64,000 bases of DNA. Origin: Alphaproteobacteria bacterium. GTDB lineage: Bacteria; Pseudomonadota; Alphaproteobacteria; Rs-D84. The notes under the pieces are model-generated. The model saw only the letters and a list, made by a program, of their open reading frames with translations, did no database searches and was not told the DNA's origin. The stretch's first letter is position 1; the number at the start of each line of letters is the position of its first letter. The stretch lies in contig SUUL01000002.1 in NCBI GenBank assembly GCA_015062545.1, positions 114,995 to 178,994 of the forward strand. The letters run 5' to 3'. Below, one piece after another: positions 1-64,000 of the stretch. Position numbers and translations under genes: made by a program.

Positions 1-150
1 CCATACTGCAACTTCTTTGCCCCAACAGGGATTTAGTTCGCATTTGCTGTATATCTGCAAAAAGACAGGTAAATAATATTTATAAATCGCTTGACAAAAT
101 AAATCTTTGTGCTATTTTTGTCTGGAATAAAGACAAAAAAGGGGGCAGTC

Positions 151-663
151 ATGCCAGAAAAACAAGTTAATTTAGAGTTGGTTTCTTCATACACTCTAGA
201 TGATGATTTTTATGAACAAACGGCAGTTGAAGTTAAAGAACATGATACAGTTCCGGCCAGAATGTTAAAACGTCGCGACTGGGGTATTTTTGTTGGTCGT
301 GAGTGGTATATGAACGAAGAACTGTTCCCACACTTTGAAGATCTAGCAAACGATAGAAGAGAGATAGTCGTTGAAGTTTATGTCTTGGACGACAAGGGTG
401 TCAGAAACGGCAAGGCCCAGTGTGTTGTTTGGACTACATTTGGTGGTGATGTCACCCCATACGTGAAATGGGATGCCATGTACAAGGATGGCAAATTACA
501 TGGTGCGTATAAATGCTATGATGTTAAACTGGTAAGCAAGATGGCCAGTAAGACGTTCTATGTAAATGATCGTCCTGTTTATGCCAAAACAGTTGCCGAA
601 TGGCGCGAGGTGCAATCTGCCATGAACGCAAAGGCGAAATCAAAAAAAATCAAAGGTAGATAA
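151..663 (+). CDS. hypothetical protein
   Basis: ORF with GGGGG RBS 5 nt upstream of ATG at 151; no recognisable motif. Confidence 0.5.
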   Translation: MPEKQVNLELVSSYTLDDDFYEQTAVEVKEHDTVPARMLKRRDWGIFVGREWYMNEELFPHFEDLANDRREIVVEVYVLDDKGVRNGKAQCVVWTTFGGDVTPYVKWDAMYKDGKLHGAYKCYDVKLVSKMASKTFYVNDRPVYAKTVAEWREVQSAMNAKAKSKKIKGR

Positions 664-664
664 A

Positions 665-1120
665 ATGCAAAAATATATCGCACAGGTAAAAGAATTTTTT
701 AGCTTGGTAAAAGAACAGATGGCAAAGAGCGCGGTCAATCCGCGGATTTCTGCTGAGTCTTTGGCTAACTTGCGTGTTGCACAGCATGCGGTTGCAGAAA
801 TGGAAAGCAAAATCGTTGCAAATCCATACGGGATTATTTGGATTGATTTGGCGAAAAATTTTGATTGCGCTAAAAACTGCACGATGACTTCACGTGAAAA
901 TCTGATTAAATTATTCTTGTGGGCAAATAAGAAATCGCCAGTTGCGCATGCTCGTGATGTCAAGACTGTTGATATTATGTTGCGAATGGGGGCGGCTTGT
1001 ATGTTTGGTACACAGGTGGATCCAAATACGATGAATACGATCGAACCTGTTAAAGTGTATGCAGAAACGCGTACCGCAGTTATGAAACATAAAACCGTAA
1101 GTATGGTTCATAAAAGATAA
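665..1120 (+). CDS. hypothetical protein
   Basis: 151-aa ORF immediately after previous gene; followed by intrinsic terminator. Confidence 0.5.
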   Translation: MQKYIAQVKEFFSLVKEQMAKSAVNPRISAESLANLRVAQHAVAEMESKIVANPYGIIWIDLAKNFDCAKNCTMTSRENLIKLFLWANKKSPVAHARDVKTVDIMLRMGAACMFGTQVDPNTMNTIEPVKVYAETRTAVMKHKTVSMVHKR

Positions 1121-1124
1121 CATT

Positions 1125-1149
1125 GCCCCCGATTGGGGGCTTTTTATTT
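1125..1149 (+). terminator. rho-independent terminator (GCCCCCgattGGGGGC + T-run)
   Basis: perfect GC hairpin followed by TTTTTATTT. Confidence 0.75.
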
Positions 1150-1203
1150 GGGAATATGGGATTTTTATGATAAAATTAGTGGGATAATCAAAGGAAAAAG
1201 CAG

Positions 1204-1794
1204 ATGGAAAAATTTTATGAAATATTTAGACGGGATCTGAAAACCAAACGTCTGGAATTGCGTGTTTTGCAACCGACCCCAGAAAATGCCCGGTTGGTTT
1301 GGGATGCCATCCAGAATGAAAATCCTGGTGATTTTAAGTATGTGAATTGGACACCCGACTATAAAAAACCGTTGCCGGAATCTTTGGATGAAACATTAAA
1401 GCAAATGCAGCAAGAGCAGGAACGTGATGTCAATCCAAATGGCGCGGTGTGGTACGTGTTTCATAACGGCAAATTGATTGGCCATCATGGAATATTTTAT
1501 TTTAGTAATAATAAATCTGTGCAGTCTGGTAATGTATGGTTTGTAAAGTCTGCCCAGGGCCAGGGTTTTAATCAAGAAATTTGGGCTTTGATAATGAAAA
1601 AGGCCTTTGATGAATTGGGCGCAAACAGAATTATGCGTCAATGTATGGGGGATAATGTACAATCGCAAAAGTCTATCAGTGGCAGTGGTTTCCATTTGGA
1701 TGGTCGTATTCGTGCATCAACTATGCTAAGTGATGGCACATTTATGGACCAGTTGGTCTTTACAAAACTAAAATCGGAATATAAGGGTAAGTAA
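1204..1794 (+). CDS. GNAT family N-acetyltransferase (RimJ/RimL-like)
   Basis: N-terminal 'LELRVLQPTPENARLVWDAI' pattern typical of RimL-type GNATs; length 196 aa. Confidence 0.6.
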   Translation: MEKFYEIFRRDLKTKRLELRVLQPTPENARLVWDAIQNENPGDFKYVNWTPDYKKPLPESLDETLKQMQQEQERDVNPNGAVWYVFHNGKLIGHHGIFYFSNNKSVQSGNVWFVKSAQGQGFNQEIWALIMKKAFDELGANRIMRQCMGDNVQSQKSISGSGFHLDGRIRASTMLSDGTFMDQLVFTKLKSEYKGK

Positions 1795-2321
1795 TGGTTT
1801 CGTTTCCGCGCATTATTGATATGGGTGATTTCCGGCTGGTAAAACTTGAGCCAACGGCACAAAATGCCGAACGGTTGTTGGCGGTTATAAACGCCAATCG
1901 TGAATTCCTGGGCGAATTCTTGGAATGGGTTGATGACTATAACACCACCGATAAAACGCTGGCAAATATTGAAAAATCATACGGCGATGATAAATGCGCT
2001 TACTTTATTATGGTGACAGATGATATTGTGGGCAAGATTGGCTTTGTGGATACAGACGACAATATGGGCGAAATCAGTTATTGGTTGGCGCATGGCTTTA
2101 ATGGTCGTGGCATAATGACACGCGCACTAAATAAACTGACCGAAATGGGGTTTGCTGACATGGGGCTGAAACGTATTCAGTTGACTATTGATGCCCAGAA
2201 TATTCGTTCTGCGGCGGTTGCACTGCGTTGTGGGTATGAGTGCGAGGGTATCTTGCGTAAATACTTTGTCTTGCGTGGTGTGCCACGTGATATGAAAATG
2301 TTTTCAAAGGTGGCAGTATGA
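1794..2321 (+). CDS. GNAT family N-acetyltransferase (RimL-like)
   Basis: start overlaps previous stop (coupled); 'FRLVKLEPTAQNAERLL...IGFVD...GRGIMTRAL' GNAT core. Confidence 0.6.
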   Translation: MVSFPRIIDMGDFRLVKLEPTAQNAERLLAVINANREFLGEFLEWVDDYNTTDKTLANIEKSYGDDKCAYFIMVTDDIVGKIGFVDTDDNMGEISYWLAHGFNGRGIMTRALNKLTEMGFADMGLKRIQLTIDAQNIRSAAVALRCGYECEGILRKYFVLRGVPRDMKMFSKVAV

Positions 2322-3091
2322 GAAAAGATACGGCAAAATCTTCGGCATTTGATATAAATCTTGGCCGGAAACATCGCGCCATCGGTGCGGAAATCAGTCG
2401 TATAAACGCCCGACAAAATGAATTATTAGAAAAATATGCTGGTAACTTGTCACCGGTGCAAAGTGAACTTACCGCAAATGCGCACAGATTGGCGGAATTA
2501 AAACAGGCGGCGCATGACTTGGTTCCATTTGATGCGGTGGCATTTGAAAAATATGCCGCAACACTGTTTCAAAATATGCAGGCGGTTATTGTTAATGATG
2601 CCGTTTTGTCGGCTGGTGCGATTAACTATGCCACGATGAATGATGCGGCACGTGCCGAATTTGGGGTGCGCTTGTATCAAAAAATGGCACAGAAATATGG
2701 TGCTGCTGATTATTCTGCAATGCAGTTTATTGTTGCCACCCATGACGGTATGGGCGGTGGATACGATTGGGATAAAACTATCAACGTTTCCACAACAGAA
2801 ATTACGGATTTTGCGGGATTTGTGTCTGTCTTTGTTCATGAATTTTCGCATTATGTGTATAATAAATTGCCACACAAATCGCCGATTAACGCCCAGTTGG
2901 TTGACATCGCAAAACAAAACTATGTCCCAGGGCCATCGCCAACAAAGGCGCACTTTGAAAAATATAAAAATCAGCCATTTGAAAAACCGTCTTATGCATT
3001 GATGGATTATTTTGCAAATCACGATTTTGTGGGCAAATTGGCCGTGGCAATCAGAATCAAACAGAACACACTGTCATGGGGTATGGAATAA
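2318..3091 (+). CDS. hypothetical protein with HExxH motif (putative Zn-metallopeptidase)
   Basis: 'VHEFSHYV' HExxH motif; translationally coupled to both flanking genes. Confidence 0.4.
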   Translation: MRKDTAKSSAFDINLGRKHRAIGAEISRINARQNELLEKYAGNLSPVQSELTANAHRLAELKQAAHDLVPFDAVAFEKYAATLFQNMQAVIVNDAVLSAGAINYATMNDAARAEFGVRLYQKMAQKYGAADYSAMQFIVATHDGMGGGYDWDKTINVSTTEITDFAGFVSVFVHEFSHYVYNKLPHKSPINAQLVDIAKQNYVPGPSPTKAHFEKYKNQPFEKPSYALMDYFANHDFVGKLAVAIRIKQNTLSWGME

Positions 3092-4551
3092 TGAAAAAGA
3101 CGCTTTATATCTTTCGTCATGGTGAAACGGATGCGAATGCCCAAAAACGTATGCAGGGGTGGTTGGATGTGCCATTGAATGCAAATGGTGTGGCTCAGGC
3201 ACAGGCGTTGGCGCAAAAACTGGCGGATGTACGGTTTGATTGTGTGTATTCATCGCCATTATCGCGTGCGGTGGATACTGCGCGTGCGGTGGTTGGCGAC
3301 CAACAGATTATAACAAACGGTGATTTGCGTGAATGGAATATGGGGGATTTTTGTGGGCATATTGTGCGATTGACAGATAACCCTGCAGACACACCGATTG
3401 ATATGTCGGGCGATATAATTTATGCGCCATACGCGTTGCTGTCTAATGATGACTATGTTCCACCAAATGGCGAAAGTTATAATATGTTTGTTGCACGTGT
3501 TCGTAATGCGTTGTTGGATATTGTGAAAAATTCAGACGGCAATACAATCGCCGTTGCGACCCATACTGGTGTGGCGAAAAATATAATCAAACAATTTACA
3601 GATGTAAAATGGCCACGTGGCGGTATGCTAAATGCAGAATATTTCAAACTGGAATACGATGGTGAAAAATTTACTCTGATTGATATGCCAGATTGGTTAT
3701 CACCAGTGTTGTTGGGGACAGATGGCAAGCCATTAACTATGTACCATGGCACATATTATGATTTTGATTATTTTCGTCCGCTTACACACTTTGGCAGGGA
3801 AATAAATGCCAGAACCAACCTGAACGAAGGTAAATGGAAACGTGACCCAAATATTGATATTACCAAACCTAAGATAATACCGGTAAATTTGCGGGCTGGT
3901 CGATGGGATGAAATCCCCGATTTGAATGACCACAGTGTTCAAAACTTTATGGGTGTGTTGTTCCGGTATATGTGTGGCGACAAAATATCGGATTTTGTGC
4001 GTGTGTTGAATATTCGTGATGATGCCGAATTTCACAAACAGATTGTATCAGCCCGACAAAAAGTATTGGATATGGAAATTGATGTCCCATGGGAATTTGA
4101 TTGGGTGTGCGAACCGATTTCGGGCAAAATGTCCGCCGATGCGGTGCGCCGTGAACTGGGGCTGGAAACACTGTTTGATATTCATACACCCGAAAATCTG
4201 TTTTTTCAGCGTATGATTTTATATTTTGAATCAGTCGGCCTGACCGGTTTCAAGTATCCAAATTTCACCGAAGGTCCCGGTGATATGTCGTATATAAACC
4301 TGCGCCAGAATAATATTGTGCGTTTGGATAAAGTATTGCCTCTGCACCCAATGCCCACCGCCGAACAGGTGGCGCAATTACATAAAATGCGTGCAGATTT
4401 TGCAACGGCGCACACTCCACGCAAATTCACGCGTGCTGAAAAAGAAATGCTGACGGCGGAATTGATTGGTTTTGCAGAATTTAGATTTGATGAAATGCGT
4501 TCGGTTGCACAAAAGTCCTGGGCAAAAAATAACAACCAAAATGACAGGTAA
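3091..4551 (+). CDS. histidine phosphatase (PGAM-like) fused to unknown ~290-aa C-terminal domain
   Basis: N-terminal 'LYIFRHGETDANAQKRMQGW...SSPLSRAVDTA' RHG catalytic motif; ATG overlaps upstream stop (taATG); the C-terminal half has no motif I recognise. Confidence 0.65.
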   Translation: MKKTLYIFRHGETDANAQKRMQGWLDVPLNANGVAQAQALAQKLADVRFDCVYSSPLSRAVDTARAVVGDQQIITNGDLREWNMGDFCGHIVRLTDNPADTPIDMSGDIIYAPYALLSNDDYVPPNGESYNMFVARVRNALLDIVKNSDGNTIAVATHTGVAKNIIKQFTDVKWPRGGMLNAEYFKLEYDGEKFTLIDMPDWLSPVLLGTDGKPLTMYHGTYYDFDYFRPLTHFGREINARTNLNEGKWKRDPNIDITKPKIIPVNLRAGRWDEIPDLNDHSVQNFMGVLFRYMCGDKISDFVRVLNIRDDAEFHKQIVSARQKVLDMEIDVPWEFDWVCEPISGKMSADAVRRELGLETLFDIHTPENLFFQRMILYFESVGLTGFKYPNFTEGPGDMSYINLRQNNIVRLDKVLPLHPMPTAEQVAQLHKMRADFATAHTPRKFTRAEKEMLTAELIGFAEFRFDEMRSVAQKSWAKNNNQNDR

Positions 4552-4558
4552 TATTACC

Positions 4559-4582
4559 CCGCCCGATTGGGCGGTTTTTTGT
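4559..4582 (+). terminator. rho-independent terminator (CCGCCCgattGGGCGG + T6)
   Basis: GC hairpin + TTTTTTGTT. Confidence 0.75.
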
Positions 4583-4614
4583 TGGGGTGCAAATACTTAA
4601 CACATTCTCAAAAA

Positions 4615-5160
4615 TTATGGTTTGTTCTTGAATTTAGCAAAACAGTTTATGTCGCGAAAACGATTTTCATACGGTGTCCATCGTTCCTGTTTTAATACCC
4701 CCTCTAATTCATATCCCAGATTCTTTGCGACATTTACAGAACCTATATTTCGTGTGTCATTATGAATTACTATCTTGTTGATTCCGGCTTTGAATAATTC
4801 CTGTTCTAACAGACTTACGGCTTCCATCATATATCCTTTGCCACGATATTCATTTGCCAGCCAGTACCCCAGCTCCGCTCTTTTATGTTTTGTGTCAAAA
4901 GTATGTGCTGCGCAATTTCCGATGATTTCATCGTTTAATATGATGGAATATTCGTATCCCTTGCCGGATTCCCATCTTTCATCAGATTGAATCAAGAAAT
5001 TCAATGCATCTTTTGGCGACTTTATATCGTTTATCCATAACAGCCAAGGCAACAAATATTCCTTGTTTCTAATTTCTACGTCATACAGCAGTTTTGCATT
5101 ATGCATGCATGGTTCCAGGTGTACCAATTTTATCCGTGGGCCTTTTATTGTTATTTTCAT
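4615..5160 (-). CDS. GNAT family N-acetyltransferase (RimJ/RimL-like)
   Basis: 'IKLVHLEP...AELGYWLANEYRGKGYMMEAV' GNAT motifs; third RimL-type GNAT in 5 kb. Confidence 0.6.
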   Translation of the reverse strand: MKITIKGPRIKLVHLEPCMHNAKLLYDVEIRNKEYLLPWLLWINDIKSPKDALNFLIQSDERWESGKGYEYSIILNDEIIGNCAAHTFDTKHKRAELGYWLANEYRGKGYMMEAVSLLEQELFKAGINKIVIHNDTRNIGSVNVAKNLGYELEGVLKQERWTPYENRFRDINCFAKFKNKP

Positions 5161-5397
5161 AAATTTCTCCCTTTTCCTTTATGCAAATCTGTTTATATCA
5201 AACTCAAAGACTGTTTCTGATACATTATCGCGACTTTCGTTGATGTATTCTTTTATCTTTTTACCGCCCAGTAATTCGTACAGCCGGCAAAAGACCGGCG
5301 GTATCCGGCTGCAATAATTTTTTGGATTGCGGCCGCATCATCTGGCACTGCATTTCTGATTTTTACATTCATATTTGTACCTTTTTGTCTGTCATAT

Positions 5398-5868
5398 CTA
5401 TGCCCTTACCTTTTTGATTTTTGTGCGTTTTGGGATTTTCTTTAATATTACTGGTAATGTATCACGGTCATAGTTCCATGTCCATTTTATTCCGCGCATT
5501 AGGCCACGCAGTGTTTCGCGGTATGTTGTTTGCTCAATGCCAAGTTTGCGGCGGATATACCGTTTAATCTGTCGCCAAATGCGTATTGTGCGTGATGGGG
5601 ACACAATGTGTATTTCGGTTGCGCGTTTCAAGATTGGATTTACCCAGTCGGAAAATGATGCGCCCTCGGATATCCAGTCTTTGCCCTGGGCAAATTCAGC
5701 CGCCATTTCTGTGCGGGCGGAGACACTGCGTTTGCGTGGAGACACACCTGAATTGTCATGAAAAATCTCGTCTAAATGGCACAGGGGTAAATTGCGTGCC
5801 GCCGCCAACCGCCGCGCGTATGTTGTTTTGCCAGCCCCCGGCGCACCAATGACATGAATTCGTGGCAT
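5398..5868 (-). CDS. P-loop NTPase, topology-modulation protein FlaR-like
   Basis: Walker A 'IGAPGAGKTT'; overall pattern (WISEG...IHIVS...YIRRKLGIE) resembles the FlaR/AAA_28 family as recalled. Confidence 0.55.
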   Translation of the reverse strand: MPRIHVIGAPGAGKTTYARRLAAARNLPLCHLDEIFHDNSGVSPRKRSVSARTEMAAEFAQGKDWISEGASFSDWVNPILKRATEIHIVSPSRTIRIWRQIKRYIRRKLGIEQTTYRETLRGLMRGIKWTWNYDRDTLPVILKKIPKRTKIKKVRA

Positions 5869-5883
5869 TATCTGTCCTTTGTG
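5800..5883. repeat. 84-bp direct repeat copy 1 (RBS + first 22 codons of FlaR-like gene)
   Basis: 82/84 identical to 6616..6699. Confidence 0.9.
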
Positions 5884-5986
5884 GTTCGTTCTGTATTATA
5901 GAATATATATGCTGGAAAATTAACAAATTTTTAGCAGTTTTGAACTCTGTATGATATAATACAGCTTATAAAAGGGTGTAAAAACT

Positions 5987-6574
5987 ATGGATTTTATATT
6001 TGTTATTGGTCCAAGTGCTGTCGGCAAGACAACGTTGGCAAAAGAATTATATCAGCACTACAAGGGGGTGTATATTGAACAAAATATGGTTCCAGAGTTT
6101 ATTATCCCTAAAAAAGTAAAAGACGTTGGTCTATATGAAGAAAAGTTGTGTTGGGAAAACACTTTGGCGCAAATAAAATTCTTTTATAACAAGGGGCTGC
6201 GGAATATTGTTGCCTTGGATTTTGATGATATAAGGGTCAGAGAATTGCCAAAGATTTTTCATGGGTATAAATTTATAATAATCAGACTTGTGTCCAGCGA
6301 CCCAAAACAGATAAAAAAACAAATGGAACACAGAAAAAATAATGAAGGCGGATTGTACCGTCCTGAATATGTAGAACGGGCAAATTCAGTAATAAAAAGT
6401 CGCAAGTTGTTGCCAAATGAAGTAATGGTTGATGTCGCAGGGAAAAGCAAAGATAACGTGTTGAAAGAAGTTATAAAGATAATTGATAATTTCAAGCCGT
6501 TAAAAAAGTATGCTTATAAATTGGACAATAAAAATCATTATTTATCGTGGGTTCAAAGCCGAAATTTAGTTTAA
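5987..6574 (+). CDS. P-loop NTPase/kinase-like hypothetical protein (AT-rich, probably foreign)
   Basis: Walker A 'IGPSAVGKTT'; markedly lower GC than neighbours; flanked by the 84-bp direct repeats. Confidence 0.5.
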   Translation: MDFIFVIGPSAVGKTTLAKELYQHYKGVYIEQNMVPEFIIPKKVKDVGLYEEKLCWENTLAQIKFFYNKGLRNIVALDFDDIRVRELPKIFHGYKFIIIRLVSSDPKQIKKQMEHRKNNEGGLYRPEYVERANSVIKSRKLLPNEVMVDVAGKSKDNVLKEVIKIIDNFKPLKKYAYKLDNKNHYLSWVQSRNLV

Positions 6575-6615
6575 TAATTCGTCTTTAATTTTAACAATTC
6601 CGTTCATGAATTATG

Positions 6616-6699
6616 CGCCGCCAACCGCCGCGCGTATGTTGTTTTGCCAGACCCCGGCGCACCAATGACATGAATTCGTGGCATTATCCGTCCTTTGTG
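6616..6699 (-). pseudogene. duplicated 5' fragment of FlaR-like gene (RBS+ATG+~22 codons, then stop)
   Basis: direct repeat of 5800..5883; reading frame terminates immediately after the repeat. Confidence 0.8.
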
Positions 6700-6920
6700 C
6701 AACGAAAATTAGTATAATTGAACAATATATCTTTTTCAAGAATATATGACAAACTCTGATAATAGTTGTAAAATCCGTTGGATTCTTGCACCAGTATGAA
6801 CAAGCCGTGAAGAGCCAAAATTACCGCAGATTTCTGCGGATTTTTTATTTCTTTCTTCTAAATAAAAACCGATTGTACTTTCTGTCAAGGGGTCATTCAG
6901 ACGAAAGTCTAACAAAATAC

Positions 6921-7361
6921 TTATCTGATATGCTGATGACCGTGATTTTGATTAGATGGGCGTGTTTCCATCCATGCACGAACAATATCTTCGCGGTTAT
7001 TGGCCCAAACCTGTCTAATAACTTTCATTATCTTTTTAATTGGGGTTGGAATGCCATTTTTTATTTCTGCTTTCATCGGGGTGCAATCCGATATTTTGAA
7101 ACGACATGTAGCATTTTGGTATGTTACCTTGAAATGCGGTTCTTCGGTTTCGTTTGGATATAATTCCAATTTGAAATCAATACGCGGTTTGTCTTTTATA
7201 ACCACAACCATACCCACACCATACGATGGGGCATAAATCTGCGAACCACGTGGACGTGCAAATTTATTTTCAACCAATAAATCATCAGCCGCTTCGGACA
7301 TGTTTTCTTGCAAACTGCAAATACGTTCCGCTGGCGACATCAAATCTTCTATACTTGCCAT
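6921..7361 (-). CDS. hypothetical protein (weak DUF4160-like 'EEPHFKV' motif)
   Basis: 146-aa ORF; resemblance to DUF4160 'PPHFHA' is tentative. Confidence 0.35.
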   Translation of the reverse strand: MASIEDLMSPAERICSLQENMSEAADDLLVENKFARPRGSQIYAPSYGVGMVVVIKDKPRIDFKLELYPNETEEPHFKVTYQNATCRFKISDCTPMKAEIKNGIPTPIKKIMKVIRQVWANNREDIVRAWMETRPSNQNHGHQHIR

Positions 7362-7463
7362 ACTTTAAGCCTTTTGTTTGTTGACAAACAGCATACATTA
7401 GTCAACCGACATTGTCAAGTTTTATACGTTACGATATACCTTTGGACAAGCATAACACTGAAT

Positions 7464-8252
7464 TTATGGTCGTATAATTTCCAACTCTATCCCGACAATA
7501 CCGTATTTGGATTCTTGGTCTTCGTCATAAAAGGCAGATATGGCATGCATCAATTTTTCAAGACTGGCAAAACCTGTACGTGGCATACTGATTTTTTTTG
7601 ACAAATCTGCAAAACTGGCGGCAATGTGCAACCGGACAATACGACATTGCATATATTCTGATGGATTTTGCGCATCGTAAAGCAATATAATATCATTATT
7701 GCGCATCTGGCGACGTTTTTCATCATACAGACGCAGTTCAATATCCTTGTCACCAGAACGCACCATTTCATAATATTTATTCTGAAGACTCATAGAAAAA
7801 CGACACTGCATATTTGGCAAGATGTGTTCCGAATAAAATTCGCGCATATCGTCAAATGGTGTGATTTGTGGGTTTAATAAATCGTTGTGGTCAACCCACA
7901 CAACAGATATTTCTTCGGCACGGTCTTCGCAAAAATTTAATTCCACATCATCGGGAACGTGAAGAATATAAAAATGATGCTCTTCGGCATACGCACCGCG
8001 TTTTTTCGCACGTTCGGGGGTCGGGTGACGAAATGCGTATGACACCGGAATTTCAACCACATTGTCCGCCAGTGCGGATGCGGATTCGCCCAATTCTTCG
8101 GTCAGTTCACGCCGCAAAGCAGACTTGAAATCTTCGCCATCGTCCAAACGACCGCCGATTGGGCCGTATCCGTTTTCGCCGTATTTCAGCAAGGCGACCT
8201 GCCCATCGCGCACCGGCAAAACATACGCAGAATAACTGATGTCTTTTATCAT
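7464..8252 (-). CDS. NUDIX hydrolase fused to ASCH (PUA-like) domain
   Basis: Nudix box 'GGRLDDGEDFKSALRRELTEELG'; the C-terminal 'DIELRLYDEKRRQMRNNDIILLY' resembles the ASCH beta-barrel N-terminus. Confidence 0.6.
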   Translation of the reverse strand: MIKDISYSAYVLPVRDGQVALLKYGENGYGPIGGRLDDGEDFKSALRRELTEELGESASALADNVVEIPVSYAFRHPTPERAKKRGAYAEEHHFYILHVPDDVELNFCEDRAEEISVVWVDHNDLLNPQITPFDDMREFYSEHILPNMQCRFSMSLQNKYYEMVRSGDKDIELRLYDEKRRQMRNNDIILLYDAQNPSEYMQCRIVRLHIAASFADLSKKISMPRTGFASLEKLMHAISAFYDEDQESKYGIVGIELEIIRP

Positions 8253-8722
8253 TTTTGTTCCTTTGATGCACTGCGATACGATTTACATTCGGAATATATT
8301 TCGCCACGCGCCAATCCCGCCAATGATATACGGGTTGTTGAAACAACGTTTTTCAGTTTGGCGACTTCGTCCAATGTGAAATACTGCATATCTGCACACT
8401 TGTCCCCTTCGCAGTTGCGAATTGTGCCAGTGTATTTTGATACCTCGAAAAAGAAATCAAAAGATTCTGTGCGACTGGCCAGATTGCTGATGACGTGTAC
8501 GCATTTGATGTCATCTGGTGCAATATCAATATCCAGTTCTTCTTTGGCTTCACGTATGGCGGCATCACGTGCGGTTTCGCCCTGCTCTATGTGTCCCGCA
8601 GGCAACACCCACCAACCACCATCATAATTAAAGAAACCATCATTGCGGAAGAACAGCAAGACCCGGTCGTCTTGCTTGATAATCAGGTTAATTACGCCCT
8701 TGAACATTGCGCGTTCTGACAT
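8249..8722 (-). CDS. NUDIX hydrolase
   Basis: Nudix box 'GHIEQGETARDAAIREAKEELDI'; overlaps upstream gene by 4 nt. Confidence 0.7.
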   Translation of the reverse strand: MSERAMFKGVINLIIKQDDRVLLFFRNDGFFNYDGGWWVLPAGHIEQGETARDAAIREAKEELDIDIAPDDIKCVHVISNLASRTESFDFFFEVSKYTGTIRNCEGDKCADMQYFTLDEVAKLKNVVSTTRISLAGLARGEIYSECKSYRSASKEQK

Positions 8723-8949
8723 TTTATCCTGCCTTTTTTTTACATTCTAAACCAAACATTTCACAATTTCAATTCCTTGACGATAAAAAAACTATTTCAG
8801 GGCAGAAAAATCACGTATTTGCAACCGGATATTTTTTGACAATGTGTATTTTACATTCTATACTGATGCTGTGCGATATTTTACGCAATCATGTTTCTGT
8901 AATCCGGAAAAAACTGCTTTGTGTTTGAAATGTAACAAAGGGGGCGAAT

Positions 8950-9975
8950 ATGGGAATTAAACCTGCAAAATTAAATATTGGCGATACGATTGCGACCGTT
9001 TCACTGTCGTGGGGTGGTGCTGGCCTGTTGCCGGAACGCTATGCCCAGGCAAAACGACAACTGGAACAAACATTTGGGGTAAAAGTGATTGAAGCACCAC
9101 ATGCACTGGATGATGCGCAATACCTGTACGAACATCCCGAGATTCGCGCATCTGACATGATGTGGGCGTTCAAAAAACCGGATGTTAAGGCAATAATTTC
9201 TAACATCGGTGGCGATGACACCATTCGTATGTTGCCATATATTGACTGGGATATCATTCGCAATAACCCCAAAATTTTTATGGGATATTCTGATACAACG
9301 GTAAACTGCCACATGTGCCATTATGCAGGACTAAACAGTTTTTATGGTCCGTCAATGTTGGTGCAAATGGCCGAAGCAGGCGGAATATTGCCTTATGTTG
9401 AAAACAGCATGCGCAAGGTTTTATTTGATAATTCACCGGTTGGAATTGTGCCAGAAAACAAAGATGGGTTTACATACGAACGCGTAGATTGGTTTACGCC
9501 TGCGGGGCAAACACAAGTTCGCAAAATGCAACAAACAGACGGATGGCATTGGATTCAAGGTTCGGGCGTTGTTAGTGGCGAACTGTTTGGTGGTTGTATG
9601 GAAGTGATTGAGATGATAAAGGGCACACAAATCTGGAATCCTGATAATTTCAAGGATAAAATTGTATTCTTTGAGATTTCCGAAGAGAATCCAACCCCTG
9701 ATCAGGTTTTGTATTGGCTGCGCAATTATGGGGCGTGTGGAATCTTGCAACAAATGCGTGCCATTATTTTCGGTCGTCCAAAGAATGAAAACAACCCAAA
9801 ATATGAAAAACGTATTTTACAGGCCTTGGCGGAATTTGGTTTAACGGATATGCCAGTTGTAACACACTTTGATATCGGGCATACCGACCCGATTATGGTT
9901 ATGCCTGTTGGATGCGTGGCAAAACTGGATTGCGATAAACACACATTTGAAATCACAGAAAACGCAGTGGTGTAA
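8950..9975 (+). CDS. ldcA: LD-carboxypeptidase (peptidase S66, LdcA/MccF-like)
   Basis: 'IISNIGGDDTIRMLPYIDW...MGYSDTT' with Ser in the SDTT context typical of S66; 341 aa. Confidence 0.7.
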   Translation: MGIKPAKLNIGDTIATVSLSWGGAGLLPERYAQAKRQLEQTFGVKVIEAPHALDDAQYLYEHPEIRASDMMWAFKKPDVKAIISNIGGDDTIRMLPYIDWDIIRNNPKIFMGYSDTTVNCHMCHYAGLNSFYGPSMLVQMAEAGGILPYVENSMRKVLFDNSPVGIVPENKDGFTYERVDWFTPAGQTQVRKMQQTDGWHWIQGSGVVSGELFGGCMEVIEMIKGTQIWNPDNFKDKIVFFEISEENPTPDQVLYWLRNYGACGILQQMRAIIFGRPKNENNPKYEKRILQALAEFGLTDMPVVTHFDIGHTDPIMVMPVGCVAKLDCDKHTFEITENAVV

Positions 9976-10186
9976 AAAATGACCAATCGATGGATATTTC
10001 TTGCCGTCAAATACCGCATATTGCCCCGACTTTACATTTACTGGCTTTTCAAACGTTGCTTTGTTCGATTCATTGGGCGATTGTGTTTCTTTATTGCTAT
10101 TATTTGATTTTTGTTCTGGCCCATTAAGTTTCAGTCTAATTTTTCATAATTGACACCTATCAGGCATAGCAATATAATATATATAG

Positions 10187-10621
10187 ATGACTAAAAACGC
10201 GTGTTTTTTTATATACATTTTATGTTCTTGTATGCTGATTCATCAATCGGCAAGATGTGAAAACACAAACCAAAAGTGGGTTGGAAAGTGGTATCTAAAT
10301 GACCAGGACACTGTTTTTGGTGGGGTAATGGATGTTTCTAACTGCGATGATACAACATGTGATTTTAAATTGGAATCGTGGTACGATTTACATATCTGTG
10401 ATGTTGACGGTAAAATAAAAATCAACGGAGACAAGGCAGAATACAACGACAAAAAACATCAATATGACAGAGAGACAGATACGGAATATTTTATTCCTGT
10501 TGGTATATTGTTTCAAATGGAGTCAGAAGATAAAATGAATCTGCGTTTTATCAATGCAGATTCATTTAGTGCTTTTTGTGGTATGCAAGCAACACTTGAA
10601 GGGATATGGATTAGACAATAA
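10187..10621 (+). CDS. hypothetical secreted protein
   Basis: hydrophobic N-terminus, Cys-containing, no known motif. Confidence 0.4.
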   Translation: MTKNACFFIYILCSCMLIHQSARCENTNQKWVGKWYLNDQDTVFGGVMDVSNCDDTTCDFKLESWYDLHICDVDGKIKINGDKAEYNDKKHQYDRETDTEYFIPVGILFQMESEDKMNLRFINADSFSAFCGMQATLEGIWIRQ

Positions 10622-11134
10622 TTAGTATTTATTCGTTCGTATTGTCCAACCATTTTTTGCCGTTTTCCAGTTTTTTGTCCCCTTTAAGTAATCTATTCTT
10701 TCGGTTTTTAGCACAACCATAAATTCGTTGACTTTGCTATCAGGAATCGTATTTATGGATTTAATTGTTTCGCTGCCTATGGCACCATCAACAACCAAGT
10801 TCGCATCCAAAAAAGAATTTAGTGCACGTTGAACTGTCTTTCCGGCACCTCCCATCACATTCATATCAAAAACTGCATCACGTATTCTGTCGTTTGTGAT
10901 TTCTGGGATTCGTGTATTGTCCCAATATTCGTTTTTATAAATTTCTTTGGCCTGTGCGGCTGTTAAATATTTTACATCTGCTGGGAAATTTTTGTCTGGG
11001 TACTTGGCAGAATATCTGTCCAGTGTACTTTGTTTAATTCCCATATTTGTTGGTTCGTCCTTAATCTGATTCTTGCCATCTGTATATCCCCCTTCGGGTT
11101 CTTTTAACTTGTTGTATGCACTTTCAAATTTCAT
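10622..11134 (-). CDS. GH108-family lysozyme with C-terminal PG_binding_3 domain
   Basis: 'EPEGGYTDG...MGI' (EGGY motif), 'FDMNVMGGAGKTVQRALN', 'LVVDGAIGSETIKSIN' peptidoglycan-binding motif. Confidence 0.6.
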   Translation of the reverse strand: MKFESAYNKLKEPEGGYTDGKNQIKDEPTNMGIKQSTLDRYSAKYPDKNFPADVKYLTAAQAKEIYKNEYWDNTRIPEITNDRIRDAVFDMNVMGGAGKTVQRALNSFLDANLVVDGAIGSETIKSINTIPDSKVNEFMVVLKTERIDYLKGTKNWKTAKNGWTIRTNKY

Positions 11135-11289
11135 ATAGTTTTCCTTTTGTTCAAAAAAATCCCGCGCGTGGCGGGAAAATAAAAATTATCAATGTTTGAT
11201 GTTAAATCGATACAGCCCGCCAAACCTGGAACCCATCCGCCATGAATTGAAAAATCATCATATTGGTTTCTTTTGATGGTTTTATCCAT
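11121..11289 (-). pseudogene. orphan C-terminal fragment of YkuD/Tlde1-like toxin (copy A)
   Basis: encodes 'MDKTIKRNQYDDFSIHGGWVPGLAGCIDL...' starting in-frame right after the stop of the upstream membrane-protein gene; homologous to residues ~95-135 of 12176..12628. Confidence 0.6.
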
Positions 11290-11307
11290 ATGCACAAGAT
11301 AAGTGTC

Positions 11308-11661
11308 TTATCTTTGTATTAAATAAGAGAGTAAATTTAGCACAATTTCCATAACAACTGGTATAGAAAGCAAAATACAAGATTGAATATATTTATGCCT
11401 TGCTCCCTTATATATTCCAACAAACAAACACGATAACTGTATAAGCAAATATATTAACAACAAGACAACATAATAAATTGTGCGTATTTCCACCCCCATA
11501 AATTCAATAAACTTACAGCATTCTCCGTACAGCATATATGGATATGGAGCCATAGTAAAAACATATCGTAATTCGGAAATTGGAACCAGTATTGCTATAA
11601 AAGATAAACATAATAGCAATACCCATCCCAAAATACATAAAATTGATTTAACTAATTTCAT
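11308..11661 (-). CDS. small multi-TM membrane protein (candidate immunity protein)
   Basis: 117-aa, three to four hydrophobic helices; lies between toxin fragment copies. Confidence 0.5.
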   Translation of the reverse strand: MKLVKSILCILGWVLLLCLSFIAILVPISELRYVFTMAPYPYMLYGECCKFIEFMGVEIRTIYYVVLLLIYLLIQLSCLFVGIYKGARHKYIQSCILLSIPVVMEIVLNLLSYLIQR

Positions 11662-11671
11662 CAATGGTATT

Positions 11672-11812
11672 TTACATTGATAATTAAATCATGTCCATTC
11701 TTTTCAAACCATTGTGTAAAATCATCGATATGATTTGTTAAATTAAAACCCATCCGCCATGAATAATAAAATCATCACGACCGTATGTGTTGGTTTCTTT
11801 TGCCAGACTAAA
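11672..11812 (-). pseudogene. orphan C-terminal fragment of YkuD/Tlde1-like toxin (copy B, frameshifted)
   Basis: 'LAKETNTYGRDDFIIHGGW' then a frameshift; the second frame reads 'LTNHIDDFTQWFEKNGHDLIINVKY*' matching the C-terminus of 12176..12628; the catalytic Cys segment is deleted. Confidence 0.65.
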
Positions 11813-12161
11813 ATTTTGCATAATGATATAACAAGGCACCAAGCAAAGAATCTATACAAGATATTATAATTGGACTTAACGCGAGCCAGAAAGATACTTT
11901 ATAGTTTTTCTTATACAAAAAATACACCGATACTGGAATAAAAAACAACAGCGTAGCACAAGAAGATACCAGATTTGTTAAATATATGTCTGCACTACGC
12001 CATGCCCATCCCATGGACTCTCCACCCCATGGACAACGTGCAAATGGAAACGCATCACGACATTCTTTGATAAAAAATTCATAATAATCAGTAAACAGTC
12101 CATATAAAAGCAATACATTTATACCAAGACAAATTATCGTGCCACGTTTCCATTTTTGCAT
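11808..12161 (-). CDS. small multi-TM membrane protein (candidate immunity protein)
   Basis: 117-aa hydrophobic protein 14 nt downstream of the toxin gene. Confidence 0.5.
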   Translation of the reverse strand: MQKWKRGTIICLGINVLLLYGLFTDYYEFFIKECRDAFPFARCPWGGESMGWAWRSADIYLTNLVSSCATLLFFIPVSVYFLYKKNYKVSFWLALSPIIISCIDSLLGALLYHYAKF

Positions 12162-12175
12162 ACATAACCCTTTTG

Positions 12176-12628
12176 CTAGTATTTTACATGTACAATCAGG
12201 TCTTTTCCAGTACTTTCTAGCCAGGATGTAAAAGCATTTATTTGCCCTGTCATATCAATACAGCCCGCTGACCCCAGATTCCATCCGCCATGAATTGAAA
12301 AATCATCACGACCGTATGTATTGGTTTCTTTTGATGGTTCCAACCATACACGAGAGCTGCCCCAAGAATATTCAGAACCCGGCCATTCGCCTACACCCGC
12401 CAGCCCGATAATTGCATTTGTTACAGAAAGGTGTTGCAACTCACTTTGTCTTGCAACGTATGTGCCTTCGGGGATTGGTCCTGTATCTTTTAGGTTTTGA
12501 TATTCAGGACTTCTGTATCCATCTTTGCCCGACACAGCATCCCACGACATAATTGGTTTGTCGTTTTCATACAGTGTAAATTTCTTGCCGTCAAACAATA
12601 CCTGGAACAACTTATGTCGATGATTCAA
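12176..12628 (-). CDS. putative L,D-transpeptidase-fold toxin (YkuD/Tlde1-DUF2778-like)
   Basis: C-terminal 'DDFSIHGGWNLGSAGCIDM' with a His..Ser/Gly-Cys arrangement like YkuD/Tlde1 active sites; two orphan C-terminal copies lie downstream. Confidence 0.45.
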   Translation of the reverse strand: MNHRHKLFQVLFDGKKFTLYENDKPIMSWDAVSGKDGYRSPEYQNLKDTGPIPEGTYVARQSELQHLSVTNAIIGLAGVGEWPGSEYSWGSSRVWLEPSKETNTYGRDDFSIHGGWNLGSAGCIDMTGQINAFTSWLESTGKDLIVHVKY

Positions 12629-12634
12629 TAATCA

Positions 12635-12970
12635 CTAATCACGCTGAAAATAAAACTTACATCCATCCAAATAAACATATATAGAATTTGGATTGGGTGC
12701 ATAAAATTTTTCTGTTGTGCCTGTGTCTTTTTTAACCAAAATTTCTTGGGCTTTTTCGTCATTATCATAACCGCCGATGGCGATGTTTGAACTATTGATT
12801 TCAAATGAAGTATTTTCATAAAAATTCTGGGCAACATATTCACAATCTGCAGTTATGTATCCAGCATATTCAAATCGTCCAAAAGACCATTTGCCGCAGA
12901 ACTCACAAGATTTACTGTCTGTAGAGCTACAACCAATCAAAAATACACAAACCAAAACTATCTTTTTCAT
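12635..12970 (-). CDS. lipoprotein
   Basis: 'MKKIVLVCVFLIGCSS' signal peptide with lipobox L-I-G-C. Confidence 0.6.
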   Translation of the reverse strand: MKKIVLVCVFLIGCSSTDSKSCEFCGKWSFGRFEYAGYITADCEYVAQNFYENTSFEINSSNIAIGGYDNDEKAQEILVKKDTGTTEKFYAPNPNSIYVYLDGCKFYFQRD

Positions 12971-13002
12971 GCAACACAGTATAAATGATACGATTGTAAA
13001 AA

Positions 13003-14139
13003 TCAATATATACCGCGTTTATACAAGTTCCATTCATTTTGTCTGCGGTTAATTAAACCGTTTGATACTTTTCCCTGGGTGCGATTCCATGCCCGCCATG
13101 CGGATTCTAAATCCGAATAAACAGAACTATGAAAATCCGGGTTGTTTATATATTTTACAACTGTTGAATTCTTAAACCCACCCGAACCGATGTTATATGC
13201 CAAAGACACCAATGCGTCATATTGGTTTTGCGCCAACGGAACCGTGATATTATCATTTACTGCACGTTCTGCCACGGCGATATCAGAACGTAATAATGCA
13301 ATCGCCTGCCGTTCTGTGATTCCGTTTGTAAAATCTTCACCCGGCTTTACCAAATGCCCATAGCCAATTGTTGCGCCTTTTGGTAAAGGCTCGTTTGGAT
13401 TTACTGGTTTTTTCGTAGCGTCATCATATATAACATGATTGCCCCGCTTGTCTAACACTCTGTCTTCTTTACCTTTTAACCATTCAATACCTTTATCACT
13501 CATTTTCATATCGGATACCTTATTTGATTTTTGTTCTGTTTTATATGGCTTTGTGCTGATTGTTTTGCCGTTTTTATCCAGTGTTTCTTCGGTAATATGG
13601 CATGCGCAGTTTTCATGAACTGGGCATACGGGTATGTCGTCTGGAAAAAAATAAACCGTGCCATCACGAGATTCGCATTCATCGCAAGTATTTTCGCCGC
13701 CACTGCTGTGCCACCGCCATATCTTGGGGGCAATTTTAAATTCAGGTATGTCCAATTCATATGTATCCAATTGCCGTTTTGATATGTAACCACCTGGCAT
13801 TAAAACTTTGACCGGTATCGGGTCGCCAGAGACAACATAATCTTCAATATTAAAATCAAAGCCAATGTTTTCAAAGTAGTCCTCAAAGTCTTCCATAACT
13901 TCTTCGGTGGCATCATCTTTTTCTGCTTCAAAATCTGCGTCTATTTCGGCCTGTGCCGCATTAAATTGTTTTAATGTCATATCGTATTCTGGGCGCATCA
14001 TACGACCAGATGCATCAAATTGCACCGTGCCAGGATATAGTATGTTCATATACTTTGTTGCCCGTCTATATGTTTCGCTGTTTTTATCGCCGTATTCGGG
14101 CGATGATAATAATTCCTGTAAAAATTTTGGTGTTTGCAT
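13003..14139 (-). CDS. phage MuF-like (head-morphogenesis C-terminal motif) protein fused to GH24 lysozyme
   Basis: 'CDECESRDGTVYF...PVCPVHENCACHI' resembles the MuF/SPP1 gp7 C-x-x-C...P-H-P-N-C-R-C motif; C-terminal 'GATIGYGHLV...ITERQAIALLRSDIAVAERAVN...PLAQNQYDALVSLAYNIGSGGF...NRRQNEWNLY' is a T4-lysozyme-like GH24 domain; GGAG RBS before ATG 14139. Confidence 0.6.
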   Translation of the reverse strand: MQTPKFLQELLSSPEYGDKNSETYRRATKYMNILYPGTVQFDASGRMMRPEYDMTLKQFNAAQAEIDADFEAEKDDATEEVMEDFEDYFENIGFDFNIEDYVVSGDPIPVKVLMPGGYISKRQLDTYELDIPEFKIAPKIWRWHSSGGENTCDECESRDGTVYFFPDDIPVCPVHENCACHITEETLDKNGKTISTKPYKTEQKSNKVSDMKMSDKGIEWLKGKEDRVLDKRGNHVIYDDATKKPVNPNEPLPKGATIGYGHLVKPGEDFTNGITERQAIALLRSDIAVAERAVNDNITVPLAQNQYDALVSLAYNIGSGGFKNSTVVKYINNPDFHSSVYSDLESAWRAWNRTQGKVSNGLINRRQNEWNLYKRGIY

Positions 14140-14247
14140 TTTATTCTCCATAAAAAACACCCGCGTGTGCGGGTAATAAAAAAGACGACAAAATGTCGTC
14201 TGTCTGATGCCGCGTATTATACCATAAAACGTACTAAAAATCAATAA

Positions 14248-14296
14248 AAAACACCCCGTTGGGGTGCTTTTTTATAATGGGGCGGATAACCGGACT
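14248..14296. repeat. direct repeat of tRNA-His 3' end (19 nt) plus its downstream terminator (30 nt)
   Basis: 48/49 identity to 28871..28919. Confidence 0.85.
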
Positions 14297-14460
14297 GTAA
14301 ATCCCCATCTGCGCCACGTTGGCGCGATGGGCCCCATTCACTACGTAAGGTTCAAACGGCGCATACGCTTGTTTTCACCAACTGGCGTTCCGAACCCTTT
14401 TGGGGTTCTCGTCCGCGCCCCATACAAAAATTAAACGACCGGCAAGCGGTCGTTGATTTT

Positions 14461-14481
14461 TTGGTGGGGACACAGGGACTC
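14461..14481. repeat. 21-nt copy of tRNA-Lys 3' end
   Basis: identical to 20152..20172. Confidence 0.7.
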
Positions 14482-14650
14482 CCTCGCACGGTGCAAAGCA
14501 CCGGCTGCGGGGCATTCCTGACAAATCGCCTGCGCTGCGCTTGGCTCTTTTACTCATTGTCGACCCTACGCCATTAGCATGGCTTTTACGGGTTCTTCGT
14601 CCCGTGTCCGCAGAAATAAAAAAACCACCCTGCGGTGGTTTTCTTATTTC

Positions 14651-14696
14651 TGGTGGGGACACAGGGACTCGAACCCTGGACCCAATGATTAAAAGT
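14651..14696. repeat. 46-nt copy of tRNA-Lys 3' end (att site of integrative element)
   Basis: 46/46 identical to 20153..20198. Confidence 0.9.
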
Positions 14697-14834
14697 TAGC
14701 TACGTATGTTTATTTTACTGTGTTTACTGTGATTATGTTTATTTTTACTTTGCATACTGGAATTAAACGGGACATATTCGGGTTTTATTTTAGATTTATG
14801 TGAATGCGTCTTATTATACAAAAAAAGGATACGC

Positions 14835-15983
14835 ATGAAAGCAAAGTTTAATTTTACAGATACTGCTATTAGTAAAATTACACCACCACATAAAAATGTA
14901 CAAAAACTTGTATTCAGCGACAACTATCAACGTGGACTTGTATTAATTGTTGGATACGGTGGCAAAAAAGCTTTTTATTTCAGGGGCAAACAACATAAAA
15001 AGAAAATTATGTTTAAAATTGGCGAATTCCCGTATATGAACACAAATAAAGCAAGGGAAAAGGTGTTTGTGCTGTACAACGACTTAAAAAGGGGAATATT
15101 GCAACAACCTGATATAAAACTGCAACACATTACACTAAAACAGCTGTTTTATGATGAATATATCCCAAAACATGCAAAAATATTTAAAAAACACAATGCA
15201 TGGCAAATAAATGAACGTACTTTTAAAACACACTTTAAAATTATTGAGAATATTGAGATAGATAAGCTGACAAGGAACAATATTGACATATGGCACAAAA
15301 GCATTGGTAAAAATAGTGGCATATACATGGCAAACAGATGTCTGGCATTGATACGCCACATGTTAAATATGGCAATAGATTGGGGGTTGTTGACTATCAA
15401 TCCTGCACAGAACATACGGCAATTTAAAGAAGTAGCACGTGATAGATTTTTGCAACCGGCAGAAATAACAAACTTTATGCAAGCATTGATGGGCACAACA
15501 AATGAAATGTTTAAGCATTTTATACTGCTGTTATTATATACAGGGCAACGAAAAGCGAACATTTTAGCGTTACGTTGGGAACATATAAATCTGCATAATT
15601 GTATATTGTACCTGCCAGACACGAAAAACAATCAATCCCAACAGATTCCACTTACTAAACAAGCAATAAATGTTTTAAAAGACATAGGCATAAAAGACTT
15701 TGGTTGGGTATTCCCCAGCAAACAAAGTACAAGCGGACATATGGAAAACCCAAAACGATACTGGGCAGAATTGCTAAAAAAAGCGAATATAACTAATTTA
15801 AGAATGCACGATTTAAGACGTACAATGGGCAGTTATCAGGCAATAGTTGGCAGCAGTATGAATATTATTAGCAAGTCGCTGGGGCACAAATCAATACAAT
15901 CAACAGCAGTGTATGCAAGACTTTCATTAGAACCTGTAAGGGAATCAATGCAAAAAGCAACAGACGAGATAATGAAATATTAA
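14835..15983 (+). CDS. int: tyrosine recombinase/integrase (P4-like)
   Basis: C-terminal 'LRMHDLRRTMGS...LGHKSIQSTAVYARL' R-H-R-Y catalytic motifs. Confidence 0.85.
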   Translation: MKAKFNFTDTAISKITPPHKNVQKLVFSDNYQRGLVLIVGYGGKKAFYFRGKQHKKKIMFKIGEFPYMNTNKAREKVFVLYNDLKRGILQQPDIKLQHITLKQLFYDEYIPKHAKIFKKHNAWQINERTFKTHFKIIENIEIDKLTRNNIDIWHKSIGKNSGIYMANRCLALIRHMLNMAIDWGLLTINPAQNIRQFKEVARDRFLQPAEITNFMQALMGTTNEMFKHFILLLLYTGQRKANILALRWEHINLHNCILYLPDTKNNQSQQIPLTKQAINVLKDIGIKDFGWVFPSKQSTSGHMENPKRYWAELLKKANITNLRMHDLRRTMGSYQAIVGSSMNIISKSLGHKSIQSTAVYARLSLEPVRESMQKATDEIMKY

Positions 15984-16057
15984 AAAAATTTTTGCAGTTG
16001 GTTAACTTCTGACTATGCTATCGTTTATTATTTTATTCATGTAAAAAAGGATGAAAC

Positions 16058-16774
16058 ATGAATAAAATAAAAATACATTTGGGATACGAGGCACAAACAT
16101 TTGAACACAGGGACTTTAAATCTTTTGACATAGATTTAACCACATTTCCAGCATTGTTTATTGATTATAATAATAATTATTTTGGGGTAACAGCTGACCC
16201 AATCACATTATCAATTATTAGTCAAATAAAAGACCTAGATAAAAAAAATAGAACACTACACACTGTTATTATAGACAAAGGTAGAATAACGCATAATTCA
16301 GCTATGCCAGAAGGAACGTACAAAAAAAATGACCCCGGAATAATGATAAAAAGATTAACTGCAATTGTAGCAAAACGTTATGAAAAAAGTTTGCAAGACG
16401 AAAGCTACCTTACTCACCATAAGTACGTAGTGATAGTAAAAGGAATTAATGGACTGGAAGCATTATTGACTAAAATGATGTCTATGCTTGGTGCAGTTGG
16501 GGTCTACTTAATAATGGCTGACAACAGCAGTGAATTAGAAGGATATAGCTATTTAAAAGAGTATTTATACGGCCAAATAACTTATGCAAGCCAATGGGAT
16601 ACACCTGCAGGGGTTGGTATATGTCCTTCAGAATACGGCCCTAGTTATGGGATAGTTACAGAAAGATTCAAACCCGAGTACAAATGTAGTAAAGATATAT
16701 ATTCAGATTTTAATTATAAAAAAATAATAACTCGCGAACCAACGCCTATAGAATGGTTGTTTAGTCAATTATAA
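16058..16774 (+). CDS. hypothetical protein
   Basis: 238-aa ORF with no recognised motif. Confidence 0.4.
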   Translation: MNKIKIHLGYEAQTFEHRDFKSFDIDLTTFPALFIDYNNNYFGVTADPITLSIISQIKDLDKKNRTLHTVIIDKGRITHNSAMPEGTYKKNDPGIMIKRLTAIVAKRYEKSLQDESYLTHHKYVVIVKGINGLEALLTKMMSMLGAVGVYLIMADNSSELEGYSYLKEYLYGQITYASQWDTPAGVGICPSEYGPSYGIVTERFKPEYKCSKDIYSDFNYKKIITREPTPIEWLFSQL

Positions 16775-17011
16775 CCTTGCTTTTATTGTAATTTTTATGA
16801 TAGTATTCCCTTGAATCATATAAGTGGTTCAAGGGCGTCAGAACCCTGTTAATGCATTGTATCCGTGGGGATATTAAACACCTCCGACTGTAATTGGTTG
16901 GAGGGTGGCGAAATATCAAAATAAGCCCGCTATTTTCAATGCATTATAGTTCTGAACCTCCAACCACCAGTATGATTTGGTGGTTTTTTATTAACATAAA
17001 AAGGATGAAGC

Positions 17012-17236
17012 ATGGCTTTTGTAATAATGATAGCGTGTTTGGCGGCATACTTCTTGCCAACGATTGTTGCTGTACTGAACAGCAAATGTACAAACAAGAT
17101 TGGTATTTTTATATTGAACTTGTTATTGGGTTGGACGTTTATAGCATGGGTTATTGCGTTAGTAATGGCATGTGGTAATGGCGTACGTGAAACAATAGTT
17201 ATAAACAATGATAATTCAGCTAAAACAGCAAAATAA
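17012..17236 (+). CDS. superinfection immunity protein (Imm_superinfect family)
   Basis: 74 aa, two TM helices, 'YFLPTIVAV...LNLLLGWTFIAWVIALVMA' signature. Confidence 0.6.
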   Translation: MAFVIMIACLAAYFLPTIVAVLNSKCTNKIGIFILNLLLGWTFIAWVIALVMACGNGVRETIVINNDNSAKTAK

Positions 17237-17293
17237 TACTGGGTTGGGTGCAAAAATGCCCAACCTTATTATTTTACAACAAAGGACACACAG

Positions 17294-18523
17294 ATGAAAG
17301 TACAAGCATTATTAGCGGTGTTATTACTGTCTGCATGCGGTGGTTTAACACAAGAGAAATTTTATGAAGATACTAACAATGCACAAAAAGCAACCGAATT
17401 AAGTGGTAAGGCAATACGAACATCAGATTGTGATAAAATTGGGCAATTATATGAGTTTTCGGTTATGGACAACCCAACCGCAAGTGATTTAGAAGCAATA
17501 TTGCCATTGTTGGGCGTACAAAAGAAAGATTTTAAAAATATAGATAAGCTATATACATTAGATTTAAGTGCAGTAGATAAATTAAAATGCGAAGACAACA
17601 GAGATAAACTTGGTAGTGAAGCACGCCGGTATTGCAAAGATAAGTATTATGACGAATATGGTATTGAGACTGCAATGTACTTTCCATTCAGATTGGTTTC
17701 GACAGTATCTGTATTTACTATAGTCGGTGCAATTCCTTTTATGGCACATAGTTGTGGCATGGAATCAGTATGGCATCCAATTGCATGTAATAGAATGCTA
17801 GATTGTAGAAAACACTTAATGCAAACGGTAAATACAGGCACAGAAGATTATTCTGGTGTACGTAAAAGCAAGATAAAAGAGCAGATACAGGCAAAAATAA
17901 GGCAAATATACGCAATTCCTAATGTATGTAAAAATTATCATACATATACAAATGATTATGGTAAAACGATAAAAGAATATGACGAAAAATTTCATTATGC
18001 GTTTTCAGAATTTAAGCCAAGTGAAATGATAGCAGCAGCAAATAAAACGATTGGTACATATGATGACGACTGCATGAATGGCACAATATGTGATAATAAC
18101 GACACAAAAATAGTAACTGGGGCTAATGTAGCAAAAGTGTTATATAATCATTGCAGTAATGATATTGATATGTGGCTTAGAACAGATGACTATATAAGCT
18201 TTAATTGTTCTTGTTTTGCACGCAATGCTTACAAAGACGTTTCATACAAGAATATGTTGTACATTTATGAAAACAAAGAATTCCCACAAAGCAAAGAAGC
18301 AGAACTGACAAGGCAAATGCGCAACTGTAAAAACAAATGGGACAAGCAAGTTGCACAACAGCAGATAAACAGATATGGCGAAACAACGGACGGACAGACA
18401 AATAGTGATGTAGAAGCAGCTATTAATAACGTTGTAGACGCAGTGCAGAATGCGGTTTGGATGAACGAACAATTAACTGAAAAAAGGAAAGATATAGAGA
18501 ATTTGCGAGATTTGGACATATAA
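17294..18523 (+). CDS. Cys-rich lipoprotein, hypothetical
   Basis: 'LLAVLLLSACGG' lipobox; 409 aa with many Cys. Confidence 0.5.
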   Translation: MKVQALLAVLLLSACGGLTQEKFYEDTNNAQKATELSGKAIRTSDCDKIGQLYEFSVMDNPTASDLEAILPLLGVQKKDFKNIDKLYTLDLSAVDKLKCEDNRDKLGSEARRYCKDKYYDEYGIETAMYFPFRLVSTVSVFTIVGAIPFMAHSCGMESVWHPIACNRMLDCRKHLMQTVNTGTEDYSGVRKSKIKEQIQAKIRQIYAIPNVCKNYHTYTNDYGKTIKEYDEKFHYAFSEFKPSEMIAAANKTIGTYDDDCMNGTICDNNDTKIVTGANVAKVLYNHCSNDIDMWLRTDDYISFNCSCFARNAYKDVSYKNMLYIYENKEFPQSKEAELTRQMRNCKNKWDKQVAQQQINRYGETTDGQTNSDVEAAINNVVDAVQNAVWMNEQLTEKRKDIENLRDLDI

Positions 18524-18723
18524 AATTGCATAAATAACAATAGGAACTGACACCATTAGGCAATATTGGACGCTAACTATTGTTACGAGCAAGAAATAAT
18601 ACAAAAGGCACTGACAATACATGCAGTGCTTTTTTATTATTTTTTTGACGCAGGACAGCGATAAAAAAAACTCCTTAGAAACAACAAGATAGCGTCTTAA
18701 TATATAGGTATAGGAGTAAAAAA

Positions 18724-19260
18724 ATGAATATAAATATTATATTAAAGAACAAATTAATGTTTGATTTGGCTAAATGCCCCCACACACTTGTTGTTTGCAA
18801 AAATAAAACACGAGAAACAACAGTAAAATATATTGTAGGCGAACTGTTAAAACAAAATATTACTTGTATAGAAACAGATAGCATAGCAGAAATTGAAGAA
18901 GAGCTGGAAGATAGATACAGACTGTTTATTGAAACAGAAACAAGCAGTATTGAAGAATATAACGCAAAACACGAAGATAAATTAGACTATTGGGTAATTA
19001 TTATAAAGGATATTAGCTCGTACGATGCATTAAAAGAAATACTTATGAAAGGACGTGCAGCAGGCATTCATGTAATGCTGTTTGTAAAGAACTTTAGCGG
19101 TATAAAGAAAGATAAAGAGCTGATACATATGTTTCCTGTAAGATTAATATATAGAAATTCACACAAACGCGAAACTGTTATTGTTATTAGCGAAATTGGT
19201 AAAGGGGCTAAAATATTAAAATTAGACGACGATAACAAGACAAACAGTGAAGTAATATGA
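18724..19260 (+). CDS. hypothetical protein
   Basis: 178-aa ORF. Confidence 0.4.
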   Translation: MNINIILKNKLMFDLAKCPHTLVVCKNKTRETTVKYIVGELLKQNITCIETDSIAEIEEELEDRYRLFIETETSSIEEYNAKHEDKLDYWVIIIKDISSYDALKEILMKGRAAGIHVMLFVKNFSGIKKDKELIHMFPVRLIYRNSHKRETVIVISEIGKGAKILKLDDDNKTNSEVI

Positions 19261-19301
19261 CGCACAGCTTTAACGACAGCTAGGCAATAAAAAAACGCTG
19301 T

Positions 19302-19835
19302 TTATACAGCGTTAAATAACATAGAGCTGGTATACATATTTTCAAAATCTATATGACGCTTATGTAATGGATATTCTTTAACAATATAATTAAACACATC
19401 GTAGTTAAATACAGTACGTGTAAGCAAGTGATTGTGTACAGGTGTATAATTATTGTTTTTTTGAAATGACTCGCTGTATGTATCGTAAGTAAGATATAGG
19501 TATGGACAATGTAGTAAAGTCTTTTCGATTGCTGTATTAAAGTCGCTTGTTGTTTGTTGCATAAGGTTAAATACAGAATGTACATGTAAGATATTGGTTT
19601 TGCCATGCTCTATAATAGTAATAGAAGGCAACGGATGCTTAAACCAGTTACGTCCTTGAAAATGTGTTAATATACGTGAATATATTTTTCTGGTTTTTTG
19701 CTTGGCTTCTTCTATACTTTTTTGCTGTTGATTGAAGCGCAATGTGCAAAAAACAAGATTGTCAGACAAATGCATAGATAATGCTTGCTTGATAAAGTGT
19801 ATAACAGCTGATTGATGTAATTGTTTTACATTCAT
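19302..19835 (-). CDS. hypothetical protein with HUH-like motif (possible rolling-circle Rep)
   Basis: 'NILHVHSVF' H-u-H-u-u-u plus downstream Tyr cluster 'YLYLTYDTY'; tentative. Confidence 0.3.
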   Translation of the reverse strand: MNVKQLHQSAVIHFIKQALSMHLSDNLVFCTLRFNQQQKSIEEAKQKTRKIYSRILTHFQGRNWFKHPLPSITIIEHGKTNILHVHSVFNLMQQTTSDFNTAIEKTLLHCPYLYLTYDTYSESFQKNNNYTPVHNHLLTRTVFNYDVFNYIVKEYPLHKRHIDFENMYTSSMLFNAV

Positions 19836-20152
19836 AATAAACTCCTTTGTATATAAAAATAATTTGATTTAGGGTATAGCTCTCACATAGGAAAAAGCGA
19901 AGTCTTTCCTTTGTGTCGGGCGCAAATCCCATAAATTTATGTCAGCACCCGATTTGCTAAAATAAATTTTATGGGTGATATATAATATATTTATCGCAAA
20001 AACTAAATTTTGTGAACCAAAGTGAAAAATTTTTTTCGTAAAAATTGCAGTAGTGGACGAAAAAGGGACAAAAAAGGGAAATAAAATTAGCAATAAAATT
20101 GACGCAAACAAACAAAACAAATAAAAAACCTGCTGATTTCAGCGGGTTATCT

Positions 20153-20228
20153 TGGTGGGGACACAGGGACTCGAACCCTGGACCCAATGATTAAAAGTCA
20201 TTTGCTCTACCAACTGAGCTATGTCCCC
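20153..20228 (-). tRNA. tRNA-Lys (anticodon TTT)
   Basis: manual cloverleaf: acceptor GGGGACA/TGTCCCC, anticodon loop cTTTTaa, TTCGAGT T-loop, CCA encoded; stem-loop + T-run terminator at 20128..20150. Confidence 0.85.
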
Positions 20229-20319
20229 AAAACCGGACCTGGAAAGGGAAAACCGAAGTTCTATTTCCAAGGTACGGGGGCAATTTTGACATATAAAAAT
20301 ATAAAATGCAAGAAAAAAC

Positions 20320-21027
20320 TCAATTTTTTTTATTTTTTTTCTTATCAAAAGTTCCTGCCGGTTTGTTTTTTTCATCTGACGACAGATGCTGTTGCAGGCT
20401 TAATGCCGCAATACTGTCAGAATCCAACCAGTCCAAGATATGCGACATCATGCCAGCAACATATTTCGCAACGGTATGATTATTGTGGTGAAATTTATGC
20501 TCGTTAATAATATGCGCCATGTCACGCGCAATGGACGACAATATCTGAAATGTGTCCACGCTTAACACATCATGTTGTCCATTGCGATAAAGTACCGTAT
20601 CTAAATCCGTATGACAATCGTGTATCCGTTGCAACACAGATGGTGTTATACGCAGCCGCTGGGATACGTCTGATGCGCGCCATGACAACATACGGTTCAA
20701 GTTTTCTGGGGTTAGTTTGCTGCGCACCCCCATTGAATCACGCAAAGTCATAATAAGATTAACCATCACCAGATTTATTCTGTCCGTGATGCTGTTGGAT
20801 ATATTTTTCTTCATCTGATTGGCGACCTTGGAATTTGTATAATCGTACAGCAAAAACACCAACGGAATGGACAACAATGATGCAGATACATTTATTACCA
20901 AATCACGAATGTTGGCATTGGGCGCGTTATCAATCGCACCTGTGTATAAAACAATACCACCCGCAATAGACATCAAGTACGGCAAAGATTTTAGAAATAT
21001 CGTGCGAATATTAAATTTCATGCACAT
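20320..21027 (-). CDS. hypothetical membrane protein
   Basis: 235-aa ORF with N-terminal hydrophobic helices. Confidence 0.4.
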   Translation of the reverse strand: MCMKFNIRTIFLKSLPYLMSIAGGIVLYTGAIDNAPNANIRDLVINVSASLLSIPLVFLLYDYTNSKVANQMKKNISNSITDRINLVMVNLIMTLRDSMGVRSKLTPENLNRMLSWRASDVSQRLRITPSVLQRIHDCHTDLDTVLYRNGQHDVLSVDTFQILSSIARDMAHIINEHKFHHNNHTVAKYVAGMMSHILDWLDSDSIAALSLQQHLSSDEKNKPAGTFDKKKNKKN

Positions 21028-21069
21028 ATTGTATAAAAATACTGCGGCAATATGTACAGGAACATTAAC

Positions 21070-22245
21070 CTATTTATTGTCTTCTATGGTTAAATCGCAT
21101 TTGTTACGTATGCGCACCCATGCAATTATCCCAACAAGTGATATTAAGATACCCTGGGCAATTATACTGTAACGCCAACTGCCCAATGTTGCCCCAAGGC
21201 CAATCAGACCACATACCGCCATGTAAACCAAATATACCAATGTTGTATAAAGCGACAATACCACCGAACGATGACGGGTTGGAATTTTGTCTTGGAATTG
21301 CGCATACAATAATGTTCCCAAGCCATAGAACAAGATATACGACACACCCATTATCCACAAAGCATCAGATGTATAAATCATGCCAAAAGATACATACCCC
21401 ACCCCAACAGTCAGAATCAGCACGTACAGCAACGTGTTTGACAGGCGGGTAAACTTGTACGCAAAACGTTGCCCCAGGGTGGCACACCCCAACAAAAAGA
21501 ACGGCAGAACACCAACATATTCCGTTGGAATTCCCAACTGTAACGCAATAGGACTTAAGAAATCGTCCAAGAAAGGAATGTTAAACACCAACAAACACAA
21601 TATCATCACCGACAGCAAACATGGTGTTTGCAGGCAAATACGTATGCCTGTCTTGAACAGGCGGTGTATCTTGATGGATGCGCGTGGCGCGCCCACCTTG
21701 CCATAGGACGAAGATACCATTAACAAGCACAAAATAGATAACAAGACCGATGCAACAGATGCCCATGTTACCCATGTATACCCAAAAAACAGCAACAGTG
21801 ACCCACATGCCGACAATGCCGTACCCGCAGATTCATAAGTTGACTTGCGCCCCAATATACGTGCAAAGTCGTCCGAACCGCCCAATGCATCAACAGAATC
21901 ATAAAGCAAACCTTCAAACGCAACCGCGCGAAAACCCGCCTGAACACCCCACAAGACCATACCCGTTGCAAAGCCCGCATAATTTGGCATAACCAACCAC
22001 AGTAAAACCGCTGCTATTTTTAGAAGCTGGCCAAAAATCATCGCGTTACGTTGTCCCAAACGACCCGTTATGTATGTAATTGGCACTTGCCCCAAGACCG
22101 TACCACACGCGGAAACAATAAACATTGTGGACAGTTGCAAGTCGGAAACACCGTTTTGTTGCATAAAAATAGCGTACACCGGTGCAAGCAATAAAAACTT
22201 GTTAAAAAATGCAAATCCATACAATGAAAACAACAGTTTTTTCAT
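21070..22245 (-). CDS. MFS transporter
   Basis: 391 aa, ~12 hydrophobic segments, typical MFS loop motifs. Confidence 0.65.
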   Translation of the reverse strand: MKKLLFSLYGFAFFNKFLLLAPVYAIFMQQNGVSDLQLSTMFIVSACGTVLGQVPITYITGRLGQRNAMIFGQLLKIAAVLLWLVMPNYAGFATGMVLWGVQAGFRAVAFEGLLYDSVDALGGSDDFARILGRKSTYESAGTALSACGSLLLFFGYTWVTWASVASVLLSILCLLMVSSSYGKVGAPRASIKIHRLFKTGIRICLQTPCLLSVMILCLLVFNIPFLDDFLSPIALQLGIPTEYVGVLPFFLLGCATLGQRFAYKFTRLSNTLLYVLILTVGVGYVSFGMIYTSDALWIMGVSYILFYGLGTLLYAQFQDKIPTRHRSVVLSLYTTLVYLVYMAVCGLIGLGATLGSWRYSIIAQGILISLVGIIAWVRIRNKCDLTIEDNK

Positions 22246-22362
22246 ATTCCGTTCCTTTTGGGCTAATTATATACCTTTTTTGGCAAAAAAGTACTAAAAA
22301 GATTGAAAAATTGGCAAATATACACTATAATGTGTTAATATAATCATAGGGTTGCACACGGC

Positions 22363-24183
22363 ATGACATTTGATTCAAAAACATATATTATTGATTTGAT
22401 AATCCAGTTGAACTTGAACAACATGGATGATGCCACGCGTGCCCGATTGGAAGATTTGCAAAAGAAACATGTTGCAACATCTGATCAAGAAGCATGGCAT
22501 CCAGGCGACCCAACCCCAAAATTAGACGAACAAGAACCAGGCACAGGTACAAGCACATACAGATACACGGGTGATACCGTTGGTGCACCAGGCGTAGTTG
22601 TCCCCAATGCAGAAAATTCGTTGGATGAAATATATGGCAAGTTAGTAAAAATCCTGCGTGACGTGGCGGCAGACAACGAGTTGATGGCAGACAGCAAGGT
22701 CAAGGCGTTCGTTGATGATTTCTATGGCACGGGGTTGACTGTTGAACCATACGCATCCCAGACCATTCCACCCACCGATGCCGCAGAGATTGGAGCCTAT
22801 ATCGCCAACGGCACCAATTTAGGACAGTTGGCCATAGGTACAGGCATCAAAGAGTCCGACCTGAGAAAACTGCAGGACGCATTATTAGCCACACCGCCGA
22901 CATATAGCACAAACCCAAAGGTGCTGAAAACCTTTAATGATTTCTTGGTTGGTTTATATAACTGGAACGATAACGGCGGGAGACGACCTTTGCCAGATAT
23001 GGCGCATTTCCCAACACCACTGGGGGGCCCAGCCGGGATTGATTACGACCAGGTACTGACTGTACGTGATACTATAAACACCCCAGTACCACCAACCAAT
23101 ACACAAAAAACGCAACTGGGGGCCGGCATAGAAAAAATGTTCGGAAAACTGGTCGCAAATGACAAGTTGCGCGAAAAAGTGTTGAGCAAAGACGAAGACG
23201 GCGATATAACAAGGTGGATTAATGCAGGGTTAGACAAATCCAACTATAAAGAAGGCGACAATGCACTTAGCCCAAAGTATGACGACAGAAAAACTGCCTT
23301 TGAGAGGGCAAAAGACAAAATCAAAAAAAACTATATTGATACACTGGGCAAATTAAACGAAAAACACACGCGACATATATATTCCACCAATGCGCGATAT
23401 ATTGTGGAACAGCTGATAAAAAAAGAAGTCAAACCAACAGATGGCACAAAAAAGATTTTGGAAACACTGGATGCAATCACTGGCGAATTGCCCAACCCCG
23501 TACAATCCCAAGTAAAATGGATGAAAGAAACACTGTCCAAGATGAAGGGAACCAAGTTCTTTGAACAAGCATTGGAAGATGGCGATCAGATGCGACAATT
23601 AGTTGAGGAAGTCATCAAAGCTGCCGTTCATGATGGAAAAATGGAAGAAGCCAGGGTAACACTGGAAACGTTGGCCGTTATGCGATATACAATAACTTCT
23701 TCGGCGGTACGTGACAAATTGAAAAAGACAGAGGTATCCATATTTTCTGACCCAAAATTATCCATCAACAAGGGGCCAATGCAATATCTGACATCAGCAC
23801 TGGACAAGGTAATTAAAACGGGCATGATGGCCGCGTTCGAAGTTGGAAACTTGGCGAAAAACGCAATCAAAGAATATGGGGTCAAATTTGGTCATGGCGA
23901 AGGTCGTCTTGACGAACGCGTAACAGGCAGTGCAGATTATGCAGATGCTGCAAAAAAAGCACAAATGCAGGAATTGTTTGCATTCTGGGATTTTGTAAAT
24001 TCATCTGCAAATTCCAAGGACTATAATATATTCAGGAAACATTCCAATGTTCAAAAATCAGCAGACACCCCTACAACAGGCAGCATTACCAACAGTCTGA
24101 CCGGAGAAGTTATAGACGACCCAACCGAACAACGCAGACGGTTTATTGAATGGATGAATGCGAACAATATTGGACGCGTATAA
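22363..24183 (+). CDS. large hypothetical protein (606 aa)
   Basis: Pro/Thr-rich N-region; no known domain. Confidence 0.45.
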   Translation: MTFDSKTYIIDLIIQLNLNNMDDATRARLEDLQKKHVATSDQEAWHPGDPTPKLDEQEPGTGTSTYRYTGDTVGAPGVVVPNAENSLDEIYGKLVKILRDVAADNELMADSKVKAFVDDFYGTGLTVEPYASQTIPPTDAAEIGAYIANGTNLGQLAIGTGIKESDLRKLQDALLATPPTYSTNPKVLKTFNDFLVGLYNWNDNGGRRPLPDMAHFPTPLGGPAGIDYDQVLTVRDTINTPVPPTNTQKTQLGAGIEKMFGKLVANDKLREKVLSKDEDGDITRWINAGLDKSNYKEGDNALSPKYDDRKTAFERAKDKIKKNYIDTLGKLNEKHTRHIYSTNARYIVEQLIKKEVKPTDGTKKILETLDAITGELPNPVQSQVKWMKETLSKMKGTKFFEQALEDGDQMRQLVEEVIKAAVHDGKMEEARVTLETLAVMRYTITSSAVRDKLKKTEVSIFSDPKLSINKGPMQYLTSALDKVIKTGMMAAFEVGNLAKNAIKEYGVKFGHGEGRLDERVTGSADYADAAKKAQMQELFAFWDFVNSSANSKDYNIFRKHSNVQKSADTPTTGSITNSLTGEVIDDPTEQRRRFIEWMNANNIGRV

Positions 24184-24254
24184 AATTCTGCCAAATGGTG
24201 GGGTGTGTTTTTATTATTGAATATTCATCGGAAATTCACTAAATTTATGTATAT

Positions 24255-26312
24255 ATGAAGCGTGAACTGATTGATTTTTTTAATACAGATCTGCAATTCA
24301 TCAAGGGGGTGGGACCGGTGTTGGCCACACGACTGGAAGATGTTTTGGGCGGACGGCGGGTACTGGACTTCTTGATGCACAGACCGGCTTATGTGCGGGC
24401 GCGCGGAATTACAGAAAATATCAATGATGCCGTGGCAGGTCAGACCGTGACTGTGCCGGTGTGTGTAAAATCTCATAAAGCGGGGGGCGCGTTTGGGCGT
24501 GGACGCAGACGACCAACACAAATTATATGCAATGACAAAATGGGAAATACCATTGTTATTCAGTTCTTTAATTCCAGTTATCTGGATTACTGGTTGAAAA
24601 AACTGCCGGTGGGACAATGGCGGATGATTTCTGGAAAACTGGAACGCGGGGCGCGCGCAACCATTAACCATCCGGACTTTATCGAAGAAATGCAAAATGC
24701 AGACAAAATCCCCGCCGCACAGGCAATATACCCCGCAGGCGAAGGTCTGACACAAAAGGTATTTGCAAACGTGCGCAACCAGATATTTGCCGCCCTGCCC
24801 GATAAAGCACGCGGGGAATCTGATGACAGAATTTTGGAATTCTTGGATGCGTTAAAGCATGTACATTTTCCACAATCTGATGACGATTTAATGCCCAATA
24901 ATATATATATGGCAAAATTGGCGTATTGCGAACTGTTCGCACATCAGGCCGCCATTGTTATCAGTCGCCGTAATCGGGCAGATGAAAAAAATCACAGAAT
25001 CCCACGTGATAAAAAATATAGTCTGATGGAAAAATTTTATGAAATTCTGCCGTTTGAAATGACCGAGGCGCAAAGTCGGACGTGTGACGAAATATTTGCC
25101 GACATGCGCAAAAATGTACCGATGATGCGATTGGTCCAAGGGGATGTTGGCAGTGGCAAGACCATTGTCGCACTGGCTGCGGCAGTAAAAATGGCAGAAA
25201 CAGGTGCGCAAACCGCCCTGTTGGCACCGACAGATACCTTGGCACAGCAGCACTTTGCCAAGTTAAAGCCAATGTGCGATAAAATCGGTATAACATGTGA
25301 TATACTGACCGGTCGCGACAAGGGCGTGGCAAGACGTGATAAGTTGACTTCGGTGCGATCTGGTCGAACACGAATTGTTATTGGAACGCATGCCCTGTTT
25401 TCAGAAGATGTGGAATATAAAGACTTGGGACTGGTTATAATTGACGAACAACACCGATTTGGCGTAGCACAACGCGAAGCATTACGTTCCAAGGGAAACA
25501 ACCCCGATTTGTTGGCATTGTCTGCAACCCCTATTCCCAGAACACTGTCTATGACAATATATGGCGATATGGACGTTTCTATTATCAATGAAAAACCCGC
25601 AGGACGAAAACCAATCGTAACAACCAAGTTATCTAATGCGCGGATATTGGAACTGGTGGAAAGAATAAAAACACAAATAGAATCTGGCGCAAAGGTTTTC
25701 TGGGTCTGTCCGTTGGTGGAAGAATCAGAAGACGGTATGGGCATGACCGCAGCCGAAGAAAGACACAAAATGCTGACACAGTATTTTGCAAATGTGGGCT
25801 TGGTGCATGGGCAAATGGATAAAAAAGTGCGTGATGGGGTAATGGCACAATTTGCAGATGATAATTCCGGCATGAATATATTGGTGGCAACCACTGTGAT
25901 AGAGGTTGGAATTGACGTTCCGCGTGCTTCTATTATCGTTATTGAAAATGCAGAACGGTTCGGATTGGCGGCATTACATCAATTACGCGGGCGCGTTGGA
26001 CGCGGCAATACACAATCGTACTGTGTTCTGGTGTTTGGGCGCAATCTGTCAGAAGACGGAATAAAGCGGTTGGATGTCTTGTGCGAAACGGATGACGGGT
26101 TTGTTATCGCAGAACAGGACTTGATGATGCGTGGCGTGGGTGAATTATTGGGTACAAGACAAAGCGGATGGATGCACTATCACTTTGTAGATTATCGCGA
26201 ACACAGGGATTTGTTCAAGTTGGCATCACGCGCGGCACGTGATAATGATATTGATTCTTGGGCATACGATTTAATGTTCATATTTAATCGCGGGGTGGTG
26301 GTTGGTGCGTAA
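24255..26312 (+). CDS. recG: ATP-dependent DNA helicase RecG
   Basis: Walker A 'GDVGSGKT', 'DEQHRFGV', helicase C motifs 'QLRGRVGRG'; 685 aa. Confidence 0.9.
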   Translation: MKRELIDFFNTDLQFIKGVGPVLATRLEDVLGGRRVLDFLMHRPAYVRARGITENINDAVAGQTVTVPVCVKSHKAGGAFGRGRRRPTQIICNDKMGNTIVIQFFNSSYLDYWLKKLPVGQWRMISGKLERGARATINHPDFIEEMQNADKIPAAQAIYPAGEGLTQKVFANVRNQIFAALPDKARGESDDRILEFLDALKHVHFPQSDDDLMPNNIYMAKLAYCELFAHQAAIVISRRNRADEKNHRIPRDKKYSLMEKFYEILPFEMTEAQSRTCDEIFADMRKNVPMMRLVQGDVGSGKTIVALAAAVKMAETGAQTALLAPTDTLAQQHFAKLKPMCDKIGITCDILTGRDKGVARRDKLTSVRSGRTRIVIGTHALFSEDVEYKDLGLVIIDEQHRFGVAQREALRSKGNNPDLLALSATPIPRTLSMTIYGDMDVSIINEKPAGRKPIVTTKLSNARILELVERIKTQIESGAKVFWVCPLVEESEDGMGMTAAEERHKMLTQYFANVGLVHGQMDKKVRDGVMAQFADDNSGMNILVATTVIEVGIDVPRASIIVIENAERFGLAALHQLRGRVGRGNTQSYCVLVFGRNLSEDGIKRLDVLCETDDGFVIAEQDLMMRGVGELLGTRQSGWMHYHFVDYREHRDLFKLASRAARDNDIDSWAYDLMFIFNRGVVVGA

Positions 26313-27606
26313 AATACTGGTATTTTTATCAATGATTATAATGTCGTGTAATACGTGGGCGGCATCGTTGATTAATGATACGGAAACAGAACGCGTCTTG
26401 CGCGGGCTAGTAACACCATTGGCGGTGGCGGCGGATATCCCAGAAAACAGATTCAAGATACATATCGTGAATGATGATGACTTTAACGCCTTTGTAATGG
26501 GGGGCGAAGATATTTATGTTTATACGGGACTGATGAAGCAAATCAAAAGCCCAGATGCCTTGCAGGCGGTAATCGCGCATGAATTGGGACACACAATCGG
26601 TGGACATGTGGCACAAATGGCAGATCGTATGGATGCAGAAATGAAACGCACAATGCTGATTCAGGCGTTGGGGGTGGGATTGATGGTGGCAGGTGGCAAC
26701 CCAACACTGGGCGCGGGTGTCTTGGCAGGGTCAAGCGGCGTGGCACAGCAATCAATGATGGCCTTTACGCGTGACGAAGAAAGAATTGCAGATAATCTGG
26801 GCGTGGATTTAATGGTGCGCGCAAAACAAAACCCAAATGGCTTTGTTACAGTCTTTGAACAGATGCACGATTTAACAGGGGTATTGGAATCTAAAATTAA
26901 CCCAAATCATGTTAATCATCCGCTGACCATGGAACGATTAAATAATGTGCGTACACGTATCGCAGATGTCGCACCAGATTATGCCCCAGATAATGCCGAC
27001 AATCAAAAACGTATCGCAGAATATGAATTGGTGCGCGCAAAACTGGTTGGATATTTGGATAAACCTGCACAGGTCTTGAATAAATACCCATACGCAGATA
27101 AATCAGATGCCGCCCTGTATGCGCGCGCGATTGCAAATATGCGTGGCGGGAATCTGGATGGTGCACGCATGGGTACGCAAACATTAATATCACGTCAGCC
27201 GAACAACCCATATTTCTATGAATTGCTGGGGGATATAGAATATCAATTTGGACACTATGACGACAGTGTGACCGCATACGAAAAAGCGTTGGAATTAACG
27301 GAAAACGCACCACAAATTCAGACTGCCCTGGCATTGGTCTTGACAGAAAGAAACAAACCAGGCGATGCGACACGCGCCATAGAACTGTGCAAGCGCGCAT
27401 TGTTGAAAGAACCCGCCCCATTGGTATATTGGGTGTTGGCACGTGCGTATGGCGATGCAGACACAGGTCGCAGCGCATGGGCCATGGCGGAATACAACAA
27501 ACTTATCGGCAAAGATGACGAAGCAAAAAAATATGCAAAACGCGCACAAAAAGACCTGAAAAAAACCGATGCCGAATATATCAAGGCCGGTGATATACTA
27601 AGATAA
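26302..27606 (+). CDS. M48 family metallopeptidase with TPR repeats (BepA-like)
   Basis: signal peptide; 'HELGHTIGGH' HExxH; C-terminal TPR-like helices. Confidence 0.75.
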   Translation: MVRKILVFLSMIIMSCNTWAASLINDTETERVLRGLVTPLAVAADIPENRFKIHIVNDDDFNAFVMGGEDIYVYTGLMKQIKSPDALQAVIAHELGHTIGGHVAQMADRMDAEMKRTMLIQALGVGLMVAGGNPTLGAGVLAGSSGVAQQSMMAFTRDEERIADNLGVDLMVRAKQNPNGFVTVFEQMHDLTGVLESKINPNHVNHPLTMERLNNVRTRIADVAPDYAPDNADNQKRIAEYELVRAKLVGYLDKPAQVLNKYPYADKSDAALYARAIANMRGGNLDGARMGTQTLISRQPNNPYFYELLGDIEYQFGHYDDSVTAYEKALELTENAPQIQTALALVLTERNKPGDATRAIELCKRALLKEPAPLVYWVLARAYGDADTGRSAWAMAEYNKLIGKDDEAKKYAKRAQKDLKKTDAEYIKAGDILR

Positions 27607-27641
27607 AAAAATCAATAAACTGGCATACTTGGAATACAAAA

Positions 27642-28808
27642 CTATTTATATTTCTTCAGCATCCAATAATAACCACCTGTTATAAATACATTACATAAAA
27701 TCAGGGCGATAATTGCAAAATAAACCGATGACATGTCCGCAACAACACCAACAATCCAATATACAATCGCAGACAATATTCCACCCAATAATGCCACAAT
27801 AGACCCCATGGTGGCGCGCTGCTTGGGTGATAATTCTTTCTGTAATAATGCAGATTCTGCGGTTGATGATGTTCCATACAATATATTTACGCACGATTGT
27901 ATAAATGGTGTTGCAACATTATTTAATATCACAGCCGTCAATTTGATAACAGTCATCCCAATCGTGGATGCAACCAGTATCCTGTAAAAGCCAAACTTGC
28001 GAAAATATGGGGCGATTGAATAACTGACCGCACCGCATGTCTGCTTTATCAGGCGCGCAATGTTTACCGCCCATGTGGGAATCAATGTATTAAAGTATGC
28101 ACCTTCTAATCTGTGTGACGTGAAACTGATACTGCGGTTTAGCATTTGGATAGTTGCCAATATGCGTAATTTTTTATTCTTTATAAATGCCTTGATTGCG
28201 GTTATAAAGTGCTGTAACGAAGTCGGGTCATCTTGCGTGCGGTTTTTAGGTTCAACCAATTGTGACGTTATAAGGATTCGCCCGACACTTATTATCACAG
28301 ACACCCATGCCAACACAGTCAACGAATAAAAATATGTAACCAATGCCGCAATTAACGCACCCAACCCCATACCAATTTGCCCAAAGGTTTTGCTGCGCGC
28401 ATAAAGAATGTCATACTTATCGGATTTACGCAATTCTTCCATTGTTTCGTACATCATCGCATCATCTGTCCCAGATGCAAACGCATCCGCGATTGCCCAT
28501 ATCACACCACCAAACATAAGTAAATACTTGTACCCAAATGTCCCAGCCACAGCAAACAATACAAATGCAAGGGTCGTGATGACAGATGCCAATATCATCG
28601 TTTTTCTGCGACCTATGCGATCGGAAATGATACCCGTTGGAACTTCTGCGATACTTTGGACAATATTTGCGATAGAAAATACGCCCAATGCAAAAGCATA
28701 CGATCCGGAAATTTGCTGAAAATAAACAATAGCCAACACAGAAAGTGGCCACATATCGGCCAATAAATAATACAGCTTAAACAACAAGATATTTTTGCGA
28801 ATATTCAT
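27642..28808 (-). CDS. MFS transporter
   Basis: 388 aa polytopic membrane protein, 'GIISDRIGRRK' MFS motif A. Confidence 0.7.
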   Translation of the reverse strand: MNIRKNILLFKLYYLLADMWPLSVLAIVYFQQISGSYAFALGVFSIANIVQSIAEVPTGIISDRIGRRKTMILASVITTLAFVLFAVAGTFGYKYLLMFGGVIWAIADAFASGTDDAMMYETMEELRKSDKYDILYARSKTFGQIGMGLGALIAALVTYFYSLTVLAWVSVIISVGRILITSQLVEPKNRTQDDPTSLQHFITAIKAFIKNKKLRILATIQMLNRSISFTSHRLEGAYFNTLIPTWAVNIARLIKQTCGAVSYSIAPYFRKFGFYRILVASTIGMTVIKLTAVILNNVATPFIQSCVNILYGTSSTAESALLQKELSPKQRATMGSIVALLGGILSAIVYWIVGVVADMSSVYFAIIALILCNVFITGGYYWMLKKYK

Positions 28809-28900
28809 ACCTAAATATTATTTTTTTGACAAAATAAAGTCAATGCAAATATGAATATATTCCAAAATTGAAAACACCCCGTTGGGGTGCTTTGTTATAA

Positions 28901-28978
28901 TGGGGCGGATAACCGGACTCGAACCGGCGACATTTGGTACCACAAACCAACGCTCTAACCAACTGAGCTATATCCGCC
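28901..28978 (-). tRNA. tRNA-His (anticodon GTG)
   Basis: manual fold: extra G-1, anticodon loop ttGTGgt, T-loop TTCGAGT, CCA encoded; hairpin + T-run terminator downstream at 28866..28900. Confidence 0.85.
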
Positions 28979-29008
28979 ATACTGTGGGTCATAAGACCTG
29001 TTGAAACT

Positions 29009-29084
29009 TGGTGGAGCTGATCGGACTCGAACCGACGACCCCTTGCATGCCATGCAAGTGCTCTACCAACTGAGCTACAACCCC
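29009..29084 (-). tRNA. tRNA-Ala (anticodon GGC)
   Basis: manual fold: G3:U70 identity pair, anticodon loop atGGCat, CCA encoded. Confidence 0.8.
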
Positions 29085-29185
29085 CTTGCGCCGACTTATT
29101 TTATATATCAAACAAATAAAAGTCAAACTAAAATGATATAAAAAACCAAATTTATATGAAAAATCCCCCAAACGGGGGAATTTTA

Positions 29186-30382
29186 TCACAAAGTTTTACT
29201 TTCTATCTCGGCCGCCATCCGCTTGAAATCATCCAGTTCGCGACCACTGAAGATACCGCCCTTTAATTTCTTGGCACTTTCAATCAACTGATGCAATTTG
29301 TCTTCGTTGTTTGTCTTGGACTGACCCAAACTGTCATTTTCTTGACGCAAGGCACTGTTTTCGCTGTTCAATGTTTGGTTCTGGGTACGTGCATCTTCCA
29401 GTGTTTGTTTGGTTTCGCCCAATTCGTTATTCAGTTTTTGAACTTGTGCGTTTTTCTCTTCCAGTTGAGTATTTAATTCTGCAACCTGAGCCTGCAACGC
29501 TGTAATCCGCGCGTTTAATTCTTCAATTTTTTTCGTTTGCACATCTGGTGCCTTGGAAATATATTCTGTGCCATTTGGCAACAAAATCTTGTCCAAATCA
29601 TAAACCTGTTTAACCTGTTGTTGTATAGCCTCATTACCAGTATAATACGCACCATGTTCTACCATGTTGATAATGTGTTTAATCTTTTCCAAGTTTGGCG
29701 ATTCCTTGGACAACTCTGCTGTTATTTCCTTGCGCGCAAGTGCATCCAAATCTTGAAAAACTTTTAATATTTCTTCTGCAGAACTGTGTCTTTGGAACAG
29801 ACAATACATCAACCTCAATAAATCTGCACTGGTTGCATGCTTATTGTTTGCACACATAATATTTGCTTGATATTCACTTTCTGATACACTTCTGTTGTTG
29901 CTGGCAAATTGGCTTAGGGCTTTTAATGCGCGATACTGAATTGCCTCGTCTGTTATTGTTTTTACTTTCTGCAAGGTAATCATTTTATAACGTTCACCAT
30001 CGGTTGGATTGATATTAGATACGTTATAATAAGGATTAGGATCGCTGGCATAGTATGCCCTGAGGACAGATTCCAAACGTTCTTTGAACATATTGGTCAT
30101 ACTGTCATACGGTGCTGCCTTGGCTTTTTTAACATCCGAAATAAATTTAGACAGTATTTCATATTTTTTGCGTTCTTCTGGCGTTTTTAAGTCTTTTTCC
30201 ATGGCACGCACGCTTTCTTGCAGACTGTCAAAATCATTTTGTCCTTTGTCAGTACTGTCGCTTAGGTATTCAAAACACTGTGCCCAAATTGCATTTCGAT
30301 ACAAGTACCCCCAAATATTCCCCTGTTCGCCCAATATCAAGTCAACCAGTTGTTCATACTTCATGAATTCGTATTCTGCCAT
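29186..30382 (-). CDS. coiled-coil hypothetical protein (paralog A)
   Basis: 398 aa; C-terminal heptad-rich 'ELNARITALQAQVAELNTQLEEKNAQVQKL'; AAAGGGG RBS. Confidence 0.55.
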   Translation of the reverse strand: MAEYEFMKYEQLVDLILGEQGNIWGYLYRNAIWAQCFEYLSDSTDKGQNDFDSLQESVRAMEKDLKTPEERKKYEILSKFISDVKKAKAAPYDSMTNMFKERLESVLRAYYASDPNPYYNVSNINPTDGERYKMITLQKVKTITDEAIQYRALKALSQFASNNRSVSESEYQANIMCANNKHATSADLLRLMYCLFQRHSSAEEILKVFQDLDALARKEITAELSKESPNLEKIKHIINMVEHGAYYTGNEAIQQQVKQVYDLDKILLPNGTEYISKAPDVQTKKIEELNARITALQAQVAELNTQLEEKNAQVQKLNNELGETKQTLEDARTQNQTLNSENSALRQENDSLGQSKTNNEDKLHQLIESAKKLKGGIFSGRELDDFKRMAAEIESKTL

Positions 30383-30504
30383 TACATTCCCCTTTCTTTT
30401 TCCCGTATTTTACCATATTTTGTGATATATTCCTAATGTTTTTACACTTGTTTCCAAATAAAAAGTGGCGTATATTTACGCCACTTTCTTTGCTTATGCG
30501 ATAA

Positions 30505-31563
30505 TTATCTTATTTTTTCTTTCAATTCTTTTTCTATCAACCCAGCCCGTTGCTGTGCTGCTTTGACACCACGACTGAAAAGACTTGGACGAGTGCGCTG
30601 AATCGCGTACAGTAAATCCACAATTTTTTCTTCGTACAGTTTAATCTTTTGACGCAAGTCGCTGTTATTTGACTGCAAGGTCATTTTTTCTTGACTTAAT
30701 TCTGATGTTTTCTTGTCAGATTCTGCTTTTAATGCATCAATTTCTGCACGCAGTTTTGTGTTTTCTGCTTCTAATTTTGTAACCTGGCGCGCAAATACAT
30801 CTGGCATAGATGATATGTATTTCGCTGCGTTTGGGGTTAAAAATTTTTCTTCGGAATATTCCTGACATATCTTCTTGTATTCTTCGGAATATATACCATA
30901 TAACTTCACCGCACAACCTTGTACACGTTGAATGATATATTTAATCTGTTGAGTATTTGGAACAGGCGATTCCAGTATTTCACGAATTTCACGACGCGCA
31001 CATGTTTCCAATTTTGCAAATATATCAGCCTGATGTTCCTTTGGTGATACTTGGAACAACAAAGCAATATCATAAATGGTTGCCAAAGACTGATTTGCAA
31101 CCAATGTTATTATTTGACGACACAATGAGTTTTCGCGTCCCCATACAGTTTCTGCATACTTACGCAACAATAATGCCGCATTGTATGCAACATGCGCATC
31201 TTTAATATCATGAAAACGCAGTAAAAATGCCTGTAATGTGTTTGTATTAAAATCAGATTTCTGGAGATAGGTATCGTTCAAAATCTCTGACAAGGACAGC
31301 ATAAAATACATTTGGTTGAAAAATTCATCATTGGCCTTGGGATTACGCAACGCCATTTCCAACTGCTTCATCAATGGTGTGTACGCGGCAGTATTGCGCC
31401 CCATTTCAATTGATGACAATGCTTTTTTCAAAACAGGTTCCCTGTCCACAAATGGATGCTGTTTGCGCAAATCTTTCATAATATTCGCCACCCATGATTG
31501 TGGATTCAAAATTAACTCTTTGACCGCAGATGTAAAATCTATAACAACTTTGTTTTCCATGCT
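30505..31563 (-). CDS. coiled-coil hypothetical protein (paralog B)
   Basis: shares the 'YIS..PDV...' region and C-terminal coiled coil with paralog A; start chosen at the Met with an AAGGA RBS. Confidence 0.55.
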   Translation of the reverse strand, partial: SMENKVVIDFTSAVKELILNPQSWVANIMKDLRKQHPFVDREPVLKKALSSIEMGRNTAAYTPLMKQLEMALRNPKANDEFFNQMYFMLSLSEILNDTYLQKSDFNTNTLQAFLLRFHDIKDAHVAYNAALLLRKYAETVWGRENSLCRQIITLVANQSLATIYDIALLFQVSPKEHQADIFAKLETCARREIREILESPVPNTQQIKYIIQRVQGCAVKLYGIYSEEYKKICQEYSEEKFLTPNAAKYISSMPDVFARQVTKLEAENTKLRAEIDALKAESDKKTSELSQEKMTLQSNNSDLRQKIKLYEEKIVDLLYAIQRTRPSLFSRGVKAAQQRAGLIEKELKEKIR

Positions 31564-31700
31564 TTTTCCTTTAGCTTGTTTGTTATCACACTGTAAATAT
31601 AGTACTTTTATATTTTTTGTCAAGTAATATTATTTATATTTCTTCTTGCCAAGCGCGGAGTCAATTTGCTACTCTCTGCTTAGATACAAGGAGTTTTATT

Positions 31701-32261
31701 ATGGATTATTCTTTACTGAAAGGCGAAGTAGAACAGAAAACCGCACAAACACTGGAAGTTCTGAAGGGACAATATGCAGGTTTGCGTACTGGACGTGCAT
31801 CTGTACATTTATTGGATGCGGTACGCGTGCCAGTATATGGCGCAGAAATGCCAATTAATCAGGTCGCAACTGTCGCAACACCAGATAATCAAACACTGTC
31901 TGTAACCGTTTGGGATATTACAAATGCACCAGCCGTAGAGAAAGCCATTCGCGATTCCGGTTTGGGCTTGAACCCAATGACCGCAGGTGGGGTTATTCGC
32001 TTGAATATGCCACCTTTGACCGAAGAACGCCGTAAAGAATTAACAAAAGTTGCCGGCAAATATGCCGAAGAAGCAAAGATTTCTATGCGTAATATTCGTC
32101 AAGATGCCATGGGTAAAATTAAACGCGCAGTTACAGATAAAGAAATCTCTGAAGACGATCAGCGCAAATACGAAGATGATTTACAGAAAGTCTTTGACAA
32201 GCGCGCCACAGAAGTAGATGCCTTGGCAAAAGAAAAAGAAGCTGACATTATGTCTGTTTAA
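31701..32261 (+). CDS. frr: ribosome recycling factor
   Basis: AAGGAG RBS; 'VRVPVYGAEMPINQVATV...NPMTAGGVIRLNMPPLTEERRKEL' Frr signature. Confidence 0.9.
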   Translation: MDYSLLKGEVEQKTAQTLEVLKGQYAGLRTGRASVHLLDAVRVPVYGAEMPINQVATVATPDNQTLSVTVWDITNAPAVEKAIRDSGLGLNPMTAGGVIRLNMPPLTEERRKELTKVAGKYAEEAKISMRNIRQDAMGKIKRAVTDKEISEDDQRKYEDDLQKVFDKRATEVDALAKEKEADIMSV

Positions 32262-32285
32262 CTGATAAAAACGGGAATGTAGGAT

Positions 32286-33044
32286 ATGTGGAAACTGTTC
32301 AAAAAGAAACAGCCGGTTGATGTGGCGGCAAATAAAGTGCCACAGCACATCGCATTTATTTGCGATGGCAATCGCCGCTGGGCAGAAATGCGCGGCTTGC
32401 CACCATTGATGGGGCATCAAGCAGGTATCGCAAATTTTGAGAATCTGGTTGATTGGTTCATGAAACGTGGTGTTTCAACAATTACATTTTATATTTTTTC
32501 AACCGAAAACTGGAAGCGCAGCAAGGAAGAAGTAGATTTCTTGATGGATCTGTTTTATACCGAATTGAAAAAAAACATGAAACATGCCGTGGAAAAAAAC
32601 TTGCGTTATCGTGTAATTGGATCACGCGACAAATTGCCAAAACGTCTGGCAAATCTGTGCGATAAATTGGAAGAAACATCCGCAGAAGGCAGCGCAGGAA
32701 CCGTGGTGTTTGCATTGAACTATGGCGGCCAAGATGAAATCATCAACGCTGTTAATGCCGCAGTGGATGCCGGTGAACACGTTACACGCGACACGTTCGA
32801 AACATTTCTGGACACAGGTGATTTGTTGCCGGTGGATTTGATGGTGCGTACCAGTAACGAACACAGAATTTCCAATTACTTGCTGTGGAAATTGGCATAC
32901 GCAGAATTACTGTTTGTGCCAGAACACTGGCCAGATTTGGTAAAAAATGAAAAACTGTGGCAACATGTCTTGGATGAATTTGCAACACGCAACCGCAGAT
33001 TTGGGGGCGGAAAGAAAGCAAACTATCTGGGCAATAAAAAATAA
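32286..33044 (+). CDS. uppS: undecaprenyl diphosphate synthase
   Basis: 'HIAFICDGNRRWA', 'FSTENWKRS', 'RTSNEHRISNYLLW' motifs. Confidence 0.9.
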   Translation: MWKLFKKKQPVDVAANKVPQHIAFICDGNRRWAEMRGLPPLMGHQAGIANFENLVDWFMKRGVSTITFYIFSTENWKRSKEEVDFLMDLFYTELKKNMKHAVEKNLRYRVIGSRDKLPKRLANLCDKLEETSAEGSAGTVVFALNYGGQDEIINAVNAAVDAGEHVTRDTFETFLDTGDLLPVDLMVRTSNEHRISNYLLWKLAYAELLFVPEHWPDLVKNEKLWQHVLDEFATRNRRFGGGKKANYLGNKK

Positions 33045-33068
33045 TACAACATACTGAAAGGAAGGGCT

Positions 33069-33713
33069 ATGTCAGATACATCAAAAAGAATTATTGTCGG
33101 ACTTGTAATGGCAACGATTGCGGGGTTGGCAGCGTTGGGCGAATACTATGGAATTCCAACCGTGCGATATCTGGGGATAATAATCGTTTTGGCAATGATT
33201 GTTGAATATGCGATGTGTATGCTGCGTGCAGACCACAAGGTTATAAAACAAAACTGGATAACGTTTGGCGGGTTCTTGGTGTTGTTAATGCTGATGTTGG
33301 CGGCAATAAATGCCGTGGGAAATCGTCCATGGATTATATTGTTGATGCTGCTGACAATCGCAGGCGCAGATATTGGCGCATGGTTCTTTGGTCGCTTGAT
33401 TGGCGGGGATAAAATGTGGGAACGTTTGTCCGCGGGCAAAACATGGTCGGGACAAATCGCAGGAATTTTATGCGGAACATTTGCGTCTGTGATGTACGGC
33501 CTGTTAGGTGCCGATACGTTTATGCCACAACTGATGTGGATTGGTATCAGTATCGCTTTGTTGTCACAATATGGCGACCTGACTGCCAGTTATGTAAAAC
33601 GCACGTTGGGCATTAAAGATTTTGGCACAATTTTGCCAGGACATGGCGGTATCTTAGACAGATTTGACGGGTGGATTTATGCGTTGCCATTGGTTTGGTT
33701 GATTATGCTGTAA
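33069..33713 (+). CDS. cdsA: phosphatidate cytidylyltransferase
   Basis: polytopic; C-terminal 'SYVKRTLGIKDFGTILPGHGGILDRFD' CTP-transferase signature. Confidence 0.85.
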   Translation: MSDTSKRIIVGLVMATIAGLAALGEYYGIPTVRYLGIIIVLAMIVEYAMCMLRADHKVIKQNWITFGGFLVLLMLMLAAINAVGNRPWIILLMLLTIAGADIGAWFFGRLIGGDKMWERLSAGKTWSGQIAGILCGTFASVMYGLLGADTFMPQLMWIGISIALLSQYGDLTASYVKRTLGIKDFGTILPGHGGILDRFDGWIYALPLVWLIML

Positions 33714-33739
33714 TATCTGAAAAGTAAAAAGGGAAAGAT

Positions 33740-34813
33740 ATGCAAATTTTGGTTACGATTGCTGCGTTATTAATTGTACTGGGCGTGGTTGTATTTGTCC
33801 ATGAACTGGGGCATTTTTTGGCTGCACGATGGGCCGGCGTACGTGTAGATACCTTTTCAATCGGATTTGGCCCAGCCATTGTAAAATGGCACGACAAACG
33901 TGGCACACAATGGAAAATCGCATGTCTGCCGTTGGGGGGGTATGTGTCTATCTATGGCCAAGAAGACATGTTTAACCGTAAAAAATACAAAGAATTATCA
34001 CCCGACCAAAAAAAGGGACATTATCTGTCTGCACCTGCGTGGAAGCAATTTATTATTATTGGGGCCGGTGTATTTATGAACTTTGTGTTGGCGTGGCTGT
34101 TGTATTCTTCTTTGTTTATGTTCAAACCCAGTTTGGTAAGTAATACTCAATTACCTGTAATTGGGCAGGTAGTTCAAGAATCTGTCGCATTTAATGCGGG
34201 CGTGCGCGCAGGTGATACAATCGTCAGAATTGATGATGAAAAAATTACAAATTGGGGCGAAGTGATTCTGGCCAAAGAATTGGCATCCGGACGGGATGCA
34301 GATGTTTTAATCGTGCGTGAAGACAAACTGATTCAGGTAAAATTGGCACCGGCAGAACGTTGGGGAATGGTCGCAGATGGCGCACGCAAGGCAGAACCAC
34401 AAAATCAAAACTTGGTTCGCGCATTATATTCAGGGGCGCGCAAGACGTACTATGAATCCAAAACACTGTTGGTGGTTTTGAAGCAGATTATTACAGGCGA
34501 ACGTTCATCAAAACAGTTGGGCTCGTTTATCACAATCGCAGAATATTCTGGCAAGGCAATATCTGATGGATTCTTTACACTGTTGTCGTTAATTGCGTTG
34601 TTGTCGGTTAATTTGGGAATATTAAACTTGATGCCATTACCGGTGTTGGATGGGGGATACCTGCTGATATTGATTATAGAGGCAATTACACGTAGAAAAT
34701 TACAAGGGCGCGGAATGGAATTTGCAATTATGGCGGGTTGGGTTCTGATTCTGGGGCTGTTCTTGCTGACGATGTGGAATGATTTGGCGCGTGTATTTGG
34801 GTTAAATGGGTGA
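33740..34813 (+). CDS. rseP: RIP metalloprotease RseP
   Basis: 'HELGHFLAARWAG' HExxH in TM1, PDZ region, 'LNLMPLPVLDGG' LDG motif. Confidence 0.9.
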   Translation: MQILVTIAALLIVLGVVVFVHELGHFLAARWAGVRVDTFSIGFGPAIVKWHDKRGTQWKIACLPLGGYVSIYGQEDMFNRKKYKELSPDQKKGHYLSAPAWKQFIIIGAGVFMNFVLAWLLYSSLFMFKPSLVSNTQLPVIGQVVQESVAFNAGVRAGDTIVRIDDEKITNWGEVILAKELASGRDADVLIVREDKLIQVKLAPAERWGMVADGARKAEPQNQNLVRALYSGARKTYYESKTLLVVLKQIITGERSSKQLGSFITIAEYSGKAISDGFFTLLSLIALLSVNLGILNLMPLPVLDGGYLLILIIEAITRRKLQGRGMEFAIMAGWVLILGLFLLTMWNDLARVFGLNG

Positions 34814-37092
34814 TGAAAATGAAAAAAGTTTCAGTAATTGCGATTTTATCATCTGTTGTCACCCTGCCCGTGTGGGCCGTCAATGTGACACGTATTGAGG
34901 TTTCCGGAAATCAACGTATGGATGCAGAATCAATACGTATATTGTCTGATGTCAAGGTTGGTGACAATGTCGGTGTAATGCGTACAAATGAAATTATCAA
35001 AAAATTGGATGCCAGTGGATATTTTTCTGAAATCAATGTAAAAATGGATGGAAATATCCTGAAAATCGTGGTTACAGAGGCACCTATTATCAATATGGTT
35101 ACCGTTGAAGGTAATGATGAAATTTCAACAGACGATTTGAAAAAAGAAATCAGAACAAAAGAACGCACTTCGTATGATGCAGCAACAATCGGGGCCGATG
35201 TGCAACGTATGTTAACCGTATATCAACGCAAAGGATTCTTTGGCACCAGAATTGAACCACAACGAATTGAACTGGATGATAATCGCGTGAATGTGGTATA
35301 TGAAATCCGCGAAGGTCACCCAACATGGATTACAGATATTAAGTTTGAAGGCAACAAAAAATTTAGTGACCGTACGTTGCGTGGCGAACTGTTGTCGCGC
35401 GAACATGCATGGTGGCGTTTTATGACACAATTTGATACGTTTGACGAAGACCGTATCCAATACGATGGGCAAATGTTGCGCCAGTTCTATTTGCGAAACG
35501 GATATGTGGACTTTGCCGTCAAAAACACAAATGGAACATTTACCCCAGACCGTGAATATTATTCGGTGGTGTTTACTGTTGACGAAGGGGAACAGTATGA
35601 TTTCGGCAAATTAAGTGTGGACAATCCGTTCCCGGACATCCCGACTGATGAACTGATTGATGTGATTGTAGCCAAATCCGGAAAAACTTATAACATTGAC
35701 TTGGTTGATGAAACAATGTCTGCCCTGCGCAGCAAAGTTGCCGATTATGGATATGCGTTTATATCGGTCGAACCCATTCCCACAAAAAACGATAAAGACA
35801 ATACCATTGACCTGGTATTCAAAATACAGAAAACAAATCGTATTTACTTGAATACTATTAATATTCTGGGAAATGTGCGTACATTTGATTCTGTGATTGA
35901 ACAACTGATTCCGATGCGTTCGGGCGACCCCTTTTCATTACAGACCATCGAAGAAGGTCGGCAAAAGTTAATGCGAACACGTTACTTCAAAGATGTTCAG
36001 ATGATTCCAACACGTGTGGCGGATTCGAATATGATGAATCTGGACATCAAGGTTGAAGAACAGCCAACAGGCGAACTGTCTGGTGGTTTTGGTTGGTCAA
36101 ACATCAATGGATTTATGGTTGATGCGGGAATCACAGAAAATAACTTTATGGGACGCGGACAAATTGTACAACTGCGCGCATCAATCGCGGAATACCAAAA
36201 ACAGGCTTTGTTCAGTTTTACAGAACCATATTTGTTTGGTCGCCAGCTGTCTGGGGGTGTTGATGTATCTTATACCATGTATGATTATTCATCGTTGGGT
36301 GGTTTTGGATATGATCGCGACAGTTTGATGGTTGCAGGACGAATGGGATGGCGACTGACCGACCATTGGACGCAAAATGTCAGATTGTCTGCATCTTTTG
36401 ACCAGAATTACGACATTCAGGCAGATGATGGTTGGCAAGATGCAACACTGTTCACGCTTAGCACAAATTTCAGATACCATAATCTGGACACAAATTTTGA
36501 ACAGAATACACATACTGGGGTTGTGGCAAATCTGGGGATGGCATATACCGGGTTTGGCGGAACAGAATCTTATATGCGGTACAGTGGTGATATTATTGGT
36601 ATGGTAAATTTCTGGGGGGACAAGTGGCAGCTGCGTTCTTCGTTGGACTTTGGGTATATTCAGCCGCTGGACAATGATTATGTATCACGTGTATATCGTT
36701 ATTTCTTGGGTGGGGAAAGTCTGCGCGGTTTTGATGTCGCAGGGGTCGGTTCGCGACTGTGGTACAACACAACGTACGCGTTGGGCGGATTGTGGAAAAT
36801 AAACGGTTCAACCCAGTTGAATTTCCCAATCTTTATCCCAGACGAATATCAGATAAAGGGATTTGTCTTTGCAGACTATGGTGTATTGGGTAAACCACCA
36901 AAGAAAGAATACACAGATCCAATGTATCATTTGCCAAACTATATTGATGACAGTATCAGAACATCTGTTGGATTTGGTATCTACTGGAATACACCAATGG
37001 GCCCAATGAACTTCAGCTGGGGCTGGCCAATGAAATTAACAGATTATGACCGTGAACAAAGATTCTTGCTGTCGTTTGAAACACAGTTTTAG
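34810..37092 (+). CDS. bamA: outer membrane protein assembly factor BamA
   Basis: 760 aa, signal peptide, POTRA repeats, C-terminal beta-barrel ending in aromatic residue. Confidence 0.9.
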   Translation: MMKMKKVSVIAILSSVVTLPVWAVNVTRIEVSGNQRMDAESIRILSDVKVGDNVGVMRTNEIIKKLDASGYFSEINVKMDGNILKIVVTEAPIINMVTVEGNDEISTDDLKKEIRTKERTSYDAATIGADVQRMLTVYQRKGFFGTRIEPQRIELDDNRVNVVYEIREGHPTWITDIKFEGNKKFSDRTLRGELLSREHAWWRFMTQFDTFDEDRIQYDGQMLRQFYLRNGYVDFAVKNTNGTFTPDREYYSVVFTVDEGEQYDFGKLSVDNPFPDIPTDELIDVIVAKSGKTYNIDLVDETMSALRSKVADYGYAFISVEPIPTKNDKDNTIDLVFKIQKTNRIYLNTINILGNVRTFDSVIEQLIPMRSGDPFSLQTIEEGRQKLMRTRYFKDVQMIPTRVADSNMMNLDIKVEEQPTGELSGGFGWSNINGFMVDAGITENNFMGRGQIVQLRASIAEYQKQALFSFTEPYLFGRQLSGGVDVSYTMYDYSSLGGFGYDRDSLMVAGRMGWRLTDHWTQNVRLSASFDQNYDIQADDGWQDATLFTLSTNFRYHNLDTNFEQNTHTGVVANLGMAYTGFGGTESYMRYSGDIIGMVNFWGDKWQLRSSLDFGYIQPLDNDYVSRVYRYFLGGESLRGFDVAGVGSRLWYNTTYALGGLWKINGSTQLNFPIFIPDEYQIKGFVFADYGVLGKPPKKEYTDPMYHLPNYIDDSIRTSVGFGIYWNTPMGPMNFSWGWPMKLTDYDREQRFLLSFETQF

Positions 37093-37151
37093 TCTTGACG
37101 GGGAATATGGATTTTTCTTATAATTCATATCATAGATGGAAGGAGACGTAC

Positions 37152-37298
37152 ATGAAGAAAGTATTTTTAGGATTGTTCGTGGCACTATGCTTGGCCGGCT
37201 GTGGTCAGGTTTATGATCGTGAACCCGTTGGTGTCGGTTACGATAATAATGAATTAAAGCTTAGCCCATGTGCATGCATCATGGTATATCAGGCATAA
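37152..37298 (+). CDS. small lipoprotein
   Basis: 'MKKVFLGLFVALCLAGCGQ' lipobox. Confidence 0.5.
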   Translation: MKKVFLGLFVALCLAGCGQVYDREPVGVGYDNNELKLSPCACIMVYQA

Positions 37299-38022
37299 CC
37301 CACATCATTTATGGGGGGGCCAGGTGAAGTATCCAGACGATTTTGATACACCGTCTTTTCCTGCGGGCAGACCTGTGGCTGTTTCCCGTATGCTTTCTGT
37401 TGCAGTGATGATTGTGTTTGTATTAATCGCGTTTACCTGCGCAATGTTATTCTGGACACAACGTTCTGTACAGGTGCACCCTTTTTTGGTTTCAATAAAC
37501 CCGATAACCAGTCAGTGGGAAATTGTCGGGCATCAACATAAGGAAACAGCAGAAATTAGCGCAGCACGCGCACTGCAGGAATCTGTTATCGGAAAATTTA
37601 TGCGTAACTGGTTCTGGATTGTTAATGATGAAGATATAAACAGCGCACGTTGGAAATCATGTGACCGCATAACAGAATGTGCGCCAAACAGTGTTACGGA
37701 TGTACTGGCAGACGAATGTGCAATATATTGCATATCCAGCGAAGAAATGTATTTGCATTTCGTTGAACAAATTGTGCCAAATTATCAAATACGTGTTATG
37801 AACGGTGAAAACTGGGAATTAGACATGTCTTCGTTGCAAATAACGCCTGTTGGTGCCGTTAATGCGGCCGGGGGAACGTGGCAAATTCGTGCAAATATAA
37901 TATCAAATATATCTGGAATAATTACAATATTGGCTTATGCACAAGTTGGATACGAAAAAGACGAATATGCAAAAACCATGGGGTACTATGTAAAAGATTT
38001 TAACGCGTACAAGATACAATGA
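37270..38022 (+). CDS. bitopic membrane protein, hypothetical (start uncertain; GTG at 37324 with GGGGG RBS possible)
   Basis: single N-terminal TM 'MLSVAVMIVFVLIAFTCAMLFW' followed by ~190-aa soluble domain. Confidence 0.45.
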   Translation: MHASWYIRHNPHHLWGGQVKYPDDFDTPSFPAGRPVAVSRMLSVAVMIVFVLIAFTCAMLFWTQRSVQVHPFLVSINPITSQWEIVGHQHKETAEISAARALQESVIGKFMRNWFWIVNDEDINSARWKSCDRITECAPNSVTDVLADECAIYCISSEEMYLHFVEQIVPNYQIRVMNGENWELDMSSLQITPVGAVNAAGGTWQIRANIISNISGIITILAYAQVGYEKDEYAKTMGYYVKDFNAYKIQ

Positions 38023-38678
38023 TAAGAAAGTTTATTTTATTCTTGGCCGGATTGATGTTGATGCTGCTGATGTGCGGCATGTTGTACGTGTCTGGGGCAA
38101 TATATGATACCGCCGGCAAGGCGACCGTTGTACCATATTTCTTTCAGCCCGACAATCATTTTGAACGCCGCCCGGGGGTGCCTGCAACGGCAGAAGAATT
38201 AGAATCAGATTCTGATGAAAATTCAGAAATGTATAATCGATTGTTGGAAAGATATATCACGGAAATGTTCTATGTGACCCCTGATGCGACAGAACTGGAA
38301 AAACGTATGACCGGGCAAACCGCACTGTACAGAATGTCATACGGCAGTGGCGCTTTTCCAAAATGGCTGGATTTAATCGCCCCAGAAATAGAAGAAATGA
38401 CACAACAGAAAAAACTGCGGTTGGTCAAAGTGGTCAAAGTAGAACCAGAAGAACAGTATATGAAAATAACATACGAACTGAAAACATGGAATGAATCAAA
38501 TAATCTGGAAATTAATCCTGAAATCAGTTATGGTGTGGTATATCTTAATATAAGATATGAACCAGGCGTGCGTAAGGAAATTGGAAAACGTACCGTTGGA
38601 CAATACTTGGAACAAGGTGGTGATCCGGCCGCAGTATTCAGATTTGCTGTTACGGATATTGCCGTCCCCCAAGAATAA
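38019..38678 (+). CDS. signal-anchored/secreted hypothetical protein
   Basis: N-terminal hydrophobic segment, ~190-aa soluble domain; overlaps previous stop. Confidence 0.45.
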   Translation: MIRKFILFLAGLMLMLLMCGMLYVSGAIYDTAGKATVVPYFFQPDNHFERRPGVPATAEELESDSDENSEMYNRLLERYITEMFYVTPDATELEKRMTGQTALYRMSYGSGAFPKWLDLIAPEIEEMTQQKKLRLVKVVKVEPEEQYMKITYELKTWNESNNLEINPEISYGVVYLNIRYEPGVRKEIGKRTVGQYLEQGGDPAAVFRFAVTDIAVPQE

Positions 38679-38694
38679 CAAGGTTGTTAAATAA

Positions 38695-39471
38695 ATGAAA
38701 CAGGTATTATTTATATTCGCCGGTATTTACGCCATAATGTCACAGATGGCATTGGCAAATGATGCGTTTGATTTTGATAATATCGCAATTACTGATTCTG
38801 GGGATTATGATATAAATCTGGAAGACGTAGAACTGAACAGTGATGCAGATGTCGCAGCTGTATATGACTTTGATATTGCAGGAATTATGTTGGGAATGTC
38901 TTTTGATGATGTTTACACATTGTTCTTTCGTGAAAATGGTTTGTATGCACCACGTAAACACAACAGTATAATTTACACAATTCACCCAGATTGGAAGTAT
39001 AATTTGGACTATGAATGTCGTCAGCAAGGAACTGTGATTCCCGCAGAGCTGGAAAAATGTATCAACAGTTTGGCAAAAAACCGTGGGTTATTATACGCAT
39101 CAGAATTACACATGGTGCGGGAAAACACGGGGGAAACTGTTACTGTATACTTTACCAGTAACGCAACAGACAATCTGGTGTGGCGTGTGGTGTATAACAA
39201 TGATGTAAATGAATTGGAAGGGGCCGCAGAAAAATTCGCCAAGCAACGTGAAAATAAAATCTTGGCATTCTGGCAACATGTGTTGGATAAGTATGGCGCA
39301 CCAAATTCTGGAACAGATAAATGGATTTCCAGTACTAATTCTTTTGACCCAATGTTAATCGCATATTATGGCGCGTTGGATTTGGTGGATAATGGGCGTA
39401 ATGCATCTGATCTGTCACAGAATATACGTCAGGCACGTAAAAACTTTAAGTCTAAACCGTATGCATTCTAG
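38695..39471 (+). CDS. secreted hypothetical protein
   Basis: signal peptide 'MKQVLFIFAGIYAIMSQMALA'. Confidence 0.45.
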   Translation: MKQVLFIFAGIYAIMSQMALANDAFDFDNIAITDSGDYDINLEDVELNSDADVAAVYDFDIAGIMLGMSFDDVYTLFFRENGLYAPRKHNSIIYTIHPDWKYNLDYECRQQGTVIPAELEKCINSLAKNRGLLYASELHMVRENTGETVTVYFTSNATDNLVWRVVYNNDVNELEGAAEKFAKQRENKILAFWQHVLDKYGAPNSGTDKWISSTNSFDPMLIAYYGALDLVDNGRNASDLSQNIRQARKNFKSKPYAF

Positions 39472-39811
39472 TACTTCATATTCAAAGGGATTGTTTGCCG
39501 AATTTTTGGCGCGTATGTACTTGCGCATGCACGGGTGCCGAATTATAAAATCACGATATATCACCGGACGAAATACCAATCGGGCAGAAATTGACATCAT
39601 CGCGCGATATAAAGATACCCTGATTTTCATAGAGGTAAAACGGCGCAATAATTTACAATGTGCATGGGATGCAATAACACCGACACAAGCAGTACGCCTG
39701 CGGCGGGCGGCAGAAACGTATATAATTACGCATAACTGGCGCGGGGATGCACGATTTGATGCCATTATGGTCTGTGGGTGGAAGATTCATTGGATAAAAA
39801 ACGCTATCTAA
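39461..39811 (+). CDS. YraN-family (UPF0102) endonuclease-like protein
   Basis: 'GEIDIIARYKDTLIFIEVKRR' core typical of UPF0102. Confidence 0.6.
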   Translation: MHSSTSYSKGLFAEFLARMYLRMHGCRIIKSRYITGRNTNRAEIDIIARYKDTLIFIEVKRRNNLQCAWDAITPTQAVRLRRAAETYIITHNWRGDARFDAIMVCGWKIHWIKNAI

Positions 39812-39881
39812 ATATATTGCATTTGGGAATTATGTCTTGTATAATCCGATTATGTTTATCAAAACACAAAAAGGAGAACAC

Positions 39882-40031
39882 ATGAAAAAAGTTATCTTGG
39901 CATTGTTTGCTGTATTAACATTATCTGCATGTATGGGTCATTATAAATCTGGTAATTGCGAATATGATTTCTTGTTACACAAAGATATTTCTATTTCCAA
40001 AATCGTTGGTAATGTAACAGGTGGTTGTTAA
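39882..40031 (+). CDS. small lipoprotein
   Basis: 'MKKVILALFAVLTLSACMG' lipobox. Confidence 0.5.
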   Translation: MKKVILALFAVLTLSACMGHYKSGNCEYDFLLHKDISISKIVGNVTGGC

Positions 40032-40038
40032 TTGAAAG

Positions 40039-40062
40039 TCCCCCGTTTGGGGGATTTTTATT
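40039..40062 (+). terminator. rho-independent terminator (TCCCCCgtttGGGGGA + T-run)
   Basis: member of a recurring CCCCC-N4-GGGGG hairpin family. Confidence 0.75.
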
Positions 40063-40139
40063 GATATATCGTGGCTTGACACGGTGGGAATTTATTCATA
40101 AAATCAATGCATATTTATCAATTTGTGGGGTAAAGAAGT

Positions 40140-41249
40140 ATGCCAAAAGTTTCTGTTGTTATTCCATGTTATAATGTTGCGCCATACGTGGCAACATGTT
40201 TGGACAGTTTAATAAATCAAACACTGACAGATATTGAAATTATTTGTGTTGATGATAAGTCAACCGATGATACCGCAAAAATTGTCACCGACTATGTAAA
40301 GCGCGATAAAAGAATAAAACTGATTAAACAACGTAAAAATCAAGGTGTATCTGTTGCACGTAACACCGGTATCAATGCCGCGGGTGGGGAATATATCGGA
40401 TTTGTTGACCCAGATGATTATGTGGATTTAGATTTCTATGAAAAACTGTATAATGCGGCGACAAGTGTTGATGCCTGTATCGCCAAAGGCGGTATGATTT
40501 CTGTTCAAACAAATGGTCAAACAGATAAAAGCGATTTGTCCAAACGTGTTGAAAAAGACAAACGGAATTTTAATTATCAATTTTCTACTGCGATTTATCG
40601 CCGCGAATTCTTGAATATAAATAATCTGCGATTTCTGGATGGGGTATCTATTGGTGAAGATGTAAACTTCCTTATCAAGGCGGTACATTTGGCAAATCGT
40701 GTTGCCGTTGTGCATGATACATATTATTGGTATATCAGACGTGATGATTCTGCGTATTCACCCAAGCTGAATCACAGCAAGATTGTATCAGTGGCACACG
40801 CATCACGTGATTTGTATGAATGGCTAAAAAGGCAAGAACACATATCAAAATCAGACTATTTGATTATATCACGACCTGTGTTTTCTTTAATAAATTATAA
40901 TATAAAAAGAACTGAAATACAGGCAGATCAAGAAATTTTGGCACAACAGATTCTGGATATATATAAAGATATAAAATATAAAAAGCTTATATTAAAAAAT
41001 TGCTTTAATTGGTATGAAAAAAACGCAATAAAAAGTAAACAGCTAGAAGAAGTTATAAACAGTATGTTTTTTACGCAAAAAACATATAAACTGTTTGGAA
41101 TATTGCCCGTATTCAAGACTCTAAATTCATGGGGGCGCGAATTCCGCGTTGTGTTGTTTAAGCGTATTAATTTAATTACGTGTAAGAAATCTAAACACAA
41201 GGATGTTATATTATTTTGTGGATTGACACTGTTCAAAATAAGTCATTAA
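40140..41249 (+). CDS. family 2 glycosyltransferase
   Basis: 'VSVVIPCYNVAPYV...IICVDDKSTDDT' GT2 N-terminal signature, 'VDPDD' motif. Confidence 0.8.
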   Translation: MPKVSVVIPCYNVAPYVATCLDSLINQTLTDIEIICVDDKSTDDTAKIVTDYVKRDKRIKLIKQRKNQGVSVARNTGINAAGGEYIGFVDPDDYVDLDFYEKLYNAATSVDACIAKGGMISVQTNGQTDKSDLSKRVEKDKRNFNYQFSTAIYRREFLNINNLRFLDGVSIGEDVNFLIKAVHLANRVAVVHDTYYWYIRRDDSAYSPKLNHSKIVSVAHASRDLYEWLKRQEHISKSDYLIISRPVFSLINYNIKRTEIQADQEILAQQILDIYKDIKYKKLILKNCFNWYEKNAIKSKQLEEVINSMFFTQKTYKLFGILPVFKTLNSWGREFRVVLFKRINLITCKKSKHKDVILFCGLTLFKISH

Positions 41250-41254
41250 AAAAT

Positions 41255-42085
41255 ATGAAAAAAAATGTTTTTAATTTGTACTTCTATAAAGATGAACCAA
41301 ATTTTGGTGATGCATTGAATCTTTGCTTGTTGCAAACATTATTTGATGTTGATATTAAGTATGAAGATATAAAAAAATGTGATTGCGTATGTATCGGTTC
41401 GTTGTTGCAACTGCTTGTTGTGCCACCATTATCGTTTCGTAATAAAATAAAACGCTTTTTTGCACATCGCATAGCTATATGGGGAACGGGCTTTATTAAC
41501 CAAGCACCAGAATTTCCACACACCTTGTCACGCAAAACCAGAATTTATGCCCTGCGTGGGAAAATATCGCTGGCACGTATGCAAAAGTACACAAAAAGAA
41601 GATTGCGAAATGTTGTCTTGGGCGATCCCGGATTGCTGGCCAATCGTCTGATTGATACAAAGAAAATTGAAAAAAAATATAAATTGGGAATAATTCCGCA
41701 CTATGTTGATAAAAATAACCCATTGTTAGACAATATCAATGTGGAACAATCGGTCATTATTGATGTACAAAAACCTGTAATGGAAGTACTGGTGCAAATT
41801 GCACAATGCGAAAATATTATATCCAGCGCAATGCATGGACTTATCGTTGCAGATTCACTGGGGATTCCAAATGCTCGTATGATTTTATCTGATAAAATTG
41901 TTGGTGGAAATTACAAATTCCAAGACTATTATTCTGCTTTTGATATGGAAATGCCACCACCGCTTATTATGACACCAGACACACATGTAACAAATGTTGA
42001 TTTTATCAAACAAGAATATAGGGTTTCTTCAGAAAAAATCGAGCAAATTTGTCAGAAACTACTGAAAGTATTCCCGTACAAATAA
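41255..42085 (+). CDS. polysaccharide pyruvyl transferase family protein
   Basis: N-terminal 'NFGDALN' motif characteristic of PS_pyruv_trans. Confidence 0.5.
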   Translation: MKKNVFNLYFYKDEPNFGDALNLCLLQTLFDVDIKYEDIKKCDCVCIGSLLQLLVVPPLSFRNKIKRFFAHRIAIWGTGFINQAPEFPHTLSRKTRIYALRGKISLARMQKYTKRRLRNVVLGDPGLLANRLIDTKKIEKKYKLGIIPHYVDKNNPLLDNINVEQSVIIDVQKPVMEVLVQIAQCENIISSAMHGLIVADSLGIPNARMILSDKIVGGNYKFQDYYSAFDMEMPPPLIMTPDTHVTNVDFIKQEYRVSSEKIEQICQKLLKVFPYK

Positions 42086-42089
42086 AAAC

Positions 42090-42120
42090 CTGGGGGGGGA
42101 TGTACCCCCCAGTATTATTT
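42090..42120. terminator. bidirectional terminator hairpin (GGGGGGGG-atgta-CCCCCC)
   Basis: GC hairpin flanked by A/T runs on both sides; separates host operon from phage-like cluster. Confidence 0.65.
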
Positions 42121-42375
42121 TATAACTGCACCTTTGATAAGGTTCAGGTCTTCTTTGATGTCGTCTATTTTTATCTGAATTTGACCGATGCCGGTTTCTA
42201 GTATCGTTGTGCGATTTTCCAATGCCGTTATGCGTGAATCCACACGTTCTAGTTCGGTTATGGAAAAATCCTGACGGGCAGCCCAATATATTACGCCCCC
42301 AATAAACGCAATTAAAAACCAACTGTCGCGTAACAAATCCAGCAATCCAAATGCCGTGGCAGCCCGTGTCGTCAT
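42115..42375 (-). CDS. phage-cluster hypothetical protein with TM segment
   Basis: 86 aa, one hydrophobic helix, coiled-coil C-terminus. Confidence 0.4.
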   Translation of the reverse strand: MTTRAATAFGLLDLLRDSWFLIAFIGGVIYWAARQDFSITELERVDSRITALENRTTILETGIGQIQIKIDDIKEDLNLIKGAVIK

Positions 42376-42376
42376 C

Positions 42377-42577
42377 TTATTTATCCCCCCTGCCCCGCGT
42401 TATGTGCGTTTCAATCTGTTGTACCAATGCACGCTGGGATTCATGCCAACGCAACTGAAAATCTGTCGCGTTGCATCCCAATGTGCGATTCAATATCGTG
42501 TCACGCAAATGCTGTAATACCGCCATACCCGCAGGTGTGGAAAAACAGCGCGCATACTGTAAATCAATATCTGTCAT
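42377..42577 (-). CDS. phage-cluster hypothetical protein
   Basis: 66-aa ORF tightly packed after portal gene. Confidence 0.35.
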   Translation of the reverse strand: MTDIDLQYARCFSTPAGMAVLQHLRDTILNRTLGCNATDFQLRWHESQRALVQQIETHITRGRGDK

Positions 42578-42580
42578 CTG

Positions 42581-43810
42581 TTATTCCCCCAAGGCCGTTT
42601 CAATCGCCGTCATTTGGGCAATAGGTGCAATATATTTCAATTCTGCATCACCATGTAATGTTATTGGCGCAATAACACCACGACTGGATAATATCTGTAA
42701 TCCACGGTCACATAACGGCCTGATAAATTCATGCAACAAGCGACCATACGTCGCACCCAATATACGCATCATGTCTGCGTTGCGTGCCATAATTTCTGTG
42801 GCTGTCATTTCTTTTTCAGACAATAACCCCAGTCTGTCCGCCAATAATGCATGGCGAATACGTTCACGCAAATCTTTCAACACCAGTTGCGATACATCAA
42901 AGTCCGCACCACTGGCCAATGGCGTTAAGCCTGACGAACCAACCGCCTTGGGGATAATTGCGCCGGGGGTTAAATTGATGTTATTCAGGTTTATTACACC
43001 GTCATCGTCCGCCTGCCAGATGCCGGATACGGCAATTGTTGCATTCTTTAATACCAATTCTACAACCTTGTTGGCGGTTTTTATATCCGGTAATGCACGC
43101 AAGACAGGACCGCGACCATATAATTCACCCGATGATACAGACCAACGAAAGATAATATATGGATTCGTTTCAAATGTACCTGTGGACACAATATTATTTT
43201 CAATATCACCACCAACATCCAACCAGGCTGTAAATTCTGTACCAACCAATGACTGGACCAGTTTTAATGGTGTTTCTGGATTCTGTTTAATGGTGTCGCG
43301 CAGGTTGTTGGGCGGTGTCCATGTTGGATAACGTTCCATGACTTCACATGCCGGCATTGATGTAGTGTGAAATACTGCGTTGGGTAAAATGGCAATGTCT
43401 GACATCGGAATCGCTGTAAATGTAAACGCAGATGACGCGCCAATCGGCGATTGTGCCATAAATAAGCAAGCCGTCCCCAAAACGACCAAGTCCATATAAC
43501 ATTGATGTATAACTGTGTAAAAATTAGAATCGTTCAGATTTGCACGTAATGCGTTTGTGGCATATTCTGCATCTGGTGACATGATGCTTTCTGGGACAAG
43601 TGTTAACCACATAGATTCTGGCGGGGTTAACAATGTATAAATTGATGCCGCCAAATTATCTGCCGCATCCATCGCAGTTGCATCAAACAATGTTGCCGCA
43701 TCATCATCGGCAGTTGGCATGGTATATCTGCGCGCGCTGTCCCAGCGGTTTTGCCATGGGGCGCGCATATCCAAGGCGCGTTTATATAAACTTTGCAGGT
43801 TTTGTTGCAT
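42581..43810 (-). CDS. T7-like portal (head-tail connector, gp8-like) protein
   Basis: N-terminal 'YKRALDMRAPWQNRWDSARRYTMPT...DNLAASIYTLLTPPESMWLTL' parallels T7 gp8 'YERLKNDRAPYETRAQNCAQYTIPS...NNLASKLMLALFPMQTWMRLTI' (from memory). Confidence 0.6.
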   Translation of the reverse strand: MQQNLQSLYKRALDMRAPWQNRWDSARRYTMPTADDDAATLFDATAMDAADNLAASIYTLLTPPESMWLTLVPESIMSPDAEYATNALRANLNDSNFYTVIHQCYMDLVVLGTACLFMAQSPIGASSAFTFTAIPMSDIAILPNAVFHTTSMPACEVMERYPTWTPPNNLRDTIKQNPETPLKLVQSLVGTEFTAWLDVGGDIENNIVSTGTFETNPYIIFRWSVSSGELYGRGPVLRALPDIKTANKVVELVLKNATIAVSGIWQADDDGVINLNNINLTPGAIIPKAVGSSGLTPLASGADFDVSQLVLKDLRERIRHALLADRLGLLSEKEMTATEIMARNADMMRILGATYGRLLHEFIRPLCDRGLQILSSRGVIAPITLHGDAELKYIAPIAQMTAIETALGE

Positions 43811-43839
43811 AAGGTTTCTCCTTTGGTTTTGTGTTATGT

Positions 43840-44706
43840 TTATATGTTGAAATTCGTGTTGGCTGAAAATGTCTTTATCGTGCCACCCAATGGGCGAATA
43901 AGTGTTGCAGGATGTGCAATCGCACCGGCAACGGCATCCAGGCCGTCATCATGCATGCCATGCGCCATGGGAGACCACCCCAACATTTCTGCCATCAAAG
44001 GGGTCTTTTGCACGCGAATATGTGCATGCAAATGTCCCGTTGTTAAAACTGGTTCAATCGCGTCTAAAATTCTGTCTGATTTGGCCCGAACGTTTGATAC
44101 GCGGGTTACGTAAATGCATAAGCCACGCCGCGTGGCACAATCGCGCATTATTTCCGGCAAGCCACCACCAATCCCGTTCGTTTCAATAGTTATCCGATGC
44201 AAACCACGCGCATGCATAAAATCCAGAACTTGATTGCACTGATTGGACAATGGATATTGTTCCGTATCAGACACCGTCAAATACAAAATGTCATGAATAA
44301 ATACATTGCGCGCCTTGTCATCACGATACAGTAACACACACGCACTGCCGTCACGATTGCGGCGACCACTGGATGGATCCCAATATAAAATGCTGCCGGT
44401 TATTAAATTATTACCCAGTTTTGCCGTGCGTGGTTCAAATTCGTCATCATAGAAATGCAGACTGCCGGGATCAAGGCGCGCACGTTCGGGCGAAATAAAT
44501 TCCAACATCATTTGTGCCGAAAAATGTCGCGCACCAACCGTTTCACGCATACTGTTTATCTTTTCAATCGGAAAAAGTTCCGGCCACGCGGGATTTCCCG
44601 CCGTATCAACAATGGGAATTTTTAATAATTTATACCCACTTAAAAAAGGCGTTGAAAAAGCAAAATTTTCATATACCATGGGCATAGAAGAAAAGGATTT
44701 TGACAT
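43840..44706 (-). CDS. terminase large subunit, C-terminal nuclease domain (separate ORF)
   Basis: 'DPSSGRRNRDGSACVLLY' first catalytic Asp motif and terminal 'MHDDGLDAVAGAI' motif; the open frame has no upstream ATG beyond an internal ATG at 44706 preceded by a GGGGG RBS. Confidence 0.6.
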   Translation of the reverse strand: MSKSFSSMPMVYENFAFSTPFLSGYKLLKIPIVDTAGNPAWPELFPIEKINSMRETVGARHFSAQMMLEFISPERARLDPGSLHFYDDEFEPRTAKLGNNLITGSILYWDPSSGRRNRDGSACVLLYRDDKARNVFIHDILYLTVSDTEQYPLSNQCNQVLDFMHARGLHRITIETNGIGGGLPEIMRDCATRRGLCIYVTRVSNVRAKSDRILDAIEPVLTTGHLHAHIRVQKTPLMAEMLGWSPMAHGMHDDGLDAVAGAIAHPATLIRPLGGTIKTFSANTNFNI

Positions 44707-46270
44707 GGATTTTACCCCCAAAACATTACCCACCAATCTGGAAGCAGAACAGGCCGTATTGGCCGCGGTTTTAATGAATAATCGCGCATTGGAACGTGTG
44801 TCAGAATTCTTGCGGGCAGAACACTTTTCACACCCCGCACATCAAGAAATATTCCGTCTGGCAGAACGTCAATTCGCCGCAGGCATACCGTTTGATATTA
44901 TTACCGCAAAAAACTATCTGGATCAGCAAGGCGTGTTGGAATCTGTTGGCGGGGTTGATTATCTGACACAATTATCTGGCGCAGGTGCAACCGTTGTTAA
45001 TGTAGAGCAATATGGACGTATCGTTTATGAACACGCATTACGCCGTGATTTGATTGCGTTGGGCCAAGATATTACAGACAAGGCCTTTATTGAAGATTTG
45101 GATAATCCTGTGGCGCGTCAGATTGAATTGGCCGAACAGAAACTGTTTGATATGGCAACCGCAGGTGCATCTGAACGCGAAGTAACATCCATTTCAACCG
45201 CATTGGAATCTGCATTGAAAGAAGCAGAAATCGCATACAAGGCCGATGGGCAGTTATCCGGTCTGACAACTGGATTGACCGCACTGGATAAATCAATCAG
45301 TGGCTTGCACCATTCTGACTTGATTATTATCGCGGGCCGTCCGGCGATGGGTAAGACAACATTGGCGATGAATATCGCGTTTAATGCCGCCAATGCCATT
45401 GCATACAATCGTGCAAATCAAAATTATAAAGGCGCGGTTGTGTTCTTTAGTCTTGAAATGTCGGCATCACAGTTGGCGGCGCGTGTGCTGTCTTCACAAT
45501 CCAAAATTCCTGCATCTGCAATGCGTGAAGGAACACTGACCGATGAAGATTTCTTGAAAATGTCACAATATTCTGCAGCCATTGGTAAAGTTCCGTTATT
45601 CATTGATGACACGCCAGGTATGTCCGTACCAATGATGCGTACACGCGCCAGAAGACTGGCACGCAAACATGGCGGTATTGCATTAATCGTCATTGACTAT
45701 CTGCAGTTGATGACCGCCCCAGGTGGCAAACGCAGCGATAACCGGGTACAGGAAATTTCTGAAATTACCCGTGGTCTGAAAATGCTGGCCAAGGAACTGG
45801 ACGTGCCTGTAATCGCACTGTCACAGTTGTCGCGAAGCGTGGAATCACGTGATGACAAACGACCACAGTTGGCTGACTTGCGCGAATCAGGGTCTATTGA
45901 ACAAGACGCGGACATCGTTATGTTTACGTATCGCGAAGAATATTATCTGCAAAATCGCGACCCGTCCGAAAGATTATCAAACACAACAAACAGCACAATG
46001 GTCGAATCGTGGCAAAAAAGACTGGAACGCGCACGCGGCAAAGCAGATATTATTATCGGTAAAAACCGTCACGGCCGTCCAGAAACTGTACGAACTGCAT
46101 TCTTTGGGGATTACAGCTTGTTCGATAACCTGGACGAATTCCAAACACGGGGCGAAAATGAATTTGCACAACCTGCACCAACAATTTCCGCAGCCGCATT
46201 GGGGCCAGACCCCGAATTTGAACCAACCGCCATCGATATTGATGCAATCCCAGATGATATGCCAATGTAA
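44678..46270 (+). CDS. dnaB: replicative DNA helicase DnaB
   Basis: 'LEAEQAVLAAVL' N-domain, Walker A 'AGRPAMGKTT', 'IVIDYLQLM', 'VIALSQLSR'; start is either 44678 or 44705. Confidence 0.85.
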   Translation: MGIEEKDFDMDFTPKTLPTNLEAEQAVLAAVLMNNRALERVSEFLRAEHFSHPAHQEIFRLAERQFAAGIPFDIITAKNYLDQQGVLESVGGVDYLTQLSGAGATVVNVEQYGRIVYEHALRRDLIALGQDITDKAFIEDLDNPVARQIELAEQKLFDMATAGASEREVTSISTALESALKEAEIAYKADGQLSGLTTGLTALDKSISGLHHSDLIIIAGRPAMGKTTLAMNIAFNAANAIAYNRANQNYKGAVVFFSLEMSASQLAARVLSSQSKIPASAMREGTLTDEDFLKMSQYSAAIGKVPLFIDDTPGMSVPMMRTRARRLARKHGGIALIVIDYLQLMTAPGGKRSDNRVQEISEITRGLKMLAKELDVPVIALSQLSRSVESRDDKRPQLADLRESGSIEQDADIVMFTYREEYYLQNRDPSERLSNTTNSTMVESWQKRLERARGKADIIIGKNRHGRPETVRTAFFGDYSLFDNLDEFQTRGENEFAQPAPTISAAALGPDPEFEPTAIDIDAIPDDMPM

Positions 46271-46347
46271 TTGATAATTATTTTCTTGCGCCGTGCCGAT
46301 AAATTGACTATTATTTTGTCAAGAAATAACTGTTTTAGGAGTTAGAC

Positions 46348-47355
46348 ATGGCACAAGAAGAAATTATCTTTCCAAATAATATTCGTAACATCCGTTTGGC
46401 AAATGGTATGAAAATGACAGAACTGGCGCGTCAGGCCGGGTTGTCTTTGTCCGCTGTTTCCAAAATCGAAAAAGGTGTGCGCCGATTAAACCAAAAACAG
46501 TTGTTGAATATTTGCAATATCTTGGGATGTAAATTGTCCGATATTTTCATCAAAGAATCCGATGATGTCGCAAACCAATGGCAAGATGAAATTAAACGCC
46601 GTATGACAGACAATGAAAATAATGGTCTGAAAATATTCGGCAGTGGTCTGCGCAAAATCCGCCAACAGGCCGGCAAAACAATCGCCCGTGCCGCAAAAGA
46701 TGCAGGTATGACATTGTCTGTATATCACAAGATAGAAGTCGGACAACGTGAAATATATACCAATGAAATTGAACCGTTGGCAAAATCTTTTGCATTAGGC
46801 GCAGAAGAACTGTTTGAAAAAATCGCGAATCTGTACAAGTCTGGCGAACTGAACAAACACATGAACAAGGTCAAAGAACGTGTAAAATCTGTATTGGAAC
46901 CCGGCAGTCCATTGTCTGGTATCGATATGGGTGGTGGACTGTATGGCGCAAAATTGTATGACAGTGCACGTAAAAAACTGATTCCTGTGTTTGGAACACC
47001 ATCTGGCAAAGCATTAACCTTGAAGAAATCAGATAAAACCATGATTGTCGCACCAATATCACTGGAGGGACGTAATGGTATTTACGCAGTGGTACCAAAT
47101 GCCAAACGTTTGGGTGGAATCATACCTGAAAAATCTTATGTGTTTGCAGATGCGTTGGTAACACCAAAAGTTGGTGATATGGCAATCTGTATGGATGTTG
47201 ATTTTGATACACTGGATGCAGATACCAACGTGGTCGCGCATATCGTAACAGTAAAACAAGATGCCAAGGGTAAGATTTACGGTCAAGCCATGTTCCCAGA
47301 AGAAAAAATTAATGCCAAAACAATGCACAAAATTATTATGATTGTTATGGAATAA
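46348..47355 (+). CDS. CI/LexA-like repressor: two HTH_XRE domains + S24 peptidase-like C-terminus
   Basis: two 'LS.SAVSKIEKG / ...TLSVYHKIEVG' XRE HTH units; C-terminal beta-rich domain with Ser/Lys spacing like the S24 family. Confidence 0.55.
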   Translation: MAQEEIIFPNNIRNIRLANGMKMTELARQAGLSLSAVSKIEKGVRRLNQKQLLNICNILGCKLSDIFIKESDDVANQWQDEIKRRMTDNENNGLKIFGSGLRKIRQQAGKTIARAAKDAGMTLSVYHKIEVGQREIYTNEIEPLAKSFALGAEELFEKIANLYKSGELNKHMNKVKERVKSVLEPGSPLSGIDMGGGLYGAKLYDSARKKLIPVFGTPSGKALTLKKSDKTMIVAPISLEGRNGIYAVVPNAKRLGGIIPEKSYVFADALVTPKVGDMAICMDVDFDTLDADTNVVAHIVTVKQDAKGKIYGQAMFPEEKINAKTMHKIIMIVME

Positions 47356-47385
47356 TTACCCCCCTTTGGAAAGGAGAGAGCAAAC

Positions 47386-48024
47386 ATGAAAGCAACCGCA
47401 CGCGTAACTGCACAAAGACTGTTAAATCTGTATCGGCAAGAACATGTAATTATTGGCGGATGGGCCGCCGTAAACCCAATATTTGTCCAAGATGCAACTG
47501 ATATGGTTATGCAAGAGTTGGCCGATATGCCAACAGGAAATGCATTAATCGCACATATCAATAATCTGCGCAGCGGTAAAACCCCAATGAATTCTATTGA
47601 ACGCGAATTATTACCATACGGTGGCATGATGGCAGAAGCGTTGCCATCAATCACACTGAACCAAAACCAATGGCAAGAATTGACCCAGGCAATAGAACAA
47701 TTTACCCCAAATCAGCCAGGTTTGGACAAGTTTACTGCGTTGGATGTGGTACGTCAATTCGGTGCAGAATGGCCAACCGCAATTCGTGCAATCCTGACAG
47801 AACGCCCGCATTTGTTAGAAAAGTGGGCAACCATTAACCAAACATATAACGCATATAAATTATGGAATACCGCACATGAAATTATCGCAAATCCACTGTC
47901 GGAACGTGTGCGCGCCCAAGTACAGGCAGACATGCCAGAATATGAAACTTATTTGCCGATGTTTGGTGATGCAGGTTCGGAATTATTGGTAAAACTGCGC
48001 ACTTTTATCAGCAGTCTGAATTAG
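47386..48024 (+). CDS. hypothetical protein
   Basis: 212-aa ORF; its stop overlaps the convergent terminase ATPase ORF stop. Confidence 0.4.
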   Translation: MKATARVTAQRLLNLYRQEHVIIGGWAAVNPIFVQDATDMVMQELADMPTGNALIAHINNLRSGKTPMNSIERELLPYGGMMAEALPSITLNQNQWQELTQAIEQFTPNQPGLDKFTALDVVRQFGAEWPTAIRAILTERPHLLEKWATINQTYNAYKLWNTAHEIIANPLSERVRAQVQADMPEYETYLPMFGDAGSELLVKLRTFISSLN

Positions 48025-48626
48025 TTTCCGATTGCAGTGCGGTAAATCGTATCGTACGCATGCGGTGTACCAATATATATCATCGTTCCGGTTGGCGACA
48101 ATATAAAATCTAATTCACGTAATCTTTCACGCAAATTTTCACGTTTCTGTGCGGTGTTTGCCGTGTTTGGAACCTCTACGTCATCGCATATAATCAAATC
48201 TGCACGCATACCGGTGATATTTCCGTGTACCCCTTGGCAAATTACAGACGGTTCGCGAATACCAATCGGGCGTTTAACAGTGATACGACCCGTGGCCCAC
48301 TCTTTTTTACCAACAGGTATCATATCAGTACACCATGGATGATTTTCTAAAATATGCCTGATATGACCAACCATACGTGTTGCCAGACCACTTTCCGCCG
48401 ACAAAATCAAAATTCTGGTTTCTGGGCGCAGGTACAAAACACATGCTGCAAAAACGCCAACCACCGTGGATTTGCCAGAATGACGAAACGCCATCAACAA
48501 TCCACGATGTGGCGACACAGATAATATATCAACCAAGAAATTCATTATTCGCCGATGATGTGCCGGTGTCTGATATCCCAAAACACGATTCCATTCGTCT
48601 AAAAACGCGTTAAATTCCGTATTCAT
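48021..48626 (-). CDS. terminase large subunit, N-terminal ATPase domain (separate ORF)
   Basis: Walker A 'AFRHSGKST', Walker B 'LIICDDVE', motif III 'YIGTPH'; terminates right after motif III. Confidence 0.7.
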   Translation of the reverse strand: MNTEFNAFLDEWNRVLGYQTPAHHRRIMNFLVDILSVSPHRGLLMAFRHSGKSTVVGVFAACVLYLRPETRILILSAESGLATRMVGHIRHILENHPWCTDMIPVGKKEWATGRITVKRPIGIREPSVICQGVHGNITGMRADLIICDDVEVPNTANTAQKRENLRERLRELDFILSPTGTMIYIGTPHAYDTIYRTAIGN

Positions 48627-48650
48627 TTTGGCAATATCCCAAGAAGCAGG

Positions 48651-48998
48651 TTATCCAACAATGTCATCCAATCTGGATAATAAAGATTGTAATAATTTGG
48701 GCTTTTTGACGGCGGATTCTTTAATTTTCTTTAAGTTATTTTTGCGTTTTTCTTCATAAGGTGCCGCCGTTTCTGATTTCAGACGTTTCAAAACCGCCCC
48801 TTGGGTTATGCCATCACCAGACACGCCAGATGCACCATATTTGGCGCGTTGACTGGCCAAAACCTTTTTTATCAGATTTGTTTTTTCAGTTTCGTCTGCC
48901 GCCATTTGCGCCAAGATTTCTTTACGCGCAGATTTTGCAGATTTTTTGGCATCTTTGTATTCCAAGATGTCCGTTACATCAGATACAATTTGTCCCAT
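48651..48998 (-). CDS. hypothetical protein (position suggests terminase small subunit)
   Basis: 115-aa basic/helical protein immediately upstream of terminase ATPase ORF. Confidence 0.3.
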   Translation of the reverse strand: MGQIVSDVTDILEYKDAKKSAKSARKEILAQMAADETEKTNLIKKVLASQRAKYGASGVSGDGITQGAVLKRLKSETAAPYEEKRKNNLKKIKESAVKKPKLLQSLLSRLDDIVG

Positions 48999-49022
48999 AT
49001 TTTATCCTTTTTTTTAATAAGT

Positions 49023-50753
49023 TTAGACAGAATACCAACCATGTATGCACACAGATGAAACTGTGGCGGGGTATGCCGCGCTGCCATGTAATGTCCATAA
49101 TGGACGCGTGCCGTCATGACTGGTTCCTAAACAATTTAACGATACATCGCCGGTAAAACCGTTGGATGCAGTGTCATAAATGTCATTAGGCAACACAGCC
49201 TGATGAGTGTTTATATAAATAGATTTCGTATCAATGATACGCACAACAATCTTGCGTAATTTTATCCGGGTAACATTATGATTAGATATGCGTAATGGTA
49301 ATGAAGATGCACAAAATGAATAGTCATATTCATCTGCATCACGTAACGCATTACTGTCAAAATATTCCAAGAATACTTGGCCATCGCGCAATACAACAAC
49401 ATACGTTTTCTGATTACATACGGTGACAGATAAAAATTGTCCCGATGTTCTGTATGTACCCCATGCAGATACACCCAAAGCCGCATTTTGATTCAAAACC
49501 GCCATGGTGCCGTCTTGTTTTACGATAAACAACTGGTGCAAGGATTCGTTGTATGCAATATCCAATGGATTTTGTATCAAATGCTTGGATAACATGCTTA
49601 GATCATTGGCATTGTAATGTTCACCCAATTCATCCAGACTTAGTTCGCGAATATCGCAACCGTTGGCAGAAACAAAAACTGTTGCGCCTTCTATGCGTTG
49701 GGGCGGTAAGTATCGCGCGGAATAAGAACCAACAGATGTGTGCTGTTTGATATCAACAGACGAAGGTGTCAGGGGTTTACTGGATATGGCCCATTCGCCA
49801 ACATTGGTTAATATTTGCAAATTATCACTGCTGACCACGGTACATATTTGTTGACGCTGTTGCGACAACAAAGACAGAAAGATGCCTTCGTCATCCAAGC
49901 CTGTGCCAACAGAAAAGTTTTGGTGATTGCCGACATGTGACATCCATATCCCAGATGGCCAATCACGTGAACCACCAAATACCAATCTGTCTTGGTGAAA
50001 TGTTATACTGCGCGGCCAACCACGATGTTTACTAAAGGCGGCCTCGCGCCAATCTGTGATTGCGGTATCTGTTGCAGTATAAGAACCATTGGTAAATACT
50101 GTGACCTGGGTTTCATTAATATATTCTGTAATAACCCACTGACGATTCTGAAGATACAGACGTGTATTAACATAATCAGGTGTCCAAAACGCACGATTGG
50201 TGCTGAACACTGCGTAATTATTTCCCAATGAACTGGTGCTGATTTGAATCTGAACATCAGATGCATCTTCAAATTTTACAAATGGAATATTCAATGTCAT
50301 GTCTGAATCGTTGCGCGAAAAAGCAAAATCAGACATATAAAATCTGCCACTGTCCCAATATAATGTTTGTGGCACATAATCAGGATGAACAAATATCATC
50401 GTCCCAAAACGCTGGGCATATTGAATATTAAACAAGTCATCATATCCCCAAGGTGTTATCAAATCTTGGAATAAGTTATTGTCACGATATATAAACATGT
50501 GACAATCGGTCAATACAATTAAATATTCTAAATTGTCCGATGCAGAAAATGGTATCAAACGTGCATGACCGTCCAGTAACGCAACAGATGTTAAACCACA
50601 TCGCCGCCGCAGACCACCACCTGACAAGACATCCATATTTTCCAGACGTGACAGACCATGAATATTATCATGGTTGTAAAATTCTGGGGCAACTTCGCCA
50701 TTTGCAAATGAACTTTGTGTTTTTATAAAATCAGACATGTTATATTTCCCCAT
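49023..50753 (-). CDS. T7 gp12-like tail tubular protein B (short form)
   Basis: N-terminal 'FANGEVAPEFYNHDNIHGLSRLENMDVLSGGGLRRR' parallels T7 gp12 'LKGGISQQPDILRYPDQGSRQVNGWSSETEGLQKRPP' (from memory); follows the gp11-like gene. Confidence 0.45.
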   Translation of the reverse strand: MGKYNMSDFIKTQSSFANGEVAPEFYNHDNIHGLSRLENMDVLSGGGLRRRCGLTSVALLDGHARLIPFSASDNLEYLIVLTDCHMFIYRDNNLFQDLITPWGYDDLFNIQYAQRFGTMIFVHPDYVPQTLYWDSGRFYMSDFAFSRNDSDMTLNIPFVKFEDASDVQIQISTSSLGNNYAVFSTNRAFWTPDYVNTRLYLQNRQWVITEYINETQVTVFTNGSYTATDTAITDWREAAFSKHRGWPRSITFHQDRLVFGGSRDWPSGIWMSHVGNHQNFSVGTGLDDEGIFLSLLSQQRQQICTVVSSDNLQILTNVGEWAISSKPLTPSSVDIKQHTSVGSYSARYLPPQRIEGATVFVSANGCDIRELSLDELGEHYNANDLSMLSKHLIQNPLDIAYNESLHQLFIVKQDGTMAVLNQNAALGVSAWGTYRTSGQFLSVTVCNQKTYVVVLRDGQVFLEYFDSNALRDADEYDYSFCASSLPLRISNHNVTRIKLRKIVVRIIDTKSIYINTHQAVLPNDIYDTASNGFTGDVSLNCLGTSHDGTRPLWTLHGSAAYPATVSSVCIHGWYSV

Positions 50754-50760
50754 TTAATAA

Positions 50761-51318
50761 TTAAAAACGTGTACTGATTAGTGAAAACTCTTGGATTCCA
50801 TCAGCCACCGATATTGTACTGTCTATGAATTTTGCCGTTTGCAATTCTGATTCATACAGTGCCGCCAACGTGCGAAATACGGTCTGATTTCCCGTCAATG
50901 GAATACAAAATTCCATTGCCAAGCGTGTTGCCAACATGGATACAAAATAACTGGGGTATGTGTCTGGTGTCATACGCACAATCGCCAAAATTTTAATTGA
51001 TTCACTGGACGATTCTATGTATTTTCCAACCAATTTGCCATCAGATTTCAACACACGCAGAACATTATCAGGAACCAAAAAATTACCATCTGAATTTTTT
51101 CTCAATGATATTTCTTGGGTTGCAAAATGCCACGGATGTATTGACAGCAAAGAATCCGCCACAGCATCATACAACGTACGCGCCAACCGCGAATTCACCG
51201 AATCATCTGTCCAGGATTGAATTGGACTTTCACCCAACTTTAACAAGGCCATTGAACATAAATCTAGTTTTGTAAGCATTGGTATTCCTTTTTGTATTAT
51301 AAAAAACAAGGGCGACAC
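50761..51318 (-). CDS. T7 gp11-like tail tubular protein A
   Basis: 'LDLCSMALLKLGESPIQSWTDDSVNSRLARTLYDAVADSLLSIHPWHF' parallels T7 gp11 '[22 protein letters not shown]...[21 protein letters not shown]'. Confidence 0.55.
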   Translation of the reverse strand: MSPLFFIIQKGIPMLTKLDLCSMALLKLGESPIQSWTDDSVNSRLARTLYDAVADSLLSIHPWHFATQEISLRKNSDGNFLVPDNVLRVLKSDGKLVGKYIESSSESIKILAIVRMTPDTYPSYFVSMLATRLAMEFCIPLTGNQTVFRTLAALYESELQTAKFIDSTISVADGIQEFSLISTRF

Positions 51319-51343
51319 AAAATGCCGCCCGACAATATATAAA

Positions 51344-51574
51344 TTAAGCCAACGAAACCGTTGTTACATTCAATTCTGTTATATTAATTTTCTTGATGGC
51401 TGTATTATCAGATGCATTAATCATGATAATGTCGCCAATGTTCATCAATGTTTTAACATTGTTGAAATATCCATTGGCGGTAATTGTTGCCAATGTTTCA
51501 TTTGCACTGTAATGCCACAATGTAAATCCATTAGCATACGCGATAACAGATAAATTTTTATTCTGAAATGCCAT
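51344..51574 (-). CDS. hypothetical protein downstream of capsid gene
   Basis: 76-aa ORF. Confidence 0.3.
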   Translation of the reverse strand: MAFQNKNLSVIAYANGFTLWHYSANETLATITANGYFNNVKTLMNIGDIIMINASDNTAIKKINITELNVTTVSLA

Positions 51575-51614
51575 GTGTTTTTCCTTTTGGTTTATGATTT
51601 ATTCAAATTGTGAT

Positions 51615-52436
51615 TTATTGTGCATCTGAACATTTAACGCGAACGATGCCATCACCATCAATCAAAACTGCGCCTTGGGACATGCTGTTGCTGATAAAGT
51701 GTGCCGCACGTTCACCATGCCAAGAAATATCTGTTTTGACTTCTTGACCACATGCATGACCGATGCTGGATGCGTGATAAATAAAGCAATCGCGGTTATC
51801 AGATGACACAGGTAAACCATTATACAACACCCATGTAATACCCAACCATTTGCGCGCTTCAAATCCATTTACCAATGGGCTGGCATTACCAACATAATCT
51901 GCAGACACAAATTCATCCATTGACAGCAATTCATTCCACTGATGTACACCAACAACCGCAAAGCGGCGACCATCATCTGGGACATCATTTGTGTTCAACA
52001 CTTCAACCGCAGACAAGATTAAATCTTTGGTCAAACCGGTGGAATAGTCACCAACATTTGCAGTTGCTGTATTCATGGCAGACACAATCAATTCATCTGT
52101 CTTGCGACCCAATGCGTACGCACCCGCAGATGCGACAACGCGGCGTTCATCAACATTTACCTTTAATTCATCCAATGCATCAACCCAATCGCCCGCATAA
52201 TAATCTTGCAAAAGACATTCTACGGGTTCATGATTCAAATTCATCACAGGAACAATGCCATGACGAGATTTGGTACTGGCGGTGCCACGACCAACTTTTT
52301 GAAAAGTTGTAGATGCGCCAACAACACCAGATTTACTGCGTACTGTTGAACGTAATTTGGTGCCCATTTGCTGATAAGCCAAATGAACATCTGCTTCGAA
52401 TTGTTTCACAAAAACATTATCTATGGAAACAGACAT
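51615..52436 (-). CDS. T7-like major capsid protein (gp10 family)
   Basis: 'FEADVHLAYQQMGTKLRSTVRSKSGVVGASTTFQKVGRGTAS' parallels T7 gp10A 'VLTAFARTSVTTSRHMVRSISSGKSAQFPVLGRTQAA'; start at the Met with an AAAGGA RBS. Confidence 0.65.
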   Translation of the reverse strand: MSVSIDNVFVKQFEADVHLAYQQMGTKLRSTVRSKSGVVGASTTFQKVGRGTASTKSRHGIVPVMNLNHEPVECLLQDYYAGDWVDALDELKVNVDERRVVASAGAYALGRKTDELIVSAMNTATANVGDYSTGLTKDLILSAVEVLNTNDVPDDGRRFAVVGVHQWNELLSMDEFVSADYVGNASPLVNGFEARKWLGITWVLYNGLPVSSDNRDCFIYHASSIGHACGQEVKTDISWHGERAAHFISNSMSQGAVLIDGDGIVRVKCSDAQ

Positions 52437-52654
52437 AAAAAATCCTTTGGTTAAAAAGTTAAAATTACGATGTGATAACACACATCACCAAAATTTTGTA
52501 TTTTGGTTATGCAAATTAATGCGCCATAAAAAACAAAAGCTATCGGGTTCGTATAAAACGAATTATCCATAAAAAATATCAGTCAGACTGTACGTAATCA
52601 TCTGACTGATACTTTTGAAAAACCCCCGCATCGCGGGGGCTGATATATTGTTAA

Positions 52655-53092
52655 TTATTTTTTCTTAACAACTTTTTTTGCAGCTGGTTTTTTTGCAACT
52701 ACTTTCTTTGCAACTGGTTTTTTTGCAACCGGTTTTTTTGCAACTGGTTTTTTTGCAGCTACTTTTTTTGCAACTGCTTTTTTTGCAACTGGTTTTTTTG
52801 CAACTACTTTTTTTGCAACTGGCTTTTTTGCAGCTACTTTCTTTGCAACTGGCTTTTTTGCAACTGCTTTTTTTGCAACTGGCTTTTTTGCAGCTACTTT
52901 TTTTGCAACTGGTTTTTTAGCTGCTACTTTTTTTGCAACTGGTTTTTTTGCAACAGGTTTTTTAGCTGCTACTTTTTTTGCAACTGGTTTAACCGCCGCT
53001 TTCTTTGCAGGTGCAGCTTTTTTTGCAACAGGTTTTGCAACAGGTTTAACCGCTGCTTTCTTTGCCGCAGATTTTCTAAATAAGAATGCCAT
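52655..53092 (-). CDS. Lys/Ala-rich histone H1-like (Hc/AlgP-like) DNA-binding protein
   Basis: 145 aa, almost entirely [10 protein letters not shown] pentapeptide repeats encoded by 15-nt tandem DNA repeats. Confidence 0.6.
52676..53070. repeat. tandem 15-nt repeat array (coding for [10 protein letters not shown] units)
   Basis: visible periodic 'ttttttgcaactggt/ttttttgcagctact' units. Confidence 0.85.
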
Positions 53093-53198
53093 TCTTTCTC
53101 TCCTTGTTATGGTTTTGGATAGAACAAACCCTTTTTGTTCTTACTTTGTATTTTATCTTAAACACAAAACTTAGTAAAGAAGAAAGTGATATTTTTTC

Positions 53199-53855
53199 TT
53201 ATGAATATAATTTTTTAAAACCATTTTCTATTTTTCTGATGTATTCAGAATCATTATCACGCCAATATTTTGGATCACGCATCATACGCCGCAAATCTGC
53301 ATCTGTTAAATTTTGCGTATCATTATTTGCAGTATGAACATCTGGTTCCATCGATTGCATCATCTTGTACATGCTTTGAATTCCCTGGGGTGTGGCGCAT
53401 AACGCATCAAATGCATCACGTGGTAAAAATTTTTCACCAAATGAATTTATTGCAACCAGTGCATCTTTCATTTTTTCATCACCACCGAAAAAATGTTTTA
53501 ATTCATTTATTGCTTTGCTTTCATTTTGAACAGAATACAAATCTGAAATCACAGGTGATAAAAATTCATTTGCAATGTTATAAATTTTTTCAACTTGCGA
53601 ACAGGTTAATCCTATTTCAAAAAATTTGTTACGTAAATTTTCATCATCATATAATTCGTGTGTTGGATATTCTGATGCAGATTCTGGAACACCAATCGCA
53701 CGATTAAATTTATAACGCGTTTGTTCGTCAGAATTTTCATTTGGAACAGATATCATTGTTCCAATCTTTTTTTCTAATTCAGTGTATGATTTTATTAATG
53801 CTTCTGAATTAAGTGTACCGTCTTTGTTCAAAAATTTTTCTGGGATATTATCCAT
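53199..53855 (-). CDS. hypothetical protein (scaffolding-protein position)
   Basis: acidic helical 218-aa protein between lysis genes and capsid, at the T7 gp9 position; AAAGGA RBS. Confidence 0.3.
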   Translation of the reverse strand: MDNIPEKFLNKDGTLNSEALIKSYTELEKKIGTMISVPNENSDEQTRYKFNRAIGVPESASEYPTHELYDDENLRNKFFEIGLTCSQVEKIYNIANEFLSPVISDLYSVQNESKAINELKHFFGGDEKMKDALVAINSFGEKFLPRDAFDALCATPQGIQSMYKMMQSMEPDVHTANNDTQNLTDADLRRMMRDPKYWRDNDSEYIRKIENGFKKLYS

Positions 53856-54045
53856 TATTTTTTCCTTTGGTTTCATTAGATTTACGCAGAAAATAAATTC
53901 CCCCTAATGTGAATATCGCTTGCAACATCGTAAATATATCTGTGTCGCCAACCAGGTATGCCGCAACCGCAGATATAATTCCCGTTGCAGAAATTATATA
54001 TGTGCGATATCCAGATAACTGACCGCCCTTGATTATTTTTTTCAT
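53848..54045 (-). CDS. holin-like small membrane protein
   Basis: 65 aa, two hydrophobic segments, charged C-terminus; directly downstream of endolysin. Confidence 0.4.
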   Translation of the reverse strand: MKKIIKGGQLSGYRTYIISATGIISAVAAYLVGDTDIFTMLQAIFTLGGIYFLRKSNETKGKNNG

Positions 54046-54056
54046 CTTGATTCCGA

Positions 54057-54467
54057 TTATAAGTAAAACAACATGCCATCAATATCTGCAATATACCCAC
54101 GCGCAACCGCCCAAGACGGCAAAACATCTGTGTTATGAAATCTGGTCGCACCAAAACACATATCAACCAACCCACCAGACAACATGCGGCGCGCAACACG
54201 TACACACATCTGAAAACCACGATTATTTGCGGGAACACTTAACCGTGAATAACGTGCAGAATCAGTACATAATGCGTCAAAAATATTTTTATCTGTCACA
54301 ATACTGTATATGTCTGTACCAGATGCATCAGATAAATTTTTTATCATTGATGTCAGTGCTTCTACACCAAGTAAAGTATTTGCACCCGTTTGTGCATAAA
54401 CAACACGTGCAATTTTGTATGCCAACGCAGCACCCGTATCGGTGTTCTTGATTAATGTCATTTGCAT
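54057..54467 (-). CDS. cell-wall hydrolase (SleB/CwlJ Hydrolase_2 family) endolysin
   Basis: 'IARVVYAQTGANTLLGVEALTSMIKN...IYSIVTDKNIFDAL' matches the Hydrolase_2 pattern (AEARGE..G..AVA.VVLNR...QF). Confidence 0.5.
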   Translation of the reverse strand: MQMTLIKNTDTGAALAYKIARVVYAQTGANTLLGVEALTSMIKNLSDASGTDIYSIVTDKNIFDALCTDSARYSRLSVPANNRGFQMCVRVARRMLSGGLVDMCFGATRFHNTDVLPSWAVARGYIADIDGMLFYL

Positions 54468-54632
54468 GCCGAAAAAACCTTTTGGTAAAAAAATTGCCAT
54501 GCATAATGCATGACAATAAAAAAACCACAACGCATGTTGTGGGCAGTATCTTAGCTGTTCATGTTCATGATGTTATCATATTTTTACTTAAAAGTCAAGA
54601 TAAAAATATAAACCCGCGGATTTCCGTGGCTT

Positions 54633-55313
54633 TTACGCGATTATTTCATCGCCATAAACCAACAGATATCGTGTGTCGCGCCGCAAAACCAATGCGCCAT
54701 TTTCATTAATACCGATTAATTCTGCCGGTTCGCCCTGGTATTTAACCATGCGGTTCAGGCACCCCGCCAATTCTGTCCAACGCGCACGAACCGCACGAAA
54801 ATCCGCGCGCCGCCATTTATCAATATTACGCATCAAGCGATTTAATAATTCGTTCATTGGAATTTCAGAATAATTGTCCAGTTTTGTGGTCTTGTATCTG
54901 TCCACAGTTGGATTGGAATTTACATTTATACCAATTCCAACAATAACAAAACGCCCCGAATACTCAATCAATGTACCAGCAACCTTGCGGTCATCTATTA
55001 AAATATCATTAGGCCATTTGATTGTCGGATGAATACCAAAAGATGCGATTGTTTCCGCAATCGCCACCGCCACAGAATACGACAGGCGCGGGTCACGTTC
55101 CGGGCAATCAAAAATAAAACTGATATACAAATTGCCATGGTGCGATACCCACGAACGGCGATACCTGCCACGGCCGGCAGATTGTGCCGCCGCCAAAATC
55201 GCGGTATGATCCGTTGCGCGCCCAGACACAATTAGTTCATGTGCGTAATCTTGGGTGCTGGGGATTTTATCCAAAGATATTAACTTATAACTTGCCAAGA
55301 CTGTACACCCCAT
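54633..55313 (-). CDS. birA: biotin--[acetyl-CoA-carboxylase] ligase (class I, no HTH)
   Basis: 'AQSAGRGRYRRSWVSHHGNLYISFIF' BirA signature. Confidence 0.85.
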   Translation of the reverse strand: MGCTVLASYKLISLDKIPSTQDYAHELIVSGRATDHTAILAAAQSAGRGRYRRSWVSHHGNLYISFIFDCPERDPRLSYSVAVAIAETIASFGIHPTIKWPNDILIDDRKVAGTLIEYSGRFVIVGIGINVNSNPTVDRYKTTKLDNYSEIPMNELLNRLMRNIDKWRRADFRAVRARWTELAGCLNRMVKYQGEPAELIGINENGALVLRRDTRYLLVYGDEIIA

Positions 55314-55704
55314 TTATGTTTTTAATGAATCCGCGACCATATTTCTGGCGCAGTTGATATATCGCAGTGTCCAATGCATGCGTAGAAACATCCGGTGCAT
55401 ATCCCAACGCGCTTTTTAATTGCCCAATAGACATACCGCCTGTCTTGTACAACATGACCACTATTTGTGTTTGAATATGGGGTAATACGGTGTTTTGACC
55501 AAAAATGGCATATAATGTTTCAGAATTATCACATGCCGCCAATATCACCGACTTTAATTCCATGGGGGTTGGACATTTACCCAGTTCCAGATCATCAAAA
55601 TTGATAATTCCTGTGTCCAACGCAGGCATAACAGTCGCGCCCAAATCGGCCAAGATTTGCCGCCAAATGTTGTCTGATGCATAGATCCGAATGCCTGATA
55701 ACAT
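55285..55704 (-). CDS. winged-helix DNA-binding protein (OmpR/trans_reg_C-like)
   Basis: C-terminal 'MSIGQLKSALGYAPDVSTHALDTAIYQLRQKYG' resembles the OmpR-family wing. Confidence 0.4.
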   Translation of the reverse strand: MLSGIRIYASDNIWRQILADLGATVMPALDTGIINFDDLELGKCPTPMELKSVILAACDNSETLYAIFGQNTVLPHIQTQIVVMLYKTGGMSIGQLKSALGYAPDVSTHALDTAIYQLRQKYGRGFIKNINGVYSLGKL

Positions 55705-55796
55705 ATAAGAACTGTACCCTATTGTAATTTAATTGTCCATAAAAAACCACACAGGTTTATATCTGTGTGGTTTTTGGGGTGTCGAAACTGTGTTTT

Positions 55797-56042
55797 TTAT
55801 TCGCGCCCTGTATCAGGAACGTCTATAAACTTGGTAAAATCCTGAATTTTAGCCCCAGTGGACGATAAAATTTTGGAAATACTGTTTGTAGAAGGCCATC
55901 GCGGTTGCCCTTCTTTTGACCAACGTTTACTTTTGTTAAATGTTGTCGGGTCTAATCCGCTGCACTTTGCCAAACCGGAACAAGACATTCCATGTTCTGT
56001 TGCAAAGCGTTCTATGGCGCGCCAAACATCGTCATGTGTCAT
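55797..56042 (-). CDS. HTH transcriptional regulator (alphaproteobacterial CI-like N-domain)
   Basis: 'DVWRAIERFATEHGMSCSGLAKCSGLDPTTFNKSKR...RWPSTNSISKIL' is the common alphaproteobacterial short repressor pattern. Confidence 0.6.
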   Translation of the reverse strand: MTHDDVWRAIERFATEHGMSCSGLAKCSGLDPTTFNKSKRWSKEGQPRWPSTNSISKILSSTGAKIQDFTKFIDVPDTGRE

Positions 56043-56189
56043 TTTTTCTCTCCCTCTTGTTGCACGTCAGAATATTTTTCTATTCCAGACAACATTGATT
56101 TTATTCCAGAAATCCGGGCAATACAACAAGTACCATTTCCTAGGAATATACTAAAAAAACAAACACAAAAAATTTTTTTGACAAAACAC

Positions 56190-56218
56190 TTGACGAATCG
56201 ATTTTTGTGTACTATATT
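56190..56218 (+). promoter_or_regulatory. sigma70-like promoter (TTGACG-17-TATATT)
   Basis: near-consensus -35/-10 with 17-nt spacer, reading into a structured CU-rich region. Confidence 0.55.
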
Positions 56219-56225
56219 CTAATTC

Positions 56226-56417
56226 GTCAAAGGGACAAAACCCGATGACCAGATGTGAAAACATCTGTTGGGGCCCAGAGGTTCAGACTCCCTCCTACAT
56301 TCTCTCTCCTCTGGACTCTGGACCCCAAGACATAGTTTAGAGTGTCCAATTTCTTTTTCTCCTTTCCTTCCTTTCGGGACACTCGGAAATACCGCCGGCA
56401 ACGGCGGTGTTTTTTTA
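56226..56417 (+). ncRNA. candidate small RNA (~190 nt) with CU-rich (anti-SD-like) stretches
   Basis: promoter upstream, several hairpins (cagatgtgaaaacatctg; ggggcccagag...ctctggacccc; gagtgtcc...gggacactc), ends in 'CCGCCGGCAACGGCGG' + T7 terminator; not coding. Confidence 0.5.
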
Positions 56418-56436
56418 TTCAAATAAATATTTCTAT

Positions 56437-56462
56437 AAAAAAATCCCCCAAACGGGGGATTT
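56437..56462 (-). terminator. rho-independent terminator of rplI operon (AAATCCCCCaaacGGGGGATTT)
   Basis: hairpin + T-run on minus strand. Confidence 0.75.
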
Positions 56463-56483
56463 CAATTTCTGTAACAGAAAGAA

Positions 56484-57089
56484 TTATTCTGCATCTGCAG
56501 CTGATTCTTCTGCAACCGGTGCCGCTGCGGCAACAGTTTCTTCTGCAACCACTTCTTCAGCAGCTGGTGCTTCTTCGGATTCTTCTACTTTCTTAGAACC
56601 GAATGTCAGAACCTTGCCAGAAACCAATGCATCAATTTCGTCTTGTGTCTGTGCAACATAAATTTTCACAGGAACAATAACGTCTGGATGCAATGCAATC
56701 TGGGTATCAAATGCACCAACAGATTTAATTGGGGCACCCAACATAACCTGGGCTGATTCAACAGATACATTTGCAACTTCTTTCAACATACGTGCAATAT
56801 CACGTGTTGATACAGAACCGTACAACTGACCTGTGTCACCGGCCTGGCGAATCATGTGCAGTTTTGCATTCTTGACCGCATCAACATTTGCCTGGGCTGA
56901 TTTCTTGGCTGCTTCTTGGCGGGCAGTCAATTCTGCTTTCTTGGCTTCGAACAATGCAACGTTTTCACGTGTAAAACGCATTGCCTTGCCGTTTGGCAAC
57001 AAGTAATTACGGGCAAAACCTGTTTTTACTTCTACTGCATCACCGATATTACCCAATTTTGTGATTTTTTCTGTCAAAATAACTTTCAT
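56484..57089 (-). CDS. rplI: 50S ribosomal protein L9 with acidic Ala/Glu-rich C-terminal extension
   Basis: 'MKVILTEKITKLGNIGDAVEVKTGFARNYLLP' L9 N-terminus. Confidence 0.9.
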   Translation of the reverse strand: MKVILTEKITKLGNIGDAVEVKTGFARNYLLPNGKAMRFTRENVALFEAKKAELTARQEAAKKSAQANVDAVKNAKLHMIRQAGDTGQLYGSVSTRDIARMLKEVANVSVESAQVMLGAPIKSVGAFDTQIALHPDVIVPVKIYVAQTQDEIDALVSGKVLTFGSKKVEESEEAPAAEEVVAEETVAAAAPVAEESAADAE

Positions 57090-57120
57090 AATCTGTCCTT
57101 ATTGTTTTATAAGTTAGGGA

Positions 57121-57348
57121 TTAACCCAAATTGTTACGAACGAATGGCATCAAGCCCAAATGACGTGCACGTTTAATGGCGGTTGCCAAGGCGCGCTGAT
57201 CCTTTTGGGATACGCCACTGATACGAGATGGCACAATTTTACCACGTTCTGTGATATAATGTGACAATGTCTTGATGTCTTTGTAATCAATTACTTTACC
57301 CTTTAATGGGTTAGCTTTCTTACGATAAATTGCTGCACGAACTGCCAT
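57121..57348 (-). CDS. rpsR: 30S ribosomal protein S18
   Basis: '[50 protein letters not shown]'. Confidence 0.9.
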
Positions 57349-57686
57349 TATTCTGCCTCCTCGGTATTCTTTTTCATCATGATAGAAGGTGTTGAAGACA
57401 ATTCGTCAACACGAACATTTAAGAAACGGATTACGTCTTCATCAATGCGTGAACGGCGTTCCAATTCTGTAATCTGAGAACCCGGCAATTCAATGTTCAA
57501 CATTACGTAATGCGCTTTGCGGTTTTTACGAATGATGTATGCCAAATTTTTCAAACCCCAAAATTCTGTGGATTTAACATCGCCACCCAGTTCTTTGATG
57601 ATTTCTGAGAATTTAGCCGCTTTTTCTTTAACCTGCGGTTCGGTCAAGTCCTGGCGAAAAACCAAGACGCTTTCATAGTAAGCCAT
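57348..57686 (-). CDS. rpsF: 30S ribosomal protein S6
   Basis: '[21 protein letters not shown]...[24 protein letters not shown]'. Confidence 0.9.
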
Positions 57687-57782
57687 TTTATTTCCTTTGG
57701 TTTATATAGCCAATGACACCGTGTCATTAGCAGGAACGGTGACAATTATGGCAATTTTTTTACAAAAATCAAGTATTTTTTA

Positions 57783-59972
57783 TTACATAAAGTTTATCGG
57801 GTTAACATCTATCTTGACGCGTATATTGGCAGGTTGCTTTACCTTGGCCAGCCAATGTGAAACAACCGGCTGCAGCGCGGATGTGGCCGACCCCGCAACC
57901 AAAAAGCGCATCCGATACCAATTTCGGATTTGATATATCTGGGCGGTAATTGGCCCCATTATTTTTCCACCCTGTAAAAGTGGGGCGGCAGCCGCCAATT
58001 CGTCACAATATCGGCGCAATACATGTTCTTTTTCCCCTTCTATGATAACAGCAATTAACTGACCGTATGGTGGCATCTGGGCAGCACGCCGCCCCGCCAT
58101 ATCCGTTGCCATAAATTCATCACGATTGCCGGCACAAATCGCCGTCAATACAGGGTGTTCGGGCTGATAGGTCTGCATCATTACATGCCCAGGCTGCGCG
58201 CCCCGCCCCGCGCGTCCCGCAACCTGAAACAACTGCTGAAAAGTGTGTTCGGCGGCACGAAAATCTGTCCCAAACAGCCCCATATCCGCATCAACAACAC
58301 CAACCAAGGTCAAATTCGGAAAATGATGACCTTTGGCCAAAATCTGGGTACCAATCACAATATCAATATCCCCAGATTCCATTCGTCCCACCAATCTTTC
58401 CAATGCCTGACGCGATGTGATAATATCACTGGACACCAGGGCTGTGCGCGCATTTGGAAAACGAATATTTACTTCTTGCTGTATTTTTTCCAAACCAACA
58501 CCACGCATAGAAACATCGCCACCACAATCGGGACAAGATTTGCTTAACGGTGCTGTACGGCCACACATGTGACATAATAATTTTCCAATGCGCTGATGAT
58601 ATGTCATGCCGACACTGCAATCAGGACATGTCGCCGTCCAGCCACATTTCTTGCACTGAACAATCGGCGCAAAACCGCGGCGATTGATAAACAGCATTAT
58701 CTGATTGCGCGCAGATAATGTTTCACTAATCGCATCACACAATACAGGTGATAAAAATCCCGTCTGTTCTTCGCCATCCACTATGTATGGTGTTGGGCGG
58801 TGTTCACGCAAATCAATCGTTGATATTTTCGGCAACTGCGCCCCACCATATCGCGATGTCAAACACAGATGTTCGTATTTTCCACTGGCAACATTTTCCA
58901 ATGTTTCTGCGGCGGGGGTGGCACTGGCCAAGACAATGGGGAAACCGGCAATTTTCGCACGCAAAATTGCCATGTCGCGCGCGTGATAGTTACCCATATC
59001 TTCTTGCTTGTAAGACGTGTCATGTTCTTCGTCAACAACAATCAGCCCCAGGTTCTGCCACGGCAAAAATAACGCGCTGCGCGTGCCAACAACCATACGA
59101 ATTTTACCGTCCAACACGCCATGCCAAATTTCACGGCGGCGCGCGGCGGTCAGATTACTGTGCCAAACAACGGGGGGCGCACCAAAGCGCGATTCAAAAC
59201 GCGACATAAACTGGGCCGTCAGCGCAATTTCTGGCATCATCAACAACACAGAATGTCCCGCACGATACGCACGCCATGCAGAATCAAAATAAACCTGGGT
59301 TTTACCACTGCCCGTAATTCCATCCAATAAATGAACAGAAAATCCGCCCGTGCGAACAGAATTCCCGATTACATCCGCCGCAGACTGCTGTTCTGTATTC
59401 AATGTGACATTCCCAGAATCCTGATATACCGGGATTGTCAGATGATGCTTGATTTGTTCCCCAGATGGATACAGCAGACCATTTTTTATCATGGTGCGTA
59501 CCACAGCCGGACTGACGTGGGCAATATTTTGTATGTCACCGACTGTCATCGGCGCATTATCATTAGATGCGAATGCATCTGCGACCGCCTGACGATTTTG
59601 GGTCATGCGACCCGCACAGGTAAAATCAAATGAATACAACTGTTCCATGCGCGGTGGCAAAAAGGCATCTGGGATATTAATAATCAAACGCAAAACCAAT
59701 CCCAATGGTATCAATGTCCAATCAGACATCTTTTTTATCCATTGCAGGTCTGCAATATTCAAGTGCGCATCATGTACCACAGAAATATCTTTGATTTTTG
59801 ATTGGGGCAGATTGCTGTCGCCAATTCCCCATATCACACCAACGCATGGACGGTTCATCACATTAACAGATACAAACGTCCCAATGTCCGCAGATACAGG
59901 CAAACGATAATCATAGCCCGAATTTGGAATATTTGATATTAAAACTTTGACAATAGTACCTGGGGTAAACAT
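57783..59972 (-). CDS. priA: primosomal protein N' (PriA helicase)
   Basis: Walker A 'GITGSGKT', 'VVDEEHD', Cys4 zinc motifs 'CKKCGWTATCPDCS...CHMCG...CPDCG'; 729 aa. Confidence 0.9.
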   Translation of the reverse strand: MFTPGTIVKVLISNIPNSGYDYRLPVSADIGTFVSVNVMNRPCVGVIWGIGDSNLPQSKIKDISVVHDAHLNIADLQWIKKMSDWTLIPLGLVLRLIINIPDAFLPPRMEQLYSFDFTCAGRMTQNRQAVADAFASNDNAPMTVGDIQNIAHVSPAVVRTMIKNGLLYPSGEQIKHHLTIPVYQDSGNVTLNTEQQSAADVIGNSVRTGGFSVHLLDGITGSGKTQVYFDSAWRAYRAGHSVLLMMPEIALTAQFMSRFESRFGAPPVVWHSNLTAARRREIWHGVLDGKIRMVVGTRSALFLPWQNLGLIVVDEEHDTSYKQEDMGNYHARDMAILRAKIAGFPIVLASATPAAETLENVASGKYEHLCLTSRYGGAQLPKISTIDLREHRPTPYIVDGEEQTGFLSPVLCDAISETLSARNQIMLFINRRGFAPIVQCKKCGWTATCPDCSVGMTYHQRIGKLLCHMCGRTAPLSKSCPDCGGDVSMRGVGLEKIQQEVNIRFPNARTALVSSDIITSRQALERLVGRMESGDIDIVIGTQILAKGHHFPNLTLVGVVDADMGLFGTDFRAAEHTFQQLFQVAGRAGRGAQPGHVMMQTYQPEHPVLTAICAGNRDEFMATDMAGRRAAQMPPYGQLIAVIIEGEKEHVLRRYCDELAAAAPLLQGGKIMGPITAQIYQIRNWYRMRFLVAGSATSALQPVVSHWLAKVKQPANIRVKIDVNPINFM

Positions 59973-60044
59973 GGTTATAAAATACTTGTTTTTTTTTTTA
60001 TTTTCAATAATATTTATCAGTGCATATCATCAGGAGCTTTTAAT

Positions 60045-60776
60045 ATGTGGCGTTTGTATTTTGAATTCATGGATTTTATCGTTGGTTTTGTACCAAATCG
60101 CCGATTGCGTGAAAAAATCAGAAAACAAGACCTGTACGATTATCGCAAGAAATTCAATGCATTGCGTTGCGCCCTGCCCCAGGCGGAATTCAAACATATA
60201 CGCGTTATCAAAGGTGGGTGGAATATTGGCTTTATTATCGACAATAAATACGTGTGCAAAATTCGCAAACAATATGACAAAGAAATTACTAATGAGAAGA
60301 TAATGCGCGAAAAACGTATAACAGATGCATTTGCAAAAATTGTATCGTTGAAAATCCCAAAAATTGAACTGATACAGTCAAAAGGATTTACATTTTATAA
60401 GTACAATTTTATTCCAGGAAAAAATCTGAACCGTCTGTCACGCAAAAAAATTAGTGAAAACGGATGGCTGCTGTCACAGAAAATCGCAGAATTTATTGAC
60501 GCAATGCATAACAACGACCCTGTGGAACTGGCAGATCTGAAAACGGGACATGGGGATGGATGGAATCATAACGATATATGCAATAATATCATTATTAATC
60601 CAAAAACTATGCAGGTGGTGGGATTGATAGACTGGGAATATTCTGGGTGGGGTACATTAGAAACAGAATTTGAGAACTGTGACAGATTTTCCAAAAAAAT
60701 GGAAAAAGCAGGATTTGGGACCGCCGTACAGATTCATTATCATCTGATACAAAAACAGAAAAAATCGGCATCTTAA
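60045..60776 (+). CDS. phosphotransferase (APH/choline-kinase-like kinase fold)
   Basis: 'HNDICNNIIIN...VGLIDWEYSGWG' catalytic-loop and DxD-like motifs. Confidence 0.6.
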   Translation: MWRLYFEFMDFIVGFVPNRRLREKIRKQDLYDYRKKFNALRCALPQAEFKHIRVIKGGWNIGFIIDNKYVCKIRKQYDKEITNEKIMREKRITDAFAKIVSLKIPKIELIQSKGFTFYKYNFIPGKNLNRLSRKKISENGWLLSQKIAEFIDAMHNNDPVELADLKTGHGDGWNHNDICNNIIINPKTMQVVGLIDWEYSGWGTLETEFENCDRFSKKMEKAGFGTAVQIHYHLIQKQKKSAS

Positions 60777-60838
60777 TATTGACAAACTTCATTTTTAGTG
60801 TATATTAATACCTGTAATAACAAATTCAGGGGTTAATT

Positions 60839-61396
60839 ATGCAAAAAAAGGTTACTAATTCTGCAGCACAACAGTTGTTCCATGAATACATCATGGAAAC
60901 GTCCAAGAAATTCATTTCTTCATTTGGGCCTGCTTATATGTTCCAGCACGAAGTACGCAATAGATGGCGTAATGAAATTCCATATTCTGAAAAAGCAGAA
61001 GATTTCTTGGTTTATGATACCAGACTGTTCTTGCGGTTGTTAAACGACAAAAATCCAAACTCAACAAATCCGGTTTTCTTGAAGTCTTTGATTAATTTAA
61101 TCGTAGATTATTTGTCTGCATATACTATGCGCGCACCAGGGCGTACAAGAAATGCTGCAAAAAAAATTCTGAAAGATAAATTATGGGACAACAACCCATA
61201 TATACAAAATATGTTGGCACGACAAGCACAAACAAAACAAGAACGCAAGCATCGTACACCACAAACAGTTGCAAAAAAACGCAAACTAGAAGCAAAAAAG
61301 CAAGCCGCTGTTGATAAAGAAGTGGCACAGGACGTACGTGAAGAATTCAGACGCTTGTCAGAAATGCGCAAGTTCAAAAAAGGCTATCTAAGATGA
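60839..61396 (+). CDS. hypothetical protein with K/E/R-rich C-terminus (paralog 1)
   Basis: 185 aa; architecture shared with next ORF. Confidence 0.45.
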   Translation: MQKKVTNSAAQQLFHEYIMETSKKFISSFGPAYMFQHEVRNRWRNEIPYSEKAEDFLVYDTRLFLRLLNDKNPNSTNPVFLKSLINLIVDYLSAYTMRAPGRTRNAAKKILKDKLWDNNPYIQNMLARQAQTKQERKHRTPQTVAKKRKLEAKKQAAVDKEVAQDVREEFRRLSEMRKFKKGYLR

Positions 61397-61959
61397 TACA
61401 AAAAAATGTACGCCCAGGCGCAATGCGCGTTTTTCATAAAAAATACCTGCCGTTTATTGTAGCAGAATTTATAAAGGTCGCACCTGTATCTTATGCAACA
61501 GAAGAAGAACTGAAAAGCATTTGGCGCACCCAAACCCCATACGATAAACGTGTTGCAGATCATATAGAAATGCAATCCAAGGTGTTCCTGACACTGGCTT
61601 TTGAACGCAACGACCCGCGCAGATTTGATATTGAACTGTTGGACGATTTGACAGATATGATGGCGCGTTATCTTGCACCCTATTTCTGTCAAGCAACCAC
61701 ACCACCAACACCAAAATCTGTTATCTGGGAACGCTTGAAGCACACACTGTTTACAGAAAATGAATCTGTTATTCGCAACAAACAAAGAAATGAAGAACGC
61801 GAACAAAAACGCGCCGCAAAATTGGTTGAACAAGCCGCAGAAGAAGAAAAAGCTGCACAACCAAAACAAAAACGTGTGCGCGTAATTAAAACAGCAAACA
61901 ACCAATCTGTTTACGCGGTTCGCATAGATATCCCCAACTTGACACAAAAAGTCAGATAA
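61393..61959 (+). CDS. hypothetical protein with K/E/R-rich C-terminus (paralog 2)
   Basis: 188 aa; coupled start; similar N-domain and charged C-tail. Confidence 0.45.
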   Translation: MIQKNVRPGAMRVFHKKYLPFIVAEFIKVAPVSYATEEELKSIWRTQTPYDKRVADHIEMQSKVFLTLAFERNDPRRFDIELLDDLTDMMARYLAPYFCQATTPPTPKSVIWERLKHTLFTENESVIRNKQRNEEREQKRAAKLVEQAAEEEKAAQPKQKRVRVIKTANNQSVYAVRIDIPNLTQKVR

Positions 61960-61984
61960 ACAAAAAACCACCGTTTGGTGGTTT

Positions 61985-62872
61985 TTATTTTATTGTGTTA
62001 TCAATATCTGATGCGTCCGGAACATTTGGTATTATTATATCTGGATTAAACTGGGTTCTGAACCAGGTACGTTGACGTTTGGCATATTGATTTGTCTTGT
62101 TCACCCAATTTTCCATACATTCGCCTTCGCTGATTTCGCCACGGATAAACTGACACAACTGTGATGCACCAATCGCACGACTTTCATCCCAGCCTGAATC
62201 AATGACAGATTGTGCCTCGGACAATGCGCCACCAGACAGCATTTCTGGTATTCGCGCGGCAATACGTTCGCGTAAAACCGCAGAATCCGGCAATATTAAA
62301 ACCTTGGTCGCCAACGGAGCAACTGCGCCAACACGTGGTAACGACTGAAATTCAGATAAATGTTTACCCGTTTCCAAAAACACCTCTAGCGCGCGCGCGA
62401 CACGTTGGGGGTCCGTATGTCGAAAATCCGATGGCAGCAACGCAATCGCACCAGATATATCGTTTGCAACCATTTCACGGGCGCGGGCGCGGTTGGTGTC
62501 TGAAACATCTGGCATTGGCGATATACCATTTACCAACGCATTTATGTAATACCCCGTGCCACCCACAAATATTGGTGTACGCCCTGATGCAACAGCCGCA
62601 TCGTATTCACGGCGCGCCAAATCCAGATAATCTGCAACAGAAATCTGTTCCGATAACGGCAAAACAGAAAATAATCTGTATGGAATACCATCTATTTCGT
62701 CCGTCAAGGGACGATTTGCAAAAGGACTGGCCGAAATGTTTTCAATCCCACGATATATTTGAACACTGTCGCAATTTATAACCGTACCTTTTATACGCAA
62801 CGCCAAGGCATGGGCAAAACTGGACTTGCCCGATGCAGTTGGACCTGTGATAATGTACGCCGTATGCTTCAT
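61985..62872 (-). CDS. miaA: tRNA dimethylallyltransferase
   Basis: 'IITGPTASGKSSFA', 'INCDSVQIYRG', 'LVGGTGYY' motifs. Confidence 0.9.
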   Translation of the reverse strand: MKHTAYIITGPTASGKSSFAHALALRIKGTVINCDSVQIYRGIENISASPFANRPLTDEIDGIPYRLFSVLPLSEQISVADYLDLARREYDAAVASGRTPIFVGGTGYYINALVNGISPMPDVSDTNRARAREMVANDISGAIALLPSDFRHTDPQRVARALEVFLETGKHLSEFQSLPRVGAVAPLATKVLILPDSAVLRERIAARIPEMLSGGALSEAQSVIDSGWDESRAIGASQLCQFIRGEISEGECMENWVNKTNQYAKRQRTWFRTQFNPDIIIPNVPDASDIDNTIK

Positions 62873-62978
62873 TTGTCGGAATTATAGTATGATTGTCCCA
62901 AAAGTAAATAAAATATTGAATTTCTGAAAATTCTGGTGCTATGATATACCTGTCCAATAAAAAAGAAAGGAAGTATAT

Positions 62979-63980
62979 ATGTCAAAATTAAGAGTAGCAA
63001 TTAATGGTTTCGGACGTATCGGGCGCTTGGTATTGCGTGCGGCGTTGGAATCAAAACGCGAGGATATTGAATTTGTCGCAGTCAATGATTTGGCACCCGC
63101 AGAACAAAATGCATATTTGCTGAAATACGATTCTGTACATGGCAACCTGCCAATGGATGTAAAGTTGGATGGCGATTATATTTTGGTTGGCAATCAAAAG
63201 ATTAAATGTATTGCAGAACGTGACCCATCCAAGTTGCCTTGGGGCGAATTAGATATTGATGTTGTTATGGAATGTACAGGTATCTTTACCGCCGCGGACA
63301 AGGCGCGCGTACATTTGGACGCAGGTGCAAAACGCGTGTTGGTATCGGCACCATCTGCGGGCGCAGATAAAACAATCGTATATGGTGTAAATCAAAACAC
63401 ATTAACACCAGAAGATTTGATTGTATCAAATGCATCATGTACAACAAATTGCTTGGCACCCGTGGTCAAGGTCTTGAATGACACATTTGGTGTTGTATCT
63501 GGATGGATGACAACGGTACACGCATATACAGGCGACCAACAATTACTGGATAAAAATCACAAAGATTTCCGCCGTGCACGTGCGGCAAATCTGTCTATGA
63601 TTCCAACCAGCACAGGCGCAGCCAAGGCAATCGGATTGGTATTGCCAGAATTGGCAGGTAAATTAGACGGCATGGCAATTCGTGTTCCAACACCTGATGT
63701 ATCTGTGGTGGAATTGGTTGCGAACTTGGCAAAAGATGCAACCGTTGATGCTGTTAACAGTGCGATGAAGGCGGCAGAATCTGAAACATTTGGATACAAT
63801 GATTTACCATTGGTATCTATTGACTTTACACACGATGCGCACAGTTCAATTTTTGACGCAAGCCAAACCAAGGTTCTGGACGACAAATTGGTACACGTAA
63901 CGGCATGGTATGACAACGAATGGGGCTTTTCAAACCGCATGTGCGATACAGCCGTTGCAATCGGAAAATTAATCAAATAA
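62979..63980 (+). CDS. gap: glyceraldehyde-3-phosphate dehydrogenase
   Basis: 'VAINGFGRIGR', 'SNASCTTNCLAP' active-site Cys, 333 aa. Confidence 0.95.
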   Translation: MSKLRVAINGFGRIGRLVLRAALESKREDIEFVAVNDLAPAEQNAYLLKYDSVHGNLPMDVKLDGDYILVGNQKIKCIAERDPSKLPWGELDIDVVMECTGIFTAADKARVHLDAGAKRVLVSAPSAGADKTIVYGVNQNTLTPEDLIVSNASCTTNCLAPVVKVLNDTFGVVSGWMTTVHAYTGDQQLLDKNHKDFRRARAANLSMIPTSTGAAKAIGLVLPELAGKLDGMAIRVPTPDVSVVELVANLAKDATVDAVNSAMKAAESETFGYNDLPLVSIDFTHDAHSSIFDASQTKVLDDKLVHVTAWYDNEWGFSNRMCDTAVAIGKLIK

Positions 63981-64000
63981 AAAATGCCCCGTTTGGGGCT

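Follow-up and report, generated by a model that had tools for sequence, protein, structure and literature searches.

Histone H1-like polycations are found in bacteria mostly in obligate intracellular pathogens, where they drive compaction of the nucleoid, and condensers of the Hc1, Hc2 and Hq1 type are known from organisms with reduced genomes and dependent lifestyles. Several stand-alone proteins of this kind (Hc2, Hq1, AlgP and BpH1), close in composition to the protein described below, bind DNA. Binding to DNA has been documented for chlamydial Hc2 (HctB), a protein of 165-237 aa whose length varies through lysine-rich pentamers (PMC2848022). The gene analyzed here, which we call KAP, encodes a protein of similar make-up and lies in a 64-kb stretch of DNA (the window) from an alphaproteobacterium of the order Rs-D84. 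Relatives of the adjacent capsid protein at 86-96% identity occur in 396 species-representative genomes, from which 80 loci were fetched; all of these genomes are MAGs and bear the label of either Candidatus Enterousia or uncultured gut Alphaproteobacteria. Ca. Enterousia (order Rs-D84) has a reduced genome of <1 Mb and probably a dependent lifestyle, and phage, capsid and histone go unmentioned in its description (PMC12306168). Complete Enterousia genomes are available as contigs of 0.89-0.97 Mb.

The KAP gene occupies positions 52655..53092 (ATG 53092-53090, TAA 52657-52655), coordinates that the original prediction gave exactly while omitting the strand, which is the minus strand. The predicted 145-aa ORF made of pentapeptide-type repeats was borne out by the ORF call and by Tandem Repeats Finder. 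The protein, of approximately 15 kDa, consists of 55 Lys (38%), 41 Ala, 28 Val and 15 Pro, with six other residues and no Asp or Glu, and has a net charge of about +56. It is predicted to be disordered, AF2 returning a model without secondary structure or any folded part (pLDDT 58, pTM 0.10), and it has neither a signal peptide nor a transmembrane segment. Its repeats begin at about residue 8 and are encoded by a tandem array (52673..52990, minus strand) of some 21 units of 15 nt, each specifying a Lys/Ala/Pro-type pentapeptide, for which Tandem Repeats Finder reports periods of 30 and 45 (multiples of 15 nt) with 84-86% matches and scores of 412-419. The array contains 15 runs of at least seven A. 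The repeat also casts two shadows in the form of open frames, a plus-strand ORF of 80 aa (52678-52920) and a same-strand SCKK frame.

Like chlamydial Hc2 and Hc1 and Coxiella Hq1, KAP is a stand-alone, extremely Lys/Ala-rich protein composed of pentapeptide repeats and encoded in a reduced genome, and it shares with Hc2 a length polymorphism based on Lys/Ala-rich pentamers that vary in number between strains (from 72 to 164 aa in different species, and 145 or 130 aa inside a single one). Unlike these proteins, it presents a conserved hydrophobic N-terminal motif, a C-terminal Cys motif and a location within a phage-derived cluster, and no developmental cycle is known for its host. To our knowledge, proteins of the Hc2/Hq1 type have no such hydrophobic motif at the N-terminus. 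The AlgP protein of Pseudomonas and the H1-like proteins of Bordetella and Burkholderia resemble KAP in their KPAA/AKKA-type repeats and basic character, and are regarded as DNA-binding, but AlgP has a structured N-terminal domain, whereas KAP shows no other Pfam or NCBIfam domain and no fold in AF2. The Pfam HC2 model (PF07382) matches KAP at 76.6 bits (gathering threshold 40) and fails to match any of five composition-matched shuffles. The reversed KAP sequence, however, reaches 48.5 bits and also passes the threshold, indicating that the match reflects the periodicity of the repeats and not demonstrable homology. In the NCBIfam models, KAP remains under the cut-off, both for Hc2 (NF038052; 49 bits, cut-off 135) and for the histone H1-like proteins of Burkholderia and Bordetella (NF038053; 49.8 bits, cut-off 80). 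PHROGs contains no family for the protein, an exact-sequence cluster look-up returned zero matches, and a search of 5.8 billion proteins yielded compositional matches only, revealing no orthologues in other contexts. In these matches, K/A/P tails are appended to RsfS, DksA, SWIB, MetJ, HU, L30 and response regulators; the K/A/P tail is a generic polycationic nucleic-acid-binding module. The likeness to Hc1, Hc2, AlgP and Hq1 that had been proposed hence stands for KAP as an H1/Hc2/AlgP-like polycation, a matter of periodicity and composition, and falls short of demonstrable homology, the reversed sequence passing and the NCBIfam cut-offs being missed. KAP is best kept out of the Hc2, Hq1 and AlgP families.

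Comparison of the 80 loci fetched via their capsid relatives bears on the coding status of KAP. Of these loci, 77 have an ORF rich in Lys, Ala, Pro and Val on the same strand as the capsid gene and approximately 200 bp upstream of it (the other three are truncated in this region), a recurrence that takes the KAP observation far beyond chance. The 70 full-length orthologues are 72-164 aa long, with a median of 127 aa, have a composition of 36% Lys, 31% Ala, 14% Val and 11% Pro, share the N-terminal motif M-[AGV]-F-x-[FL]-[FLK]-K and invariably end in TAA. A C-terminal KK[AP]CAKKK motif with one to three Cys residues is present in 63 of them, while the copy in the window has no Cys. Indels are numerous in this set and all of them are in frame, so that the reading frame is kept throughout. 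The dominant repeat period changes from species to species (5, 9, 10, 14, 15, 16, 19, 20, 24 or 28 aa, within an overall range of 5-38 aa) and, given that composition and frame persist under these changes, selection acts on them and not on a DNA motif.

The predicted tendency to repeat-copy variation is apparent at both scales, between species in the lengths just given and within species in a group of 18 contigs whose capsid genes are identical; L166, one of these contigs, encodes a KAP protein of 130 aa instead of 145 aa. DNA alignment resolves this variant as a clean, in-frame deletion of 45 nt (three units) with the 716 remaining bases identical. The original prediction would have been undermined by an ORF lacking ribosome-binding site usage or by an assembly collapse of the repeats. 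As regards the former, a Shine-Dalgarno sequence, AGGAGAG (53098..53104, minus strand), lies 5 nt before the KAP ATG and is present in 68 of the 70 orthologues; as regards the latter, 21 contigs assembled independently of one another encode the identical protein of 145 aa, so that a collapse of the repeats during assembly is ruled out. An incidental ORF, in which the 15-nt repeats act as DNA, for instance as binding-site iterons or a pac-like site, or in which they constitute an assembly artefact, might be suspected from the regularity of the repeats and from the openness of other frames (the 80-aa shadow ORF on the plus strand and the same-strand SCKK frame). Yet repeat unit and period vary between 5 and 38 aa while composition, frame, start, Shine-Dalgarno sequence, stop and terminal motifs persist, indels occur in frame only, and the sequence agrees across the 21 assemblies. 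This non-coding or artefactual interpretation is largely refuted, and we regard it as very improbable. The comparative evidence indicates that the KAP ORF is a real, functional gene.

The signals surrounding the KAP gene are also conserved. The 106 bp upstream of the gene are almost invariant among the 70 orthologous upstream regions, and a putative sigma-70-like promoter (TTTACT-17 nt-TAAAAT; 53150..53178, minus strand), itself nearly invariant in these regions, starts 20 nt past the scaffold stop codon. Between the -10 element and the Shine-Dalgarno sequence lies a perfect palindrome, AGAACAAA-N5-TTTGTTCT (53121..53141, minus strand), which occurs as a single copy in the 64-kb window and exactly once per locus, always in the same place, in all 68 loci covering the KAP 5' region. 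It is a candidate operator or 5'-UTR hairpin, private to the KAP gene. Candidates for a protein that would bind it are an 81-aa HTH protein (55797-56042) and a double-HTH protein of 335 aa (46348-47355). A reading of the palindrome as an alphaproteobacterial LexA box was rejected, since that box is a direct GTTC-N7-GTTC repeat and the palindrome is an inverted repeat with 10-12 nt between its GAAC and GTTC cores. Directly after the KAP TAA, two tandem intrinsic terminators are predicted (52569..52641, minus strand), the first a GC hairpin followed by a U-run and the second a CAGUCAGA...UCUGACUG hairpin, likewise followed by a U-run, and the region folds with a dG of -37.5 kcal/mol (z = -7.5). 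At least one GC hairpin with a T-run follows the KAP stop in 70 of 70 orthologues, and at least two do so in 54, with 33 different stem arms among them, so that pairing is kept while the sequence changes. Together, the promoter-like pair, the palindrome, the Shine-Dalgarno sequence and the tandem terminators make KAP a self-contained promoter-to-terminator unit, from which we infer promoter and terminator activity and, hence, autonomous expression. Further downstream, the leader of the capsid gene contains a conserved hairpin or palindrome (TTATGGCGCA...TGCATAA; 52507..52529, minus strand) whose loop varies in length and which shows compensatory changes. In this leader, TGGCGCA...TTGCAT was also considered as a sigma-54 promoter, an interpretation rejected because the spacing ranges from 9 to 12 nt between species. 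An Rfam search of positions 51500-54700, encompassing these hairpins and the cluster leader, returned zero RNA families.

As predicted, KAP is located between a scaffold and a capsid gene, identified upstream by PF05396 and downstream by PF19821. The scaffolding protein is of the T7 gp9 type (53199..53876, minus strand; PF05396 E = 1.2e-8; dN/dS 0.19) and homologous to those of L082 and Pelagibacter phage Hodr. The major capsid protein (51615..52436, minus strand; 273 aa; PF19821 E = 7.6e-71, phrog_3437; dN/dS 0.05) has a homology-supported ATG at 52436, the mechanical ORF starting at 52481. Upstream of the scaffold gene, a 65-aa membrane protein (53848..54045, minus strand), with hydrophobic segments recognizable by eye, is conserved in all loci and gave no match in a family search; its holin-like position leads us to infer that it is a holin. 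The first gene of the cluster (54057..54467, minus strand) encodes a 136-aa, endolysin-like cell-wall hydrolase (PF07486 E = 8.5e-6, just below the Pfam cut-off; phrog_938 endolysin). It is preceded by a leader (54486..54598, minus strand) in which a putative promoter is followed by two putative intrinsic terminators. The promoter, a near-consensus TTGACT-17-TAACAT (54598-54570), is located directly after BirA and present in 66 of 67 loci; the terminators (54542-54525 and 54517-54493) number at least two in 60 of the 67, with differing stems. This arrangement of a promoter followed by terminators, akin to the lambda PR'-tR' leader, suggests that the cluster is switched on by antitermination.

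Beyond the capsid gene, and also on the minus strand, the first block of the cluster continues with genes for a 76-aa protein (51344-51574), tail tubular A-like (50761-51318) and tail tubular B-like (49023-50753) proteins, a 115-aa protein (48651-48998) and the ATPase half of the terminase large subunit (48021-48626). Their order is conserved in all loci, with dN/dS values of 0.05-0.18. The genes that separate this block from a second one lie on the plus strand and encode a 212-aa protein, a double-HTH protein and DnaB, the replicative helicase, which passes the PRK09165 equivalog cut-off. The second block is composed of the nuclease half of the terminase large subunit (43840-44736), the portal (42581-43810) and a small Hodr-p96-like ORF (42377-42577), all on the minus strand. 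The gene for the terminase large subunit is hence split in two halves by DnaB-XRE-p212. The tail-fibre gene of the cluster exists in truncated form only and is missing from this window. Among T7-type genes, a small terminase and gp14-16 were not seen here either. In a synteny comparison of 80 loci spanning PriA to DnaB and covering the first cluster block, the gene order PriA..BirA-[cluster]-XRE-DnaB was identical in all 80 species-level genomes. Measured against 20 loci, dN/dS is 0.05 for the capsid protein, the 76-aa protein and TerL-N, and 0.11-0.23 for the other cluster genes, compared with 0.08 for BirA, with dS saturated. The possibility that these are active prophages sharing an integration site was rejected on the grounds of saturated dS and fixed synteny, the presence of the essential host gene dnaB inside the cluster and the lack of any visible integrase. 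The "capsid module" of the original prediction is accordingly correct insofar as capsid-type genes flank KAP, but with its fixed synteny and dN/dS of 0.05-0.23 it is not an ordinary prophage. Gene content, order and substitution patterns identify it as a vertically inherited, selected and rearranged T7/pelagiphage-like lysis-head-tail-terminase cluster.

The slot between scaffold and capsid genes takes different forms in free-phage relatives. Those examined comprise Pelagibacter phage Hodr (44% capsid identity), MT838907 (63%) and some 60 IMG/VR contigs (46-61%), and in all of these a K-rich ORF is absent from the slot. In L082 and many IMG/VR phages the scaffold gene directly adjoins the capsid gene, and elsewhere the slot is taken by a GNAT-like ORF of approximately 150 aa or by unrelated ORFs of about 84 or 183 aa. 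In L101-type lineages, the capsid gene has no scaffold gene ahead of it. IMG/VR contigs of Enterousia type (>=80% capsid identity, including lineages of 34-36% GC) do carry KAP. A lineage-specific gene in a slot that is variable among phages, furnished with its own promoter and terminators, represents a classical moron architecture, and the best reading of the KAP locus would be a moron-type unit inserted in the scaffold-capsid slot of this lineage. As in the morons of lambda (bor and lom) and those of HK97 type described by Hendrix and colleagues, a single extra gene sits between two late genes, here between genes that are adjacent or differently separated in relatives, and has its own promoter (a -35/-10 pair) and terminator (with covarying stems) within an operon apparently read by antitermination. 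Known morons, in contrast, ride mobile prophages, while KAP is universal in the lineage and lies in a cluster that is fixed as a whole. We know of no histone-like moron.

The composition of KAP and the behavior of its studied analogues make it most likely that the protein binds DNA non-specifically by charge and compacts it. Charge neutralization would bring about compaction in the same way as in the C-terminal domain of histone H1, chlamydial Hc2, Coxiella Hq1 and AlgP. The layout of the locus would allow two modes of expression. On the one hand, with its terminators shielding the capsid gene, KAP could be made alone at times when the genes for the particle are not expressed. On the other hand, once the cluster is switched on by read-through of its leader terminators, antiterminated transcripts would extend past the KAP terminators as well, and KAP would be made together with the head proteins. 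These two modes favor a primary role on the nucleoid of the cell, Hc2/Hq1-like and regulated, possibly with a second role in particle production, a proposal to which we give close to, but somewhat less than, an even chance. This role, one of the two originally suggested, is slightly favored over the other, inside or alongside a particle, because the palindrome is private to KAP, the terminators insulate the capsid gene, free phages that share the head do without such a protein, and its position is uninformative. Neither HU nor IHF is encoded in the 64-kb window, where a tblastn search with an approximate E. coli HupA query found no match to HU, but the window amounts to roughly 7% of a genome and this result is uninformative for the remainder. 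Against the preference for the host nucleoid, it should be observed that KAP lies on the same strand as, and inside, the head-assembly block and would be co-expressed with scaffold and capsid under antitermination, and that its conserved hydrophobic N-terminal motif could be a targeting or interaction peptide. The promoter-gene-terminator layout is moreover T7-like and compatible with a structural or cargo role. Phage T7 boosts its most abundant structural protein by the same device (phi10-gene 10-Tphi), and the anatomy of the KAP unit hence leaves room for such a role.

In its particle-associated version, KAP would be a condenser or cargo made abundantly with the head proteins of a gene transfer agent (GTA)-like particle devoid of T7-type internal core proteins. 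It would either be loaded into the procapsid via its M-A-F-x-F motif and neutralize the packaged DNA, or compact the chromosome of the producing cell for packaging. We consider this the less likely of the two roles, a possibility to be entertained tentatively. The location of KAP between scaffold and capsid genes on their strand speaks for it, as does the fact that, wherever a locus extends far enough upstream, KAP is found together with them. The promoter and strong Shine-Dalgarno sequence of KAP would yield more of it than of capsid protein, co-expression is expected under an antiterminated cluster leader, the N-terminal hydrophobic and C-terminal Cys motifs are conserved, and gp14-16-like core genes were not seen in the cluster with Pfam or PHROGs. 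The linkage is nonetheless uninformative, for the whole region is syntenic in all species and the conserved position of KAP is, by itself, no argument for a particle role. Free-phage relatives with the same capsid and scaffold neither have nor need such a protein, the KAP palindrome is found on no other cluster gene in the window, and tandem terminators stand between KAP and the capsid gene.

The closest parallels to a particle role are the internal proteins IPI-III of T4 and adenovirus VII and mu, basic proteins that reside inside the capsid with the DNA. T4 internal proteins have a short N-terminal capsid-targeting sequence. KAP bears no sequence relation to any of these proteins; it has a conserved N-terminal motif, but no prohead protease gene that could process a targeting peptide was found in the cluster. 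Furthermore, a literature search did not recover any histone-like protein packaged by a tailed phage or GTA, and we know of none.

A third possibility is that the polycation serves a target other than DNA, be it ribosomes and RNA, as with the tails of RsfS, DksA and L30, or an anionic membrane or envelope. Similar tails do occur on ribosome-associated and other non-nucleoid proteins, and the N-terminal hydrophobic tetrapeptide followed by a polybasic stretch would suit a membrane target. However, KAP lacks a signal peptide or transmembrane segment, the stand-alone proteins of such composition that have been studied bind DNA, and positive support for this alternative is nil. We deem it improbable, and DNA remains the most likely target of KAP.

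The cluster in which KAP resides invites comparison with the GTAs of the Alphaproteobacteria. Like RcGTA, CcGTA and BaGTA, it is a phage-derived set of head, tail and lysis genes, vertically inherited under purifying selection in this class, as attested by a structural cluster that is fixed in 80 species-level genomes with dN/dS values of 0.05-0.23. According to a preprint on the subject, the CcGTA cluster is controlled by activation and antitermination (bioRxiv 10.1101/2023.11.12.565669). The known alphaproteobacterial GTAs are HK97/siphovirus-like, whereas the Enterousia cluster is T7/pelagiphage-like, of podovirus type. It also differs from them in its terminase, split by DnaB-XRE-p212, and in its truncated tail-fibre gene, missing from the window. 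One may conjecture that Ca. Enterousia, and probably the wider Rs-D84, makes a hitherto unrecognized podovirus-type GTA-like particle, derived from a T7/pelagiphage-like ancestor, with KAP as a DNA-condensing cargo, directed by its N-terminal motif, a scenario that we consider doubtful. The loss of the internal-core proteins and the division of the terminase could belong to such a story. If it were true, the particle would be the first of tailed-phage origin in which DNA is packaged together with a histone-like protein.

Searches of the literature turned up no account of the Enterousia cluster, nor of any histone-like protein in the capsid module of a tailed phage. The type of protein is known; its presence as a universal, autonomous unit in a podovirus-type cluster that is fixed in a gut lineage with reduced genomes is new to us and to the literature searched. 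As a find, the cluster may be more important than KAP. Under either role, the context of KAP looks like a new kind of GTA-like element, a T7/pelagiphage-like cluster maintained by selection in genomes of <1 Mb, with a leader in which a promoter is followed by terminators and with a terminase split around dnaB. KAP, for its part, is an unrecognized and universally conserved H1-like polycation of uncultured, genome-reduced gut Alphaproteobacteria. Should it act in a particle, it would represent a new mode of DNA packing in a tailed-phage-derived capsid; should it act on the host nucleoid, it would point to a regulated state of chromatin compaction, and perhaps to a developmental cycle, in Ca. 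Enterousia.

The phage-derived cluster occupies 42377-54598 (-), contains an opposite-strand segment at 44612-48024 (+) and resembles those of T7 and the pelagiphages, with a gene content (lysis, scaffold, capsid, tail tubular A-like and B-like proteins, split terminase large subunit, and portal) that is complete but rearranged. It is found in a single fixed chromosomal context across 80 species-level Ca. Enterousia genomes, and its dN/dS values range from 0.05 to 0.23.

Two separate ORFs encode the terminase large subunit: an ATPase half at 48021-48626 (-), matching positions 271-462 of phrog_38, and a nuclease half at 43840-44736 (-), matching positions 483-703. The two are kept apart by the opposite-strand genes, which encode DnaB (the replicative helicase of the host), a double-HTH (XRE) protein and a 212-aa protein, and the junction joining the ATPase half, the 212-aa protein, the XRE protein and DnaB is found in every locus long enough to reach it. 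In a more divergent lineage, represented by IMG/VR contig 2820136564_000001 (positions 1-6725; capsid 77% identical, 52% GC), the ATPase half directly adjoins DnaB. This lineage also retains the capsid, the 76-aa protein, a truncated tail tubular A-like protein, the tail tubular B-like protein and a 115-aa-like protein, but where the scaffold gene and the Lys/Ala/Val/Pro-rich polycation gene (KAP) would be, it has a gene for a membrane protein that runs the other way. Most Enterousia loci carry, between the 115-aa gene and the ATPase half, an extra ORF of ~180-190 aa (MYKISY..DG..TEF.F.FPFF...; L001 8207-8757 and L002 9814-10382 in two of the related loci). The window has no such ORF between 48626 and 48651, a lack that its species shares with about a dozen others. 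By eye alone, this ORF resembles the N-terminal adaptor domain of the T7 tail fibre gp17, and its size corresponds to the length of that N-terminal part only.

Between the scaffold and capsid genes, KAP orthologues display a recurrent C-terminal feature. One to three cysteines, spaced 4-5 residues apart, are present at the C-terminus of 63 of the 70 orthologues in the related loci (e.g., KKPCAKKACAKKK), the exceptions being the window copy and six others; we can only guess at disulfide cross-linking, as in protamines, or at metal binding as their role. The KAP gene itself (52655-53092 (-)) contains 15 runs of at least seven A, and a second open frame on the same strand (52668-52916 (-), 83 codons) would encode SCKK repeats. 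In one related locus (L036, 18-243), the upstream part of the ORF lies in the SCKK-type frame and then switches to the KAP frame, so that this copy is either frameshifted or misassembled. Expression of the KAP gene may be prone to slippage.

Several elements could control expression. The cluster leader (54486-54598 (-)) places a promoter, followed by two intrinsic terminators, ahead of the first cluster gene. The promoter (TTGACT-17-TAACAT) comes close to the sigma-70 consensus and has an extended -10. Of 67 loci, 60-66 keep this layout, and the stems of their terminators differ. On sequence grounds, its resemblance to the lambda PR'-tR' leader would imply antitermination control of the cluster. 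Furthermore, the capsid-gene leader, which has no evident sigma-70 promoter, contains a conserved hairpin (TTATGGCGCA...TGCATAA; 52507-52529 (-)) embedded in a strongly conserved stretch (GGACCC...TTTTGTTTTATGGCGCA...GCATAACCAAAA). Its loop varies in length, compensatory stem changes are seen in two loci (L078 and L079), and a search of Rfam returned no match; the hairpin may serve in processing or antitermination. Lastly, conservation in the neighbourhood peaks (79-98% identity, dN/dS 0.02) at the gene for an 81-aa Cro/CI-type HTH protein (55797-56130 (-), including its upstream region). It is preceded by a -10 (TAAAAT) and then an AGAAyA...TrTTCT-like palindrome (about 56067-56088), an arrangement resembling the KAP promoter layout, and in L028 and L039 this site is a near-match to the KAP palindrome. 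The 81-aa protein is a candidate for regulating KAP.

Ribosomal protein L9, encoded nearby (56484-57089 (-)), bears an acidic, Glu/Ala/Val-rich C-terminal tail of ~45 aa (…KKVEESEEAPAAEEVVAEETVAAAAPVAEESAADAE). Such a tail is unusual for L9.

The cluster was not mentioned in any paper found in a literature search. It appears to be a GTA-like element of podovirus type, so far undescribed, carried by hosts with genomes of <1 Mb.
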